Shown here piece after piece: positions 1-54,426 of a stretch of 54,426 nt of DNA (position 1 is the stretch's first letter; each line of letters starts with the position of its first letter). A program made the position numbers and the translations under genes. The notes below the pieces were generated by a model. It was not told the origin of the DNA. It saw only the letters and a list, made by a program, of their open reading frames with translations, and did not search any database. Location of the stretch: assembly GCA_964652755.1 (NCBI GenBank), contig CAZZBP010000006.1, positions 1 through 54,426 of the forward strand, written 5' to 3'. Origin of the DNA: an uncultured Dehalococcoidia bacterium (GTDB lineage: Bacteria > Chloroflexota > Dehalococcoidia > Lucifugimonadales > UBA826).

Positions 1-537
1 GACGTTCTGAGCAACTACGCGGGCGGAGGAGGTCCGGTGCTAATCCCGAACGAAGCAAGGGAACAATGGGATTATGTTCTGGATGTCAATTTAACCGGGG
101 TTTTTGAAATGTGTAGCGCCGTCTGGCCACATATGATAAGGCGGGGAGGAGGGACTATTGTTAATATGTCCTCTGTAGCCGCTACGGGCGGACTTTCACC
201 ATTCATGTATCAATTGTCGGGGAGAGTACCTTCAGCCTCATATTCTGTTGGGAAAGCTGGCGTTGACGCCTTGACAAGGTGGACGGCCGGACATGGTGGG
301 GAAGTGAATATTAGGGTTAACGGTGTTAGGCCGGGTCAGATAATCACTCCATTGACCGACCGTGAAGGTAAAGGGGAACACGTCTTTAAAAAACTTTTTG
401 ATGTGATGCAAATAATAGACGGCCCCGGGTATCCGGTAGATGTCGCTAATTGTGTTTTATTCTTGTCTTGCGATGAGTCTAGGTTTATCACGGGGGAAAT
501 CATGAACATAGATGGGGGTTTGCCTAGCAAACTGTAA
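1..537 (+). CDS. SDR family NAD(P)-dependent oxidoreductase (5' end outside window)
   Basis: Frame is open from base 1 (DVLSNYAGGG...). Motifs NLTG, IVNMSS, YSVGK (YxxxK), IRVNGVRPG and a C-terminal FITGEIMNIDGG. Confidence 0.92.
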   Translation, partial: DVLSNYAGGGGPVLIPNEAREQWDYVLDVNLTGVFEMCSAVWPHMIRRGGGTIVNMSSVAATGGLSPFMYQLSGRVPSASYSVGKAGVDALTRWTAGHGGEVNIRVNGVRPGQIITPLTDREGKGEHVFKKLFDVMQIIDGPGYPVDVANCVLFLSCDESRFITGEIMNIDGGLPSKL

Positions 538-546
538 AGGAAAGGG

Positions 547-708
547 ATGAGCATGACCCAAAGGTTCGATGCTAAAATGCTTGTCTTAACAGGAGGAAAT
601 CAGAAAATAGGCAGGGTTGCTTCCATTGCCTTGCGTTCTACTCCACTGGCAATGCACCTAGCCTTCGCGAAAGAGTGTCAACGCGGCGACGATGTTCTTG
701 TCCTGTAA
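547..708 (+). pseudogene. 5' remnant of a second SDR gene
   Basis: A purine-rich RBS precedes ATG 547. Translates MSMTQRFDAKMLVLTGGNQKIGRVASIA, a degenerate TGxxxGIG Rossmann start, then runs into the convergent gene and stops at 708. Confidence 0.6.
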
Positions 709-1813
709 TGGATCCATTCTTATAACGTATATTTAATTCTGTAATCAAATCCTCGATAACCTGGCGCTCATCGGATCCCGGGAACCAGCCTGCGGTACGT
801 CTCCTAAACCTGAGTGTCCTCAAGGTTCCTAACATAGCCCCGGCAAATAATATTAAGGCTAGCCCCACGGGACCTGTGTACTCGTAACGGACTGAGTTGA
901 AGTTATGAGAAAGGGTCTGGGTAAATGTAGGTCGAGGAAACCCGGTCAAACTCACCTCGGTAACCTGGCCACGACCAATATTAATTGCCTCTTGAACATC
1001 GTAGTTAATACCACCTATATCCATAATTTGAGTGGGCATACCTAGATCCGTAGTAACATCAAACAGACCTGCGGGGACAACAATCCGAAGGCCTTGAGCG
1101 CCATATCTCCATTTCTTTGTAAAGGATAAGGAATCCTCCGAATATGGAACTCTGTAGGAGTACATGATTTCATGATCGCCAGGCGGAACCGACGCCAGTA
1201 ATGCGAAGCCTCGATCTACTTGGACCCAATCTGCCTGTTCAAAACCCGTGTCTACTACCAATTGATCCGAACCAACAGGCAGACCAAACCTCAAAAGCTC
1301 CATAGGTCCATCACCAGGTGTGTATGTGAAGTCAGAACCATTTCTAAGAGTTACCATCTCCATAACCGAAACTCTTCGGGCAGCGATATCTACATTAGTG
1401 AAAAGAAGCGAGGCCCGGGATATAGAAATTACTTCGTCAGAGCTTGTAGGGTCGTAAACAACTATCTCTACAGGATCTGAAACGAACGCCAAATCGACTC
1501 CTACAGCATATGTAGCTCCTTTATATATGACGGATATCCCGTAAAGAGCTTCTTTTATGACTTCCACATCCGTAAATAGAAATGATCCATCACTTCCAGT
1601 AAAGGTTTGTACCAGGTTCACACCCTCATCTAATTTGTTTGTGTGAAGGGCTACAGAAATACCTACAGGATTATCAGCGCCAAGGGTCCCATTGACAATG
1701 ACACCCTCTACTTCAATTTTTGACCCTGTAACAGGTTCAAACCCGTGAACTAATGTGACAGTTGAAGCGAAAAGAATCACTCCCAGTAATACTGAGAAGA
1801 AGCCAATTTTCAA
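638..1813 (-). CDS. Exported, membrane-anchored hypothetical protein in the ccm cluster (beta-sandwich ectodomain, C-terminal TM, short helical tail)
   Basis: 391 aa with an N-terminal signal peptide, TGSDGSFLF (carboxypeptidase-regulatory-like) motif, a TM helix near aa 315-335 and an ELNIRYKNGSITGQEH tail. Start overlaps the stop of the upstream gene. Confidence 0.75.
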   Translation of the reverse strand: MKIGFFSVLLGVILFASTVTLVHGFEPVTGSKIEVEGVIVNGTLGADNPVGISVALHTNKLDEGVNLVQTFTGSDGSFLFTDVEVIKEALYGISVIYKGATYAVGVDLAFVSDPVEIVVYDPTSSDEVISISRASLLFTNVDIAARRVSVMEMVTLRNGSDFTYTPGDGPMELLRFGLPVGSDQLVVDTGFEQADWVQVDRGFALLASVPPGDHEIMYSYRVPYSEDSLSFTKKWRYGAQGLRIVVPAGLFDVTTDLGMPTQIMDIGGINYDVQEAINIGRGQVTEVSLTGFPRPTFTQTLSHNFNSVRYEYTGPVGLALILFAGAMLGTLRTLRFRRRTAGWFPGSDERQVIEDLITELNIRYKNGSITGQEHRRRVDTLSRRLGALPVE

Positions 1814-2202
1814 GAAAAAAATTTCCTTTCCGAAAACCCGTCCGATTGCGCTTCAGGACCTTCCGGTCCAAGCCGGGTTTTTGCAAGCTCGCCATTAATT
1901 CTTTCCATGAGTGAAGCCTCTTCAGACTCCGAGAGTTCAAGAGTTTTAAGCACGAGGGCAGCCTCTCTCATATGCACCTCTTTCAACCACTCGTAGTCAT
2001 GGTCATCCAAGTTCCCAACAGATCGCTCCAATTCTGTACCTCTGAGACCGTCTATTGCGGATTCCCATCTTCGTTCAAGGTCCGCCCGAAGCGACGATTC
2101 GTCCTCAGGAGCAGGAGCAGTAGAGGAAGACCGTTTGACCAATGGATATAACACCATGAAGGCTGGAAATAGGCATAGAAGTATGGTTATAACCACTACC
2201 AT
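1810..2202 (-). CDS. CcmI-like (N-terminal domain only) cytochrome c biogenesis protein
   Basis: N-terminal TM ending LYPL, then LRGTELERSVGNLDDHDY, typical of the CcmI/CycH cytoplasmic segment. Directly downstream of ccmF. Confidence 0.6.
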   Translation of the reverse strand: MVVVITILLCLFPAFMVLYPLVKRSSSTAPAPEDESSLRADLERRWESAIDGLRGTELERSVGNLDDHDYEWLKEVHMREAALVLKTLELSESEEASLMERINGELAKTRLGPEGPEAQSDGFSERKFFS

Positions 2203-2211
2203 CTGATTTCC

Positions 2212-4233
2212 TTAACTTCCAGTACCCGCACTTAATTTTGACATGGGAGTTCCAGAACTCTCTTTGCTTATGTTTGACAAACTCAATCGGCGCCTGGAAG
2301 CACGGCTATTGGGTGACAATGACAAAAGTGTACCAAGCACCAGAACCGGGCAAGAGGCCCAGATCCACCACACCATTGGATTAACCAAAGCCCTAAATAC
2401 GGCTTGACCATCCTCCCTGAATTCGGAGGGTACGAGATAGAAGTCTTCCAACAGTGTGCTGTTAATGGCACCCCTGGTAGCAGCTATGCGGAACTCCGGA
2501 TAAAACGCTCGATACGGGTACATATAGCCTAGATTCCGGCTTCCAGACCAAACTTCAAACCTTGCCGTTTCCTCCAAACGGTCTGGAAAAGTTCGCTCGG
2601 TAACATCTATAAAAGTAAACGTATATTTACCAAGTTTCTCTGTATCTCCTGGTTTCATTACTACATCCCTTTGGACGTCGTAAAACGATGAGGCTACGAT
2701 ACCGACAGCGAGCATGACGATTGCTAGATGTACGACGTAACCTCCATACCTGGGCCTATTGGCGGCAAGCAGCCGAGGAAAGGCCTGATAAAACGGTTCC
2801 CCCCTGGAGTGACGAGACATTGTTCCTCTAACCCACTCCTGAAGAATTCCTGCAACCGGTATTGCACAAATACCAAATGAGAAGATTGCCCACGGCTCCC
2901 GTACTCCGACTATCCAAGCAAGAATACCTATCAAGATCCCAAATCCTAGAGGAACGCGAAGCATACGTAAAATCATTGGCCAAGTTGCCCTTCGCCAAGG
3001 TAGCAGAGGTCCTATCCCCATCATGAGTATCAGCAGCAACATCAGTGGTCCATTTACTTTATTGAAGAACGGTTGACCTATGGTCATAGTAGTGTCATCT
3101 ACTGCCTCTGAAAAAATAGGAAAAACAGTTCCCCATAAAGTTACAAATGCTATAAGTAGAAAAAGGATGTTCTGGCCTAGAAAGGCTGCTTCCCGGGACA
3201 AGAAAGATTCTAAGGAACCACGACTCTTCAGGGTCTCAAAACGGTGTATAAAGATTACCAGCGACAAGAAAAGAGTGAGTCCCATGATCGCCAGAAAAAT
3301 CCATCCCATGGTGGATTCAGCGAAAGAATGTACAGACGGTACAGGACCGCCCCGGTTAATAAACATACCCAATTGTGCCAATGTGAAACTGGTGATGATT
3401 AGAACCATATTCCACATTCGGAACATACCTCTCCTCTTCTGCACCATAATCGAATGTACGAACGCTGTCATTGCAAGCCATGGCATAAGCGCTGAGTTTT
3501 CTACAGGATCCCATGCCCAGTACCCACCCCATCCCAAAATCGTATAAGCCCACCAGGCACCAAGGAGCAACCCGACAGTCAAGATTAGCCATGAAACCAT
3601 ACCCCACAGTCTGCCTTGATCTACCCATTCATCCCTCCCACCTCTCCCTGCAAGAAGAGCTCCCAAAGCTACAGAGAACGGAATCGCAACTGAAATCAAC
3701 CCAAGCATCTGAAAGGGGGGATGTATGAACATACCAAAATGGATTAGCAGGGGATTGATGCCCTGTCCATCTTCGGGAATGACCGAAAGTTGTTCCAATG
3801 GGTTTGCCAAAAAAAGGATCACTCCAAGGAAAAAAAGCAGCACTATTGACATAACACCGACGGCATACGGCGATGTGTATGGAAGTCTGGTGCTTAGCAC
3901 CTTAATGCTGATAGCACCCATAATCGAAAAGGCCAACGCTATATACAATAGCGATCCTGCGTTCCCGGAATAGAAGGCCACCCAAGCATATATACGTGGC
4001 ATAGCCAGGTTACTGTTCTCCGCCACGTATTTAACCGAGAAATCATTATTAACGAAGGCATATATCAATGAGGCGGTGGCAATTAAAAGCAACGGTACGA
4101 CCGAATAAAGCCCCCATCTTGCACTAGTAGCTAGATCACGCCCGTTAAGAGCTCCTCCTGCAAAACCCACGAATCCGGCATAAGCAGTCACCATAAAGGC
4201 AGCTACAATTGCAACCTGTCCTATCTCGACCAT
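2212..4233 (-). CDS. ccmF: Heme lyase CcmF (cytochrome c maturation system I)
   Basis: 673-aa polytopic membrane protein with WAYTILGWGGYWAWDPVENSALMPW (WWD domain), IHPP, SVHSF and NPMVWWIW motifs. Confidence 0.96.
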   Translation of the reverse strand: MVEIGQVAIVAAFMVTAYAGFVGFAGGALNGRDLATSARWGLYSVVPLLLIATASLIYAFVNNDFSVKYVAENSNLAMPRIYAWVAFYSGNAGSLLYIALAFSIMGAISIKVLSTRLPYTSPYAVGVMSIVLLFFLGVILFLANPLEQLSVIPEDGQGINPLLIHFGMFIHPPFQMLGLISVAIPFSVALGALLAGRGGRDEWVDQGRLWGMVSWLILTVGLLLGAWWAYTILGWGGYWAWDPVENSALMPWLAMTAFVHSIMVQKRRGMFRMWNMVLIITSFTLAQLGMFINRGGPVPSVHSFAESTMGWIFLAIMGLTLFLSLVIFIHRFETLKSRGSLESFLSREAAFLGQNILFLLIAFVTLWGTVFPIFSEAVDDTTMTIGQPFFNKVNGPLMLLLILMMGIGPLLPWRRATWPMILRMLRVPLGFGILIGILAWIVGVREPWAIFSFGICAIPVAGILQEWVRGTMSRHSRGEPFYQAFPRLLAANRPRYGGYVVHLAIVMLAVGIVASSFYDVQRDVVMKPGDTEKLGKYTFTFIDVTERTFPDRLEETARFEVWSGSRNLGYMYPYRAFYPEFRIAATRGAINSTLLEDFYLVPSEFREDGQAVFRALVNPMVWWIWASCPVLVLGTLLSLSPNSRASRRRLSLSNISKESSGTPMSKLSAGTGS

Positions 4234-4235
4234 AC

Positions 4236-4826
4236 TTATTGGTCCTCATCCCCGGTTTTTGTCTCAGACTCCCTGCCCATTACATTCCTTTCGAATAATG
4301 CCGAATACCTTTCAAGTTCTTCAGGAGAAAGCTCTGACACTAAAGATTCGTCATTCATATCTTTGCGAGAACCTTTACCGCCTAGGTTCCGCCTACGCAT
4401 CAAATATAGCGTTAGCCAAACAGAAAATACCGCAACTACTAAACCCACTGGGGGAACAGCCCATGCCAGCATACCCAGACCCGATGAAGGGGGCTCCATA
4501 AGAACAACAGGACCATAACGGGCGACGAAGTAGTCACGGATTTCCTCGTCTGGGTTCCCTTGATCTATTTTTTCTCGAACAATACTTCGCATATATCCAG
4601 CAAGTTCATTCTGCGACTGATCTATGGACTCACCCGGACATACCGGGCACATAATTGATTTATTTAATTTCTTGATCCGATTCTCCTCATCAGTAACTTC
4701 TGTCAGACTCGAACAAGCCATACCAATCACAATAAGAAGGCATAGAAAGGACAAAGCTACCTTCCATCGTTCAAATGATTTTCTTAGTCGGAGGCGATAA
4801 TTACTCACGAACATTGTTTCCAACAC
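4236..4826 (-). CDS. ccmH: Cytochrome c biogenesis protein CcmH/CcmL (start uncertain)
   Basis: IMCPVCPGESIDQS (CxxC) and YFVARYGPVVLMEPP, followed by a TM. Adjacent to ccmF. Confidence 0.9.
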   Translation of the reverse strand: MLETMFVSNYRLRLRKSFERWKVALSFLCLLIVIGMACSSLTEVTDEENRIKKLNKSIMCPVCPGESIDQSQNELAGYMRSIVREKIDQGNPDEEIRDYFVARYGPVVLMEPPSSGLGMLAWAVPPVGLVVAVFSVWLTLYLMRRRNLGGKGSRKDMNDESLVSELSPEELERYSALFERNVMGRESETKTGDEDQ

Positions 4827-4829
4827 GTA

Positions 4830-4837
4830 ATTATAAT
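4830..4837. promoter_or_regulatory. Overlapping back-to-back -10 hexamers (ATTATAAT)
   Basis: Reads TATAAT on both strands, in the short gap between divergent ccmH and the hydrolase pseudogene. Confidence 0.4.
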
Positions 4838-4880
4838 GGGCGTACTGATTTCTTGAAGATTATTCAATATATTAGAGAAT

Positions 4881-5738
4881 ACGATTAATCACCAGCGACG
4901 ATTAAAGGCCCCCGAGAGCCATAGCATTGAAATCAATGGTTTAATTATCCATTACCTAGATTACTGTGCGTCCTTTGACACTGCCAAAACATCACTCCTT
5001 GTACATGGCCTTGGAGGCACAGCCGCCGGATGGCACGAAGTCGCTCAAATACTTCGGCGAGATTTTCGTGTTCTCGCTATTGACCAGAGAGGACACGGTG
5101 ACTCAAATCATGCGCTTGGTAGATACGCTGTCACTTCCTTTGCTTCAGACTTGGCAACTTTCGCCGTTACCCTAAATATCATTCCTTATGACTAATACGG
5201 CCTATCTCTCCGCGCCCGAAACGGTGTCGCCTATGCAGGTAACTACTCTGATCATCTGAGCCATCTTGTCTTGCTTGACTTAGGACCAGAAGTTAGTAAG
5301 GCAGCATTGAAGTTAGGCCAGGCGACAGGAGCTATACGTAAGAAAGAATTGAATACAATCCAACAGTTTATTGAGGATATGCGAATAGAGTATCCGGGGG
5401 CGCCGGATGAATATATACGCTTGAGAGGGGAAACAGAGCTTACTCGAAATTATGGCGGCGTTTTGGTACCAAAAGCAGACCCTGAGCTGAGTAGAATCAT
5501 ATCTTCTTTAAGATCAAAGGAGGAATCTTATTTATGGGAGAGCTGGTCGAGAATATCTTGCCCTTTGATGGTACTAAGAGGAGACCGCAGCCTATATATC
5601 GACGAATCAATTGCCGAGCAGATGAAAGAACTACAACCTTCACTACATTTCCTAGATGTGCCCAATTCCAATCACTCAATACCCGCCTACAATTCTGGCT
5701 TCTTGGTGGATCACCTACGACGGTTCTTATTAGATTAG
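4881..5738 (+). pseudogene. Alpha/beta hydrolase pseudogene
   Basis: One frame reads ...IHYLDY...LLVHGLGG...RVLAIDQRGHGDS...PYD*YGLSLRAR...LVLLDLGP. In-frame TAA at 5193-5195, nucleophile motif GxSxG changed to GLSLR, and probable start is ACG at 4881. Confidence 0.85.
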
Positions 5739-5795
5739 CTGATATAACATTTCAATTATTGAATAGATCAACAATCATATAAATTTAACCGGGGG

Positions 5796-7085
5796 CTAAG
5801 GGCCTTCCCCTAGAACCAGTTGTGCAGTCATAAGATTTCCAGCCCTGTAGAATTCTACCTTTATCGTTTCTCCCGGCAGATGAAGAATTAGGAATTTTGA
5901 CAGATCCCCAGCATTTGCGATCTCCACTTCCCCTAGACTAACAATTACGTCTTCTACCTTTAAACCAGCTTTTTCAGCTGCGAACCCCTCTATGACCTTG
6001 GCTATGATCACACCCTCTGACACAGGTAGCCCAATTTGCTCGCGAATAGAATCCGTCACATTGAAGGGAGAAATTCCAATAAATCCTCTTCGAACTTCTC
6101 CCGACTCTATAAGTTGCTTAACAACAATTTTTGCATCATCAATGTTGATCGCGAATCCGATACCGTTACTACCCTCAATAATTGCCGTATTAATCCCGAT
6201 CACTTCTCCTCTCGAGTTAGCCAACGGCCCACCGCTGTTGCCTGGATTGATAGAGGCATCAGTTTGTATTAAATCAACCATAGAGCGTTGGCGGTCCACC
6301 TCAATTGTTCTGCCCAAGGCGCTGACAACTCCTTTGCTAACAGTAGCGCCTCCCTTTAACCCTAACGCGTGTCCTACGGCAATTACGTCTTCACCCACTT
6401 CCAGAAGTGACGACTCTCCCAGTCTTGCAGGACTCAACTTTGCAGCATCTATACGAATAACTGCTAAATCTGTAATTGGATCGGTTCCAACTCGTTGCGC
6501 AGGATACGATCTGCCGTCACTTAAGGTAACCGTGACTGACTGGGCACCTTCCACAACATGGTTGTTCGTTAATATTCGACCTTCGTTATCGAGCAAAACA
6601 CCCGAACCCACTCCAGACTGAGGCACGAGTTGATTGAACATTCCCGTGACATTCTTATCGTTCGATATGTGTACGACAGAGGGTTTAAGAAGCTTGACCA
6701 CTTCTACAGTCGTAAGGGGAACCTTCTCTGCCATGATGGATATCACCGGATCGGGTAGCGGACTCGGAAAAGGTATTGGCGTTTGTGTTGGAATTTCAGT
6801 AGGTTCAATTTCACTTTGTGGAGTAGGACTCGCTTCCGCCTGAGGAGTTTCAGTCGGCTGAGGTAACTCCGTGCTTTGAGGTATTGGAGTTGATGTCTTT
6901 ACCTTCATAGGTATCGGGGTAGCGGTGGCGGTTGGTACAACTAGAACTGAACTAGTTTCAGTAGGCAAAACTTTTACTGTTTCCGTTGAACTAACCCTTT
7001 GCCCTGGATCTGAATACCCGCAAGCCGACAGTATTCCTAAACAGAGCAAAATGGAGAGCATTACTAACTGTATATTACTGATCAT
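5796..7085 (-). CDS. htrA: HtrA/DegP-family serine protease lipoprotein with one PDZ domain
   Basis: Lipobox LSAC, Pro/Thr-rich linker, catalytic triad motifs TNNHVV, DLAVI and INPGNSGGPL, C-terminal PDZ. Confidence 0.93.
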   Translation of the reverse strand: MISNIQLVMLSILLCLGILSACGYSDPGQRVSSTETVKVLPTETSSVLVVPTATATPIPMKVKTSTPIPQSTELPQPTETPQAEASPTPQSEIEPTEIPTQTPIPFPSPLPDPVISIMAEKVPLTTVEVVKLLKPSVVHISNDKNVTGMFNQLVPQSGVGSGVLLDNEGRILTNNHVVEGAQSVTVTLSDGRSYPAQRVGTDPITDLAVIRIDAAKLSPARLGESSLLEVGEDVIAVGHALGLKGGATVSKGVVSALGRTIEVDRQRSMVDLIQTDASINPGNSGGPLANSRGEVIGINTAIIEGSNGIGFAINIDDAKIVVKQLIESGEVRRGFIGISPFNVTDSIREQIGLPVSEGVIIAKVIEGFAAEKAGLKVEDVIVSLGEVEIANAGDLSKFLILHLPGETIKVEFYRAGNLMTAQLVLGEGP

Positions 7086-7095
7086 ATCGGTATTT

Positions 7096-7153
7096 ATTGT
7101 ACGTCAGGTTGATCCCACCATTCGCTAGCTGAGAACTAATTGAGAATTAGTTC
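7096..7153 (-). promoter_or_regulatory. htrA promoter with a candidate response-regulator box
   Basis: Minus-strand -10 TACAAT (7101-7096). Tandem TCTCAA-N5-TCTCAG (7145-7129) overlaps a perfect 9-bp inverted repeat GAACTAATT-gag-AATTAGTTC (7133-7153). Confidence 0.5.
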
Positions 7154-7300
7154 GTAACCTTTTTAGGCAAATCAGATCTCCTCTAAGGCAAGGAGGTATA
7201 TCTACCCAATATCTTGAAATAGCCTTTCTGAAACTGTTGCAACAATTCCAATCTTCTGACTACAGAATTTAGGCATGCTAATTATCGAGGGAAGTTAGAG

Positions 7301-8767
7301 CTATGGAATCAACCAACCTTTGATGGATTGCTGCAATTCCCTCCGGAAGTCTGGATGAGCAACAGAAATAAGTGCATGTGCCCTCTCCCGATGATTTTTA
7401 CCTAAAAGGTTTGCGACTCCGTATTCAGTAACTACCGTATCTGCCCAGAATCGAGGAATCGTGACAAGCTCGCCTTCAGCCAGTTTTGGAACAATTCTGG
7501 ATACAGAGCCATCTAGCGCCGTTGCCTGTAAAAGGGTTATCGCCCTGCCTTCCTTAGAATAGAGGGCTCCTAGGTGTGTCTCAGGCTGACCTCCTATTCC
7601 ATTCATCATCCTGCCCCCAAACACACTCTCTGAACATATCTGCCCTGTAAGATCGACACTTAATGCGTTGTTTATAGCAATCTGCCTATCATTCATTGAG
7701 ATGGTGTTCGGATTCAGGAGATATTCTGGTTCATAAAGCTCAAATTCTGGATTTCCATCTATGATGTCTAAATCCCTATCGTCAGATCCTGACCAAGCAA
7801 CCGCCACTGCCTTCCCATGATGGGTGTTTTTCCGTATTCCATTAATTACTCCACCATCTACGAGGCGAGCAATCCCCGGCACAGTAAGTTCCGTATGCAA
7901 TCCAAGATCGACCCTATTATCAAAAACCCCCAAACGGGGCAGGTAAGATGAAGGAGACCCGACTCCTATCTGTATACAGGCACCATCGGGAATCAGGGGC
8001 ATTACATTGTCACCAATAGCTCTGACTTCTGCGGTTGCGGAATCGAGCCCATATAAAGATCGCAGAACATGAATATCAATCTGACCGAGCCTATCCGCAA
8101 TTGGTCCTAACCTTTCAGGGTTAACAGCGTTAATTACTTCTAGAAGTGCGGCTTTCCTTTCAGAGGCATATTCTGAAACGAGATCAACCAAGGTTTCTCG
8201 GGTGTGAATTATTCTTTCCCTTTCTACAAACGCATCAAATTCGCTGATGTGCATGAAACAATCGCCGTAAGTTCGGATGAGATTAGGATTAACCTCGGCA
8301 CACACCTGATGTGCCCGACGCGCATATCCCATCTTAAACCACGGCTGCGCCCCAAAAGACACCATGCCATTTTTGTTCGGTGGGGTTACCGTGACGAGAC
8401 ATACATCAATGGGTTTAGCCTCGTCCAACCTCTCGTCCGTCGCCTTAAAAGTTAGCGAGAAAGGGAGCGGTAAAAAAGGGGAGAGTCCCACATTTTCATA
8501 TTCCCTGGCCAGTGAACCCAGAAAGATCTCAACCTCAACCTCAAGGCCGCGAGATAGAAGTCCACCTATGTCAAAGCCAGGTGTTGAGACACAAACCGAT
8601 ACTTCCTCAAGGCTCCCGGCTCTGTCCATTAGAGCAGCTATTAGGCTCAAAGGCTGCTCTGTTAAAGGAACAAGAACCCTGTTACCGTTCCTAACTAAGC
8701 TTGCTGCTTCCTCGGCCGAGGTTAACTTTGCCTTATAATCATCCATCCAGCCCATTGCGCGCCCCAT
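7301..8767 (-). CDS. Acetyl-CoA hydrolase / 4-hydroxybutyrate CoA-transferase family protein
   Basis: IPDGACIQIGVG, DLGLHTE (catalytic Glu), INNALSVDLTGQICSES, GIGGQ and VVTEYGVANLLGK motifs. Confidence 0.9.
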   Translation of the reverse strand: MGRAMGWMDDYKAKLTSAEEAASLVRNGNRVLVPLTEQPLSLIAALMDRAGSLEEVSVCVSTPGFDIGGLLSRGLEVEVEIFLGSLAREYENVGLSPFLPLPFSLTFKATDERLDEAKPIDVCLVTVTPPNKNGMVSFGAQPWFKMGYARRAHQVCAEVNPNLIRTYGDCFMHISEFDAFVERERIIHTRETLVDLVSEYASERKAALLEVINAVNPERLGPIADRLGQIDIHVLRSLYGLDSATAEVRAIGDNVMPLIPDGACIQIGVGSPSSYLPRLGVFDNRVDLGLHTELTVPGIARLVDGGVINGIRKNTHHGKAVAVAWSGSDDRDLDIIDGNPEFELYEPEYLLNPNTISMNDRQIAINNALSVDLTGQICSESVFGGRMMNGIGGQPETHLGALYSKEGRAITLLQATALDGSVSRIVPKLAEGELVTIPRFWADTVVTEYGVANLLGKNHRERAHALISVAHPDFRRELQQSIKGWLIP

Positions 8768-8813
8768 TTAAACTCAATATGTACCATGGTATCTAACGAG
8801 GCTACCCTAGCTT

Positions 8814-9947
8814 TCAAATGAGCCCCATAGCGTTGGCATAACGTTCCCTGTGCACCGAAGCAGATTCATACTTAAGTTCTGAAACCCGAGCTCTTCGGGT
8901 CCATAACTGGAGATCATACTCCTCCATAAATGCGACTCCACCATGGAGTTGTTGCGCTGTCAAAGTGGTCCACTTATAGGAATAATCTGTCAGTATTCTA
9001 GCAAGAGATATTTCTCTTTCTGCCTCCTCGCCGTCCTCTAGCTTGGCAATAGCCTGGTATGTAGCCAACCTAGCAGAGTCGATTGCGTTCACCATGTCAG
9101 CGCAATCGTGCTGAACTGACTGAAAACTACCGATCGGCCGGCCAAACTGCACCCGTTCCTTCACATATTCGACTGTTCTGTCTAAAACGCTTTGCGCTCC
9201 TCCAACGCTCCGTGCGCAGTTCATAATCGTTGATAGATTAAGATGTTTCTGTATAGAAGGCCAACCATTGTCGAGTTTCCCGACAATGGAATCCACAGAT
9301 ATTTCAACATCTTTAAAGTTGACTTCAAACAAGGGCTCACGAGCCAAATTCTCCATAGGCGTAAGGGATATACCGGGAAGAGAGGAAGGCACCATAAACA
9401 ATGTCACTCGGCCAGCATTATTATCCTTTTCCCCGACCACCGAGACGAGTAATGAATTGGCCGCAGAAGCATGTTCAACAAATAACTTAGTTCCGTTGAG
9501 CCGATATCCTCCATCGACCGTATCCACACGGCAATTAACGGCCTCAGGCACAAATCGGGGATCAGTCTCTCTTAAAGCACATGTAGCGATAACTGCCCCG
9601 CTGGCAAACCTAGGGATATATGTCTCTCGTGTGTTTGGAGGCCCAGCCTCGTTTATCAACAAGCCAACCTCGACAACTGTGTTAAAAAAAGGCCCTGGCA
9701 CAAGAACCCTGCCCATTTCTTCTAAAAGAACCGCAAGGTCTGTGAGTGACCCACCGCCACCGCCATACTCCTCGGAAAATGGCAAGCCCATCCAGCCCAT
9801 CGCGGACATTTGACCCCAGAGATCTTCCGGCAACCCTGTGTCTGTACCTTCCATATCTCGCACTAATGAGGTAGGGCATTCCTTCGTTAGGAATTCTCTT
9901 GCCGTTCGCTTAAGAATTTCTTGAGTTTCTGTAAATCCTAGATCCAT
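8814..9947 (-). CDS. Acyl-CoA dehydrogenase, short non-catalytic (beta-type) subunit
   Basis: RVQFGRPIGSFQSVQH and QLHGGVAFMEEYDLQLWTRRA. Lacks the C-terminal GGTxEIQR motif, as in FadE27/FadE28-type partners. Confidence 0.85.
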   Translation of the reverse strand: MDLGFTETQEILKRTAREFLTKECPTSLVRDMEGTDTGLPEDLWGQMSAMGWMGLPFSEEYGGGGGSLTDLAVLLEEMGRVLVPGPFFNTVVEVGLLINEAGPPNTRETYIPRFASGAVIATCALRETDPRFVPEAVNCRVDTVDGGYRLNGTKLFVEHASAANSLLVSVVGEKDNNAGRVTLFMVPSSLPGISLTPMENLAREPLFEVNFKDVEISVDSIVGKLDNGWPSIQKHLNLSTIMNCARSVGGAQSVLDRTVEYVKERVQFGRPIGSFQSVQHDCADMVNAIDSARLATYQAIAKLEDGEEAEREISLARILTDYSYKWTTLTAQQLHGGVAFMEEYDLQLWTRRARVSELKYESASVHRERYANAMGLI

Positions 9948-10022
9948 ATATTGTTACGCATTCCGTTCCGCTCTCTGTTGATCAATACAAGCAAAAAAAA
10001 TTTATGACTACATAAGCCATTG

Positions 10023-11201
10023 CTACCTCGGCAGACCAAGGCCCCGACGGGCGATAATATCTCTTTGGACCTCGTTTGCTCCACCTCCAAACCGGAGGAA
10101 AATTCCTCCTCTGTAAGCCCGCTCCATCTCTCCATTTAACAGAGCGAAGGGGCTACTTTTAGTCAATTGACCGTACACGCCCAACACTTCAACACCAAAG
10201 TCAGCCACTTCTTGTATAAGATCCGTCGCGATTATTTTTACTGCGGAGCTTTCATAGTTAGGTACTTCACCCCGATCGATCATCCATGCTGTCCTGTATG
10301 AAAACAATCGCACCACGTCCAGCTTCATCCCTAACTCTACAAATCTCTCTCTGAAATGCGGATCCTGAGATAACGCCTTACCGTCAATATTGGTACGGTT
10401 GGCGTAATCGACTAGTTTATCCATACGTGCCGACAACGAGGCAAATCGAGCCCCGAGGCTTACCCGCTCAAAGTCTAATGCCATAGCGACGTGGTACCAC
10501 CCCCGATCGCGTTCCCCAATAAGATTTTTTCTAGGTATACGAACATCGTCAAAAAATACTTGATTTGTCCTCCCGTCATCCATACGCCAGAGAGGATTGA
10601 TTGTTAGTCCGGGAGAATCCGTTGGGACAAGGAACACCGAGAGTCCTCTGTGTTTTGGGGCGTCCGTGTCAGTTCTAGCCAATAGCCATATGTGTGAAGA
10701 GAAATGAGCCGCACTTGTATAGATTTTCTGTCCATTGATGACAAAATCGTCCCCGTCTTCCGTTGCTTGTGTACCTAACCCGGCCAGATCAGTACCAGCA
10801 TCGGGTTCGGTATATCCAAGTGCGCACTCAACATCGCCGTTGAGCATCTTCGGAAGCCATTCTTCCTTCTGTTCCTCCGTACCAGCCCTCATTATTGTCG
10901 GCCCGACCATAGTCACCGCTGTGGAGTTGGTGTATGGAGAACCAACTCTCCCTATTTCTTCCGAAAATACGTATTGATCCATTAGTGAGCGTCCGAGACC
11001 TCCGTATTCGGTCGGCCACGAAATACCGAGAAGTCCCTTCTTACCGATTTCCCTCATAAACCGTTTCTGCTCAGGGCCAGGCCCCAAGTCGGGGCGCCCC
11101 TCCATTTCCTCTCTCAGCGCCTCAGTCATTAGAGATTCTATGGAAGTCCGAACTTCAGACCTCCACTCTTCCTGCTCCGGAGTAAACCGAAAATCCATCA
11201 C
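10023..11201 (-). CDS. Acyl-CoA dehydrogenase, catalytic (alpha-type; FadE26/FadE29-like) subunit
   Basis: LGYTEPDAGTDLA, NGQKIYTS, KHRGLS, ALDFER and GGGANEVQRDIIARRGLGLPR. Confidence 0.9.
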   Translation of the reverse strand: MMDFRFTPEQEEWRSEVRTSIESLMTEALREEMEGRPDLGPGPEQKRFMREIGKKGLLGISWPTEYGGLGRSLMDQYVFSEEIGRVGSPYTNSTAVTMVGPTIMRAGTEEQKEEWLPKMLNGDVECALGYTEPDAGTDLAGLGTQATEDGDDFVINGQKIYTSAAHFSSHIWLLARTDTDAPKHRGLSVFLVPTDSPGLTINPLWRMDDGRTNQVFFDDVRIPRKNLIGERDRGWYHVAMALDFERVSLGARFASLSARMDKLVDYANRTNIDGKALSQDPHFRERFVELGMKLDVVRLFSYRTAWMIDRGEVPNYESSAVKIIATDLIQEVADFGVEVLGVYGQLTKSSPFALLNGEMERAYRGGIFLRFGGGANEVQRDIIARRGLGLPR

Positions 11202-11341
11202 TTTCTCCTGTGCGTCAGGTTGGGTTTTTATACGGTAACGGCCCTGTGTAACTGTTCTGGCTTTGCTTTAAATATTTCCTTTATAGGAGAAAGATCGCAC
11301 TTTGTGAACATATGACAAGATCAGACCAATAGTTTCTGTAG

Positions 11342-12532
11342 TCAATGTGCTGCCCCGGACTGAAGCAACTTCTCAATATCACTTTTTGAAATGCCCGATT
11401 CGGACAAAACATCAAAAGTATCCTCGCCAGGTATACGGCCTAAAGAACGTATGGATCCAGGTGTCTTTGAAAACTTAGGTCCGATACCTATTTGTCTCAC
11501 CACTTCCTTCCTAAAAATCCCTGCATCTACAACCATATCTCTCTGCTTGACGTGGGGGTCCGCTTCCACCTCCGAAATATCTAGTACTGGGGCAACCGCT
11601 ATATCTTCCAGGGAACTCAACTCTATCCACCACTCTTCTCGCGTGCGCGTAGCGAAACGGGAGCGCATAGCATGAAATATATCTTCGTACTTATCTTTGT
11701 CGAATTGAACCGGTCCGAAAGTTCCCAATCCGATAGCCTTACACAGATTCTCCCAGAACCATGTTTCTATGCATCCGATGCTTATAAATTTTCCGTCTAG
11801 ACATCGAAATACGTTGTAGTAGGGTACCCCTCCGTTGAGGGTCATTATGCCAGGTTGCGCCACTATACCATCTCTAAAGTATTCCCCCGTAGAAGCAGCC
11901 AGTAGATACGACACTCCGTCCGACATCGATATGTCTATGGATTGGCCCTTGCCAGTTGAAGATCGGGATACTAAGGCTGTAACTATTGAAAAAGCGGCAT
12001 GCATTCCTCCAGCGGCAAAGTCGGCAATTATGTTGTAGGGAATAGCTAGCGTACCGTCTGAAGATCCTATTATCCCTAAGGCGCCCCCTATAGATATGTA
12101 GTTAATATCATGTCCCACGAGGTCCCTGTATGGACCTGTTTGACCATAGCCAGATATAGAACAGTAAACGATCGATTCGTTGACCCTATTTATAGTTTCG
12201 TAATCACAACCTAGCCTATCAACCACTCCCGGTCGAAACCCTTCTACTACCACATCGGATCCCTTGCATATTTCATAAAAGGCTTGCCTCGCCCCCTCCA
12301 TCTTCAGATCCAAGATAATACTTCTCTTATTTCTATTAAGAGGATTCCATGCGGAAATCCGAGCAGCTTCCTCCTCCGATACCTTTCCTGAAGAAGATAT
12401 GCGAGAAGAAGGTGGGGCCTCAACTTTTACCACGCTTGCACCCATATCGCCAAGCATCATCGTACAAAATGGTCCTGGAGCCATCCTTGTCAGATCAATT
12501 ACTTTAATCCCTTCAAGAGGCCCTGTTGTCAT
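11342..12532 (-). CDS. CaiB/BaiF family protein, alpha-methylacyl-CoA racemase-like
   Basis: DLTRMAPGPFCTMMLGDMGA and EGFRPGV, plus the racemase-type GHDINY and NIIADFAAGG (His/Asp pair) motifs. Confidence 0.85.
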   Translation of the reverse strand: MTTGPLEGIKVIDLTRMAPGPFCTMMLGDMGASVVKVEAPPSSRISSSGKVSEEEAARISAWNPLNRNKRSIILDLKMEGARQAFYEICKGSDVVVEGFRPGVVDRLGCDYETINRVNESIVYCSISGYGQTGPYRDLVGHDINYISIGGALGIIGSSDGTLAIPYNIIADFAAGGMHAAFSIVTALVSRSSTGKGQSIDISMSDGVSYLLAASTGEYFRDGIVAQPGIMTLNGGVPYYNVFRCLDGKFISIGCIETWFWENLCKAIGLGTFGPVQFDKDKYEDIFHAMRSRFATRTREEWWIELSSLEDIAVAPVLDISEVEADPHVKQRDMVVDAGIFRKEVVRQIGIGPKFSKTPGSIRSLGRIPGEDTFDVLSESGISKSDIEKLLQSGAAH

Positions 12533-12544
12533 TTCAAACCTACC

Positions 12545-13822
12545 TTATATATCCATTCCGACTGAATGTTCTAACGCGCCAGATTCAGAAAGACGCTGTA
12601 TCTCAAATCCGGTCAATCCCAAACAGTCCCTCAAAATTTCTTCATTATGCTCCCCAATCATCGCTTGGGGCCGACTGAGCCTACCCGGTGTGTCTGACAT
12701 CTTGAATTGTAGTCCGTCGTAGGGCATTGATCCCAACTCCGGATGGGGGATCCACTGAAAGTAATTCATATGCTTTAATTGAGGATCCTGCCACAAATCA
12801 GCTTGGCTTTGTACAGCACCTGCGGGTATTCCCTTATCTTGTAGGATAACCATGGCATCTTGTGCGCCAACTTTCGAAGTCCAAGCCTCGATTATAAGCC
12901 CGAGTTGCGCACTATTAGCTCGTCTCCTCTCCTCGGTGTCAAACCGTCCGTCTCCCTCTGTTCCAATAACAGTCGACAAAGCATGCCATTGCCAATCTTC
13001 TCGAACCGATATGGCTACCCACGACTCTCCTACACCCACAAACTCTCGGTTTTCATCCATACATCTAAAAATACCGTGAGGGGTAATGTGGCTGTCTGTG
13101 TTACCACCTCTTGAAGGAACCGTACCGTCTTCAATATATTTCATGATGTGAGGAGCAAGAAAATGTGTGGCCCCTTCAAACTGAGAAAGATCAAGGTATT
13201 GTCCCACTCCCGTGCGATCACGGTGGTCCAGGGCAGCCACAATTGCACCAAAGGCCATAGGGGGATTTAGGAAGTCAGAGTATGCACCATAAGGCCCGGA
13301 CGGTTCTCGGTCCGGCCAACCGGTCAACACATAGAACCCAGCCATTGAGCCAGCAAGTTGGCCGAAACCAGCGTACGACGAATGTGGGCCTGTCTGGCCT
13401 AGCTGGCAAGTGCTGAAATAGACCAAATCCGGCCGAAATATGCTTACAGTGTCATAATCAAGTCCCCAAGAGCGCATGACCCGGGGAGTAAAACTTTCTG
13501 CGATCACATCAGGCTTCCACTCAGTTATCAGCCTACACGCAATCTTTCTCGACTCCTCGATGTTTAAGTTAAGGCCTAGACCTCTCTTACTGGTATTGTA
13601 ATTAGCGCTGAACTGGCTCCGATTTATCCCTGGGCTGGCGTCCTTAAACGGTGGAGCTCCCCTTAGTACGTCAGGCCTGGACAAGGACTCGATTCTAATA
13701 ACATCAGCACCGTGGTCTGCAAAATACTTGGTTGTGATCGGGCCTACGCCGACCCACGTAAAGTCTAAAATTTTTATGTCCTGAAATACGCCTCCGTCTA
13801 AATTGTCTGTTGTGACAATCAT
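12545..13822 (-). CDS. Class III CoA-transferase (BbsF-like subunit)
   Basis: LDFTWVGVGP, ADHGADVIRIES and AYSDF (catalytic Asp position). Confidence 0.88.
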   Translation of the reverse strand: MIVTTDNLDGGVFQDIKILDFTWVGVGPITTKYFADHGADVIRIESLSRPDVLRGAPPFKDASPGINRSQFSANYNTSKRGLGLNLNIEESRKIACRLITEWKPDVIAESFTPRVMRSWGLDYDTVSIFRPDLVYFSTCQLGQTGPHSSYAGFGQLAGSMAGFYVLTGWPDREPSGPYGAYSDFLNPPMAFGAIVAALDHRDRTGVGQYLDLSQFEGATHFLAPHIMKYIEDGTVPSRGGNTDSHITPHGIFRCMDENREFVGVGESWVAISVREDWQWHALSTVIGTEGDGRFDTEERRRANSAQLGLIIEAWTSKVGAQDAMVILQDKGIPAGAVQSQADLWQDPQLKHMNYFQWIPHPELGSMPYDGLQFKMSDTPGRLSRPQAMIGEHNEEILRDCLGLTGFEIQRLSESGALEHSVGMDI

Positions 13823-13827
13823 CTCCT

Positions 13828-15099
13828 TTAAATAACCCCTTCTCTGACCAATATGGATTGTTCTGCAGAATCAATGCCCAAATTCGAATACACCTCATGG
13901 TTATGCTGTCCTATAAACGGTGACGGAATTCGAGTAGATCCTGGAGTCTTTGTGAGCTTTATAGGAGGGCCAAGATGTTTGATTTCACGTTCAAATTCCG
14001 GATGGTATAAATCCACCCAATATTCCCTGGCTTTTAACTGGGTGCTTTCGCCTATATCGGCAACTGTGTTGCATGGAGCGATGAGGAGACCATCGGAAAC
14101 AGCTCTCTCGAAGAGTTCTGATTTCTTCTTTGACAATAAAAATTGTTCGATAATCTCCTCCAGTCGCTGAAATTCTCGAATTTGATCTGAATCCTTACTC
14201 GTCGTTTCCCGAACATCCCATCTAGCTGGCTCAAATCCAAGTGCATCATCAGGAAGACAACCTTCCTCCGACATCCATTTCATAAACTTCTGTAAAGTGG
14301 CAGCCTGTGACAAAACAGTCACATGGCCATCAGCACACCTGAAAACATGCCTAGCATCTATTGGTCCCCTTCTTCGAAAACTCCCTGCTCTTTGCATATC
14401 CACTTGATGAAGTGGAGGAAATGTCGTTGCATTCATCAAAGTCCAAATAACTGAAATCTGTTCCGATATTTCTATCCGTTGCCCTTTACCGCTCCTTCTA
14501 CTGTGCCAAAGTGCCGCCATAGTTCCAGCAAACGCCTGCGAACCTGCGTTAAGCTCGGCCTGAGGAAAACTTATCCTAACAGGGGGACGATCCGAATCAC
14601 CACTTAAATATGGCAATCCTCCCATCGCCGAACTTATAAGATCCGATGAATGGAATCTTGAATGGGGACCGTCTTCGCCAAATGGCGTTATAGAGGTATA
14701 AACAAGACCAGGATTAGAAACCTTTAGAACATCATACCCGAGCGACAAGTTCTCCATATATCCAGGCGGATAGGATTCAAGAATCGCGTCTGTCTCCTGA
14801 ACTAATTCAAGAAAAAGGACCTTGCCCCGTTCCGATTCAAGATCGAGTGTAATTCCAATCTTATTGCTGTTGTATGCGGCCCAATATAGGCTCCCTTCAG
14901 CAGAGCTATTTCCAACCTTAACAAAGGGACCCCTAAGTCTTGTGGGACTACCTCCAACCGGCTCCACTCTAATGACATGGGCTCCTAGATCACCGAGGAG
15001 TCTGCCGCAAAGGTTATGTCCTCCTTCGGACAGATCAAGAATCGTATATGGGGACAGTGCTGAGACGTCCAGGTCTAGGCTCGCCCCTAACTTAGTCAT
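13828..15099 (-). CDS. Class III CoA-transferase (BbsE-like subunit)
   Basis: CGRLLGDLGAHVIRVEP, YNSNKIGITLDL and SITPFG. Glu (PQAELNAG) replaces the catalytic Asp. Start moved to ATG 15099 because GGAGGT lies upstream and this removes the overlap. Confidence 0.85.
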   Translation of the reverse strand: MTKLGASLDLDVSALSPYTILDLSEGGHNLCGRLLGDLGAHVIRVEPVGGSPTRLRGPFVKVGNSSAEGSLYWAAYNSNKIGITLDLESERGKVLFLELVQETDAILESYPPGYMENLSLGYDVLKVSNPGLVYTSITPFGEDGPHSRFHSSDLISSAMGGLPYLSGDSDRPPVRISFPQAELNAGSQAFAGTMAALWHSRRSGKGQRIEISEQISVIWTLMNATTFPPLHQVDMQRAGSFRRRGPIDARHVFRCADGHVTVLSQAATLQKFMKWMSEEGCLPDDALGFEPARWDVRETTSKDSDQIREFQRLEEIIEQFLLSKKKSELFERAVSDGLLIAPCNTVADIGESTQLKAREYWVDLYHPEFEREIKHLGPPIKLTKTPGSTRIPSPFIGQHNHEVYSNLGIDSAEQSILVREGVI

Positions 15100-15139
15100 G
15101 CTACGGAGATACCTCCAACTCACAACATCAAATAACCAG

Positions 15140-16327
15140 TCAGCCCCTCGGAAGTCCCAGACCCCGACCTGCAATTATGTTACGTTGAATTTCAGAAGTT
15201 CCAGCAGCAATTGTCGAGGAGACCGAACTGAGGTACATTTTCTGAACCGCTCCCGCAAGAGGTGACCTCTCCGACTCATGAGAAAGTGTTCCATTCATAC
15301 CTATTACCTTCATCGCGGTATTAGCAACACGCTTTGTAAGTTCTGTTCCATACATTTTTGACATAGACGCTTCGTAATTTGGAACAATTCCCTGACTTTG
15401 CATCCAAGCAACCCGATAAGACAACCAACGGGAAACTTCGGTCTCAATCCACCTTTCTGCCAAACGATTCCTGATTAGAGGATCCTCGGAAAGCGCTTTC
15501 CCGTTCTTTTTCTCAGCCTTTGCATAATCAGAAATTGCTTCAAGCATCTTTCTGCAATTAGCAGAATATCCTACTCCGGATCTTTCAAAATCTAGAGCAA
15601 CCGCAAGAGTATACCAACCTTGGTTTTGTTCCCCTACTAAATTGGCAGCAGGAATACGAACATCTTCAAAAAAAACCTCATTGAAGTCATGGCCACCAGC
15701 CATGTTATAGATTGGTTTAACGGTAACTCCGGGTGACTTCATGTCGAGCATAAACAGGCTCACTCCCTTGTGCTTTGGAGCTGTAGGATCAGTCCTTGCT
15801 GCTAACCAACCCCAATCCGCGATATGAGCAGAGCTTGTCCATATTTTTGATCCATTAACTACAAAATCATCCCCGTCTCTCAACGCGCTTGTTTGAAGCG
15901 AAGCAAGATCTGATCCGGAACCCGGTTCACTATACAAGGTACACCAGTACCTCTCAGCCTTGGCGATGGGCGGAAGGTGCTTTTCTTTCTGTTGATCCGT
16001 TCCGGCAATCATTAATGTCGGGCCTACCCAACTGATAGCGCCAGTTCCTAAATCTGATCCGGGAACACTGTGATAAGACATTTCTTCACGGTAGATGAGT
16101 TGCTCCAAGATAGATCTACCTTGACCGCCATATTCCTCCGGCCAGGCCATCGTCAGCCAACCTTTATCAGATAAGGTTGTGGCCATTTCTTTAGTAAACT
16201 GAAGATTCGACGGCGAATAGGGATTCTCTACGTCAAGAGAGTTCCAATCATCTGGAAGCACTTCCTCTAAAAAATTTACCAGTTCTCTTCTAAATACTTC
16301 GTGTGCTTCGCTGAAGGAGAAGTCCAT
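15140..16327 (-). CDS. Acyl-CoA dehydrogenase, catalytic (alpha-type) subunit
   Basis: YSEPGSGSDLASL, NGSKIWTS, KHKGVS, ALDFER and AGTSEIQRNIIAGRGLGLPRG. Confidence 0.9.
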   Translation of the reverse strand: MDFSFSEAHEVFRRELVNFLEEVLPDDWNSLDVENPYSPSNLQFTKEMATTLSDKGWLTMAWPEEYGGQGRSILEQLIYREEMSYHSVPGSDLGTGAISWVGPTLMIAGTDQQKEKHLPPIAKAERYWCTLYSEPGSGSDLASLQTSALRDGDDFVVNGSKIWTSSAHIADWGWLAARTDPTAPKHKGVSLFMLDMKSPGVTVKPIYNMAGGHDFNEVFFEDVRIPAANLVGEQNQGWYTLAVALDFERSGVGYSANCRKMLEAISDYAKAEKKNGKALSEDPLIRNRLAERWIETEVSRWLSYRVAWMQSQGIVPNYEASMSKMYGTELTKRVANTAMKVIGMNGTLSHESERSPLAGAVQKMYLSSVSSTIAAGTSEIQRNIIAGRGLGLPRG

Positions 16328-16449
16328 TTCAATTTCCTAGAATAATATTATGCCGCTGTTTCAGCCGATCGATGAAAAAAATGCAGATGCGAGGCATCGT
16401 ACTACACAACATGAATTCAGTGATAAACACTGCATAAAAGTCTAAAGTC

Positions 16450-16812
16450 TCATTCAAAGTCAAGCCATAAATCTTCCTCAGCGGGTTCCCAGTATTCAAT
16501 TTTCACCGATTCTTCTATGAAGTGCTCGTAAGGATCAACCCGTTTATATCCTTCGTAAGGGCCACTCCAATCTTCCCTTCGTTTCTTATAGGCGTCATGA
16601 CCTTCTGCAGAATAGAACTCGAAGTTCATTATGAACCGGCCCGTAGGCATGCCTTGATGATTCACCTGCCTGTAATATCTTGCAGATTTCCATTCCGCGA
16701 ACATATCGGAATGATTCTTTCTTAAGAAGGAAAACCACTCCTTTATTACAGTGTCATGGTCTTCTTCATGTCCTTTTCTAACTTCCCAACTCTCTACTTC
16801 AATAAAGCTCAA
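16450..16812 (-). CDS. Hypothetical protein (~120 aa; possible dimeric alpha+beta barrel)
   Basis: TTG 16812 is preceded by GGAGGTG. The beta-alpha-beta-beta-alpha-beta-like pattern resembles NIPSNAP/ABM barrels (inference). Confidence 0.6.
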   Translation of the reverse strand: MSFIEVESWEVRKGHEEDHDTVIKEWFSFLRKNHSDMFAEWKSARYYRQVNHQGMPTGRFIMNFEFYSAEGHDAYKKRREDWSGPYEGYKRVDPYEHFIEESVKIEYWEPAEEDLWLDFE

Positions 16813-16839
16813 GGGACAAACACCTCCGAGAATTCGATA

Positions 16840-16872
16840 ATTATCTGTAACATTATGATGATTATCTGTAAC
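16840..16872. promoter_or_regulatory. Direct repeat ATTATCTGTAAC x2 (21-bp period) in a divergent intergenic region
   Basis: Identical 12-mers at 16840-16851 and 16861-16872. Confidence 0.55.
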
Positions 16873-16926
16873 GAGACAAATTAATTGCCCACGAAGGTCC
16901 ACGTTTATTGGTTTGCATTAAATTAG

Positions 16927-17931
16927 GTGAATAACATTACAGAACTGAGCATCGCGATACCTGGCGACAGGACTATAGAAGAATATATTCGGCTTTCAAT
17001 ACTAATAGACCATTACGGGTTCCATACCTTGAGCATCTATGACGACCTTTTGTTCAAACCTGCGTGGCCCTTGCTTAGTGTAGTAGCCTCGAACACTGAA
17101 AATGTACGAATTGGTCCAGCGGTTGTGAATCCATATTTGGTTCACCCAGCTATTACTGCCGGCAACCTCGCCGTCCTCGATGAAATCTCCCAAGGGCGTG
17201 CCTATTTAGGCATCGGGAAGGGTGCTTTTCTAGACTTTCTCAATCTTGAAAGCCAGAAACCACTAACCGCAATGAGAGAAGCCACCGAAATTATTCAAAG
17301 CCTCGTTAGGGGAGATAGGAAACCATACCCTGGCAAGATGTTTTCCTTGGCAGAATCCGCTTTCCTTAGATATAAACCTGTGAGGGACCAAATACCTATA
17401 ATTTACGGAACTTGGGGATTTCAAACGTCAGAACTAGCAGGTCAAATTGCAGACGGGATCAAGGCAAGTCCTCTCTGGAACTCAGATTATGCTATCGAGC
17501 TCCGAAAGCACCTTTCAAAGGGAGCTTTGAGCACCGGGCGCGATAAGAATTCTTTAAAGTTGTGTGTAGGTGTCCTCACATCGATCGATGAAGACGAAAT
17601 CACAGCAAAGGAATTTGCCAAGCAAAGCCTTGCGGTATATCTTCCGTACCTCTCAACGATGACTGAACATTTAAACATTAGCAAAGAGGAACTCGATAAG
17701 GTCAGTCCCCTTTCAAAAGCTGGTCGATATAGAGATGCTGCAATTCACATTACCGACCGAACTTTAGATAGCTTCGCCCTTTACGGAACACCAACTCAGG
17801 TCTCAAAGAAGATCCAATACCTATTAGATAGGGTCAGCGTCGACAGGATCGAATTTGGTAGTCCTCTAGGCCCAGATCCCGTCAACGCAATCACCCTTTT
17901 AGGTGAACAGGTTCTGCCCGTGTTCAGATAA
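16927..17931 (+). CDS. LLM-class flavin-dependent oxidoreductase (Mer-like, probably F420-dependent)
   Basis: VRIGPAVVNPYLVHP, LDEISQGRAYLGIGKG, LAGQIADG and IEFGSPLGPDP, typical of Mer-like proteins. Confidence 0.88.
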   Translation: MNNITELSIAIPGDRTIEEYIRLSILIDHYGFHTLSIYDDLLFKPAWPLLSVVASNTENVRIGPAVVNPYLVHPAITAGNLAVLDEISQGRAYLGIGKGAFLDFLNLESQKPLTAMREATEIIQSLVRGDRKPYPGKMFSLAESAFLRYKPVRDQIPIIYGTWGFQTSELAGQIADGIKASPLWNSDYAIELRKHLSKGALSTGRDKNSLKLCVGVLTSIDEDEITAKEFAKQSLAVYLPYLSTMTEHLNISKEELDKVSPLSKAGRYRDAAIHITDRTLDSFALYGTPTQVSKKIQYLLDRVSVDRIEFGSPLGPDPVNAITLLGEQVLPVFR

Positions 17932-18011
17932 CTATTACTCAGGGGAGAACTACTAGAGTTAGGACAGGGTAAACAGGGAAATCAGAATCGTGTGACTGGC
18001 AAAATTTCCGG

Positions 18012-18365
18012 TTAAAGATCAGATGTAAACCAGTCCTTTTCAGCCGCTTCATATGGCCACAAGAATTCAAAGCCGGCCCGAAGTGCGTATTTTCTATCTA
18101 AATCGTCTCTATCTCCCACATGACAGTAGACGTCAGCCTCAAAAGTTTTCTTCAGTTCCGGAAGCATGTGCTTGTAACAAACGAAGTCAAATTCAATACC
18201 ATGTTGGGTCCATATCGCCCTTTGGGTACTCATTGGCCTATCAGAACAGCTGCCAGTAAGAAACCCTTTCTTCCTCGCCGTTCTAACCATGTCCATAGTC
18301 ACAGCTCCCGGCGGGTCCCCCACCTCAAGAGTACCGTCAATATCAAAGCTTACGAGTATAGCCAA
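18012..18365 (-). CDS. Small capless HAD-family hydrolase
   Basis: SFDIDGTL (motif I), GSCS (II), K (III) and HVGDRDDLD (IV). Confidence 0.85.
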   Translation of the reverse strand: MAILVSFDIDGTLEVGDPPGAVTMDMVRTARKKGFLTGSCSDRPMSTQRAIWTQHGIEFDFVCYKHMLPELKKTFEADVYCHVGDRDDLDRKYALRAGFEFLWPYEAAEKDWFTSDL

Positions 18366-18423
18366 CAGTATGCCTTTATCACTCTATTAGGTATGACAAT
18401 AGCCTCGATACCTCCATCCATAT

Positions 18424-19746
18424 TCAATCTGGTGTAGCGCTCCAAACTGTATAGTTACCTCCAAGAGGCATAGGGCCTCCCGACACCGCGATTTCAGGTT
18501 TCACGCCGGTTACCTGTCGTGGACCGGCCCTGCCCTGCAGCTGTTGAATACAGTCAGTATGCATCCAGAATCGACTTCGCCCGCTCCCTATGTTCCCCCC
18601 GCTGGGAGAAACTGGATTAGGTCCTTCAATACTTATATCAGTCTGATAGAAATCTAGAGCTTCCCCAAACTTGATCCCCCTGTATCCTAGACCTTCCAGA
18701 TGGAACTGGTGAAACAGAGTAAATCCATCGTACATATTTTCAAAAGACAGATCATCCGCCGTAATTCCTGCACCCTCGTAAATCATTCTTCCCGTTCTTG
18801 CTGTATCGGCCTCCACTTCATCTAGAGTCGGTGTCATGCTCCGAGGTTTCGTTTCACTGGAAACATGGTTCATGACATAAACGGGTTTCTGTTTCATGTC
18901 CTTTGCACGTTCCGCCGTAGTAAACAAGTAAGCCGCGGCTACAGTAATGGGAATATCGTTGTCGAACAAATTAGCTGGCTTGGCAATCCATCTTGCAAGT
19001 TGGTAGTCCTCCGTAGTCAACTCTTCCGGCCTGTGCTGTGCCCAGTAACCCTCAGGAAACATCAAGCCATTCCTTCTCGAATTGGACATGAACGGCGCCA
19101 TCATATCGTGGGTTTTCCCGTATTTCCTGCAGTACTCAGCAAATTGGAGTGCCGTTCCATATGAAGCGGGAGCTCCCCAGATAGTCTTGATAGCACTGGT
19201 CCCATCTGTAGAATTGGCTGCGTTCTTACCGCCCTGGTAGTATCTACCTTCTAGGTTATGCCATGCCTTCAAAACCAAACAGGTGTGTGTCAGGCCATCA
19301 CCGACTGCCTGGGAGGCAACGTTTAAAGCGTTTGACATGCAGACGGGACCATACGCCGAATACCTTATATTAGTCAGTTCCGGCATATTCTTAAGCAACC
19401 ACTCATCACTCAACTTGGCAATACCATCTAATGGGTCACTAGTCTGGTTGAATGCATTGATAGCTTCCATGGGTAGAGGTTTGTCATCCGGCCAAAAAGC
19501 CCCAGTAGTTGTCACAGGTACAATTACGAGGCCATCCACTTGATCTGGAGATACTCCGGCATCTTCTATAGCCCTTCTTAGGGCGAGGATGCTCCACGCA
19601 CCAACTGATGTTTCTGGTCTTTCATCCCATCTTCGCGCCGTCGGAGAATGACCTACTCCGACGGCGGCCACTTTTCCCCTGTGTTCCCAAACACCAAGTC
19701 CCTCTTCGCTTCTGTACATTGATGTAGGAGCATTCTTCGTTGTCAA
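18424..19746 (-). CDS. Thiolase-like protein (SCP-x/Ltp2-type)
   Basis: KVAAVGVG, AIEDAGVSPDQVDG, MYDGFT, PVSPSGG and CIQQLQGRAGPRQV. Paired with a DUF35 gene. Confidence 0.85.
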   Translation of the reverse strand: MTTKNAPTSMYRSEEGLGVWEHRGKVAAVGVGHSPTARRWDERPETSVGAWSILALRRAIEDAGVSPDQVDGLVIVPVTTTGAFWPDDKPLPMEAINAFNQTSDPLDGIAKLSDEWLLKNMPELTNIRYSAYGPVCMSNALNVASQAVGDGLTHTCLVLKAWHNLEGRYYQGGKNAANSTDGTSAIKTIWGAPASYGTALQFAEYCRKYGKTHDMMAPFMSNSRRNGLMFPEGYWAQHRPEELTTEDYQLARWIAKPANLFDNDIPITVAAAYLFTTAERAKDMKQKPVYVMNHVSSETKPRSMTPTLDEVEADTARTGRMIYEGAGITADDLSFENMYDGFTLFHQFHLEGLGYRGIKFGEALDFYQTDISIEGPNPVSPSGGNIGSGRSRFWMHTDCIQQLQGRAGPRQVTGVKPEIAVSGGPMPLGGNYTVWSATPD

Positions 19747-19786
19747 ATTAAACTCCTTATTCTCCAGTCTGATTAAATCAATGGTT

Positions 19787-20197
19787 TCATTTCACCACTT
19801 TCCATTCCGGAATTTTCTGACCGTTTGCACTAACCTCAAAAACTATTTCTACATTGCCCCCTACTGGCACTTCGTCAACAGCCTCTCCTCGCAAATGCGA
19901 ATACATTTGTATCCCAGGATCTTCATCAAGCATGATTACGGCAACATTAAAAGGCTGGTCATCCTGAAGAAGACTAACGGGACAGTCGTGCACCACTCCG
20001 TAATTGTAGATCTTGCCCTTACCGCTCATTTGTACCCAGTTTAAGGTTTCCTCTGAACCACATTGACCACAAGTTGGCTCGGGGGGATGTTGAAGTCGGT
20101 CGCAAGCATTACAATTTTGTATTACTAGCCTGGATTCGTTGGCAGCCTGCCAGAAAGGTCGGGTCAACTCATCGGGTACTACACCTTGTTTAACCAT
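19787..20197 (-). CDS. Zn-ribbon/OB-fold DUF35 acyl-CoA-binding protein
   Basis: PFWQAA, CNAC...CGQC zinc ribbon, SGKGKIYNY and an OB-fold C-terminus. Confidence 0.9.
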   Translation of the reverse strand: MVKQGVVPDELTRPFWQAANESRLVIQNCNACDRLQHPPEPTCGQCGSEETLNWVQMSGKGKIYNYGVVHDCPVSLLQDDQPFNVAVIMLDEDPGIQMYSHLRGEAVDEVPVGGNVEIVFEVSANGQKIPEWKVVK

Positions 20198-20313
20198 AGC
20201 CTATCCTCCGATGGTAATTTATTTGAGGGTTTGTCTGATTCCCCTTTTCAATCAGTATCCTTTCAGATTTTCCGAGGAATGTTAACACCATTGACACGAC
20301 TCGCTTAAAGGAT

Positions 20314-21177
20314 TCACTGAGAATTATCTGTCAGGCCATTTAGTTTGGTTGATCGTTTTCGCCACGGAGAGTTCCTAGTGAAATTCATGAAGCTCTCATG
20401 TACAGGCGAAGCGGCGGCGATAATACCATCGGAATACAACCCAGCTCTATATCCGTTTCTATCAGTCACGACTCCTCCTGCTTCTTCCATTAAGACAAGC
20501 CCCGCGGCCTGATCATACGGCTGAAGCCCATGGTTAATATAGATATCAGACCTACCTGCGGCAACATATGACATACCAAGAGCGGATGAGCCCATAATTC
20601 GGGCAGTGTCTAGTCGGGGCCAAAGCTTTCTAAGCAATTGAATGGTGTTGATAGTCCCTTCGACGGGACCATTTGACGGGTCGACTCCCAAAACCGCGCC
20701 GTCAATTGATGGAAGTTCTGATACTCGAATCTGGGATTCATTCAAGTAAGCTCCCTTTCCCGATGCGGCATGAAACATCTCTTTATGGAGCGGATCATAG
20801 TTAACTCCCGTAATAACTTCACCGTCTTTCGCTAAGGCCACGACGATCGAAAAATATGGAATTCCGCGTGCGTAATTTTTGGTGCCATCTACCGGATCCA
20901 CAATCCACACCCAGCCTTCCTTCGGGTCATCGCCCTTTCCCTCTTCTCCAAAAACTCCATGGTCAGGAAAGTAATACAGTAATTCCGCTCTGATAAATTC
21001 CTCCGATTCCCTATCAACATTCGTAACAATATCGTTGTCACCCTTGTCTGATATTTCCTTTGTTTTTGGCCACCATTCCATCAGTATATCGCCCGCCTTC
21101 AACGTCACCGCTTGAGCGATGTCCCAAGCATTTCTACCGTCAGTTAATACAGGTAAATTCAACTTTGAATGTTGCAC
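20314..21177 (-). CDS. Inositol monophosphatase (SuhB-like) family protein
   Basis: GEE, WIVDPVDGTKNY, RIMGSSAL and QPYDQAAG motifs. GTG 21177 has GGAGGTG upstream. Confidence 0.9.
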   Translation of the reverse strand: MQHSKLNLPVLTDGRNAWDIAQAVTLKAGDILMEWWPKTKEISDKGDNDIVTNVDRESEEFIRAELLYYFPDHGVFGEEGKGDDPKEGWVWIVDPVDGTKNYARGIPYFSIVVALAKDGEVITGVNYDPLHKEMFHAASGKGAYLNESQIRVSELPSIDGAVLGVDPSNGPVEGTINTIQLLRKLWPRLDTARIMGSSALGMSYVAAGRSDIYINHGLQPYDQAAGLVLMEEAGGVVTDRNGYRAGLYSDGIIAAASPVHESFMNFTRNSPWRKRSTKLNGLTDNSQ

Positions 21178-21420
21178 TTGATAATCACCTCCTTCCAGTC
21201 CAACTATCTTCAAATTTACTGATTATGGCATTTACATAATAATTTGGCAGGATTATTCTCCAAATAAACGAATCCGATCTCATTTTTAGTCGTATATTTC
21301 ACTTAAAAGAGAGAATTGTATTTCATGAAGATTAAATTGTGCCTTTCTTGCCTTGAATCAGATTGACATCAAAATTCCCTAGTCTCCCCCTTGCGAGTTA
21401 TCAAAAGAGAGGTGTACAAA

Positions 21421-21666
21421 GTTAGGGTCCCTCAATGGCAAGAGGGAAGAACACTCCAGAGTCAGCCCGAGAATTGGGTTGTGGGGTTGGGAGAAACGGC
21501 GATAATACGACCCATCGCGTTAACCTTCCAAATGTATTCCGAGTGGCCACACCGAGCAAAAGCCGACACATAATCGGTAGAGCCGGAGAACGTACCGACT
21601 TAGCTGACAGGACCGCAACGGCGGATGATGGCGAGAGGCCCACAGTCCTCGTGCTCCCGCCCTAGC
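21421..21666 (+). ncRNA. Candidate structured non-coding RNA of unknown family, upstream of dnaA
   Basis: About 57% GC by hand count, next to an AT-rich upstream flank. Terminal helix GUUAGGG/CCCUAGC plus several nested helices whose G-U pairs only work on the + strand. Upstream TTGCGA-N18-TACAAA and a downstream T-rich tract. Confidence 0.5.
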
Positions 21667-21819
21667 TATAAAGCCTGTTTTCTTTTATCGACAAACGGGT
21701 AACGGAAAATAAGCGGGACCAGGGCCTTGAAACGTTTGCCTAGAATAGACGTTACAGGCCTTGCGGAAACACTCAGTTCGACTTCTTGAAAAAAGAAGTT
21801 TTAAAACCTTGGGTCCCTT

Positions 21820-21828
21820 TGTGCAAAA
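21820..21828 (-). promoter_or_regulatory. DnaA box upstream of dnaA (possible autoregulation)
   Basis: TGTGCAAAA is the reverse complement of a perfect TTWTNCACA match. A 1-mismatch box, TTATCGACA, lies at 21685-21693. Confidence 0.45.
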
Positions 21829-21851
21829 AAGCACCGTGAAAACTTGAATTA

Positions 21852-23255
21852 ATGGCTTCTGGAACTAACCAGCAGGCCGCGAGACTATGGCAGGCTGTTC
21901 TCGGTAAGATCGAGATGGCCATTCCGCGACCTAGCTTTGATACTTGGATAGCAGGCTCAGTCGGCGTCTCTTATGATGACGGCGAACTGCGAGTGTCTGT
22001 AAAAGACGCCTTTACGGCTAAATATCTGGAAGATAGATTGGTAGGGATAATTGAGACCGAGTTACGAAACGTCGGCGGAGAAGGCAACCATGTCACCTTC
22101 ATGGTAAATGGAGAACGCGCTCCAGTAAATACGGGCTATGGAGGCCATGAACAACCGGCGACTATCACCAATGGTCGGCCATCCACTGACGACCACTCCC
22201 TGCAACCGGAGAAAGGGCGGTTTTACTTACGTAGACCAGAGCTGAATTCACGTTACACATTTGATAGCTTCGTCGTGGGAGACTCAAACGAACTAGCCTA
22301 TGCTGCTGCCAAGGCTTCCTCTGAATCACCTGGCCACGCATTTAATCCTCTTGTCTTGTATTCAGGAGTCGGGCTGGGGAAAACACACTTACTTCATGCT
22401 ATCGGACATGTGGTTCGCAGCCAGGGCCTAGAGTGTGTCTACACAACCTGCGAAGAATTTACTAACCAGTATGTTAGCGCTATTCAACAGGGAAACACTG
22501 AACAGTTTCGCGACATGTATCGTTCTGCCGATGTTTTGCTTTTAGACGACATCCAATTCCTTATAGCGAAAGAGCAAACCCAAGAGGGGTTTTTCCATAC
22601 TTTCAACGCTTTACATATGGCAAATCGCCAGATAGTTATTACTAGTGATCGACCAATCGCTTCCCTCAGCGTACTTGAACCCCGCATAACATCTCGGCTA
22701 ATGGGAGGCCTAGTTGCCGATATCCAGTCCCCGCCTCTTGAAACCAGGCTCGCCATACTTCAGTCCAAAGCAAAACAACTTAAGTGCCACATTCCCACTG
22801 AGGTTTTGGAATTCTTAGCACAGCGGATACAATCCAATATAAGGGAATTAGAGGGAAACCTTAATCGGGTAGCGGCCTGGTCTCAATTCCGGGACGTGGA
22901 AATCACGATAGAGGATGTAGCCCGGATCACGGCTGGTACTTTGGGTCAGGGACGTGGAATAACAATAACTGACACAACAGTGATCTCAGCTGTCTCTAAT
23001 CATTTCGGGGTCGCCGCTGATCAGATCAAAGGGAAAAGTCGGCGTAAAATGACGGTCCTTTGCCGCCAAGTTGCTATGTACCTTCTTCGTGAAGAGACCA
23101 GTCTCAGTTTAAATGCTATTGGCAAACTCCTAGGAGGTAGAGATCACTCAACAGTCTTGCACGGCCACGAGAGGGTATCTTCACGCATAGAATTAGACGA
23201 TAGTCTTCGGGGAGATGTCTTAAAAATTCGGAATTCGCTATTGGGCGGATCGTAA
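21852..23255 (+). CDS. dnaA: Chromosomal replication initiator DnaA
   Basis: YTFDSFVVGDSN, Walker A GVGLGKTHL, LLLDDIQF, QEGFFHTFN, NIRELEG and domain IV GGRDHSTVLH. Confidence 0.98.
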   Translation: MASGTNQQAARLWQAVLGKIEMAIPRPSFDTWIAGSVGVSYDDGELRVSVKDAFTAKYLEDRLVGIIETELRNVGGEGNHVTFMVNGERAPVNTGYGGHEQPATITNGRPSTDDHSLQPEKGRFYLRRPELNSRYTFDSFVVGDSNELAYAAAKASSESPGHAFNPLVLYSGVGLGKTHLLHAIGHVVRSQGLECVYTTCEEFTNQYVSAIQQGNTEQFRDMYRSADVLLLDDIQFLIAKEQTQEGFFHTFNALHMANRQIVITSDRPIASLSVLEPRITSRLMGGLVADIQSPPLETRLAILQSKAKQLKCHIPTEVLEFLAQRIQSNIRELEGNLNRVAAWSQFRDVEITIEDVARITAGTLGQGRGITITDTTVISAVSNHFGVAADQIKGKSRRKMTVLCRQVAMYLLREETSLSLNAIGKLLGGRDHSTVLHGHERVSSRIELDDSLRGDVLKIRNSLLGGS

Positions 23256-23256
23256 A

Positions 23257-23910
23257 GTGAACCTTGTCTTAGTTCGTCATGGCGAGACTGAAGCCAATCT
23301 TACCATGCGCTGGTCAGGATCAAAGGATCTCACCATAACAAATTTGACGGACATTGGACGTATGCAGGCTACCAAACTAGGCCGTTGGTTCAAGGATCGG
23401 AGATTTACACCTACTCACGTATATTCAAGTCCACAAAAAAGAGCATACGACACTGCCCATTTAGCTGGCGGGCAGTGGGGTTTACCCATCACCAAAATGG
23501 AAGACCTACGGGAAACAGGTGCAGGAATCTTTGAGGGAATGACTTGGCCGGAGATTGAGGATCAGTATCCTAAAGAAGCAGAGCTGTTCCGAGACTCCCG
23601 AAACTGGTCATTCATCCAAGATGCTGAAAGTGAGCAAGGCCGTCGCGAACGGGGATCGCGGGTGTTACGCTACGTCATAGATAACCATTCAAACAACGAC
23701 ACAGTTGTCATGTTTGCCCACGCCGGCATCATACAGCAGGCCGTCAGCGCGATATTTGAATCACCCCGTTTGTGGGGACTTGCTGCGAGAAACACTGCAC
23801 TTTATGAATTCGCGATTGACGTAGAACATTGGGACGAAAACTCAAGTGTTAGGTCTAACCCTACAGCCTGGCGCATATTAAGATTCAACGAGCAGCCACA
23901 TCTGAGTTAG
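23257..23910 (+). CDS. Histidine phosphatase family protein
   Basis: LVRHGET, YSSPQKRA, LRE and AHAG. Starts 1 nt after the dnaA stop. Confidence 0.9.
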   Translation: MNLVLVRHGETEANLTMRWSGSKDLTITNLTDIGRMQATKLGRWFKDRRFTPTHVYSSPQKRAYDTAHLAGGQWGLPITKMEDLRETGAGIFEGMTWPEIEDQYPKEAELFRDSRNWSFIQDAESEQGRRERGSRVLRYVIDNHSNNDTVVMFAHAGIIQQAVSAIFESPRLWGLAARNTALYEFAIDVEHWDENSSVRSNPTAWRILRFNEQPHLS

Positions 23911-23941
23911 TTCAGCTCACATCGCCTTGTTGATTCAAATA

Positions 23942-24601
23942 TCAGACTAGGTGACTTGAATCAGCAAACCGGCGAACCTCGAACCCACCAACATTCTGCG
24001 CTGATCCTCCCTGAGACCCTCTCAAGGAATTCGTTATGTCCCAAGCGTTGGGATCGATTCGGAAGTCAAAAACAGACGTGTTCGGTATTCGAAGCGCCCA
24101 CACCCTGTTCGTACCCATAATCACTGCTGTGATGAACATCATCAAGCCACTATGAGTGAAAGCTACTATTTCGTCATCTTTGTTATGGCCCTTGACAATG
24201 AAATCAACAACTGTCTGTGCACGTTTTCGGAAATCAAATCGTGACTCTGCGTTAGGCACAGAATTAAAACTACCAGTTCTTTGAAACTCTTGTGCAACTT
24301 CTGGATATTCCTTACGAATCTCATCCATAGTCTTTCCCTCGAAAATACCAGCTCCGCCTTCTTTCAAATCATCTATGGTGATAATTCTTTTAGCAGGCAT
24401 CACAATCTCAGCAGTGCCCAAGGCCCTTCTGAGCGGACTAGCGTAGACGAACCGGGGATCAAATTTTTCCTCGTTGAATCGACCTCTTAGTAGTTCAGCC
24501 TGCCGTCGTCCTTCGGCAGATAAATCAAAATCCAGTTGACCTTGCCATCTACCTTCCGCGTTGGCTACGGACTGACCATGTCTAACGATAACCACTCTCA
24601 A
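23942..24601 (-). CDS. Histidine phosphatase family protein
   Basis: IVRHGQS, YASPLRRA, LKE and THSG. Confidence 0.9.
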   Translation of the reverse strand: MRVVIVRHGQSVANAEGRWQGQLDFDLSAEGRRQAELLRGRFNEEKFDPRFVYASPLRRALGTAEIVMPAKRIITIDDLKEGGAGIFEGKTMDEIRKEYPEVAQEFQRTGSFNSVPNAESRFDFRKRAQTVVDFIVKGHNKDDEIVAFTHSGLMMFITAVIMGTNRVWALRIPNTSVFDFRIDPNAWDITNSLRGSQGGSAQNVGGFEVRRFADSSHLV

Positions 24602-24631
24602 TATTTCTTCTCTCCCACTCGATTTGGCATA

Positions 24632-26101
24632 TTACTGACTGTGCAAGGACCTATCTGTTGGCGTTGTAGCCACAAGTATTGTAGCCACAATCATAAGGCC
24701 AATAGATATCTGAAACGCTTTTGTCATCGCAGACACATAAGCGACGCGAAGTCCAATATCCTTAAGCTTCTCTGTATCGGATAGGTCGGCATCGTAACCC
24801 ATCGTTCCCATCACCAAAACTACTACAGCTGTAGGAACTGCAATTCCAACAACATGCGCACCGTTCCGGGTAAGGTTAAGAAAGGCGGAAACTATTCCGT
24901 ACCTTTCTCTACCAGCGGCCCCTAACATCACGCTAGCGTTCGGCGCCATGAAAATACTCATACCCGTCCCCGAAATAGCGGATGCTACAGCCACAACCAT
25001 AGGATTACTCTCAAGCGTAATGGTTGAATATAGATACATAGACACGATCGCCAGAATCATTCCTAAAGTTGAAGGAATCCTTGTTCCTATCCGGTCCCCT
25101 ATTTTACCGCTGATAGGACCAAACACCGACATCGAAACAGCCGCCGGCAGTAAATACAGTGCGGCTTCTGCAGTCGTCATTCGCAACCCAGATACTAGGA
25201 AAAATGGCATAAGAAAAAATGTGGCGGAGCTGGCACAAAAACATAGAAACCTAGATATTGCCCCCAGAGAAAATGCCGCCGAACTGAACAAGGAAAGAGG
25301 AAGCATAGGGACGGGGCACCGTCTTTCCCAAAGAAGAAATCCCACAAAGACTGTAATTGAGAGAAAAAAGCTCCCATATATTACAGGAGATCGCCACCCC
25401 AAATCGTTGGCGAAAGTAATCGCAACCATTACCAGGAGGAGAAATGCCGCAGATAATACAGTTCCACCCCAGTCTAGTTGTCCCAAGCTACGGTGCCCTG
25501 TTCCACTCTCACTTTGATCTTCCTGCAACACTATTGTCGCAATCAGTGCGGACAGCAGGCTAAACGCGGCGATAAATACAAATATGGCCCGCCAATCTAA
25601 GAGGCTGTCTATCCCTCAACCCACAACCGGACCGCCTACTGCCCCTATTCCCACTACTGTCATATGCAATCCAGCTGCCCTACCTCTCTCACTATCAGGA
25701 AATGCCCTCGCAATCATAGCCATACCGTTTGCCTGGGCCACAGACGCGCCAACTCCCATAAGAATCTTTCCAGAGAGCACCATGGCAAAATTACTGGAAA
25801 ACGAGGTGACCAGCGAAGCCGCAGCAAAAAGAACCAATCCCCATATCCACACCCGGCGTCTACCCAACATGTCAGCTATAGCTCCCGCAGGCATCATCAA
25901 TGCGCTTACACAAAGCATATACCCGATAGCTAACCACTGGACCGTGGGAATATCCGTACCAAAATCCTCGGCTATGCGAGGAATAACTATAGAGGTCGCT
26001 GACTGCTCCAAGACCGATATAAAGGTACCTGTGGATACGGCACCATAAATCCACCAGCGATAAGTAGGTTTGGACGCTAACGATAACAACGGGAAATTCA
26101 A
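24632..26101 (-). pseudogene. DHA2-type (14-TM) MFS transporter interrupted by one in-frame TGA
   Basis: ORFs 25616-26101 and 24632-25531 share a frame. Read-through gives GGPVVG*GIDSLLDWRAIF, with TGA at 25618-25616 in place of the conserved Gly. Confidence 0.85.
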
Positions 26102-26137
26102 AGAGCGGTAACCCTTTCTCTTTAGAATCTAAATGAT

Positions 26138-26707
26138 CTAAGACACAACCGATATATTTCCTTCTACATCAGCGGCCAATATACTTTGGAAGTCATAACC
26201 ACGACGGGTACACTCCTCACTCCCGCCCGCCATGCGATCCATAATTGACAGTACCTTTACCACTTCGCATCCTTCTGCCTCTACAGCATCGATTGCATGG
26301 AACAAGCTAGCCCCGGAGGTACACGTGTCATCAACCACAGCCACCCTCATCCCTTTTCGCAAAGGACCTTCTACCGCACGCATACTCCCGTGGAATTTTG
26401 CGTCCTTGCGAACTATCAAAGCAGAAACAGGAAATTCCTTTATGTAACTCATGACAGCTACCGCGGCAACAATAGGATCTGCTCCGAGTGTCGGACCGGC
26501 AATAGCTTCCGCCCCACAATGCTTGAGAATTGGCAGAAAACACTCCGCCGTGAGATAGGCTCCCTCCGGATCCAAAGTTAGCAATCTGCCGTCGAAATAA
26601 TAGGGGCTGATGCCTCCAGCGGACAACTTGAACTCCCCAAAGAGCAACGCTTTTCTTTCCTTTGCTACTTGAAGCAGTCGTTGCTCGGGTTTCTGCAATT
26701 CAGACAT
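26138..26707 (-). CDS. pyrE: Orotate phosphoribosyltransferase
   Basis: GEFKLSAGGISPYYFD, IVRKDAKFHG and the PRPP-binding motif VAVVDDTCTSGAS. Confidence 0.93.
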   Translation of the reverse strand: MSELQKPEQRLLQVAKERKALLFGEFKLSAGGISPYYFDGRLLTLDPEGAYLTAECFLPILKHCGAEAIAGPTLGADPIVAAVAVMSYIKEFPVSALIVRKDAKFHGSMRAVEGPLRKGMRVAVVDDTCTSGASLFHAIDAVEAEGCEVVKVLSIMDRMAGGSEECTRRGYDFQSILAADVEGNISVVS

Positions 26708-26791
26708 GGACTACTCCAAAATACGAAATAGGTGAACCTACCGATTGTAACCCAACACCTTGCTTCGATTTTTTAGAACTAAAGTGGTTCC

Positions 26792-27388
26792 CTATGTATA
26801 CAAACCGTTCGATCGTATAAATTCTTCAACTGGAGGGCATACTCCCTCAACATCCTGTCCTTCGAGTACACGCCGCCGTATCTCTGTTGAAGATATCATC
26901 GGTGTGTCCGCTATAACTAATTCTATCTGACCCACCGATCTGTCTATTGGCAAAGAATAGAAATCTGACAAATCAGAGCCTGGTCTCGTAATCGCCGCCA
27001 CTCTACACTCAGACAAGAAAGCGGCAGGGTCGTGCCATCTTGGAATTGTCAAAACCGCGTCCATCCCCAGTATGACGACTACATTCCCGCAGTTTGATCC
27101 GAGTTCCCTTGCCGTGTCTAACGTATATGATGGTCCATCCCGTATAATCTCTGCGTCAGAAATCTTGAACACGTTGACACTTTCATATAACAAAGCTAAC
27201 CGGACCATTTCCTGTCGCTGTGCTGCGGGAGTTACATTCCAACTAACGGATTTCAAATAGGGATCTCCTGCCGGGACAAAGATCACCTCATCCAGTTCTA
27301 ATGCCTTCATAGCGGCTTGGGCCGCAGCTATATGCCCTTCATGGATTGGGTCAAATGTTCCTCCAAACAAGCCCACCAACGTTCCCAC
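26792..27388 (-). CDS. nadD: Nicotinate-nucleotide adenylyltransferase
   Basis: GLFGGTFDPIHEGH, GPSYTLDT, ILGMD, W and ISSTEIR. Confidence 0.95.
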   Translation of the reverse strand: MGTLVGLFGGTFDPIHEGHIAAAQAAMKALELDEVIFVPAGDPYLKSVSWNVTPAAQRQEMVRLALLYESVNVFKISDAEIIRDGPSYTLDTARELGSNCGNVVVILGMDAVLTIPRWHDPAAFLSECRVAAITRPGSDLSDFYSLPIDRSVGQIELVIADTPMISSTEIRRRVLEGQDVEGVCPPVEEFIRSNGLYT

Positions 27389-27391
27389 TAT

Positions 27392-28699
27392 TTACTCCCT
27401 TGACAGCAGCAATGCATCTTTTGCAGCGCTAAGTGTTGCCGCAATATCTTTTTCGTTATGCGCTTCCGACACGAACCAAACTCCTCGACTCGTCAGCCGT
27501 ATTCCTCTCTTCATCATCTCAGCGACAAACCGAGAGTAACGACTCATATCTGCATATTTTGTGTGAGTTCGGTAATCTACCACCTCCTTCCCGCCAGTAA
27601 AACTTACCGCGAACACCTCTCCCGTGCCCTGAATTAACATTTCAAGCTCATATTTTTCATTCAGACTTTTTAATCCATCAATCAAAAGCTTTCCTGAGTT
27701 TCTTAATTTCTCGTTCAACTTAATACTTGAGTCTTCTATACGTTCGAGCGCCGCTTTTCCTGCGGCCATTGACATGACATTTGCATTCGCTGTGCCTCCA
27801 TGCATCACTTCACCTCTTCCTATCATTGCCATCACATCGCGCCTTCCCGCCAGCATCGAAAGAGGAAAGCCTCCCGCCATTGCTTTTGCATAAGTTGCTA
27901 AATCTGGTGTTACTCCGAAATACTCTTGGGCCCCTCCTGGTGCCAACCTGAATCCTGTAATCACCTCATCGAAGATTAACAACGCCCCGTTGGATTCACA
28001 TATTCGCTGAAGAGCGTTCAAATACCCATCCTTTGGGAGGATACAGTTTGTATTACACATAACTGGCTCCGTAATTACGGCTGCGATTTTCTCTCGGTTA
28101 TCTGAAAATACTTTTTCCAAGGCACTGATATTGTTCCATGGCAAAACGATTACGTTTGCAGCTTCGGTATCCGCTATCCCGTAACTCATAGGGACAGAAT
28201 AGGGCTCGGCCGCAGGACCCGACTTCTCTGGTTCAGCTGCGGTGTTAAAGAAAACACCGTCAGTCCAACCATGGTAATGCCCTTCAAATTTGACAATCCG
28301 GTCTCTGGTCGTAAAAGCTCGAGCTACCCTTAACGCCGCCTGTACTACCTCAGTCCCTGAGCTTGCGAATCGAACCAGTTCTGCACATGGCACCATCTCC
28401 TGTACTAATTCTGCTACCTGAATCTCCAACTCGTGTTGCCCAGCAAACAATTGGCCCTTTTCAGAGGCATTCGCGACAGCTTTTAAGAGAAATTGCGGAG
28501 AATGACCAAATATCATAGGTCCCTGCCCAAGGACATAATCTATGTATTCGTTACCATCAACATCCTTGATAGACGAGCCGATAGCAGATTCAAAAAAAAG
28601 TGGATGAGGCGACTCGGACAGTCGCACATTCGAATTCACACCCCCAGAAATTACTCTCTGCGACCTCTCATAAAGAGCCCTACTCCTGTCTAAATTCAT
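27392..28699 (-). CDS. Class III PLP aminotransferase, glutamate-1-semialdehyde aminomutase-like
   Basis: GGVNSNVR, SGTEVV, KFEGHYHG, LIFDEVITGFR and YAKAMAGG. Confidence 0.88.
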   Translation of the reverse strand: MNLDRSRALYERSQRVISGGVNSNVRLSESPHPLFFESAIGSSIKDVDGNEYIDYVLGQGPMIFGHSPQFLLKAVANASEKGQLFAGQHELEIQVAELVQEMVPCAELVRFASSGTEVVQAALRVARAFTTRDRIVKFEGHYHGWTDGVFFNTAAEPEKSGPAAEPYSVPMSYGIADTEAANVIVLPWNNISALEKVFSDNREKIAAVITEPVMCNTNCILPKDGYLNALQRICESNGALLIFDEVITGFRLAPGGAQEYFGVTPDLATYAKAMAGGFPLSMLAGRRDVMAMIGRGEVMHGGTANANVMSMAAGKAALERIEDSSIKLNEKLRNSGKLLIDGLKSLNEKYELEMLIQGTGEVFAVSFTGGKEVVDYRTHTKYADMSRYSRFVAEMMKRGIRLTSRGVWFVSEAHNEKDIAATLSAAKDALLLSRE

Positions 28700-28828
28700 C
28701 CCCTATCCTCCTCTCCAATCATGCCCTATAGCATACTTTAGAAAGGCTTTTAATCGTTCAATTATTCCTCTAACTCTATCGCTGATATGCTAGTCATCCC
28801 GAGTAAATCCGATTTTAAGGACACGTCC

Positions 28829-29341
28829 ATGCGGCTAGTAGTACTTGGCATGTATCACGGGACAAATACTTTCTCGTCAGTTTCAACAGACTATGATGCA
28901 TTTGATATTTACAGGGGACAAGAAATAACTAAATAGTATGACAAGTCACAGACAACCGTCGCTGGGTATCTGGCATGTTCAGACGAATCCACCGGTTTAG
29001 AGGTCGTACCCCTGTTCGTCGCTATTACAGGCACTAATTGGTACCATCACAAAAGAAGCGTATTACAGGATCACCGGGGAACTGTCCCCACCTATTGAAG
29101 ATAGAGGACCTTAGGATGGAATACTAGTAGGGAGCGGATGTACTCAGCCGGAGTAACTCCCGAACGCTACCGAATAATACTTGCAAAAGGAATGGTCTCT
29201 CCCCGTCTCGCCTACGCACCACTAGCCCAAGAAATAGTCCTGGTGAATTCCCCTGGAATCACTACATCAGATCTGTTATTTTTTAAGTATCATTGGATGT
29301 GATATAAACTTTACCCATTCGCGGAAACAGCACATTGCTAA
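28829..29341 (+). pseudogene. MlrC-like (peptidase M81) pseudogene with a large internal deletion
   Basis: N-terminus MRLVVLGMYHGTNTFS...EVVPL...GTITKEAY...GP*DGIL is fused near 29130 to C-terminus AGVTPERYRIILAKG...PRLAYAPLAQEIVLVNSPGITTSDL...LYPF. Stop at 28934, further stops and a frameshift. Confidence 0.85.
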
Positions 29342-29377
29342 CATGAACCAACTCTCTCGGTTATCCTGCTAACTGAG

Positions 29378-30985
29378 ATGATATACGACTACATCATCAT
29401 AGGAGCTGGATCAGCAGGTGCTATTGTAGCTTCACGGCTTTCAGAAAACCCTTCCCTCTCTGTACTCTTGTTGGAGGGTGGACCAGATTACCCCGATTTT
29501 GCCACCCTTCCCGACGATATCAAATTTGGCTACTCCACCGGAACAGATCTGGCTGTTGCAGACGAACACGACTGGGGATACACCGCCTTTGCAAATGGAA
29601 CCCCGAATACAAAGGATTCCCGTCCCCCAATCTCCAGGCGAACTTTGCGTATGCCCCGAGGAAAACTTACCGGAGGCACAAGCTCAATAAACGGACAAAT
29701 CTTTCTTAGGGCTTTGACTCACGACTTTGACCTGTGGTCAAAAATGGGTATCGAAGGCTGGGATTACGAGAGTGTGTTACCTTTTTTTCGCAAGTTGGAG
29801 ACGGACCTCGACTATTCGGGAGATTTCCACGGTAAGGAAGGTCCAATTCTTGCCCACAGATTTCCAAAGGATAAGTGGACAAACCCACAGATGGGATTTC
29901 ATAGGGCCGCTCTCGCCCTAGGATATCCAGAAGTAGATGACATGAACTTACCGGATGCCCATGGGGTCGGACCATTCCCTTGTAATAATCCCGCGGGTAT
30001 CCGCATGAGCACCTCACTCGGATATCTTTCCCAATCAAGGCATCGGCTTAATCTCACTCTGCGATCAAAGTGTACTGCCCAGCGGTTGATCCTAGATAAC
30101 AATAGTGTTACCGGGGTTGAGGTCAAGAGCGGAGGCGCCAATTTTATCGCAGAGGGCAACACAATAGTGTTATCTGCAGGCGCTCTGGCAAGTCCTCGCT
30201 TACTTTTGCTATCTGGAATAGGACCATCTAAACATCTCAACGAAATTGGCATACCAACTCTAAATGATCTTCCTGGAGTGGGTCAGAATTTGAGTGACCA
30301 CCCTCAAAATTTTGTCCATGCGTCAGTGCATGACATTGAGGTATTGGACACTACAGCGCCACGCCTACAAGTTGGACTGCGCTATACAGCGACAGGATCA
30401 TACGCCCGAGATGATATGTTGATGTGGATGGGCTCATACGCCGTCGATGGGGATTACAGGGATATTCTGCCGAACCCAAGAAACGAACCCGATATCGATC
30501 CAACTGTTACCGGAATACAGATGACCATATCCTTGTACTTAGCTACAAGCAAAGGAAGCCTACGATTAAGGTCTCCTGATCCCGATGACCTGCCAGAGAT
30601 ATTCTTAAATCTCCTAGATACAGAAAGTGATGTGAGTCGCATGGCAGATGGAGTGCGAAAAGCCTCAAATATAATGGGTTCTCCTAAGATGTCCTTCGTT
30701 GTTAAAACACGCACGGACCCAACGGACAAGATTTTGGAAGACGATAAACTATTACACCGTTGGCTGAGAAAGAACACGACGACCGGTAACCATCTAACCA
30801 GTACTTGCGCTATGGGCCCAGAATCTAACCGAATGGCAGTCGTAGACCACAAATGCAAAGTCCGAGGATTGGACAATCTCTACATTGCTGACGCTTCAGT
30901 TATGCCTGAATGTGTCAGGGCTAATACCAACGTTACAACTATGATGGTCGGGGAAAGATTGGCAGACTACCTGCTAAGAACCTGA
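29378..30985 (+). CDS. GMC family FAD oxidoreductase (choline dehydrogenase-like)
   Basis: GAGSAG, RGKLTGGTSSING, LLLSGIGP, PGVGQNLSDH, catalytic H in NHLTSTCAMG, and ANTN. Confidence 0.93.
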   Translation: MIYDYIIIGAGSAGAIVASRLSENPSLSVLLLEGGPDYPDFATLPDDIKFGYSTGTDLAVADEHDWGYTAFANGTPNTKDSRPPISRRTLRMPRGKLTGGTSSINGQIFLRALTHDFDLWSKMGIEGWDYESVLPFFRKLETDLDYSGDFHGKEGPILAHRFPKDKWTNPQMGFHRAALALGYPEVDDMNLPDAHGVGPFPCNNPAGIRMSTSLGYLSQSRHRLNLTLRSKCTAQRLILDNNSVTGVEVKSGGANFIAEGNTIVLSAGALASPRLLLLSGIGPSKHLNEIGIPTLNDLPGVGQNLSDHPQNFVHASVHDIEVLDTTAPRLQVGLRYTATGSYARDDMLMWMGSYAVDGDYRDILPNPRNEPDIDPTVTGIQMTISLYLATSKGSLRLRSPDPDDLPEIFLNLLDTESDVSRMADGVRKASNIMGSPKMSFVVKTRTDPTDKILEDDKLLHRWLRKNTTTGNHLTSTCAMGPESNRMAVVDHKCKVRGLDNLYIADASVMPECVRANTNVTTMMVGERLADYLLRT

Positions 30986-31007
30986 TCAGTAACATCCATT
31001 GTTGTTA

Positions 31008-31191
31008 ATGGACTGGAAAATGTGTAAAGATTCAGGCCTGTGAGGGCGACATCGTGTTTATGCCAAAAGGATTCCGGCATAGTATCACCACGGTATATAG
31101 TGATGATTCTTTTCGACTGACAGTAACAACCGTAGGGAGCACCCATATTTATATGGATGGTTATGGTTTCGCTCCCTCTCCTCGTACATAG
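31008..31191 (+). pseudogene. 3' remnant of a cupin-domain gene
   Basis: KIQACEGDIVFMPKGFRHSITTV...RLTVT...HIY matches cupin motif 2 (GDxxxxPxGxxH). No upstream motif 1 and no in-frame start. Confidence 0.65.
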
Positions 31192-31302
31192 TTATTGTTG
31201 GTAAGCTATTATTCTACAAACAACAGAATACTCAACACCCAAGTGAGCGAGATTAGAGTTTAGTTTAAAACGATTCTCATATTCACTTATTGAAGGGAAG
31301 GA

Positions 31303-31869
31303 AAGGCAACACCAAAGATACAAACGGGCTTCGATAACAATTTCACTCGAAAATTTGGGTTTCCTAAGGAGCGCCCTGCTACCAAGGTAGTTGAGTCGCT
31401 GCGACAATCTCACGTGGATTTCATAGGCCAGTCGCCATTTTGTGTAATGGCGACGGCGGATTTGGCTGGAAGCTGTGATGCCTCTCCGAAGGGGGGGCTC
31501 CCGGGATTCGTAAAAGTATTGGATGAGAGACATTTACTTTTCCCAGACGTCGCTGGTAACCGTTTGTTCCAGTCCTATCAAAACGTCGAAGTGAATCCCC
31601 ACATTGGTCTTGTATTTTTTATTCCAGGCATAAACGAAACTGTTCGAGTCAATGGAACAGCCTCAATTGTCTCCGGTGAGCAGCTGAAGGAGATGGAAAT
31701 AGCACTGGAAGTTCGAAACCCAGACGAAAACGCTAAGGTGCTTCAAGGACTTCTGATCGAGGTCGAGGAGTCGTATGGGCATTGTCCAAGAGCATTTTCT
31801 TTCGCTAATCTATGGGATACAACCCAGATCAATTCGAACCGGGAAACCCCTAAAAAGCTCAATGACTAA
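31303..31869 (+). CDS. Pyridoxamine 5'-phosphate oxidase-like FMN-binding protein (MSMEG_1061-like); start codon unclear
   Basis: FIGQSPF, DASPKGGLPGFV, PDVAGN, NPHIGLVFFIPG, RVNG and YGHCPRA. Family-like sequence continues in frame upstream of GTG 31414 to an AAG at 31303 that follows an RBS. Confidence 0.8.
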   Translation, partial: KATPKIQTGFDNNFTRKFGFPKERPATKVVESLRQSHVDFIGQSPFCVMATADLAGSCDASPKGGLPGFVKVLDERHLLFPDVAGNRLFQSYQNVEVNPHIGLVFFIPGINETVRVNGTASIVSGEQLKEMEIALEVRNPDENAKVLQGLLIEVEESYGHCPRAFSFANLWDTTQINSNRETPKKLND

Positions 31870-31940
31870 CGTCCTAATTTAGTCGGGTTTTGAATGAGAC
31901 CATAGCTACCGATAGTTAATAATCAGAAAGCGAGCAATAG

Positions 31941-33338
31941 ATGGTTCTTAAGAAAGCTTCCCCTGACATAGACTTAATGGCGCACTTGATGCGGCGGGCA
32001 GGATTCGGAGCGACAAGGGACGAACTAGAACGCCGGTCCACTCAGGGTTATGAGGAGACAATAGAAGAACTTTTAAATCCTGATACCCAAACACCAGTCG
32101 ATATCTATGAGTTTTTACGTTACTACCCGATGTGGTGGAAACCCGGCACCATGGGAGGATTAGGGCAGGCTCCCTGGGTCTGGACTATGATCAACACTCC
32201 AGCACCATTACAAGAGAAACTTTGCCTCTTTTACCACAACATTTTCGCAACCGGTGTTGCCAAGGTAGACCACTACGATGAGATCCAAGACATGATAGAC
32301 ATGTTTCGCGACAAGGGCCTCGGGTACTACAAGGAAATACTCATGGAAGTGGCAAGAAGCCCTGCTATGATCTATTGGCTCGATAACAATGAGAACCACG
32401 CCGACTCCGTTAACGAAAACTGGGGAAGAGAGCTCCTGGAACTCTTTACTATGGGAGTCGGCAACTACACAGAAACTGACGTACGTGAATGCTCTAGGGC
32501 ATTCACGGGTTGGACGCTGGAACACAAGCTACCGCGTTTCCACATGGGCCGTTGGGACTGGGATTTCAAATTTCTCCCAGAGGATCACGATTATGGCGAT
32601 AAGGAATTCCTTGGACACAAGGGGGATTTCGACGGTGAAGAGGTAATTGATATTATTTTATCAAAGCCTGCCACAGCGACATTCATCGCCCGTCACCTCT
32701 ACAGTTTTTTTGTTGCAGACGAACCTCAAGTTCCGGCTTGGTCGGTGACTCCACCCCGAGACCCAGAGGCAGTGCAATTTCTTGCAGACGCGCTCATGGA
32801 AAGCAATTATCACATTGGAATTGTGTTAAAAAAGCTTTTCACCAGTGATTTCTTTAAAGAACAACGGTTCAGTAAAGTAAAAAATCCAACAGAGGTAGTT
32901 ATCAGTACTCTGCGGCTTGTAGGCGGAACAGAACGCCCTGCCCCAGAGATTATGGACTGGACCGGACAGATCGCATATATGGGACAAGATTTGCTCAATC
33001 CGCCAAGTGTAGAGGGATGGCACAACGGATTAGAGTGGATTAACAGCGGTACACTCATGAAGCGCACTAACTTCGTCTCAGGGCTGATATCAGATCCTTC
33101 ACGTCCAGGGGTAGAGACCATTGTCAGCCGAGTGAAGGAAGCCGGGACCGAGCCGTCAAATATTGTTGACGCATGTTTAGACATCATGGGACCATTAATG
33201 GTGTCAGAGACCACCCGATCCGAACTCATCTCTCATGCCGATAGGCTAGGTGAATTTGACTGGTCTGGGTCCGGTATAGAGAGGCTGACGGAATTAATGC
33301 AGTTAGTCGTAGCCACACGAGAGTATCAATTTGCCTGA
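31941..33338 (+). CDS. DUF1800 domain protein
   Basis: HLMRRAGFG, PAMIYWLDN, NENWGRELLELFTMG, RAFTGW and PPSVEGW. Confidence 0.92.
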   Translation: MVLKKASPDIDLMAHLMRRAGFGATRDELERRSTQGYEETIEELLNPDTQTPVDIYEFLRYYPMWWKPGTMGGLGQAPWVWTMINTPAPLQEKLCLFYHNIFATGVAKVDHYDEIQDMIDMFRDKGLGYYKEILMEVARSPAMIYWLDNNENHADSVNENWGRELLELFTMGVGNYTETDVRECSRAFTGWTLEHKLPRFHMGRWDWDFKFLPEDHDYGDKEFLGHKGDFDGEEVIDIILSKPATATFIARHLYSFFVADEPQVPAWSVTPPRDPEAVQFLADALMESNYHIGIVLKKLFTSDFFKEQRFSKVKNPTEVVISTLRLVGGTERPAPEIMDWTGQIAYMGQDLLNPPSVEGWHNGLEWINSGTLMKRTNFVSGLISDPSRPGVETIVSRVKEAGTEPSNIVDACLDIMGPLMVSETTRSELISHADRLGEFDWSGSGIERLTELMQLVVATREYQFA

Positions 33339-33410
33339 TGGCCCGATAACCCGTTTATATTCTGAGACTCCTCTCAATTCCATTAACCAAAACATTGGAA
33401 GGAAAATGTA

Positions 33411-34538
33411 ATGTCAAATAAAAACAAGGACCCGGTTGTCGTCGTTCTGCAACTAACCGGGGGAAATGACTACATGAACACAGTAGTCCCTCACTCCAAC
33501 TCGCAGTATCGGGACTATCGTCCAAAAGTAAACATCGGTGAGGATGACGTGATCCGATTAAACGATGATATAGGATTCCATCCATCAATGAAGCCGCTGG
33601 CGGACATGTACCAGGCTGGAAATGTCGCAATAATTCATGGAGTAGGCTATAGCAATTCCCCGCGATCCCACTTTCGATCGATGGACATCTGGCACACATG
33701 TGAACCCGAGACACTAGGTACAGAGGGTTGGCTGGGAAGAACAGTAAAGCAAATTGATCCAAACAAAGAAAACGTTGTAACCGCGGTCAGCATGGGACCC
33801 TCTCTTTATAGAGCACTTGTGGCACCCGACGTGCCTGTAGCTACTGTAGAGAACCTGGATAGCTATGGGTTACTTACAGACATCACGCCGGAAGAGAAAC
33901 GCAACCGTGTCCTGGACCGTTACAAGCGAATGTATTCGCCAATGATCGGCTCCGGGCCAGTAATGGATTTCTTAGGCCAAACTGGACTGGATTCAATAAA
34001 AGGTGCAGACATTCTTAATGTTGCTCCTGAGCGATATTCCTCTACAATTGAGTACGCTGACAATTCCATCTCCCGCAAGCTACGATCAATTGCACAGATA
34101 CATTTGGCCGAACTTGGTACCCGGGTCTTCTACTGCGATCTGGGAAGTTTCGATACGCACGCTGACCAACTCGCAACCCACGATAAATTATGGGCTTCCG
34201 CTTCCGTCGCAATCCAGGATTTCTTCGATGACTTAGAGGAGCATAATGCCGCAGACAACGTGACTATGTTCCTTTTCTCTGAGTTCGGAAGAAGAGTGTA
34301 TGACAATGGCGCAGGAACGGACCATGGAGCCGGTGGTGTATGCCTTGCTATAGGCAAGGATGTGCTCGGTGGAGAATATGGCCATTACCCATCAATGAAG
34401 GAATCTGATTTGGACCAGGGAGACTTGGTACCTGACATCGATTTCCGAGGTGTTTACACTACCCTTATCGAGGACTGGATGAAACTAGATCCAATACCGA
34501 TAGTCGGTGGTCACTTTGAAAAACCTAGGTTTTTCTAA
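33411..34538 (+). CDS. DUF1501 domain protein (no Tat signal)
   Basis: QLTGGNDYMNTVVP, RSHFRS, FDTHADQ, SEFGRRV, GTDHG and DFRGVY. Confidence 0.92.
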   Translation: MSNKNKDPVVVVLQLTGGNDYMNTVVPHSNSQYRDYRPKVNIGEDDVIRLNDDIGFHPSMKPLADMYQAGNVAIIHGVGYSNSPRSHFRSMDIWHTCEPETLGTEGWLGRTVKQIDPNKENVVTAVSMGPSLYRALVAPDVPVATVENLDSYGLLTDITPEEKRNRVLDRYKRMYSPMIGSGPVMDFLGQTGLDSIKGADILNVAPERYSSTIEYADNSISRKLRSIAQIHLAELGTRVFYCDLGSFDTHADQLATHDKLWASASVAIQDFFDDLEEHNAADNVTMFLFSEFGRRVYDNGAGTDHGAGGVCLAIGKDVLGGEYGHYPSMKESDLDQGDLVPDIDFRGVYTTLIEDWMKLDPIPIVGGHFEKPRFF

Positions 34539-34603
34539 CTTATCGATTCAAGGTCAAGACAAATTTTAACAGCAGGCAGAAATGAGGCCGGTTTGGAGAA
34601 AAT

Positions 34604-35599
34604 ATGCTTACTACCTCAACTAAAGGGCGGGCGCTTGACTATTCCAGAGTTATCGGAGGAAGGCTATTTCGGGGAATTGTGCACATTGCCTTAGGTGAAA
34701 ATAACGATGTCTATGCGGTTTTACGTGATTCATATAATTCCGGCATCGTAAAGTTGACCATAGGTGAGGAACTGGATGATGAAGAAGAAGTCTTGTCTTT
34801 CGCCAATGTTTCCGAAGGTGTTTTTAAACAATCGTGGCCGACTTGTGCTGTTATTCAAAATAAAGATATTTTCGTTACTGACGAATTACAAAACTGCATC
34901 CTAGTTTTTAACACCGATGGTCAATTTATTAGGAGTTTCGGTGAATCCGGAAACGAAGATGGCCAATTTGACAGACCATCTGGAATCACCCTTGATAAAC
35001 AGGGCAATCTCCTAGTGGCCGACACTTTGAATCATCGCATCCAAAAAATAACACCGTCAGGTGAATTTATATCAACGTTTGGCTCACACGGAACCCTGCC
35101 GGGCGAACTGAACGCTCCGTGGGGCATAGAAACTGCAGAGGATGGGGCCCTATTTGTCGCTGATCACTTAAACAATCGAATTCAAAAATTTGACGAGTCA
35201 GGAAATTTAATTCTTGAGGTAGGTAATACTGGCACGGACAGAGAGCGCCTCAATCATCCCTCTGATGTAGCTCTTGATCCTGATGGAGATATATATGTAG
35301 CAGACTGGGTGAACAACCGTATACAGATCTACAATTCAGAAGGAACTTACATTACTAGTTTAGAAGGTGCCGCCTTTGAATTATCAAAATGGCAACAACA
35401 GTACGTTCGTGGCAATCCGGATGTGCATAAAGCGCGACGCCGAGTAGCTACGCTGGAGCCAGAGAAATGGTTCGCACTACCTACAAGTGTCGCTTTTGAT
35501 CCTATAAAATCGCGACTACTAGCTGTAGATTCCCAACGATGGAGAATCCAGATATACGATAAGCTAAATGGCTATTCTGACCCTCAGTTTAATATCTAG
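34604..35599 (+). CDS. NHL-repeat beta-propeller protein
   Basis: Repeated F/LxxPxGI...VADxxNxRIQKF units. Confidence 0.9.
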   Translation: MLTTSTKGRALDYSRVIGGRLFRGIVHIALGENNDVYAVLRDSYNSGIVKLTIGEELDDEEEVLSFANVSEGVFKQSWPTCAVIQNKDIFVTDELQNCILVFNTDGQFIRSFGESGNEDGQFDRPSGITLDKQGNLLVADTLNHRIQKITPSGEFISTFGSHGTLPGELNAPWGIETAEDGALFVADHLNNRIQKFDESGNLILEVGNTGTDRERLNHPSDVALDPDGDIYVADWVNNRIQIYNSEGTYITSLEGAAFELSKWQQQYVRGNPDVHKARRRVATLEPEKWFALPTSVAFDPIKSRLLAVDSQRWRIQIYDKLNGYSDPQFNI

Positions 35600-35630
35600 A
35601 CTTGATTGAAAACTATCGGTTGTCAATCTT

Positions 35631-36632
35631 CTATAGGAACCGGAACAATTCAGTTGGTTCCCATCTGACAAGACACATCGTCCTCCCAGCGGAACCCAGC
35701 AGTTCTAGCCCGTCTTTAACCGGACTTAGGTGAACATCTAGAAGGGAAATTAAGTCATTATCCTTTTCCGTACCTTCATTCACATACATACGCTTTCGTA
35801 AATCATTTATAGCCTCAATTTTCGATTCGTATATGTGAGGATCTAGCGTTTCCAAAATTGAAAGCTCCGGGATAATACCCATTTCCCACAGTACCCCCAT
35901 TAGCTCCGGCACTCCAGGTAAATTAATTCTCTTCTCGCCATGAATCAGTTCCCATAGTACTTCGAGGTGTGCCTGTGGGGACCTCATGAATGCCAGGACG
36001 ATTACTCGATCGGCTGTAAAGCGGTTTAAGTTCCACACAAAGGTCTCAATATCCTCTATGCCATAGGTGACGTGAGAACAAAGCGAACCACTATGAACCA
36101 AAACATTGAACGGTAATCTCTCCCAGCGTGACCAGATGGCCTCCACATTGTCAATCCTTGATTCTAGAGAGGCTTCTTTTAATTGATTCAGCATGGATTC
36201 TGATGAATCCACTACAGTTACTTTTTCGCGGTGTAAAGCCAGTGGCAAGGCGAATCTTCCAGCTCCACCACCTACGTCAAGCAGGGAATTACAGTCTGTG
36301 AACTCCTCTTCTAAGCGGACCAAAAGTGGATCATTTAATCGAAATGGGTCGTCCCGGAATTTATGAGCCAAGCCCTGCCAGAAGTCTTGCCCGGGATCAA
36401 AATCAACCTGGGCAGCAACCGATTGTGAGTGATGAGCTTTAACTTGGGTTCGCCATCTTTCTATCCCACCCATAGCGAAACCATTACCCCTACTAACCTT
36501 ATTACCAACATAACCCAGCAGCCTAACACGTAAACCGAGACCATTAAAGCTTATTCGGCCAATCGGAAAACCAGATTCATTTAAAACTATGCCTTCGTCC
36601 CCATTGGTGTGCCCATAGTCATTTTTAGTCAT
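35631..36632 (-). CDS. Class I SAM-dependent methyltransferase (true start may be ATG 36473)
   Basis: LLDVGGGAGRFA (motif I), VTVVDSSESML and LCSHVTY. Confidence 0.85.
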   Translation of the reverse strand: MTKNDYGHTNGDEGIVLNESGFPIGRISFNGLGLRVRLLGYVGNKVSRGNGFAMGGIERWRTQVKAHHSQSVAAQVDFDPGQDFWQGLAHKFRDDPFRLNDPLLVRLEEEFTDCNSLLDVGGGAGRFALPLALHREKVTVVDSSESMLNQLKEASLESRIDNVEAIWSRWERLPFNVLVHSGSLCSHVTYGIEDIETFVWNLNRFTADRVIVLAFMRSPQAHLEVLWELIHGEKRINLPGVPELMGVLWEMGIIPELSILETLDPHIYESKIEAINDLRKRMYVNEGTEKDNDLISLLDVHLSPVKDGLELLGSAGRTMCLVRWEPTELFRFL

Positions 36633-36643
36633 ATCTACTCATC

Positions 36644-36689
36644 TATTGACTTGGGTAATATATTGGTGTATTGACTTGCGTAATATAAT
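36644..36689. promoter_or_regulatory. Tandem 19-bp operator-like repeats overlapping a -10 box
   Basis: TATTGACTTGGGTAATATA (36644-36662) and TATTGACTTGCGTAATATA (36669-36687) are 18/19 identical. TATAAT at 36684-36689. Confidence 0.65.
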
Positions 36690-36763
36690 TGAAGTCCGTC
36701 GGCAGAACTCACTGCAGATGTAAAGCAGTATGGACATTAACAAGTTGATTTGGAGGTGTTACT

Positions 36764-38641
36764 TTGGGTGAGTCCAAAATTCGCTTTGGTGCGGCCCTTT
36801 TAGCCGTCGGCGCATTAGCAGTTATGCTAACAACTGCGATTGCGTGTAGCGCATCCGACGAAGAAGAAGCTCCTGCGGCCTCTGCTCCTGCAGCAGTAGC
36901 AGTACCTACAGCAGCTCCTGCGGCAGCTCCTGCGGCAGCTCCTGCGGCAGCTCCTGCGCCCACGGCTGCTCCTGCACCGGCGACAAAACCTGCGCCGGCC
37001 GCTCCTACAAAGAATGTATACGGCAGAGAGATGCCCGCAGACGCTGCCCCCATGGGAGACCAGTTCCTGAAGGTGAACTACGAGAGAGAGGGTGAGGCCC
37101 TTGAGTTTGCCGTAAGCGTCTATAACTCAGCAGCTGGCGGTTTCCAAAGTGGATTCAGCCTCGCACTGCTCAGTACAGATCTTTCAACGGTGCCTGGCAG
37201 TGCGACTGGTTGGTCCTCCTCTGACGACATGAAGACATGGACCTTCAATCTTGACAAGGATCTCAAATGGAGTGATGGCGTTCCAGTTACTGCCCACGAC
37301 TTCGTTTACACGTGGCAGTACTATGCAGATCCGGAACATGCCTATGACTTCACCTGGTATTTTGGAATGCTAGAAGTCAAAAACTACGGCGCAGTTAGCA
37401 AGGGTGAGGTCCCCAAGGAATCCCTTGGAGTAGAGGCAACTGATGATCACACGTTAGTCTTTCATCTAGACACTCCAGCTCCTTACGTACCCGGCTTCAT
37501 GATGTACGGCACGCCACTTGCCAAACACCAGGCTGAAAAGCACGGCTACTACTATTCAAACGACCCAGCCACAGCGCTTTCCAGCAACCCGTGGCAACTA
37601 AAGGAATGGATACCCAATCAGCACGCTGAGTATGAGCCTAACCTCAACTACACAGGAAAGTGGCTCCCTTACGTTGAGAATATCAAGAAGGTCTACGGCG
37701 AGCGCAAGTTCGACCAGTATCTTGCTGGCGAGATTGACACAGTTAACGGACCTTTCTCTCCGGGAGATCAGGAATATCTCATGGCAGATTCGAATCTGCT
37801 GAAAGAACGCGGGCTGTCACCGGGTGACTTCCGTACCCACTATCTCTTTTTTGACTTCCAAAGCGAACCTTTCAACGACTTAAAGGTCCGACAGGCATTC
37901 GCCAAGGCGATAGACCGTCAATCGATAATGAAGAACGTGGTGGGCGAGGCGGCTGGTGAACCCAGATACGGAATTCTTATTCCCGGGTTCCCTGATGCTG
38001 CAGGTCCTGACTTGCTGAAAAAATATCAAGGATTTGATGCAGCGGCGGCCAAGCAACTCATGGCAGATGCTGGTTTCGCTGACGGCGCAGGCTTCCCCAA
38101 GCTCGAGCTGGCCCTAAGGTCAGAGTCAGAGATCGGCCAGGCAGCAGCAGCAGCAGTTGCCCAGTCCCTGAAGAAGCATATCAATGTTGACGTAACAATC
38201 AACAACATGGATGGAAAATCCTACATGGCGGAGCTAAACGGTCACAATCTCACGTTCGCTATGGTCTCCTACGGTTTCGACTACGTTGACGCCTCCAACT
38301 TCATGGGGGTTTTCAAGACAGATGGTCGGCACAACTGGAACAACAAGGAGTTCGAGGACCTCAGAATCGAGGCTGGTGCAATGGCACTTTCCCCGGATCG
38401 TTCCGCGAAGATGATAAAACTGCAGGAAATCCTTTCAGAGGATGTCGGCAGTGTGTTCTTCTGGTCGCAGATACAAAACCAGCTGCATAAGCCATACCTT
38501 AAGGGTCCCTGGAGGGACACACTCAAGGCTGGCTGGACGGGTCTGCAGTCCCCGAACTGGAACACAGGATTCGGGGCCCAGAACATTTACGAGGTCTACA
38601 TAGGTGACAATGTCACAGACTTCGCCAGATCTTCGTACTAG
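36764..38641 (+). CDS. ABC transporter substrate-binding lipoprotein, family 5 (OppA-like)
   Basis: GGAGGTG RBS, lipobox AIAC, Ala/Pro linker, WTFNL...KWSDGVPVTAHDFVYTW and PFNDLKVRQAFAKAIDR. Confidence 0.92.
   Translation: MGESKIRFGAALLAVGALAVMLTTAIACSASDEEEAPAASAPAAVAVPTAAPAAAPAAAPAAAPAPTAAPAPATKPAPAAPTKNVYGREMPADAAPMGDQFLKVNYEREGEALEFAVSVYNSAAGGFQSGFSLALLSTDLSTVPGSATGWSSSDDMKTWTFNLDKDLKWSDGVPVTAHDFVYTWQYYADPEHAYDFTWYFGMLEVKNYGAVSKGEVPKESLGVEATDDHTLVFHLDTPAPYVPGFMMYGTPLAKHQAEKHGYYYSNDPATALSSNPWQLKEWIPNQHAEYEPNLNYTGKWLPYVENIKKVYGERKFDQYLAGEIDTVNGPFSPGDQEYLMADSNLLKERGLSPGDFRTHYLFFDFQSEPFNDLKVRQAFAKAIDRQSIMKNVVGEAAGEPRYGILIPGFPDAAGPDLLKKYQGFDAAAAKQLMADAGFADGAGFPKLELALRSESEIGQAAAAAVAQSLKKHINVDVTINNMDGKSYMAELNGHNLTFAMVSYGFDYVDASNFMGVFKTDGRHNWNNKEFEDLRIEAGAMALSPDRSAKMIKLQEILSEDVGSVFFWSQIQNQLHKPYLKGPWRDTLKAGWTGLQSPNWNTGFGAQNIYEVYIGDNVTDFARSSY
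36911..36958 (+). repeat. In-frame tandem repeat (GCAGCTCCTGCG)x4 encoding the AAPA linker
   Basis: Four perfect 12-bp copies. Confidence 0.95.
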
Positions 38642-38669
38642 ACACCTAGCTAGATTACAGTCACACAAC

Positions 38670-38700
38670 ACTGTCGCCCGATCAAAGACCGGGCGACAGT
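38670..38700 (+). terminator. Strong stem-loop after the SBP gene (mRNA stabiliser or partial terminator)
   Basis: ACTGTCGCCCG / CGGGCGACAGT form a perfect 11-bp stem with no poly-U tail. Confidence 0.7.
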
Positions 38701-38748
38701 CATATATTAACGGGCACCCCGCATCTACTTCCTAAAGCAGGTAGATTA

Positions 38749-39960
38749 TTGGCTCGCCCTCTCGGAGTTATCGCCACGAACATAACGGCTGTCAGAGAGC
38801 AAATTCCTGCGCTCAAAAGTTGCGTTTATATGAATTGCGGCACTTTTGGGCCTACGCCTACACCAGTAGCCACTGAAGCAGCGCGTCTTGCTAGGCTTGT
38901 AGAGTCAAAAGGAGCATTTCACCCTCAAACTAGGAAGGAAATAGAGTTCGAGGGTTTCGAGCGATTTAGGGATTCTATTTCCTCATATATTATGGCATCA
39001 TCCGATGAGGTCGCCTTGACCAGAAACGTCTCAGATGGCATCAACATAGTCGCCTCAGGCTTTGACTGGCAACCCGACGATGAAGTCATTATCACCGATG
39101 AGGAACATCCCAGTGGATCACTTCCTTTCATGAACTTAGCCCGCCGATATGGGGCTGTTGTCAAGATGATCCCTTTCCATACAGACCCGGGAGCTCTAAT
39201 CCAGGACCTCGAAATTCTCGTAAATGACAGAACTAAGCTCGTGTTTATGAGCCACGTTTCAACCGTAGATGGCGCTAGGCTCCCAGCAAAAGAGGCAAGT
39301 GATTTTTTAAGACACAAAAATGTGCCGTTTATGCTCGACGGAGCACATGCCATCGGGCAATTCTCGGTAGATGTGAAAGACCTTGGCTGCGACTTCTACG
39401 CAGGATGCTGCCACAAATGGCTTCTCGCACAACAGGGAACAGGGTTTCTCTATGTCGACGACGCGTGGATCGATAGGTTAGAGACTTCCTGGGTAGGCTG
39501 GGGAATGACAGACGAGTATGACTTGGAAGGTTTGAACTACACACCCTTGTCCTCTGCAAGAAGATTCGAGTATGGTACCCGCAATTGGGCAACTCACGTT
39601 AGTGCCATAAAAGCGATGGAATTCCACAATTCCCTCGGTCCGGCTAACATTTACTCTCGAAGTCACGATCTGGCAGAACGACTAAAGAGGAGATTGACGG
39701 ACATTCCTGGCCTAGAAGTAATCACCCCTATGGAGCGCGACAAAACAACAGGAATCGTAGCTCTATCCACCCAAGGATTAGGGCATCCTTCTCCGGGAGA
39801 CTGGCTTTGGGAAAATCAACGCATCCTTACTGCCCATAACCCCGAAAGGCAGACAATGAGACTCGCAGCGGCGTTCTTCCTCTTGGAAGAGGAGATCGAC
39901 CTGCTGGCAGATTGCTTCTCCGAACTATCCAAGAACAATAAACTAGGACTTCAAAGGTAG
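38749..39960 (+). CDS. Class V PLP-dependent enzyme (CefD/EgtE-like lyase or epimerase)
   Basis: YMNCGTFGP, EHPS, LDGAHAIG, GCCHKWL (PLP Lys) and RFEYGT. No C-terminal persulfide Cys motif. Confidence 0.85.
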   Translation: MARPLGVIATNITAVREQIPALKSCVYMNCGTFGPTPTPVATEAARLARLVESKGAFHPQTRKEIEFEGFERFRDSISSYIMASSDEVALTRNVSDGINIVASGFDWQPDDEVIITDEEHPSGSLPFMNLARRYGAVVKMIPFHTDPGALIQDLEILVNDRTKLVFMSHVSTVDGARLPAKEASDFLRHKNVPFMLDGAHAIGQFSVDVKDLGCDFYAGCCHKWLLAQQGTGFLYVDDAWIDRLETSWVGWGMTDEYDLEGLNYTPLSSARRFEYGTRNWATHVSAIKAMEFHNSLGPANIYSRSHDLAERLKRRLTDIPGLEVITPMERDKTTGIVALSTQGLGHPSPGDWLWENQRILTAHNPERQTMRLAAAFFLLEEEIDLLADCFSELSKNNKLGLQR

Positions 39961-40893
39961 ATGATCAGGTATTCGATTGGCAGACTTGTCGGCCTCCTCG
40001 GCTCAGTGCTGATTATATCGTTAATATTATTTCTTGCTACACGATGGCTTCCTGGTACTCCCTGGAATGAAGCGGAGATTCCGCTTCAGGGGGCCGCTAA
40101 AGAGAACATGATGCGGAAATACGGCCTTGACAAGCCTGTGCACGTGCAATATGCAAAATATGTGTGGAATCTTTTACATCTCGATTTAGGGCACTCATAT
40201 ATCTACAAAACAGACACGGTGTGGAAAACTATTGCCAGAGGTTGGCCTGCCACAGCAAAGATTGGATCGTACACCGTCATAATTGCCCTCACCTTTGGCA
40301 CAATTCTGGGTGTTCTTGCAGCCTTGCGTCAAAATAGTCCATTTGACTACGGCATAACCCTGCTGGCCACGACTGGAATAACGGTACCAAATTTTGCAAT
40401 CGCTGTATGGCTGGTCATGTTCATATCTGTAAAGATGGACCTCCTGCCAACTCAAGGGTGGGGAACATGGCAGCACATGGTTCTTCCTATCGTGGCGTAC
40501 TGTTTAGCTCCCCTGGGCCTTGTGGCTCGATTCACCAGAGTGAGCATGCTCGAGGCAATGCGTTCGGACTACGTACGAACTGCCAGAGCCAAAGGCCTTG
40601 CGGAACATGTAGTCGTAGTTAGGCACATCTTCAAGAATGCCTTAATCCCTATAATTACATTAATTGGCCCTCTTGTTCCGAACCTAATGACCGGAAGTAT
40701 ATTCATAGAGAACACCTTCGGTATTCCAGGTATTGGTCGCCATTTCGTCACCAGCATATTCGACCGAGATTATCCAGTAATATTGGGCATGTTCATGCTG
40801 GTCGCTGTCTTATTTGGGCTAACTTATTTCATCAGTGATATCCTCTATACTTGGGCCGACCCCAGAGTGAGAATAACCGGTCAGAAATCATGA
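39961..40893 (+). CDS. Peptide ABC transporter permease (OppB-like)
   Basis: YGLDKP, DLGHS, EAA loop DYVRTARAKGL, IENTFGIPGIG and DPRV. Confidence 0.93.
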   Translation: MIRYSIGRLVGLLGSVLIISLILFLATRWLPGTPWNEAEIPLQGAAKENMMRKYGLDKPVHVQYAKYVWNLLHLDLGHSYIYKTDTVWKTIARGWPATAKIGSYTVIIALTFGTILGVLAALRQNSPFDYGITLLATTGITVPNFAIAVWLVMFISVKMDLLPTQGWGTWQHMVLPIVAYCLAPLGLVARFTRVSMLEAMRSDYVRTARAKGLAEHVVVVRHIFKNALIPIITLIGPLVPNLMTGSIFIENTFGIPGIGRHFVTSIFDRDYPVILGMFMLVAVLFGLTYFISDILYTWADPRVRITGQKS

Positions 40894-41768
40894 ATAGCCT
40901 TCACCAAGTTGAAGAGGAAAGGCAAAAGAGCCGCGCGACTTTCGCCTGGCGATTCAGACGGAATAAACTGGCGGTTGCTGGCCTCACCGTTGTGTCCATC
41001 TGCCTCTTCATCGCCGCCTTCGCCAATTTCCTCGCTCCTACGGGATACGACGTTGGCGATCTAATAGAAGCACGCCAGAATCCGAGTTGGGCCCATATAT
41101 TCGGCACCGACGCCGTCGGCAGAGATTATTTCAGTCGCATCTTATATGCCACCCGAACATCTATTCTTGTGGCCGGTGGTGTATCAGCGATCACCTTCAC
41201 CGTTGGAATAACCCTGGGGACTTTGGGCGGCTATCTCGGCGGCTGGATAGACCAGGTAGTCGTACGCATCATAGAAATTGCGACAGGCATCCCTACCTTG
41301 CTGGTAGCCATGTTCATCATGGGTTTCTTGGGCCATGATTTACACAACGTCATTCTCGCTCTCGGGATGTCTGGCTGGGTTGTAGAAACCCGTATAACTC
41401 GGGGACAATTCCTCGCTTTCCGAGAACGAGAGTTTGTCATCGCCGCTCAGGCCATCGGGGCAAGTCGACTCAGGGTTTGCCTCAGGCATATCTTCCCCAA
41501 TATCATTCCTATCTTAGCTGTGCTCCTTGCCTTTCAAATACCGGCAGTTATTTTCGCCGAAGCGGGCTTAAGCTTCCTAGGACTTGGTATTGATGAACCC
41601 GTTCCGAGTCTTGGCAAAATGGTATCAACAAGCCTAGGATACGTGCGGGTATACTGGCATATGGGACTCTTCCCTAGCCTTATGATAGCAATTATCACCA
41701 TGGGCTTTACTTTCATGGGAGATGGCCTCCGCGATGCCCTTGATCCCACTATGAACCGAGAATCTTAA
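40890..41768 (+). CDS. Peptide ABC transporter permease (OppC-like)
   Basis: FGTDAVGRD, EFVIAAQAIGA, HIFPN, EAGLSFLGLG and GDGLRDALDP. ATGA overlap with the oppB-like stop. Confidence 0.93.
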   Translation: MNSLHQVEEERQKSRATFAWRFRRNKLAVAGLTVVSICLFIAAFANFLAPTGYDVGDLIEARQNPSWAHIFGTDAVGRDYFSRILYATRTSILVAGGVSAITFTVGITLGTLGGYLGGWIDQVVVRIIEIATGIPTLLVAMFIMGFLGHDLHNVILALGMSGWVVETRITRGQFLAFREREFVIAAQAIGASRLRVCLRHIFPNIIPILAVLLAFQIPAVIFAEAGLSFLGLGIDEPVPSLGKMVSTSLGYVRVYWHMGLFPSLMIAIITMGFTFMGDGLRDALDPTMNRES

Positions 41769-41837
41769 GGACCCTCATTCGAAAACTAACAATCGCAGAT
41801 AAATAATAGTTCTCATAGAGAAAGAGAGCCAAATAAG

Positions 41838-43088
41838 ATGACTGACACCTGTAAAGTTGTTTCCAGATGGAGCAACGCTGATATTGATGAGCTTCTCTCA
41901 GCAGGCGCGCAAAACATAGGAGCCGGTAGCGCGACCGACGCCGGCAGGTCATGGAGTCGGCCTACCGATCACCCAGATCCCATTGTCCTAGCAGGCGGGA
42001 TTCCAGATGATACAGTCCTTCCCACAGCAGATCTCGTTGAAGGATTCTCCAGCGCAATCAAAAGCCACGCGGCCGATGCTCTCATGTACGGTGGATGGTA
42101 CGGTTACGAAGGCTGCAGGCAAGCCATCGCTGACAGACAGAACAAGATCGAAGGAACAACACTTGAGGCTGACAATATCATCATGCATAACGGCAGTTCC
42201 GGTTGCCTTGAAAACGTCCTGAAAGCTTTCATCCAACCAGGCGACGTTGCTATCGTTGAATCACCCAGTTTCTCAGGTACTGTCAGGGCAATCCAAGGCT
42301 TCCAAGCAGAAGTCGTTGAGGTACCCATGAATCGCTACGGGATAGAGCCAGATCTGTTTCGGCAAACAGTGGAGCGTCTCGAAAAAGAGGGTAGGAGAAT
42401 AAAGATTTTCTACACCATCCCTGATTACCACAACCCAGTTGGAAATGTGACTTCACTTGAAGTGCGACAATCGGTCCTAGAAACCTGTTCGGAGCATAAG
42501 ATTCTTATTGCCGAAGACGCCGCCTACACTGAGATATATTTCGATTCTCCCCCACCTCCCTCCTATTACGCTATGTCTAACGGGCACGGTGTTGTTAAAC
42601 TTTGCAGCTTCAGCAAAACGGTCGCGACCGGTCTAAGGGCTGGATGGATCCAGGCAAGGGAAGAGTTTGCGGCGCCACTCACAAAAGTCCGATTCGACAT
42701 GGGTAATAGCCCCTTGGTCCATTACGCTCTTGCCAATTTCATCGATTCCGGCCGGCTGGACTCACATGTTGAATCAATGCGCGCACTGTATCGAGACAAA
42801 TGTAAAGCACTTTGCAAATCCCTTCGTGATCACTGCAGTCCCTACGTAGAATTCGAGGAGCCGGACGGAGGTTACTTCCTTTGGGTAGATTGTAAGAAAG
42901 GCAAAGCAGCTGCTCTCACACGAGCGGCTGCGAAAGAGGGTTTAATATTTCCTCTTGGATCTGTCTTCTTTGTCGACAGGAACCAGGATGACACACATTT
43001 TCGACTAGCATTCACTCGAGCTCCATTCGCCAACCTAGAAGAGGCCGGCAGAAGACTAAATAGGGCCTTCGAGGCAATCCTGGACTGA
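41838..43088 (+). CDS. Class I/II PLP aminotransferase (LysN/2-aminoadipate transaminase-like)
   Basis: LAGGIPD, YTIPDYHNPVG, EDAAY, SFSKTVATGLRAGW and PDGGYFLW. Confidence 0.9.
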   Translation: MTDTCKVVSRWSNADIDELLSAGAQNIGAGSATDAGRSWSRPTDHPDPIVLAGGIPDDTVLPTADLVEGFSSAIKSHAADALMYGGWYGYEGCRQAIADRQNKIEGTTLEADNIIMHNGSSGCLENVLKAFIQPGDVAIVESPSFSGTVRAIQGFQAEVVEVPMNRYGIEPDLFRQTVERLEKEGRRIKIFYTIPDYHNPVGNVTSLEVRQSVLETCSEHKILIAEDAAYTEIYFDSPPPPSYYAMSNGHGVVKLCSFSKTVATGLRAGWIQAREEFAAPLTKVRFDMGNSPLVHYALANFIDSGRLDSHVESMRALYRDKCKALCKSLRDHCSPYVEFEEPDGGYFLWVDCKKGKAAALTRAAAKEGLIFPLGSVFFVDRNQDDTHFRLAFTRAPFANLEEAGRRLNRAFEAILD

Positions 43089-43140
43089 GCTTTTGTACTA
43101 GATTGAAGATCGCAATTTCCCCTGCCGACGTTGAGTTAAA

Positions 43141-43935
43141 GTGAGTGAATCAAATGATCCTGTGCACGGATCTGAACTTCCAGATTCAACAGATTTGATT
43201 TGTGCAACAGTCAGTGATATCTGTCGGATTTCCCCCACAAAGGTAGCTTTCACACTTCTTACCACGGACAACGAAGACCAATCAAAGCCCACCGCCTCAT
43301 TAAAGGAACCTATACACTTACCGGGCCAGTGGGTCGACCTTATCATCGAGATCAATGGCAGAGAATATATCGGTGGCTATTCAATCATATCTAGCCCTGA
43401 CGCTCCTTCCATATCTCTTGCGGTCAAAGACGTTGGGATCGACCCGGTCACCCGCTGGATTCACGACTCGATGTCAGAGGGCGACCAGGTTAAATTTACT
43501 GTCGGTGGCGATTTCTTCTATACAACAAACAAAGGTAGCGCACTACTCTTGGCTGGGGGTATCGGGATCACACCCCTTCTAAGCATATTTAGGTATATAG
43601 CGGAAAGAGGAGAGAAAATGGCAGCATTGATCCATTCTGCTTCCACCCCCGAAGAGTTCATCTATCAGAAGGAGCTAGAAGAGTTGGCCGATTCGAGTTC
43701 TTTACTCTACTATCTAGCTACCGCGACTCAGGTAGGCAGTATGGATACCTTGCAAACGACCAACCAGCATTTTGAAACCGGCCGACTGGATGCAAGTAAA
43801 CTACAACAAGTAGGCATCACCAAATACGATTCGGCTTTCATTTGCGGGCCTCCAAAAATGATTGAAGCCGGGAAAACTCTGCTGGAAACTCAAGGTTTTC
43901 CAGCAGAAAGAATTGAATACGAAAAATGGTGGTAA
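43141..43935 (+). CDS. FNR-like FAD/NAD-binding oxidoreductase (OXNAD1-like)
   Basis: PGQWVD, GGYSIISSP, LLAGGIGITP, FICGPP and C-terminal EKWW. No Fe-S domain. Confidence 0.88.
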   Translation: MSESNDPVHGSELPDSTDLICATVSDICRISPTKVAFTLLTTDNEDQSKPTASLKEPIHLPGQWVDLIIEINGREYIGGYSIISSPDAPSISLAVKDVGIDPVTRWIHDSMSEGDQVKFTVGGDFFYTTNKGSALLLAGGIGITPLLSIFRYIAERGEKMAALIHSASTPEEFIYQKELEELADSSSLLYYLATATQVGSMDTLQTTNQHFETGRLDASKLQQVGITKYDSAFICGPPKMIEAGKTLLETQGFPAERIEYEKWW

Positions 43936-43970
43936 TCGAACAGGCGCAACACGGCACAAAGCTCTACCAT

Positions 43971-45587
43971 TTATTCCACAATCTGGAATGGCGGCATCAT
44001 ATTCGTGATCTCTACGTCAATAACGGCGGGTGAATTCGCAGACATCGCCTTTGTTATCGCCTCTCCGATGCCATCAGTATCAGTTCGAATTCCGGTAGCA
44101 CCAAACGACTGCGCCAACATAACGAAGTCAGGGTTGTGAAGATCGGTCCCAATGTAGCGACCGTTGAAAGCATGCTCTTGATCCCACCTTGAGGCGCCAA
44201 AGGCACCATTATTAAACACCAATGCGATCGTGTTTAGACCGTATTTGACTGCGGTAGATAATTCTTGAGGAGAATACATAAATCCACCATCCCCGCACAG
44301 GGCTACAACCGGACGGTCCGGAAAAGCAGCCTGGCTACCCAAAGCGGTAGGATACACATAGCCCAACGTACCGAAATATGACGAGGAAACATAATTCCTT
44401 GGTTCACTCATAGGAAGAGCTTCACTGCTCCAATATCCGATATTAGTCATTCCTTGAACGACAATCGTATCATGAGTTAGGGCACTGCTAATCTTATCAA
44501 TTACAGAAACTTGCTCCGGTGCTAAACGGGATACTTCTCTTGAGAACTCTTCTTTCAGAGATACAGCTCTTTCCGATCGTTGACCTTTATCTATGCTAGA
44601 CGTTTCAATTTTAGATATTAGGTTATCTAAGCATTCTGCCGCGTCACCCACCAATCCTACTTCCGGAGTAAACTTCTGGCCTATTTGGCTTTTTTCAACA
44701 TCTATATGTACAAGTGTCGGCATATTTTCAGGCGAAACGCCCCTCAATGACAATCGCGTCCCTACAGCTATAAGTAGGTCACTGTCTGACAGAACCATGG
44801 ATGCTGGGCCGATTGCCGAATTTACTCCTGTCGCCAAATGGTTGCGCTCTGGGATTACCCCTTTCGCCAGTGGAGTTGTCATCACCGGAGCCTGTAATAG
44901 CTCTGCTAACTTTCGTATCTGATCGTGAGCACCTGAAGCAACTACGCCGCCGCCAGCAATAATAGCCGGCTTCTGGCTTTTGCTAATCAGGATGGCCGCC
45001 GCCGCGATATCCTCCATATCAGGTGTTGGGTGTGGAAAAGTTTCTTTTCCGACTAACGCTATGTCATCTGAGCCGGACAAGATATCGGGCGGTATCTCCA
45101 GTTCGACCGGACCAGGCCGGCCTGTTGTCATCTGGCGAAATGCTTCATGGACTGCCGAAGGTATTTCTCCAGCACTTGTAACTCGATGATTCCATTTCGT
45201 GATCGGCCTGAATACATCCAATTGCTCACTTATTTCATGCAACTGACCGGTATTTTTTCCAAGGAACATCGACGGAATTTGGCCCGATATCAATAGGACT
45301 GGGCTAGAACAAGCGTAAGCTGTACCCAAACCTGCCGCAGCATTCAGGGCCCCAGGACCTGGAACGACCATTGCCACTCCTGGTTTACCTGTGACTTTCG
45401 CGTACCCATCAGCCATATAAGTTGTTGCCTGCTCGTGCCTTGTCTGAATGAGGCTTATCTCGTCTATAACCTCATACATTGCATCAAAGGCAGACATTAT
45501 CTGAGCACCAGGAAGGGCAAATACAGTATCAACCCCCTCTGCTTCTAGTTGTCTTGTCAGGGCCTGTGCGCCATTCATTTGTACCAT
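43971..45587 (-). CDS. Thiamine pyrophosphate-dependent enzyme (acetolactate synthase/decarboxylase family)
   Basis: VFALPG, RHEQ, PGPG and the TPP motif GDGGFMY...VFNN. Confidence 0.92.
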   Translation of the reverse strand: MVQMNGAQALTRQLEAEGVDTVFALPGAQIMSAFDAMYEVIDEISLIQTRHEQATTYMADGYAKVTGKPGVAMVVPGPGALNAAAGLGTAYACSSPVLLISGQIPSMFLGKNTGQLHEISEQLDVFRPITKWNHRVTSAGEIPSAVHEAFRQMTTGRPGPVELEIPPDILSGSDDIALVGKETFPHPTPDMEDIAAAAILISKSQKPAIIAGGGVVASGAHDQIRKLAELLQAPVMTTPLAKGVIPERNHLATGVNSAIGPASMVLSDSDLLIAVGTRLSLRGVSPENMPTLVHIDVEKSQIGQKFTPEVGLVGDAAECLDNLISKIETSSIDKGQRSERAVSLKEEFSREVSRLAPEQVSVIDKISSALTHDTIVVQGMTNIGYWSSEALPMSEPRNYVSSSYFGTLGYVYPTALGSQAAFPDRPVVALCGDGGFMYSPQELSTAVKYGLNTIALVFNNGAFGASRWDQEHAFNGRYIGTDLHNPDFVMLAQSFGATGIRTDTDGIGEAITKAMSANSPAVIDVEITNMMPPFQIVE

Positions 45588-45723
45588 TTAATTCTAACTC
45601 CCAAAGTCATTACCGTAATCCTAGTACGATCCCCTCAGGCTTTAATAGAGGTGAGGTTCAACAGAGTCGTTCTTCCTTGAATCTACTTAGGTTGCGAGTT
45701 TAATATTTGTTACCAACAAGGCC

Positions 45724-45747
45724 ATAAAATGGTGCACTTCATGCACC
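45724..45747 (-). terminator. Putative intrinsic terminator after the LLM gene
   Basis: GGTGCA-5nt-TGCACC hairpin followed by ATTTTAT on the minus strand, just after the stop codon at 45753. Confidence 0.5.
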
Positions 45748-45752
45748 CTCTT

Positions 45753-46862
45753 TTATCTGAAGGCAGGCATTACTTCTTTAGAAAACAGGTCGATCGACTC
45801 CCTGACATGAGCCATTGGCATACGGCCGATTCCATGGCGCGCGCAGAAGATATCCATTTGGATCAGACCCTGTTGTTTCTTAAGCTTCCGTGTGACCGTC
45901 TCAGGGCTGCCAACGAGAGCTAGCCCATTATCTATCCAAAAGTCATACGAATACTGTCTCTCGCGAAAAACTCTTCTCAGCTCCTGATGTTCTTTTGTCT
46001 GAGTTCTCTTCTGGTATCTGCCATCTGAACTTACTTCAAGACCAGCCTGAGCCACCGCAACCTGACCTGCTTCATGAAACTCTGGGTCCTTATCCCTGGG
46101 CGTCACAAGGTGAGGCTCGGCCTGTTCCCTGGCTTTTTCGTCGGTTTCTGCAACATGAACGTGACGCGTTAGAAAAGCTAATGGCATTGGGGCAGCATTC
46201 TTGTATTTTTTCAACATTTTCCGCCACATATCAAACTTCTCCGCCACGACAGAGTCCACGTCTATGTTCTGAGATACGTTGAAGTTGTGCTTTGCCGCAA
46301 ATTCAAAACTATGGGGGCTATGGGCAGCGTACCAGATCGGTGGGTGAGGATCCTGGAAAGGCCTGGGTTCAGTAAGCACTTCAACGAAATTGAAGTGCTT
46401 ACCTTCGAAAGTCACTACACCTTTTGCCCACGCTTGCTTGATTACCTCAAGGGCTTCATGGCTTTGCTCTCTCCGAGATTCGTAGGGAATATTCCAGCGA
46501 ATAAACTCATGAGGCGAAATACCAGTGCCTACACCAAATTCAAATCTACCCCTAGACAGATGATCCAAAGTTGCTGATTCTTGCGCTAGCCTTATCGGAT
46601 GATGGAATGGCATCTGGTAAATCATCATACCGAAGCGAAGGACACTCGTACTCCTGGCCAGTGAGGCAAAATAGACATTAGGGGACGTTAAATAGCTAAG
46701 AGGGGAAGATTGGTGCTCAATTGAAAAATAGTATTCATATCCTTTCTGTTCTACTTCGACGGCCAGTTGGATATGATCATCATACATATCCGCCGCACTG
46801 GGATAGGAGTCTGCCACGCCGCGGCTCATTACATCGAACACTCCGAAAGAAAGTTTCGTCAT
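45753..46862 (-). CDS. LLM-class flavin-dependent monooxygenase (luciferase-like)
   Basis: IEHQ, HPIRLAQE, LDHLSRGRFEFGVG, PRPFQDPHPPIW, LVGSPETV and EVMPAF. Confidence 0.92.
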   Translation of the reverse strand: MTKLSFGVFDVMSRGVADSYPSAADMYDDHIQLAVEVEQKGYEYYFSIEHQSSPLSYLTSPNVYFASLARSTSVLRFGMMIYQMPFHHPIRLAQESATLDHLSRGRFEFGVGTGISPHEFIRWNIPYESRREQSHEALEVIKQAWAKGVVTFEGKHFNFVEVLTEPRPFQDPHPPIWYAAHSPHSFEFAAKHNFNVSQNIDVDSVVAEKFDMWRKMLKKYKNAAPMPLAFLTRHVHVAETDEKAREQAEPHLVTPRDKDPEFHEAGQVAVAQAGLEVSSDGRYQKRTQTKEHQELRRVFRERQYSYDFWIDNGLALVGSPETVTRKLKKQQGLIQMDIFCARHGIGRMPMAHVRESIDLFSKEVMPAFR

Positions 46863-46929
46863 AGATTACTCACTTACCAGCATAGCTATATAACGGTATT
46901 AACCCCGTGTTATCGATCCCGATTTATAT

Positions 46930-47991
46930 TCATATAAGTGGCAGCTGAATCTTCTGGCCCGTTTGAGCGCTCATGGTGACGGCATCAGTAAATTCCATAT
47001 ATTTGACGCCGTCAAAAAAGCTTGTGTGCGTAACTGGCTCAATTCCCCTAATTGCATTAATAAACTCTTCCTCCACCCGCCACGCTCCTTGCTGATCAGT
47101 CGGAATCTCTATTGGGGCAAGCTCGGAGTCGCCTCTTCGTCCACCGCTCAGGGATGCTGGTGTTCTCGTCGCCCTCGACGGACCCTTTAGAAACAATGTT
47201 CCCTCCGTACCAAATAACCAAACACCATCAATTGGACCTAGTCCGGTTACAGAACTCAGTCTCATCCTCATAACAGGACCCGAAGCCATCTCACAAAGAA
47301 TCTCAACATGGTCTGGCACAGTGATGTGTCTATTAAAGCCTAAGTCATCAACCCTACTTTTCACGTGAACTCTGTTGATTGAGGTGACAGATTCAGCAGG
47401 CCCTAACCACCTCATAATTCCTTCATACCAGATCCCCATAGTCATTATGTTGTTACCACTGATATCCCTGTCATACCTCCAATGGAACGACGACTCTGTC
47501 TCTTTGAATCCGCCCTGGCTTATCACCAAATCAACCGATAGGACATCGCCAAGGTATCCTTCCGCTATAAGTTGATTTATTTTTTTATCGACTCCGAGAG
47601 TCATTGGAGACGGTACGACTTGTGCAATAAGATTAGGGCTAGCAAGAGACGCACTTAGCATGGCCCGAGCCTCTTCAGAATTCATAGCCATTCGAGCCTC
47701 TGTCAACACGTGTTTACCTGAGGCAAGCGCATCCACTACAAGTTGGCAATGCATATATGGCCATGTTCCAATACAAATCGCATTGGAGTCCGAACCTTGT
47801 AAAAGTTCTTCCCAGTCGTCATAGACTTTTCTTATACCAAACTCATCAGCCACTTTTTTACCAGACTCTCTGCTGCGGTTTGCTACAGAGGCAAGAGTCA
47901 CACCTTCTATCTCTTTGAAGCCTGGTAAGTGTCTCAACCGGGTGTTTCCCCCCGCTCCAATAAAACCAATATTAATCAGGTCGTTGGCCAT
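46930..47991 (-). CDS. Gfo/Idh/MocA family oxidoreductase
   Basis: IGFIGAGG Rossmann motif, IGTWPYMH and GKHVLTEARMA (variant of EKP). Confidence 0.9.
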   Translation of the reverse strand: MANDLINIGFIGAGGNTRLRHLPGFKEIEGVTLASVANRSRESGKKVADEFGIRKVYDDWEELLQGSDSNAICIGTWPYMHCQLVVDALASGKHVLTEARMAMNSEEARAMLSASLASPNLIAQVVPSPMTLGVDKKINQLIAEGYLGDVLSVDLVISQGGFKETESSFHWRYDRDISGNNIMTMGIWYEGIMRWLGPAESVTSINRVHVKSRVDDLGFNRHITVPDHVEILCEMASGPVMRMRLSSVTGLGPIDGVWLFGTEGTLFLKGPSRATRTPASLSGGRRGDSELAPIEIPTDQQGAWRVEEEFINAIRGIEPVTHTSFFDGVKYMEFTDAVTMSAQTGQKIQLPLI

Positions 47992-48024
47992 TTCACACCT
48001 GCCTTTAGATGTTCAGGAATTCGT

Positions 48025-48555
48025 TCATTGAATCGCATCGTCTAGAGAACTTTCCAAGAGCCCGACAGCCCCGGACAGGTCCGCCCCCATCCTGAAGTCA
48101 GTCCCCTTCAATATTGTTTCGTTCATATTGGCGCCTGAGAAAGTGGCTCCCCAACAATTCGCGTCGGCCATGTTTGCCCCTTGAAGATTGGCATCGGTCA
48201 AATTACTACCCCGCAAGTTTGCCGAAGACAAATCGGAGTAAGACAAGTCGGCACCCATAAGATAAGTTTCTTCCAGGTTGGCCGGGGATAAGTCAGTTCC
48301 GGTTAAATTCGCATTCCTCAATTTTGCGCCCCTCAGGTCAGCCCCACAAAGAGTAGCTCCGGTTAGATCAGCCCCAGTAAGGTCCGAACCGTTGAGATCA
48401 GCTTGAGTTAGATCAGCATTACTAAGGTTAGTTCCTACTAATGATGACCCATGAAACTTCATCTCGCGTAGTTCCAACCCGGACATTTCCGCGCCATCCA
48501 AACTTTCCCCTGTTTCTACAGCTCCTGCAACTTTTGCACGGTTCATATCTTCCAT
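48025..48555 (-). CDS. Pentapeptide-repeat protein
   Basis: Continuous A(D/N)Lxx repeats (ADLTQ ADLNG SDLTG ADLTG ...). Confidence 0.95.
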   Translation of the reverse strand: MEDMNRAKVAGAVETGESLDGAEMSGLELREMKFHGSSLVGTNLSNADLTQADLNGSDLTGADLTGATLCGADLRGAKLRNANLTGTDLSPANLEETYLMGADLSYSDLSSANLRGSNLTDANLQGANMADANCWGATFSGANMNETILKGTDFRMGADLSGAVGLLESSLDDAIQ

Positions 48556-48613
48556 CTTGTTATATCATCTCGTTCGTTCATTTAGACGCGAAACCGTTGT
48601 ACCTTGGATTTCC

Positions 48614-49072
48614 TTAGTCTGGCTCATCCCAGATCCTCCATAGATCTGCCCTAGATCTCTTTGTCTGCCAAATATTGACCCCTTCTATCAAGGCTTTGTT
48701 TAAATTTGTATCATAAAACTCAGCTTGCCAAACGTCGGCCCCTCTAAGATCAGCCGCCTGAAGAATCGCCCCTGTAAGGTTTGCCTCCGTGAGATTTGCC
48801 CTTCTCAGATCCGCACGCTCCAGATTAGCCTTCGAAAGATTCGCATTTTTTAACGAAGTATCCCGCAAATCTGCCCCTTCCAGATTGGCATTGCTGAGAT
48901 TAGCTCCATCTAAGCTTGCATTCCTCAAATTCGCCATTCTTAAATCTGAGCCACTCAGCATGGCTCCATCGAATGTTCCTTCGCTTAGATCAAGACCTGA
49001 AAGATCGCAGTTCTCTAGGGTTTCACCGCTAAGCACTTTTTTTGAAATCTCTTCACTTGTGGATTGAGCCAT
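48614..49072 (-). CDS. Pentapeptide-repeat protein
   Basis: Continuous A(D/N)Lxx repeats (ANLRN ASLDG ANLSN ANLEG ADLRD ...). Confidence 0.95.
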   Translation of the reverse strand: MAQSTSEEISKKVLSGETLENCDLSGLDLSEGTFDGAMLSGSDLRMANLRNASLDGANLSNANLEGADLRDTSLKNANLSKANLERADLRRANLTEANLTGAILQAADLRGADVWQAEFYDTNLNKALIEGVNIWQTKRSRADLWRIWDEPD

Positions 49073-49096
49073 CTTCTCTTTAGTTACCGAGGAATA

Positions 49097-50095
49097 TCAG
49101 TCCGCCTCTCCTTCCAATTTATCTAATTGTGCTTTTCGATCTCTGATCGATTGAAGTAATTCGTTTTCACTTCCTTCCGGATTCCTGTCTGCAAACAACT
49201 CCACTAGACCTTGAGCTTCTTTAGTTCTTGCCATGTCCTTTGCTAAATCCTTGAACCCTTCTTTGAAGACGCTTCGCCCGTTATAAGGACAAACCATTAG
49301 GCACACCTTGCACCCATGAAGGCTCAGAAAGTAAGGTTCACATGCTCCTGTATCTACGTGCCAGCGATAAACGCCGTTTACGTTCTGTTTTTCTGGCTGG
49401 ATAGCCTCTCCGGGACAGAACCTTGTACAGACATTACACGTTTCACACGTTCTGTCTATTCCAAAATCTTTCGGCCCATCAACAGAAATTGGAATGTTCG
49501 TGGATACGGCACTCAGTCGGAATGAGGAGCCTAGTTCCGGGCTTATCAAGGATCCGTGTTTTCCAAGCTCTCCTAGACCAGCTAAGTAAGCATAGGGAAC
49601 ATGGGCAAGTTCTCCGCCATTTGCATGTGCCCTGGCGTCATAACCCATACTGCCTATGTAGTGAGCAAGCCTGACTCCGATGTCAAACATCTTGTGGTAC
49701 ACCCTCAGCACTTCTTGCTGGGAAATCGGTCCCACACTAGCGATGACATCGTATTTCATCGCTACTCCAAAGGCGATAACCCTTGTATGATCTAGAACTT
49801 CCGAATCGGTAAATGTGAACTGCGGGTCGTATTCGGCAACGCCAACAACATCGGCCCCCAGTTCCTTGGCATATTCTTTTATATGTTGTGCGATAGCATC
49901 AGGATCATCGATCTCTTGTCTATTCCTATTGATAATCGCATCGCGTATTGGCGTCAGAACTTGATTCATCAGCCACGCATACCTCTTCGACTCACTCGTG
50001 TACCTTCTAAGATACGGCATGGATTCCGGTGCCTGACTGGCTGCACCATCCTTACGCCTTCTCTTTGGTCTGACCGCATTTTTAATATCAATCAA
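49097..50095 (-). CDS. Reductive dehalogenase-like / QueG-superfamily cobalamin and 2x[4Fe-4S] protein, no Tat signal
   Basis: IKEYAKELGADVVGV, AGLGELGKHGSLISPELG..FRL..VSTNIPI..D.PKDFG, CETCNVCTRFCP and WHVDTGAC...CKVCLMVCPY. Confidence 0.8.
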   Translation of the reverse strand: MIDIKNAVRPKRRRKDGAASQAPESMPYLRRYTSESKRYAWLMNQVLTPIRDAIINRNRQEIDDPDAIAQHIKEYAKELGADVVGVAEYDPQFTFTDSEVLDHTRVIAFGVAMKYDVIASVGPISQQEVLRVYHKMFDIGVRLAHYIGSMGYDARAHANGGELAHVPYAYLAGLGELGKHGSLISPELGSSFRLSAVSTNIPISVDGPKDFGIDRTCETCNVCTRFCPGEAIQPEKQNVNGVYRWHVDTGACEPYFLSLHGCKVCLMVCPYNGRSVFKEGFKDLAKDMARTKEAQGLVELFADRNPEGSENELLQSIRDRKAQLDKLEGEAD

Positions 50096-50138
50096 CTGAC
50101 ACCCCCTTGCCTAATGTAAAGTCCTGGGAATTCTTCTC

Positions 50139-51224
50139 TCAAGCAATCGCGTAGAGACAACCGTCATCCGCTCCCAAATATATCCTCCCTCCTTCCTCAA
50201 TTGCAGGTGATGTGCGAATAGTTTGTCCAATATTCATGGTCCAAAGTTCTTCTCCTACAGAAGAAAGTCCATAAATAGTCCCATCTTGACAACACAAAAG
50301 TACAGACCCGTTCTCTGTTGAAACCACCGGAGAGGACCTGATCCTACATGACGAGTGGAACCGCCATTTTTCAGAACCATTCTGACTATCTAATGCGTAT
50401 AAGTTACCGTCATCACTTCCGATCAATACTGTACCGTCAGAAGAGATTGATGGTGATGACAAGACTGGCTTTTCAGTCATGAACTCCCATCTTATATCCC
50501 CGCTTTCCGTGTCAATACCTCTCACAGCTCCGTCAGCAGAACCTATGAAGACTAAGCCCGTCTCAGCGATGCCCGCTGAAGATTGAATGGCACCCAACAT
50601 ACCAACGAACGGAGATGCATAAACAGAACCGCCCAGCATCTTAGACCAAATACTTTTTCCTGTTTCCTCCGATATCGCATAGAGATGGCCATCAAAAGAA
50701 GAGATAAATACCTTCCCATCACGGGAGATAGAAGGAGAAGATCGGATCCTACCGCCCGTCACAAATGTCCACTCTTTTTCTCCCGATTCGGAATTAATCG
50801 CATAAAGTGTTCCATCATCTGATCCACAGAAAACCATTCCTTTCTCATTTTCTATAGGCGACGACATGACATATGAAAGCGTCGGAACTGTCCATTTAAC
50901 TTGACCCAAACTATCAAATCCATAGATTTTGAAATCGTATGAACCAACGTAAATATTACCCTTTTCTCCTACGCCCGGTGATCCTACTATGTGATCGAGG
51001 GTCTGAGAGGTCCATTGCGTCTCTCCTTCTGCACTCACGGCATACAGTCTGTGATCCCAAGAACCAATATAAACGGTACCGTCATCACCTGTGACAGGTG
51101 ATGACCTAGCGTAATCACCGATTTGTCTGGACCACAGGATTTGTGGTTCTTCAGCTGGAATAACCCGAGTCCGCCCCGCACGCCGCGGCCCTCCCCTAAA
51201 TATGGGCCAACCTCCATTATTCAT
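50139..51224 (-). CDS. PQQ-like (BamB/YxaL-type) beta-propeller repeat protein, no signal peptide
   Basis: About 8 repeats of SSP...DGxVxIGSxDGxLYA...GxxKW. The N-terminus WPIFRGG has no hydrophobic leader. Confidence 0.9.
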   Translation of the reverse strand: MNNGGWPIFRGGPRRAGRTRVIPAEEPQILWSRQIGDYARSSPVTGDDGTVYIGSWDHRLYAVSAEGETQWTSQTLDHIVGSPGVGEKGNIYVGSYDFKIYGFDSLGQVKWTVPTLSYVMSSPIENEKGMVFCGSDDGTLYAINSESGEKEWTFVTGGRIRSSPSISRDGKVFISSFDGHLYAISEETGKSIWSKMLGGSVYASPFVGMLGAIQSSAGIAETGLVFIGSADGAVRGIDTESGDIRWEFMTEKPVLSSPSISSDGTVLIGSDDGNLYALDSQNGSEKWRFHSSCRIRSSPVVSTENGSVLLCCQDGTIYGLSSVGEELWTMNIGQTIRTSPAIEEGGRIYLGADDGCLYAIA

Positions 51225-51240
51225 ATCCTTTTTTTCTTAT

Positions 51241-52698
51241 TCATTTAACTTTTGCTGCAGCCCCTTCAATAATGGCAAGAACCGAATCCTTAGCCTCACT
51301 TTTATCGTATCTGCTGTAAGTAGCGGCGGCGGTCCGATGAGGATCTCCCGTAAAAAACTTCTCATATAATCCCTGCCTGCCCCCAAAAGAACTGCACGCG
51401 ACATCCCAAGCCATTCTGAAGAGCTGGGTTCTTTGCTTCCCATTCAAACTGTCGGTTCCCAAATAATTCTCCAGAAATCCGCCCATTTCTGTCTCGAAAT
51501 CCGCCTCGGTTGGTATGGCCATGAGACTACTGGACCCCAGTAATTGAAGTATCTCCATTGCTCTTGGATAACCCTTTGCAAAAGTTGCTCGTGCAACGGT
51601 AAGTGGAGTTGAATCAGGAGTGAGTAATCCCCAATCGTTTATCGTCGCGTTTTGAACCGAAGCTGTTATACAAGCCTTCATTAACTCATGTGTGACAACC
51701 AGTTCCGAGGCTAAAGCTTGGATGTGGGGAGTTTCACTTGTACCTAGAGTCTCTGTCATAAGGGCAGCAAGGCCAAGTATAAACTCAGACTTGGCTATGT
51801 TCTTAACTATCACTTGAGACCTTATATGGCCCCCTGCTCCCGTTTCTGCAGCGTGTCGGTTAGCGAGGTCTACATCTTTTAGAATGAAGACTCGATCCCA
51901 AGGAACGAGAACATCATCAAATATTACAAGAGCGTCACTTTCGTCGAATCGTGACCCAAGTGGGTGGTCGAAAAAAGACCTTCCTAGATCTAAACTTTCC
52001 CGACATAGAAATCTAAGACCCTGGGTATCGCAAGGAAGAGCAAAGCCAACTGCATAATCAACAAAATCGGGATCGGTTCTAGTGGAAGAAGAGGGAAGCA
52101 CAAGCAACTCATCACTTATTGCCGCCAGGGTTGCCAGAACCCTTGCGCCCTTTACTACTATTCCCTTTCCTGTTTCCTTCACGCAGCGAAGGCCGAGTTC
52201 ATCCCCCTTCAACAACGAAGAAGATGATTTGCTCTTCCTCACATTCACTAAGGTATGGGTTAATGAAAGGTCGTGATCTCTCACATGCTGAGCATAATTC
52301 GTAATATTCTCACCGAAGCTCTCGTTCTTCTGCCCAAAGAAGCCTCCAGCGGCACCGAAGGCCGTAATCATCACATTTAAAAAGTCGGGAGTTCGCCCAA
52401 GCATACCTCCGCTCAATTTAGCCCAACTCAACATCATTTCATTACGTTCTTCAAGGTTTGTCCTCGTTCTTGGCTCTAAAAAGGACATCCCGACGGGTTC
52501 CCCTGTTGCAGGAGATGGGAAGGTCATCTTAACCGAATTTGCGTCATATTGCGTGTCATAAAGAGAGGCAATTGATCCGGCACATCTTGCGAAGGCCGGA
52601 TGGCTTGTTACGTCCTTGACCTGCTCTCCCTCAATCCAAATGTCTCTTGGGTGAGCGCGCAGTCCTTCCAGGTATTCTTCGCCAGTCCTAGCCGTCAT
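51241..52698 (-). CDS. Group D two-component flavin monooxygenase, oxygenase subunit (HpaB-like)
   Basis: RTGEEYLEGL, DVTSHPAF, GRTPDFLN, GARVLAT, DHPLGSRFDESDA..FDDVLVPWDRVF and SSFGGRQGLYEKFF.GDP. Confidence 0.92.
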   Translation of the reverse strand: MTARTGEEYLEGLRAHPRDIWIEGEQVKDVTSHPAFARCAGSIASLYDTQYDANSVKMTFPSPATGEPVGMSFLEPRTRTNLEERNEMMLSWAKLSGGMLGRTPDFLNVMITAFGAAGGFFGQKNESFGENITNYAQHVRDHDLSLTHTLVNVRKSKSSSSLLKGDELGLRCVKETGKGIVVKGARVLATLAAISDELLVLPSSSTRTDPDFVDYAVGFALPCDTQGLRFLCRESLDLGRSFFDHPLGSRFDESDALVIFDDVLVPWDRVFILKDVDLANRHAAETGAGGHIRSQVIVKNIAKSEFILGLAALMTETLGTSETPHIQALASELVVTHELMKACITASVQNATINDWGLLTPDSTPLTVARATFAKGYPRAMEILQLLGSSSLMAIPTEADFETEMGGFLENYLGTDSLNGKQRTQLFRMAWDVACSSFGGRQGLYEKFFTGDPHRTAAATYSRYDKSEAKDSVLAIIEGAAAKVK

Positions 52699-52785
52699 CG
52701 AGTAACCTTTTTATCGAGGCTCATAGAATCCACACCGATATGTTCTGGCAGGTTATAACAATCAAACCTAGCGATATTCAGTGAC

Positions 52786-53271
52786 TCAAAGCCTTGCATC
52801 AGTTAGTTTTTCGCCTGCGTGACCCTCTAAGGTGCCGGGAAATTCTCCGGCAAATAGGTATCCTTCCTGAGGCCATTCAGAAGGCGGGAGCTCGTGAAAA
52901 AGCTCGATCTCGTTTCCATCGGGATCAGAAAAGTAAAAGCCTAGTGACACCCCATGATCAGCTATGCCGTCAATAGTCATTCCTTGTTCAACACATTTCC
53001 GATAGGTCTCCCTCAATTCCTCTAGGCTAGCCATTTCCCAAGCGAAGTGGACCAATCCAATCCCTTTTTCACGAGCGTCTTTTGGAGCGTCCTTGGCGTC
53101 GATGAGAGCAAGTTCATGTGACGCATTACCACGGGCACTCATGAAAACCATCATTCCCCCAGGCCTTACCGTGGTGACGCTGAGCCCAAGAATTTCTTTA
53201 TAAAAATTTACCGATTTATCCAGATCACCAACTCGCAAAACCAGGTGCCCCAGTTGCTTTACTGCTGCCAT
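52786..53271 (-). CDS. VOC-family protein (single-domain, catechol dioxygenase/glyoxalase-like)
   Basis: LGHLVL, HELAL, GLVHFAW and DHGVSLGFYFSDPDGNEIEL, giving His/His/Glu metal ligands. Confidence 0.9.
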   Translation of the reverse strand: MAAVKQLGHLVLRVGDLDKSVNFYKEILGLSVTTVRPGGMMVFMSARGNASHELALIDAKDAPKDAREKGIGLVHFAWEMASLEELRETYRKCVEQGMTIDGIADHGVSLGFYFSDPDGNEIELFHELPPSEWPQEGYLFAGEFPGTLEGHAGEKLTDARL

Positions 53272-53329
53272 CTAAAGTGCCTCCCTTTAATAATCTCCTA
53301 ACATTTCAATAGTGACTCCGCTATCTCTC

Positions 53330-54127
53330 TCATGTCATCGCTTTTTCTGGTTGATCTGCATTAGCTATCTTAAGAAAGCTCTTTAAATGGGGAAGAACAC
53401 AAGCACTCTTTCGCGATACCTCTAGATGCTTCAACCCAGGAAAGGAAACGAATTTACAGTTGTCCAACGAGTTGGCAAGTCTTTTAACCCCGGCACTGTA
53501 ATCGTCATCCTCTCCAACATAAAGCATCAACGGACATTCTGCTCTTGTTACTGCAAGATCTATGTCTACCGGCATATTTTCAGAGGCCTTGATAGAAGCT
53601 AACAGCGCTTTGGGGTCGTTCCGGAGAAATCGCTCTCGATGAGTGGGGCTCATTGGCCCACCGTGAACCTCAAGGGTTCTGGCCACTTGCTCTATTTCTT
53701 CTTGCTCCAAGATCTTGGACCATCGACTTGATGGGGAATCATCATCTGAAGAATAAGGATGCATGCCCCCCACGATTAAGGATTTCAGGCGTTCGACAGC
53801 AAATTGTGCCATTCCAAAACCTATTTTCCCTCCCATTGAATAACCATGAAAATTAGCTAGTTGGATGTTTTCGTGGTCGAGCACCGATATAACGTCTTGA
53901 ACCCTGTGCTCGAGTTTGTAGGATTCAACGGTGTGAGGTTTGTCACTTAAACCATGCCCCCGTGCATCTATCAGAATTAGTCGGTAATTGTCAGCCAACT
54001 GGCGGGTATAACCGTATTCGAACCAATGGTCGAGGCTACTGGTGAATCCGTGTTGCATTACCAGCGCCGGCCCCTCACCGATCACCCGGTAATTGATCCT
54101 AGTCCCGCTGTTAAATGCGTACGGCAT
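53330..54127 (-). CDS. Alpha/beta fold hydrolase
   Basis: HGF oxyanion motif, DARGHGLS, GYSMG nucleophile, GEDD acid and C-terminal His. Confidence 0.92.
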   Translation of the reverse strand: MPYAFNSGTRINYRVIGEGPALVMQHGFTSSLDHWFEYGYTRQLADNYRLILIDARGHGLSDKPHTVESYKLEHRVQDVISVLDHENIQLANFHGYSMGGKIGFGMAQFAVERLKSLIVGGMHPYSSDDDSPSSRWSKILEQEEIEQVARTLEVHGGPMSPTHRERFLRNDPKALLASIKASENMPVDIDLAVTRAECPLMLYVGEDDDYSAGVKRLANSLDNCKFVSFPGLKHLEVSRKSACVLPHLKSFLKIANADQPEKAMT

Positions 54128-54374
54128 TCACTGACCACACAACCTATCCATTTTCATGATTACATCTAGTATGATGGGGCCAAAGTTTACGCTAGCAGTC
54201 AGCCGTGTGTCCATGAAATTTAATCATAGCGATGTGAACACAAAACCATGATTAATTTGTATCTATAGGCGATTCTTACTATCTTTGTTGATGTTGTTTG
54301 ATTTCATAACCCAACCTTAGTGCAAATTGCGGCAGAAAACGATTTGCAATCGATGGAAAATACAACTAGCTATA

Positions 54375-54426
54375 TGGAGCCGACGGTCGGGTTCGAACCG
54401 ACGACCTGCTGTTTACAAAACAGCTG
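54375..54426 (-). tRNA. tRNA-Thr(TGT), 5' part beyond the window, CCA encoded
   Basis: Minus strand reads GCTGT-TT-TGT-AA-ACAGC (anticodon arm), GTCGG-TTCGAAC-CCGAC (T arm) and CGTCGGC-T-CCA. Confidence 0.93.

Follow-up and report, generated by a model that had tools for sequence, protein, structure and literature searches.

A probable structured 5' leader on the dnaA mRNA of a marine SAR202 family

What is the GC-rich element that lies upstream of dnaA in the genome (G000) of an uncultured Dehalococcoidia bacterium? The element, at positions 21421-21666 of the window (the whole stretch of 54,426 nt that was analysed), was picked out by a sequence-only reading as a multi-helix structured RNA, either an unannotated ncRNA or a regulator in the dnaA leader. 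It is GC-rich as described, with 51-59% GC versus 29-37% immediately upstream. Given its position, covariation, strand and the RNA-library contigs over it, the second of the two proposals is the one we favor: the element is probably the 5' two-thirds of a structured dnaA mRNA 5' leader of about 430 nt. The lack of any terminator-like site on the + strand nearby (21100-21950) and the contigs that bridge its 3' limit speak against a stand-alone ncRNA of about 245 nt.

The fold of the element was the starting point of that proposal. All nine helices that had been folded by hand are present in the sequence where they had been placed, apart from a single A.A mismatch that interrupts the 10-bp helix AUGUAUUCCG/CGGAGAACGU. 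On the + strand the 246 nt fold to -84.0 kcal/mol versus -75.9 kcal/mol for shuffled sequences (z = -1.56), with 16 of the 200 shuffles equally good, and the - strand folds at chance level (z = -0.06). By itself, the + strand fold is therefore only marginally better than that of shuffled sequences. Each helix was also scored by the percentage of paired cells in a MAFFT alignment of 17 leaders, 16 of them distinct, drawn from four genera, where sliding the partner by 1-3 columns gave a background of 36-46%. Five helices persist across the four genera with 73.8-82.2% of cells paired: UCCCUC/GAGGGA (H1, 80.0%), UUGGGAG/CUUCCAA (79.4%), GCGAU/AUCGC (82.2%), AUGUAUUCCG/CGGAGAACGU (76.9%, constant only in its UCCG/CGGA core) and GCCGA/UCGGU (H5, 73.8% although two genera are one column out of register). 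In the same leaders the closing helix (58.9%), GUCAGC/GCUGAC (51.0%), CCGA/UUGG (55.7%) and AGGAC/GUCCU (52.6%) are without support. As the helices of the multi-branch architecture pair in only 51-59% of cells versus the background of 36-46%, that architecture is unsupported; what is supported is a series of local hairpins, laid out as follows.

21428-21447, + strand: hairpin H1, UCCCUC/GAGGGA, at or near the predicted 5' end of the transcript
21454-21486, + strand: variable hairpin H2, core CCCGA/UUGGG, from segment folding
21487-21493 with 21525-21531, + strand: outer helix of H3 (within 21487-21531), UUGGGAG/CUUCCAA
21499-21503 with 21514-21518, + strand: inner helix of H3, GCGAU/AUCGC
21504-21513, + strand: conserved loop of H3, AAUACGACCC
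21532-21593, + strand: helix AUGUAUUCCG/CGGAGAACGU, enclosing H5
21562-21578, + strand: hairpin H5, GCCGA/UCGGU, from segment folding and the 17-leader test
21594-21666, + strand: 3' third of the element, of genus-specific sequence, with GCUGAC, AGGAC/GUCCU and the 3' arm of the closing helix

Segment folding of nine lineages places hairpins at the same alignment positions despite differing sequences. H1 forms in 9/9 (mean z = -2.03) and H5 in 8/9 (mean z = -2.53), the latter with the variants CCGACU/AGUUGG, GUCAACU/GGUUGAC and CGGCA/UGCCG. At the H2 position every genus has a hairpin that differs in length and sequence (mean z = -2.22, nine lineages), retained in relative L043 through compensatory changes (GGCCC.../...GGGCC). 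The H3 segment gave a mean z of -1.75, and one genus with a short leader has an H3 counterpart, GGAGAGG/CCUCUYC. For 21594-21666 no conserved fold was found; its helices pair near background and the mean segment z is -0.67. The apical loop of H3 lies about 330 nt upstream of the dnaA start codon.

Counted pair by pair, changes on both sides were found at 4/6 pairs of H1 (81.9% of cells paired), 1/7 pairs of the outer H3 helix (85.2%) and 3/4 pairs of the inner H3 helix (89.6%). Taken jointly, these three helices have 85.1% of cells paired versus 37-55% when slid, with both-side changes at 8/17 pairs; as the changes stem from about four genera, they represent few independent compensatory events. 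In the helix AUGUAUUCCG/CGGAGAACGU only the UUCCG/CGGAG core (21537-21541 with 21584-21588) is conserved, and its pairs are invariant or changed on one side only. The MAFFT register is off by 1-3 columns for H1 (g6), the outer H3 helix (g9) and H5 (g6, g4), so the pairing counts are conservative.

Directly upstream of the element lies a second conserved region, with the sequence features of a promoter.

21322-21420, + strand: family-conserved promoter- or operator-like block, its roles putative
21322-21329, + strand: block motif TTCATGAA
21363-21368, + strand: block motif TTGACA
21386-21394, + strand: block motif CCCCCTTGC
21391-21396, + strand: -35-like TTGCGA, with an 18-nt spacer to the -10-like hexamer
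21415-21420, + strand: -10-like TACAAA

In 25/25 dnaA-upstream regions recovered from the family the block is present with fixed spacing, and a leader of 198-481 nt lies between it and dnaA; 24 of the 25 share 30 invariant positions over 73 nt, and a search with the block pattern retrieved 42 metagenome and 20 genome loci. The sigma70-like promoter that had been proposed here would fall in this block; a promoter consensus scan did not list the TACAAA site, a hexamer without the usual final T. Transcription of the dnaA leader would start a few bases past that hexamer, at about 21424-21427.

The 3' limit of the element at 21666 is arbitrary, for conserved structure goes on to the dnaA ATG.

21676-21711, + strand: predicted stem with the T-rich tract as its 5' arm, GUUUUCUU.UUAUC ... 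GGUAA.CGGAAAAU
21719-21765, + strand: second predicted spacer stem, CCAGGGCCUUG ... CAGGCCUUG.G
21780-21800, + strand: family-wide 3' hairpin, its stem covarying and its A-rich loop conserved, GACUUCUU GAAAA AAGAAGUU
21806-21818, + strand: 3' box ACCUUGGGUCCCU, with a possible mini-hairpin ACC/GGU (82.8% paired)
21820-21828, - strand: TTTTGCACA, a sequence match to the DnaA box, 23 nt before the ATG
21852-23255, + strand: dnaA coding sequence, 467 aa (Pfam Bac_DnaA 1.9e-58, Bac_DnaA_C 2e-24, DnaA_N 1.2e-6)

Compared with 200 column shuffles, the consensus energy has a z of -2.2 for the element, -4.4 for the spacer, in whose alignment the second stem lies, and -5.7 for the 3' domain, both strands scoring alike in this test. 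The 120-nt spacer fold that contains the 21676-21711 stem has a z of -2.14 (8/200 shuffles equally good), and the stem is predicted in 4/5 of the g1 sequences folded. In the 3' hairpin, all cells are paired in group A (100%), with 6/8 pairs changed on both sides; across 31 unique sequences from all leader classes 90.7% are paired, with both-side changes at 4/7 pairs, and segment folding gave a mean z of -3.13. Just upstream of the dnaA start stands UUUGUGCAAAA, and the ATG is without a Shine-Dalgarno (SD) sequence. The DnaA-box consensus TTWTNCACA, as given in PMC5835720, is matched perfectly in 32/47 unique leaders, with one mismatch in nine and with two in six, and genus g7 carries a box-like motif in the opposite orientation. 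A conserved match of this kind in the dnaA control region is a candidate DnaA operator. In the long-leader genera these bases also form the 5' side of a small hairpin in the RNA (GUGC/GCAC). The most conserved motifs, namely the promoter block and UUGUGYAAAA, could work purely as DNA.

Outside a single marine SAR202 family the leader was not found. A model of its 3' domain (R1) has a single match in the genome (21768-21829, E = 5e-17; next best E = 0.75), and among 151 genomes of the order it matched only the family and, weakly, two others (G172 and G116), in neither case at dnaA. Within the family three genera have short leaders of about 200-260 nt, and conservation across the family does not extend to the middle of the leader, one class (L037, L063 and L055) being without the H3 core. 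It follows from that class and from the short-leader genera that the element is dispensable for whatever role the conserved ends have. In the open-access papers searched we found no description of a dnaA-associated RNA motif in SAR202 or Chloroflexi.

Could the element instead be a small RNA in its own right, about 245 nt long, that starts at the same promoter, stops at the T-rich tract and either acts in trans or arises as an attenuated by-product? Such an RNA would fit a GC-rich block set apart from AT-rich flanks, with a promoter-like block directly upstream and a T-rich tract (21677-21688) just downstream. Contigs assembled from three metatranscriptome runs (X1-X3) cover 21449-21870, and those of X3 end at 21646 and restart at 21684. 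However, two of the runs bridge 21666, X1 with a contig over 21521-21870 that reaches into dnaA and X2 with one over 21557-21725; as assembled contigs from libraries in which DNA carry-over is possible, these are silent on ends, strand and whether there is a single transcript. No terminator-like hairpin followed by a U run was found on the + strand between 21100 and 21950. The T-rich tract is predicted to be a stem arm and is absent from the other three long-leader genera, and the conserved structure continues unbroken to the ATG. In X1-X3 no contigs cover 20314-21448, the IMPase gene and the intergenic DNA upstream of the element, where missing cover marks neither silence nor a start site; run X4, which is only presumed to be an RNA run, has cover on parts of the IMPase gene alone. 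A separate small RNA is unlikely.

Conservation could also act at the level of DNA alone, the locus being a promoter, a set of operator sites for DnaA or another regulator, or a piece of an origin, with no functional RNA structure. This would account for the promoter-like block being more conserved than the transcribed part, for the consensus DnaA box in most leaders, for the reversed motif of g7 and for a column-shuffle test that does not separate the strands. Against it, the supported helices hold 102 G.U cells versus 4 A.C cells. That excess places the RNA on the dnaA strand and agrees with the earlier remark that G-U pairs favor the + strand. Likewise, H1, the inner H3 helix, H5 and the 3' hairpin carry changes on both sides that preserve pairing. 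DnaA boxes with at most one mismatch number 2 in the 667-nt intergenic region where 0.94 are expected, perfect boxes in the window number 4 where 3.9 are expected, and GC skew does not change sign at dnaA. With neither a box cluster nor a skew change, the locus does not resemble an oriC, and conservation of DNA alone appears an improbable account of the locus.

A third alternative is that dnaA expression is switched by alternative pairings, in a riboswitch that senses a metabolite or signal or at a docking site for an sRNA or protein. In favor of this are the length of the leader and its many hairpins, conserved nucleotides in the H3 loop (AAURYGACCC) and at the junction (AAUGUAUUCCG), and two sets of candidate pairings that could provide a switch. 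The first is a helix between the H3 loop (21506-21513) and the 3' box (21811-21818), with 87.4% of cells paired versus 33-51% when slid and 3/8 pairs changed on both sides. Its duplex energy, measured against 200 shuffles of each upstream leader for nine group-A, five group-B and eight group-C sequences, was not above shuffles in most of them. G004 was the one significant case in group A (p = 0.005; p = 0.27 in G000, and p = 0.055 at a different site in L052), and the best site was the H3 loop in 3/9 representatives. No group-B sequence was significant (0/5), and among eight group-C sequences only G042 was (p = 0.01), at an unrelated site. In an ungapped scan of 17 sequences the best complement of the box was the H3 loop in 9/17 and the second best in 3/17, and the loop was tied or beaten elsewhere in 5/17, including the sequence of the window. 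Long-range pairing of loop and box can thus be proposed only tentatively.

The second set concerns the CCGG of the CGGAGAACGU arm, which has an alternative downstream partner (of GCCG/CGGC type); the downstream helix has 2/4 pairs changed on both sides and a C.C mismatch in the window itself. The pairings of CCGGA are mutually exclusive, either with the upstream UUCCG or with the downstream UUCCGG/CGGC. Nevertheless, no Rfam family was recognized at the locus or in relatives, there is no shared aptamer core, the architecture varies by genus with one class lacking H3, and short leaders retain only part of the core. Neither a terminator nor an SD-sequestering platform is evident, and the loop-box duplex mostly equals shuffles. 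We regard a riboswitch or landing pad as quite unlikely. A bolder form of the leader hypothesis, in which an RNA switch gates DnaA synthesis by pairing of the H3 GACCC loop with the box and by exclusive UUCCG/CCGGA/UUCCGG pairings that sense a cellular signal, with the DnaA box on the same bases, is doubtful.

The remaining identities can be set aside more briefly. The sequence-only reading had noted a 76-aa frame across the element (ORF76, 21435-21665); it and two other overlapping frames, of 60 aa (+) and 73 aa (-), are open in G000 and G001. ORF76 carries a frameshift in L052 and a stop plus a frameshift in L043, ORF60 is interrupted by two stops in L072 and by one in L043, and ORF73(-) is frameshifted in L052 and L043. 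The three codon positions of ORF76 hold variable columns in the ratio 17:15:25, a Pfam search with ORF76 gave no match, and G013, of another genus, has none of the three frames. With all three frames broken in close relatives, codon-type conservation is absent and a small protein gene is ruled out as most improbable. Searches against Rfam 15 matched no known family: at the gathering score the window gave only a tRNA fragment (54378-54426), 21200-21900 at E<=10 only a chance snoZ103 match outside the element, and the loci of 12 relatives at E<=1 only one chance lncRNA match. The RNase P-like words seen in the element are meaningless, since RF00010 has no match here at E<=10 and a search elsewhere in the genome, as had been advised, found a canonical bacterial type-A rnpB on another contig (G000:C20:15230-15583, 310.8 bits); RNase P RNA is ruled out, and the chance that the element is this or any other known family is practically nil. 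A BLAST-type search placed the element at one position in G000, which rules out a mobile or repeated element.

The favored reading, a cis-acting leader, has the position it calls for: in 25/25 loci it stands between the promoter-like block and the dnaA start, on the dnaA strand. Under this scenario the RNA would run from the terminal hairpin H1 through the local hairpins H2, H3 and H5 and two stems to the 3' domain, where the A-rich-loop hairpin, the short box and UUUGUGCAAAA would precede the SD-less AUG. Its most likely role would be to set DnaA synthesis post-transcriptionally, and it probably tunes the amount of the replication initiator protein. H1 may protect the dnaA mRNA, and structure around the SD-less start may restrict or adjust how ribosomes reach it. 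Pairing of the H3 loop with the box some 300 nt further on may come in addition in the long-leader genera. Through the DnaA-box match beside the start codon, dnaA would also be under classical transcriptional autoregulation.

The closest analogue is the dnaA 5'UTR of Caulobacter crescentus, from a different phylum and compared by role only, no resemblance in sequence or structure being expected. As described in PMC8443254 and PMC4489657, that leader is 155 nt long with helices P1-P6 supported by covariation, and a stem near the dnaA start codon lowers translation initiation; it is structured, inhibits initiation and is without an obvious SD (PMC8443254). In Caulobacter the response to nutrients was in the end traced to the nascent N-terminus instead of the UTR (PMC8443254, PMC4489657). 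Common to Caulobacter and SAR202 are a long structured dnaA leader, no obvious SD and structure near the start. Unlike that of Caulobacter, the SAR202 leader is about 200-480 nt long, modular and variable between genera, and it has a family-wide A-rich-loop hairpin and possibly long-range loop-box pairing. In E. coli, autoregulation of dnaA involves a group of DnaA boxes between promoters, as outlined in PMC5835720 and the abstract of PMC8203912. The SAR202 family similarly conserves a consensus TTWTNCACA 9-mer beside dnaA; it is, however, a single match that precedes the start codon by 3-26 nt and so lies a long way past the predicted promoter.

Stem-loops at the 5' terminus stabilize bacterial mRNAs, as in the ompA leader. 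H1 resembles these in lying within a few bases of the predicted 5' end in every long-leader lineage. To RNase P RNA (RF00010) the likeness consists of short word matches only, with no covariance-model match.

DnaA level is a determinant of the timing of chromosome replication. If the leader is what we propose, SAR202 would be the second lineage after Caulobacter with a long, SD-less, structured dnaA leader, its reach being one family only. The 3' domain captured by model R1 is an uncatalogued RNA motif that marks dnaA in the family and a candidate entry for RNA family libraries. An RNA switch, if true, would mean that this lineage controls replication initiation through RNA in a new way, as a class of its own. 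For these abundant, slow-growing and uncultured marine oligotrophs the leader, with its defined hairpins, loop-box pair and DnaA-box match, would give a testable handle on the control of DnaA.

The GC-rich element at 21421-21666 (+) most likely forms the 5' portion of a structured dnaA leader that is specific to one family of marine SAR202 bacteria and whose mechanism we infer. The intergenic region that holds it is 638 nt long. A sequence-only reading had placed the element where many bacteria carry rpmH-rnpA; this pair is not upstream of dnaA in the window, and the dnaA neighbourhood is atypical. The gene 3' of dnaA belongs to the histidine-phosphatase family and is not dnaN; an ORF at 23942-24601 (-) is similar to it by eye.

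Features of the window
20314-21213, minus strand: inositol-monophosphatase-family gene, divergent from dnaA (Pfam Inositol_P, 3.2e-61)
21676-21711, plus strand: predicted stem with the T-rich tract as 5' arm (folding prediction)
21719-21765, plus strand: second predicted stem (folding prediction)
21852-23255, plus strand: dnaA (Pfam Bac_DnaA, 1.9e-58, plus DnaA N- and C-terminal domains)
23257-23910: histidine-phosphatase-family gene directly after dnaA (Pfam match)
54378-54426, minus strand: tRNA gene, incomplete at the window's edge (Rfam RF00005, 35 bits)

RNase P RNA, once suggested by faint RNase P-like words, is ruled out, as the Rfam 15 covariance models gave no match in the element at the gathering score or at E<=10, and a canonical type-A rnpB (310.8 bits) lies on a different contig of the same genome. 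Likewise, when 12 relatives spanning the main leader classes were searched upstream of dnaA, no Rfam family came up at E<=1. A coding role is rejected since the three overlapping ORFs of 76 aa (+), 60 aa (+) and 73 aa (-), open in the window's genome (G000) and same-genus G001, are all frameshifted or stopped in near relatives: the 76-aa ORF, whose codon-type conservation is thus not seen, and the 73-aa ORF in leaders L052 and L043, the 60-aa ORF in L072 and L043. The region also does not look like oriC, an identity rejected given that GC skew keeps its sign at dnaA, that perfect TTWTNCACA boxes number 4 in the window versus 3.9 expected and that boxes with no more than one mismatch number 2 in the intergenic region versus 0.94 expected.

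All helices of the sequence-only reading exist at the coordinates it gave, the 10-bp helix with one A.A mismatch, and the element is indeed GC-rich (51-59% versus 29-37% upstream). By folding energy, its single sequence alone is not convincing as a structured RNA: against dinucleotide shuffles, the plus strand has an MFE of -84.0 versus -75.9 +/- 5.2 kcal/mol (z = -1.56, 16 of 200 as good) and the minus strand a z of -0.06. Pairing was compared across 17 long-leader sequences (16 distinct) from four genera in alignment A2, where slid partners give a background of 36-46%. Part of the drawn structure holds across genera, namely hairpin H1 (21428-21447; 80.0% of cells paired), the outer UUGGGAG/CUUCCAA (79.4%) and inner GCGAU/AUCGC (82.2%) helices of H3 (21487-21531), the 10-bp helix (76.9%, constant only at its UCCG/CGGA core) and GCCGA/UCGGU of H5 (21562-21578; 73.8%). 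The closing helix (58.9%), GUCAGC/GCUGAC (51.0%), CCGA/UUGG (55.7%) and AGGAC/GUCCU (52.6%) stay near background. When the 5' half was aligned more tightly, 85.1% of helix cells are paired versus 37-55% when slid, and both sides changed with pairing kept at 4 of 6 pairs in H1 and 3 of 4 in inner H3.

Because MAFFT places some hairpins of different genera one to three columns apart, segments set by the alignment were also folded one by one in nine lineages. Differing sequences give hairpins at H1, H2 (21454-21486), H3 and H5, with mean z values of -2.03, -2.22, -1.75 and -2.53; folding was weak or genus-specific in the H4 segment, around AGGAC/GUCCU and in the element's 3'-end hairpin. The consensus energy of the element (z = -2.2, 200 column shuffles) scores similarly on either strand, which leaves the strand undecided by this test. 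The RNA strand is settled by wobble pairs, with 102 G.U versus 4 A.C cells in supported helices, in agreement with the plus strand favoured earlier. On the minus strand, inside the element, a consensus scan marked one site resembling a promoter and one hairpin resembling a terminator (21502-21531 and 21563-21577), the latter being H5 in reverse reading; the G.U bias speaks against a working antisense structure. Within the element (alignment A4 columns 52-57 with 81-86), CCGGA (21583-21588) can pair with upstream UUCCG (21537-21541) or with a downstream UUCCGG/CGGC segment (21596-21600). The upstream option looks stronger in genus g1, and g6 and g9 seem to favour the downstream option; the two could form an alternative-structure switch.

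Among 41 related genomes, a BLAST-type search matched the element only in G000, G001 (90% identity) and G013 (a 44-nt piece). Searching with the DnaA N-terminus gave matches in 26 of 29 family genomes and 25 usable upstream regions. All 25 carry a ~100-bp block with fixed spacing, TTCATGAA ... GAA ... TTGAC ... AAAT ... CCCCCTTGC, 17-18 nt, GGTG-TACAAA, with 30 invariant positions across 73 nt in 24 of them; it is better conserved than the leader RNA. From its sequence we infer that TTGCGA (21391-96)-N18-TACAAA (21415-20) represents the -35 and -10 boxes; the putative -10 is without the usual final T, and the consensus promoter scan did not list the site. Upstream of this -35 lie two palindromic motifs, TTCATGAA (21322-21329) and TTGACATCAA (21363-21372; TTGACGTCAA in G001 and G006), which resemble operators. 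The -10 region GGTGTACAAAG (21411-21421) and the ATG-proximal motif CTTTGTGCAAAA (21817-21829) resemble each other, as inverted copies of GYACAAAG and, read directly, as GTGYAMAAA. They could be two sites of one DNA-binding protein or, if transcription starts further upstream, could join the leader's two ends by base pairing, a pairing RNAalifold drew twice.

Searching with a pattern derived from this block yielded 42 metagenome and 20 genome loci, bringing the collection, family regions included, to 87 leaders (55 unique).

Leader classes by genus, with distance from block to ATG
g1, g6, g4, g9: 437-481 nt
g8, g10: 377-410 nt
g2: 257-262 nt
g5: 230 nt
g7: about 200 nt
Further class: about 330-345 nt, H1 present, H3 core absent

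Beyond 21666 the structure signal exceeds that of the element, with consensus-energy z values of -4.4 in the spacer and -5.7 in the last ~130 columns (structure conservation index about 1.06) versus -2.2. The T-rich tract noted after the element is there, but the consensus scan found no terminator-like site on the plus strand, and the tract is predicted to be a stem arm. Every leader class except g7 shares a 3' domain, in which a hairpin with an A-rich loop (21780-21800) is followed by a small ACC...GGU hairpin or box (21806-21818) and then UUUGUG(C/U)AAAA. The loop is kept while the stem varies (ACUUCUU/AAGAAGU, GUUCUUU/AAAGAAC, GCCUUUU/AAAGGGC, UGCUCCU/AGGAGCA and others). The hairpin is 100% paired in leader group A, with both sides changed at 6 of 8 pairs, and 90.7% paired over 31 unique sequences (4 of 7 pairs). 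The covariance model of the 3' domain, R1, has a single match in G000 (21768-21829, E = 5e-17; next E = 0.75). Run on 151 sampled genomes that span 61 families of the order, R1 matched G000 and 3 of 4 other genomes of the family, with two weak matches outside it, neither near dnaA.

On the minus strand, UUGUGYAAAA reads TTTT(G/A)CACA, fitting the DnaA-box consensus TTWTNCACA as given in PMC5835720; of 47 unique leaders, 32 match it perfectly, 9 deviate at one position and 6 at two. The ~200-nt g7 leaders L016, L019 and L026 (G018, G007, G014) are without UUGUGYAAAA. They carry ATATCCAAA (+), two mismatches from TTATCCACA and about 31-35 nt before a TTG start, which may be a DnaA box in reversed orientation. 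UUUGUG(C/U)AAAA lies 3-4 nt from the ATG in short leaders and 23 nt in the window; no GGAG-type Shine-Dalgarno (SD) sequence is visible before the dnaA ATG.

The conserved loop of H3, AAUACGACCC (21504-21513), and GGGUC (21811-21815) in the box have complementary sequences, and we keep their pairing as a hypothesis. Where the columns of all 17 sequences are in register, pairing in this 8-pair helix amounts to 87.4% versus 33-51% slid, and 2 of 500 shuffles equal the score. Both sides changed at three pairs (e.g. AUGACCC/GGGUCAU in G004, GCAACC/GGUUGC in G019, GCGACCC/GGGUUGC in G009). Several points weigh against the pairing. The changed variants derive from two or three lineages. In an unbiased ungapped scan the H3 loop is the best complement of the box in only 9 of 17 sequences, the window not among them; duplex energy exceeds that of shuffled leaders only in G004, and this test gave no consistent partner for the box in the remaining leader classes.

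Three marine metatranscriptome runs (X1-X3), under three study codes from the same year and possibly one campaign, contain 7-21% of the element's words. Their contigs, which reveal neither ends, strand nor a single molecule and may include DNA carry-over, cover 21449-21550, 21521-21870, 21557-21725, 21470-21646, 21684-21834 and parts of the dnaA coding sequence; those of 350 and 169 nt cross 21666, the former reaching into dnaA. A second genus's dnaA leader is likewise present in RNA libraries, as X1 and X2 contigs of 504 and 432 nt (loose ends at 21847 and 21880) join a g9-type (G019-like) leader to the dnaA start.

The simplest account is a single dnaA transcript that would start just past the conserved block and end beyond the dnaA start, with a long 5' leader of modular hairpins. 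What stays constant in the family is the two ends, at the front the promoter-like block plus H1 and at the back the 3' domain; the part in between, to which most of the element belongs, was remodelled, shortened or lost among genera. This pattern argues against a single ligand-binding aptamer and favours a leader acting via general properties. The 5' hairpin might shield the mRNA, structure around the SD-less start region might set the initiation rate, the putative DnaA box might give transcriptional feedback, and lineage-specific additions might overlie the general function. The best-studied analogue, by role, is the Caulobacter dnaA 5'UTR, described in PMC8443254 as 155 nt with helices P1-P6, backed by probing and covariation; it lacks an obvious SD, and initiation is inhibited by a stem close to the start. 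The starvation response was finally traced there to the nascent peptide, not the UTR (earlier view in PMC4489657). The open-access literature searched describes no dnaA-linked RNA motif in SAR202 or Chloroflexi. Overall, the element is a real, conserved, apparently transcribed RNA feature, but the proposal of a discrete, multi-branch ncRNA of 245 nt is not borne out.

Follow-up and report, generated by a model that had tools for sequence, protein, structure and literature searches.

Nine co-oriented genes at the end of the window

Nine ORFs lie co-oriented on the minus strand, from 54127 to 45753, at one end of the window (the whole 54,426-nucleotide stretch of DNA analysed here), and their limits are exactly those given in the original prediction (Table 1). 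The ORF list and RNA folding also agree with the layout described there, i.e. gaps of 16–87 bp (58, 87, 16, 43, 24, 58, 33, and 67 bp, 5' to 3') and a modest hairpin downstream of the final gene. Pfam and NCBIfam bear out the order of domains: an alpha/beta hydrolase, a VOC/glyoxalase protein, HpaB (N- and C-terminal domains), a PQQ_2/BamB-like beta-propeller, a protein with two [4Fe-4S] motifs that matches reductive dehalogenases (RDH), two pentapeptide-repeat proteins, a Gfo/Idh/MocA protein, and a luciferase-like monooxygenase (LLM). All nine proteins lack both a hydrophobic stretch of 19 residues above KD 1.6 and a signal-like N-terminus, and the block contains no transporter or regulator gene.

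Table 1 Features of the nine-gene block and its surroundings
Feature	Position	Strand	Remarks
tRNA-Thr(UGU), 3' part, cut by contig end	54375..54426	-	upstream border of block in source genome
Leader before first gene, conserved	54128..54188	-	start of homology to translocated copy
abh, alpha/beta-fold hydrolase	53330..54127	-	265 aa; variable member of block
VOC metalloenzyme, single-domain	52786..53271	-	161 aa; candidate extradiol dioxygenase
HpaB-type two-component flavin monooxygenase, oxygenase component	51241..52698	-	485 aa
PQQ_2/BamB-like beta-propeller, cytoplasmic	50139..51224	-	361 aa
RdhA-like B12/2x[4Fe-4S] oxidoreductase, minimal, cytoplasmic	49097..50095	-	332 aa, TTG start
Pentapeptide-repeat protein (ppr1), cytoplasmic	48614..49072	-	152 aa; PF00805 149 bits
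Pentapeptide-repeat protein (ppr2), cytoplasmic	48025..48555	-	176 aa; PF00805 160 bits
Gfo/Idh/MocA NAD(P)-dependent oxidoreductase	46930..47991	-	353 aa; PF01408 + PF22725
Luciferase-like (LLM) flavin-/F420-dependent oxidoreductase	45753..46862	-	369 aa; PF00296 190.5 bits
Hairpin 3' of last gene	45731..45747	-	-11.4 kcal/mol, z -2.8
FNR/Fre-like NAD(P)H oxidoreductase, outside block	43141..43935	+	264 aa, NAD_binding_1, no Fe-S domain

The tRNA-Thr remnant ends in ...GGTTCGAACCCGACCGTCGGCTCCA and aligns to positions 6657–6871 of L092, a locus with a variant of the block. ARAGORN calls tRNA-Thr (tgt) at L092 6634–6708; in the window the contig end truncates the gene, so no call is made there. 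On the other side, a tenth minus-strand gene, encoding a TPP enzyme (43971–45587), follows 165 bp further on, outside the conserved block. Co-orientation alone is not above chance because runs this long are common here, as illustrated by a second run of nine consecutive minus-strand ORFs at 5796–16902. Between 43000 and 54426, both terminator-like sites (10 versus 10.1+/-3.2) and promoter-like sites (17 versus 15.8+/-3.7) occur at the frequency expected from shuffled sequence. Promoter-like sites lie at 54213–54184 (not above chance) and inside the run at 50142–50113, just ahead of the RdhA-like gene. L092 retains the 6-bp stem of the hairpin (z -2.0), and L094, a second related locus, has a weaker one (z -1.5); neither keeps the T-tract.

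The block has been relocated as a single piece

Window positions 54188–45730 align in a single 8.46-kb stretch, at 88%, to L094 5920–14370, from abh to the LLM gene. L094 is 99.7–99.9% identical to contig C36 of G002, a genome of another genus of the same family. Homology begins ~60 bp ahead of the first ATG, with these final ~60 nt almost identical and everything farther upstream unrelated, and ends at 45730, just past the hairpin. The flanks in L094 are unrelated to those in the window: the block is preceded there by a PNPOx-like gene and followed by tRNA-Ala and a different LLM gene. The block proteins are 87–97% identical between the two copies, whereas for 11 G002 proteins outside the block the median best match in G000 is 67%, and orthologs of the C55-type HpaB share 66%. 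Moreover, dS is even over the nine genes (0.43–0.64), and all of them are under purifying selection, with dN/dS of 0.03–0.15. We conclude that the block was inherited and relocated as a single piece. The proposal that the nine genes form a unit is thereby upheld, since they are found in two genomic contexts and the breakpoints fall where the run starts and stops.

At five of 20 metagenome loci, the RdhA-like gene is 95–98% identical to that of the window and the gene order is kept to the contig limits. At identities of ≤60%, the neighbourhood is not kept, with no propeller, pentapeptide-repeat or Gfo gene at the other 15 metagenome loci and at 79 genome loci. In the L092 variant, abh is deleted and HpaB is read in three frames, and the RdhA-like gene is still 96.7% identical. 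Contigs from marine RNA libraries lie on the block in all four runs. Expression across the junctions was corroborated in part: these contigs, which come from libraries that may hold DNA and are not proof of a single transcript, bridge five of the eight junctions (LLM/Gfo, ppr2/ppr1, ppr1/rdh, rdh/propeller in three runs, and VOC/abh) and leave the other three unbridged.

The Fe-S protein resembles catabolic reductive dehalogenases

Of the nine genes, the one for the RdhA-like protein is under the strongest constraint (dN/dS 0.028). The protein scores 122.8 bits against the RDH model TIGR02486, under the cut-off of 160.35. Its nearest solved sequence is NpRdhA (PDB 4ras; E 4e-39; residues 61–311 aligned to 345–608), which is also the best fold match of an AF2 model (pLDDT 86), with TMq values of 0.67–0.72 for NpRdhA, 0.58–0.60 for PceA, and 0.44–0.47 for QueG. 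The eight Cys residues of the two [4Fe-4S] motifs are invariant in 20/20 family members, as are Y133 and R193, which correspond to NpRdhA Y426 and K488 and make up the Tyr/Arg dyad that serves protonation after C-halogen cleavage (residue roles from PMC7565698). The protein has the reductive-dehalogenase fold together with both [4Fe-4S] motifs and the proton-donor dyad. The description of a Tat-less RdhA-like protein without RdhB was correct, and its nearest solved relative is indeed a catabolic enzyme. It differs from NpRdhA in lacking the vestigial domain and in having V129 and F256 in place of the phenolate-binding S422 and R552; at the pocket position M423, the window protein has L130 and 19/20 family members have H.

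HpaB and VOC form a conserved pair

HpaB scores 537.5 bits against TIGR02309 (cut-off 480.2). Its nearest solved relatives are HpaBs (PDB 9lft, E 2e-127; Thermus HpaB 2yyg, E 7e-122), whereas chlorophenol monooxygenases match more weakly (1e-59 to 4e-39). On these matches, it classifies as a bona fide HpaB-family oxygenase, in agreement with the hydroxylase originally proposed. The VOC protein (Glyoxalase PF00903, 75.6 bits) is encoded immediately upstream of HpaB in 8/9 other HpaB loci of the family, and a paralogous VOC–HpaB pair on contig C55 shares 65% and 61% identity; this gene order marks VOC–HpaB as a conserved two-gene module. VOC residues H9, H52, E53, H75, H106, Y113, and E123 are kept in 11/11 correctly framed relatives. 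The VOC protein is a candidate for the suggested ring cleavage, but it is not distinguishable from a glyoxalase-like metalloenzyme: H9/E53/H75/E123 fit a glyoxalase-I-type site as well, and PDB matches are weak.

The hydrolase (Abhydrolase_1, 57 bits; dN/dS 0.15) has PcaD as its best NCBIfam match (73 bits versus a cut-off of 255.9), and in the PDB it comes closest to esterases, epoxide hydrolases, and an enol-lactonase. The hydrolytic step as first envisaged is not supported, as the protein is not of the meta-cleavage-product type (BphD, 29.8 bits versus a cut-off of 462) and its gene is missing in L092.

Among the remaining proteins, the propeller (Beta-prop_ACSF4 225 bits, PQQ_2 134 bits; dN/dS 0.13) has no signal peptide or enzymatic signature; its nearest PDB entries are the designed 'Cake' and 'Scone' propellers and 3hxj, and no ortholog was detected among 40 relatives, the best match being 44% identical over part of the protein. 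Ppr1 (dN/dS 0.10) lacks a signal peptide and has paralogs on contigs C24, C11, and C14 that adjoin unrelated genes; ppr2 (dN/dS 0.07) is 37–39% identical to ppr1. Every NCBIfam match of the Gfo protein (dN/dS 0.05) is far under its cut-off, and just one PDB match reaches E 1e-13. The LLM protein reaches no NCBIfam subfamily cut-off and has many paralogs, with 25 tblastn matches across the genome.

Aromatic-catabolic genes are recurrent neighbours of the short RdhA-like family

The RdhA-like protein belongs to a large family of short proteins (~310–360 aa) with ~50% identity across at least four phyla; members from Dehalococcoidia, Alphaproteobacteria, Acidobacteria, and Gemmatimonadota are 48–66% identical to the window protein, and 63 columns are invariant in an alignment of 20 sequences. 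PMC12219181 already gives RdhA-like proteins that are short and cytosolic the name 'simplified cytosolic type'. Identity of ~50% over at least four phyla would be easier to reconcile with a single shared substrate than with a range of organohalides.

Genes for UbiD, a LigXa-type Rieske protein, TauD, Amidohydro_2, LigB, HpaB or a PobA-like protein lie within 10 kb at 41/79 homolog loci, a count without background control, and an HpaB-like gene is adjacent or near at 4/79. At the L060 locus, the homolog sits in the order HpaB-UbiD-[RdhA-like]-PobA-like-LigB-LigC-Amidohydro_2-RraA-Amidohydro_2-PrpF, a full protocatechuate 4,5-cleavage operon. This context matches the known BhbA–PobA–protocatechuate 4,5-cleavage route, in which the BhbA product enters that pathway (PMC12219181). 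The partners in unrelated phyla are non-orthologous, with HpaB at 31–33% identity and LigB replacing VOC. In the nearest Dehalococcoidia homologs the RdhA-like gene follows infB-rbfA-truB, and eight genomes each have two short-family loci. The postulated link to aromatic catabolism is supported by the recurrence of such genes in other phyla. The halogen chemistry proposed along with it is not supported: the RDH score is below cut-off and S422 and R552 are replaced.

Conservation of the whole neighbourhood across Dehalococcoidia was not borne out: there was no ortholog-level match in 40 relatives, and none of the 79 homolog loci has a pentapeptide, propeller or Gfo relative. Because of these two results, we regard the three repeat proteins as lineage-specific rather than a family feature; the pentapeptide and propeller genes appear to accompany the short RdhA-like family only in this lineage.

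A candidate pathway for substituted aromatic compounds

Overall, the original interpretation is partly supported. Because the block is found in one piece at two places in two related genomes, a candidate pathway for the breakdown of substituted, perhaps halogenated, aromatic compounds is reasonable but unproven. Our working hypothesis, to which we give a probability of roughly 40%, is that the nine genes are a transcribed, wholly cytoplasmic accessory cassette with which an aerobic marine SAR202-like Dehalococcoidia host catabolises a substituted 4-hydroxyphenyl-type compound. Specifically, the minimal RdhA-like enzyme would reductively strip a ring substituent using imported cobalamin and a low-potential donor, the likeliest substituent being, by analogy, the halide of a 3-halo-4-hydroxyphenylacetate or -benzoate type compound. 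HpaB would then hydroxylate ortho to the phenol with reduced flavin from a non-HpaC reductase, the VOC protein would cleave the resulting catechol, and the hydrolase and/or the Gfo-type dehydrogenase, plus LLM, would process the ring-fission product or side chain. The propeller and both pentapeptide proteins would be passengers conserved in the cassette of this lineage; a role as scaffold or maturation factor is speculative.

We also considered that the genes form an aromatic-catabolism cassette in which the RdhA-like family does not dehalogenate but catalyses another B12/Fe-S-dependent reduction of a common phenolic metabolite, the product then going to HpaB, UbiD or ring-cleavage enzymes. 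That this fold can support chemistry other than dehalogenation has a precedent in QueG, which reduces an epoxide, and the unusual conservation of the family, its score below the RDH cut-off, the change of S422 and R552 to V and an invariant F, the lignin-/hydroxybenzoate-type partner enzymes, for which no halogen is required (UbiD, LigXa-type Rieske, LigB, TauD), and the position after infB-rbfA-truB all point this way. Nevertheless, we find this reading somewhat unlikely: the dyad is invariant, sequence and fold are far nearer NpRdhA and PceA than QueG, the L060 context mirrors the BhbA route, and two loci per genome are expected for catabolic paralogs.

Similarly doubtful is that functionally unrelated genes travel together, with VOC–HpaB as the sole working pair and the others serving separate purposes. 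This would be in keeping with the long co-oriented runs of unrelated genes in such genomes, the abundant scattered paralogs of LLM, pentapeptide-repeat and propeller genes, the homolog loci devoid of repeat-protein or Gfo relatives, the dispensable abh and disrupted HpaB of L092, the missing regulator and transporter, and the promoter-like sites within the run. It is at odds with breakpoints of the translocated copy that match both ends of the run, the even dS and strong purifying selection, the bridged junctions, and the recurrence of HpaB-like and ring-cleavage genes beside the family in unrelated phyla with non-orthologous components. A respiratory reductive dehalogenase for organohalide respiration, which the RDH fold, the Fe-S motifs, and the existence of obligate organohalide respirers among Dehalococcoidia might suggest, is highly improbable given a protein of 332 aa (464 and 503 aa in solved respiratory enzymes) with neither Tat motif nor hydrophobic N-terminus, nine genes that include no membrane protein, O2-dependent oxygenases (HpaB, LLM) as neighbours, and cytochrome c maturation genes in the window that fit an aerobic lifestyle.

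As for cofactors and electron supply, searches of the 88%-complete genome turned up no HpaC-type reductase (PF01613) and neither CobS nor CbiB, which counts against the preferred cassette. The FNR/Fre-like protein, which NCBIfam matches weakly to the reductases GbcB, BenC, PaaE, Fre, and LuxG, could possibly supply flavin or electrons; its gene is kept in L092 and L095 and is not beside the block in L094. In favour of the cassette, the genome carries two proteins with B12-binding domains.

Nine genes form a cohesive, mobile block

There is good support for regarding the nine minus-strand genes near the contig end as one cohesive, mobile aromatic-catabolic cassette that is probably expressed and that combines a VOC-HpaB module with a minimal NpRdhA-like enzyme. 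The original prediction had proposed a (halo)aromatic catabolic operon; this reading is supported in part, well for the VOC-HpaB plus NpRdhA-like cassette, by analogy for "halo-"; the hydrolase step of the proposed pathway is doubtful and the repeat proteins are lineage-specific. The ORF call reproduced the predicted limits of the block exactly, with nine ORFs separated by gaps of 16–87 bp, and Pfam and NCBIfam confirmed the predicted order: alpha/beta hydrolase (abh), VOC protein, HpaB, a propeller (PQQ_2/BamB-like), a protein with two [4Fe-4S] motifs that, of all families, matches RDH best (TIGR02486; RdhA-like protein), two pentapeptide-repeat proteins (ppr1 and ppr2), Gfo/Idh/MocA (Gfo) and LLM. 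The predicted terminator-like hairpin is present after the last stop codon (folding energy -11.4 kcal/mol, z -2.8), but the number of terminators in the block region, like that of consensus promoters, equals the shuffle expectation, with no excess. Because these counts lie at shuffle level and the window holds a second co-oriented nine-gene run, co-orientation and the hairpin alone prove little. Upstream of the block, the contig ends after about 240 bp inside a tRNA-Thr(UGU) gene.

A second copy of the block lies on L094, a metagenome locus from a 508-kb contig, which aligns with the window in a single 8.46-kb stretch at 88% identity. Besides the nine genes, this stretch takes in some 60 nt of leader sequence and the hairpin; beyond its ends, L094 and the window are unrelated in sequence. 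On L094 the block is flanked upstream by a PNPOx-like gene and downstream by another LLM gene, a DUF7700 gene and tRNA-Ala, and eight of 12 flanking ORFs have no match in the window's genome; in the window and in two other metagenome loci with the block (L092 and L095), the flanks are tRNA-Thr on one side and a TPP-enzyme gene on the other. Contig C36 of G002, a genome from another genus of the same family, is 99.7–99.9% identical to L094 and ends within the VOC gene. Proteins of the two block copies share 87–97% identity. For comparison, 11 G002 proteins from another contig had a median best match of 67% in the window's genome, and orthologs of a second HpaB (encoded on contig C55) are 66% identical between the two genera; nine proteins from G001, a genome of the same genus, reached a median of 94%. 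On a small baseline sample, this pattern fits a block that has moved laterally from one genus to another. G001 lacks the block and also its flanking genes, and because this genome is 77% complete the absence is uninformative. Direct repeats at possible insertion ends were limited to one 15-nt motif, of which a 10-nt core is exact, as expected by chance in 9.5 kb.

Divergence between the copies is even, with dS of 0.43–0.64 over the nine genes. Their dN/dS values range from 0.03 to 0.15 and are lowest for the RdhA-like gene (0.028); at 0.07–0.13, the repeat-protein genes are clearly selected. In L092, a near-identical population variant, the abh gene is missing and tRNA-Thr leads directly into VOC. 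The HpaB gene of this variant carries +2 and -1 indels that place it in three reading frames, which points to a pseudogene or else to an error of assembly; its RdhA-like gene is still 96.7% identical. Exactly where homology between L094 and the window's leader begins, L094 has a tandem 20-bp duplication (AATTT[A/G]ACCGCATCAGACAA, twice), possibly a pair of operators or a scar left by recombination. The motif recurs in looser form 22 nt before the start of the next LLM gene, and this third copy is compatible with chance.

Positions of the block, its homologs and other features of the window
Feature	Sequence	Position	Strand
Nine-gene block	window	54127-45753	-
Stretch aligned to L094	window	54188-45730	
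RdhA-like gene	window	49097-50095	-
Codon of L130, RdhA-like protein	window	49706-49708	-
Terminator-like hairpin	window	45747-45731	
TPP-enzyme gene	window	43971-45587	-
FNR/Fre-like gene	window	43141-43935	+
Flanking genes absent from G001	window	41838-45740	
Second co-oriented nine-gene run	window	5796-16902	
CoA-transferase and acyl-CoA dehydrogenase genes	window	8814-16327	
Another LLM gene	window	16927-17931	
dnaA	window	21852-23255	
MFS transporter in two ORFs	window	24632-26101	-
Tandem 20-bp duplication	L094	5902-5941	
Looser third copy of the 20-bp motif	L094	14648-14662	
tRNA-Thr directly into VOC	L092	6709-6868	
HpaB with indels	L092	7397-8843	
Cluster with RdhA-like, HpaB and propeller genes	L033	7443-10258	
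RdhA-like gene within protocatechuate 4,5-cleavage set	L060	5927-19635	
RdhA-like gene after infB, rbfA and truB	L013, L015, L019, L020	about 5000-10000	
PPR-TIR fusion and HicB-like antitoxin genes	L112 (G028)	6849-8518	
Paralogous VOC-HpaB pair	C55 of the window's genome, G000 (L113)	9033-11091	
Paralog of Gfo	C57 of the window's genome, G000	4294-5327	

The RdhA-like protein matches the catalytic half of NpRdhA

The RdhA-like protein (332 aa) has a TTG start, and the N-termini of its family align from residue 1. It scores 122.8 bits against TIGR02486, below the cut-off of 160.35, and this is still its best NCBIfam match, above QueG (68 bits). The closest solved relative is NpRdhA (E 4e-39), the catalytic half of which (residues 345–608) aligns with residues 61–311, and PceA (2e-26) and QueG (5e-9) trail behind; the N-terminal residues 9–208 align weakly to NpRdhA 30–221. 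NpRdhA also ranked first when an AF2 model of the protein (pLDDT 86, pTM 0.86) was searched with Foldseek, the predicted fold matching NpRdhA at E 1e-17 and TMq 0.67–0.72, PceA and the 8q4h enzyme at 0.58–0.60, and QueG at 0.44–0.47.

The two [4Fe-4S] motifs (CxxCxxCxxxCP and C...CxxCxxxCP) consist of C217, C220, C223 and C227 and of C252, C262, C265 and C269, and none of the eight cysteines varies among the 20 family members aligned. Y133 and R193, which align with the proton donor Y426 and with K488 of NpRdhA, respectively, are likewise invariant in all 20. Passages of PMC7565698 describe Y426 of NpRdhA as the proton donor and S422, K488 and R552 as binding the substrate hydroxyl; the corresponding residues here are V129, R193 and the invariant F256, with the basic residue alone retained. 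At the position aligned with the NpRdhA pocket residue M423, this protein has L130 and 19 of the 20 members have His, a difference that hints at a possibly altered substrate preference in this lineage. The protein had been predicted to lack a Tat signal, and its N-terminus indeed contains basic residues but no hydrophobic region (maximum KD12 0.71). The nine block ORFs include no RdhB-like neighbour, and none of the nine proteins has a signal peptide or TM-like stretch. Halogen removal by the RdhA-like protein, the "halo-" part of the predicted pathway, is proposed by analogy.

Short RdhA-like proteins recur beside aromatic-catabolic genes

A protein homology search with the RdhA-like protein gave 381 matches, and the best 120 of the 381 are 234–397 aa long and 48–96% identical to it. 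Two family-specific peptide patterns were present in at least 597 stretches of species-representative genomes, and at least 584 of these proved to be related to the RdhA-like protein. Judged by their record titles, they come from Dehalococcoidia, Alphaproteobacteria, Acidobacteria, Gemmatimonadota and other taxa; the database names of the family are "hypothetical", "reductive dehalogenase domain-containing" and "epoxyqueuosine reductase", and an Atlas search returned many unnamed clusters of 306–361-aa Fe-S proteins.

Conservation of the neighbourhood across Dehalococcoidia was not borne out: in 40 related genomes no ortholog of the RdhA-like protein was present, and their best matches are ORFs of about 380–470 aa with 28–37% identity. 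The window's genome itself encodes three RdhA paralogs of 417–437 aa that are 28–33% identical to the 332-aa protein. The window's proteins were compared by blastp (E<=1e-5) with 79 genome loci of the family, each taken with flanks of 10 kb. Relatives of the propeller, of pentapeptide protein 1, of pentapeptide protein 2 and of Gfo were each found at 0 of 79 loci; abh had weak relatives at three, VOC had relatives at nine, none of them adjacent, and LLM at 20. HpaB relatives (31–33% identical to the window's) occurred at four loci, adjacent to the RdhA-like gene or one to two genes off, on the same strand. Of 20 metagenome loci, 15 (48–64% identity, many of them on short contigs) had no neighbour in common with the window. 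On these counts, the nine-gene order is specific to one shallow lineage.

The family has recurrent neighbours of its own: UbiD (12 of the 79 loci), LigXa-type Rieske (12), TauD (11), Amidohydro_2 (11) and LigB (8). Taken as a union, aromatic-catabolic types are present at 41 of 79 loci and at 36 of 57 loci of at least 15 kb, as raw counts with no background set and with several groups being close kin. At L060, a locus in a Gemmatimonadota MAG, the short RdhA-like gene lies within a complete protocatechuate 4,5-cleavage set in the order Amidohydro_2-HpaB-UbiD-RdhA-like-PobA-like-LigB-LigC-type-Amidohydro_2-RraA-Amidohydro_2-PrpF-Rieske, the Rieske gene being LigXa-type. According to passages of PMC12219181, the BhbA product in Comamonas enters the protocatechuate 4,5-cleavage route. 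Two Acidobacteria loci (L033 and L064) have the order LigB-like - HpaB - (UbiD) - RdhA-like. A hydroxylase, a ring-cleavage enzyme and a short RdhA-like protein thus recur together with non-orthologous parts, and nothing else speaks as strongly for a shared aromatic pathway. The closest homologs within Dehalococcoidia (four loci, about 58% identity), by contrast, have no catabolic context: there the RdhA-like gene comes after infB, rbfA and truB, all on one strand, and is itself followed by genes for an NAD-dependent epimerase and a glycosyltransferase.

HpaB and VOC form a conserved pair

That the third gene encodes an HpaB-like enzyme, as predicted, is supported by a TIGR02309 score of 537.5 bits, above the equivalog cut-off of 480.2; solved HpaBs match it at E 2e-127 and 7e-122, far better than chlorophenol monooxygenases (1e-59 to 4e-39). 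We take R100, Y104, H142, S197 and T198 to be the substrate-contact residues of Thermus HpaB. Aligned to that enzyme (2yyg), the block HpaB keeps R100, H142 and S197 and has F for Y104 and S for T198. VOC and HpaB form a conserved pair, with VOC directly upstream of HpaB in eight of nine other HpaB loci of the family. A paralogous VOC-HpaB pair on C55 is 65% and 61% identical to that of the block. The C55 pair adjoins genes for an FAA-hydrolase-family protein, an MFS transporter, an MBL-fold hydrolase, Ldh_2 and a GMC oxidoreductase, and the arrangement is also found in G001.

In an alignment of VOC relatives from which the row of genome G035 was left out, conserved H9/H75/E123 and H106/Y113 fit an extradiol site, and conserved E53 fits a glyoxalase-I site equally. 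Because E53 suits that site as well, ring cleavage by the VOC protein is a putative activity. Its scores are 48.8 bits for catechol 2,3-dioxygenase (cut-off 320.2), 41.7 for HpaD (321.4) and 40.6 for GloA (165), and its matches in the PDB are weak and mixed. For abh, the meta-cleavage (C-C) hydrolase type implied by the proposed pathway is contradicted by 29.8 bits for BphD (cut-off 462) and 38.3 for HsaD (400). The protein resembles esterases, enol-lactonases and epoxide hydrolases; its best NCBIfam match is PcaD (73 bits, cut-off 255.9), esterases and epoxide hydrolases lie closest to it in the PDB, and the hydrolase step is doubtful.

A search for an HpaC-type reductase (Flavin_Reduct, PF01613) found none in the 88%-complete genome, whereas the control search was positive for 13 of the 14 reference genomes. 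Two genes past the block there is an FNR/Fre-like gene, which does not move together with the block. Neither CobS nor CbiB turned up in the window's genome, which has two proteins with a B12-binding domain; this combination suggests corrinoid uptake. The block's Gfo has a 54%-identical paralog on contig C57, recovered as two overlapping tblastn pieces (residues 1–309 and 294–352), which suggests that the paralog is frameshifted.

The repeat proteins are a lineage-specific part of the cassette

The propeller is very regular and PQQ-like, with no enzyme match in the PDB. Both pentapeptide proteins lie far below every named-family cut-off in NCBIfam; the Qnr and MfpA models give 33–53 bits against cut-offs of 240–500, a similarity that stems from the repeats alone. 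Paralogs of the repeat proteins elsewhere in the window's genome adjoin unrelated genes, and we found no literature that pairs a reductive dehalogenase with a pentapeptide repeat. We conclude that the repeat proteins are real, selected genes of the cassette and a lineage-specific oddity, and that nothing ties them to the RdhA-like family in general.

Other repeat-protein neighbours were also considered. In genome G028, a pentapeptide gene beside a 450-aa RdhA paralog was rejected as a parallel and attributed to chance: it encodes a PPR-TIR fusion, stands next to a HicB-like antitoxin gene and, to all appearance, belongs to a toxin-antitoxin or defence element that has nothing to do with the dehalogenase-like gene. 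Propeller-like genes on the contigs of RdhA paralogs in two further genomes (G017 and G023) were rejected at a distance of about 19 kb. In L033, the order MFS - RdhA-like - UbiD - HpaB - LigB-like continues, without a change of strand, into genes for an FG-GAP propeller and a TPR protein; this second, unrelated repeat-protein trail behind such a cluster was seen once and may be due to chance.

Marine RNA libraries contain the block

Nine marine RNA-library runs contain 5–14% of the sampled words, and contigs on the block occur in all four of the runs compared in detail, which come from four studies. Junction bridging was judged by a 31-letter rule on contigs, not reads. Contigs bridged at least five of the eight junctions, namely LLM/Gfo, ppr2/ppr1, ppr1/RdhA-like and VOC/abh in one run (X1) and RdhA-like/propeller in three (X1, X2 and X3), whereas Gfo/ppr2, propeller/HpaB and HpaB/VOC had no bridging contig among the matches listed. 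Parts of the block are without an RNA contig in single runs, which is not evidence of absence. The contigs are consistent with co-transcription, which they do not prove because RNA libraries may contain DNA and a contig is not a transcript.

Relation to known systems

To our knowledge, few cytosolic reductive dehalogenases have been characterised, all of the large NpRdhA/BhbA type. With this type (PDB 4RAS, 6ZXU-6ZY1) the RdhA-like protein shares the two [4Fe-4S] motifs, the proton-donor Tyr with its basic partner, the lack of a Tat signal and of RdhB, the best sequence and fold match and an aerobic aromatic-catabolic gene context; the L060 homolog, next to a PobA-like hydroxylase and protocatechuate 4,5-cleavage genes, is reminiscent of the BhbA route as outlined in passages of PMC12219181. 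It differs in its length (332 versus about 700 aa), in having neither the vestigial N-terminal cobalamin-binding-like domain nor a fused reductase, in the replacement of S422 and R552 by V and F, and in its TIGR02486 score under the cut-off. From Chloroflexota and Desulfobacterota, passages of PMC12219181 already describe RdhA-like proteins of a "simplified cytosolic" type with a mean length of 395 aa. These metagenome predictions share with our protein a shortened N-terminus, the lack of the vestigial domain, a cytosolic location and occurrence in Chloroflexota; compared through passages of that text, the 310–360-aa family is nevertheless a separate, tightly conserved group, and the three longer paralogs in the window's genome are of the "simplified cytosolic" kind.

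The cassette resembles the hpa pathway (HpaBC plus HpaD) in an HpaB that exceeds the equivalog cut-off and lies near Thermus HpaB, in a VOC-superfamily gene as fixed neighbour and in the FAA-hydrolase-family gene at the C55 locus. Unlike in that pathway, no HpaC was found in the 88%-complete genome, the VOC protein is a 161-aa single domain with a weak HpaD match, and the block contains no HpaE-I genes. In PceA, Arg305 is presumably the partner in the Tyr/Arg pair. This pair, the fold and the cofactor motifs are shared with respiratory RdhA/RdhB (PceA type; PDB 4UQU, 8Q4H), from which the block differs in lacking a Tat signal, RdhB and a membrane link and in its aerobic context; Tyr246 of PceA is named in a figure legend of PMC7565698. 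Among the papers listed for a reductive dehalogenase together with HpaB, none describes such a cluster, judged by their listed entries. Such a gene is likewise not mentioned for SAR202 in the passages of PMC5864207 and PMC5395668 or in the SAR202 passage of PMC12750322, and in the covered parts of the first two, dehalogenases occur in the reference lists alone.

The most conserved gene of a cassette that relocates whole between genera of an abundant marine clade encodes a half-size relative of the NpRdhA/BhbA type. The cassette is present in marine RNA libraries, and the family, with at least 584 loci in species-representative genomes, stands beside textbook aromatic-degradation genes in several phyla. 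Being 332 aa long, soluble and free of a partner subunit, the protein is a concrete target for expression. It bears on whether aerobic marine bacteria, before they cleave the ring, free natural phenolics of halogens or of other substituents, and so on marine organohalogen turnover and the use of recalcitrant organic matter by SAR202; if its chemistry is not dehalogenation, the known reaction range of the B12 fold would be widened. A broader reading, which we hold to be improbable, is that the 310–360-aa RdhA-like proteins are widespread minimal oxygen-compatible B12/Fe-S reductases performing one conserved reduction of phenolic acids, possibly not a dehalogenation, in aerobes of several phyla, and that the propeller and the two pentapeptide proteins were recruited, co-transferred and co-selected in the SAR202-like lineage as cofactor-loading, protective or scaffolding partners.

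Other features of the window

The presence of dnaA makes it probable that the window is close to the origin of chromosome replication. An MFS transporter is divided between two consecutive minus-strand ORFs of 299 and 161 aa, corresponding to the C- and N-terminal halves of MFS_1, and is likely a frameshift or pseudogene. Three tandem family-III CoA-transferase genes lie between three acyl-CoA dehydrogenase genes, and another LLM gene is present; this content is of the paralog-rich oxidative type described for SAR202 in passages of PMC5395668.
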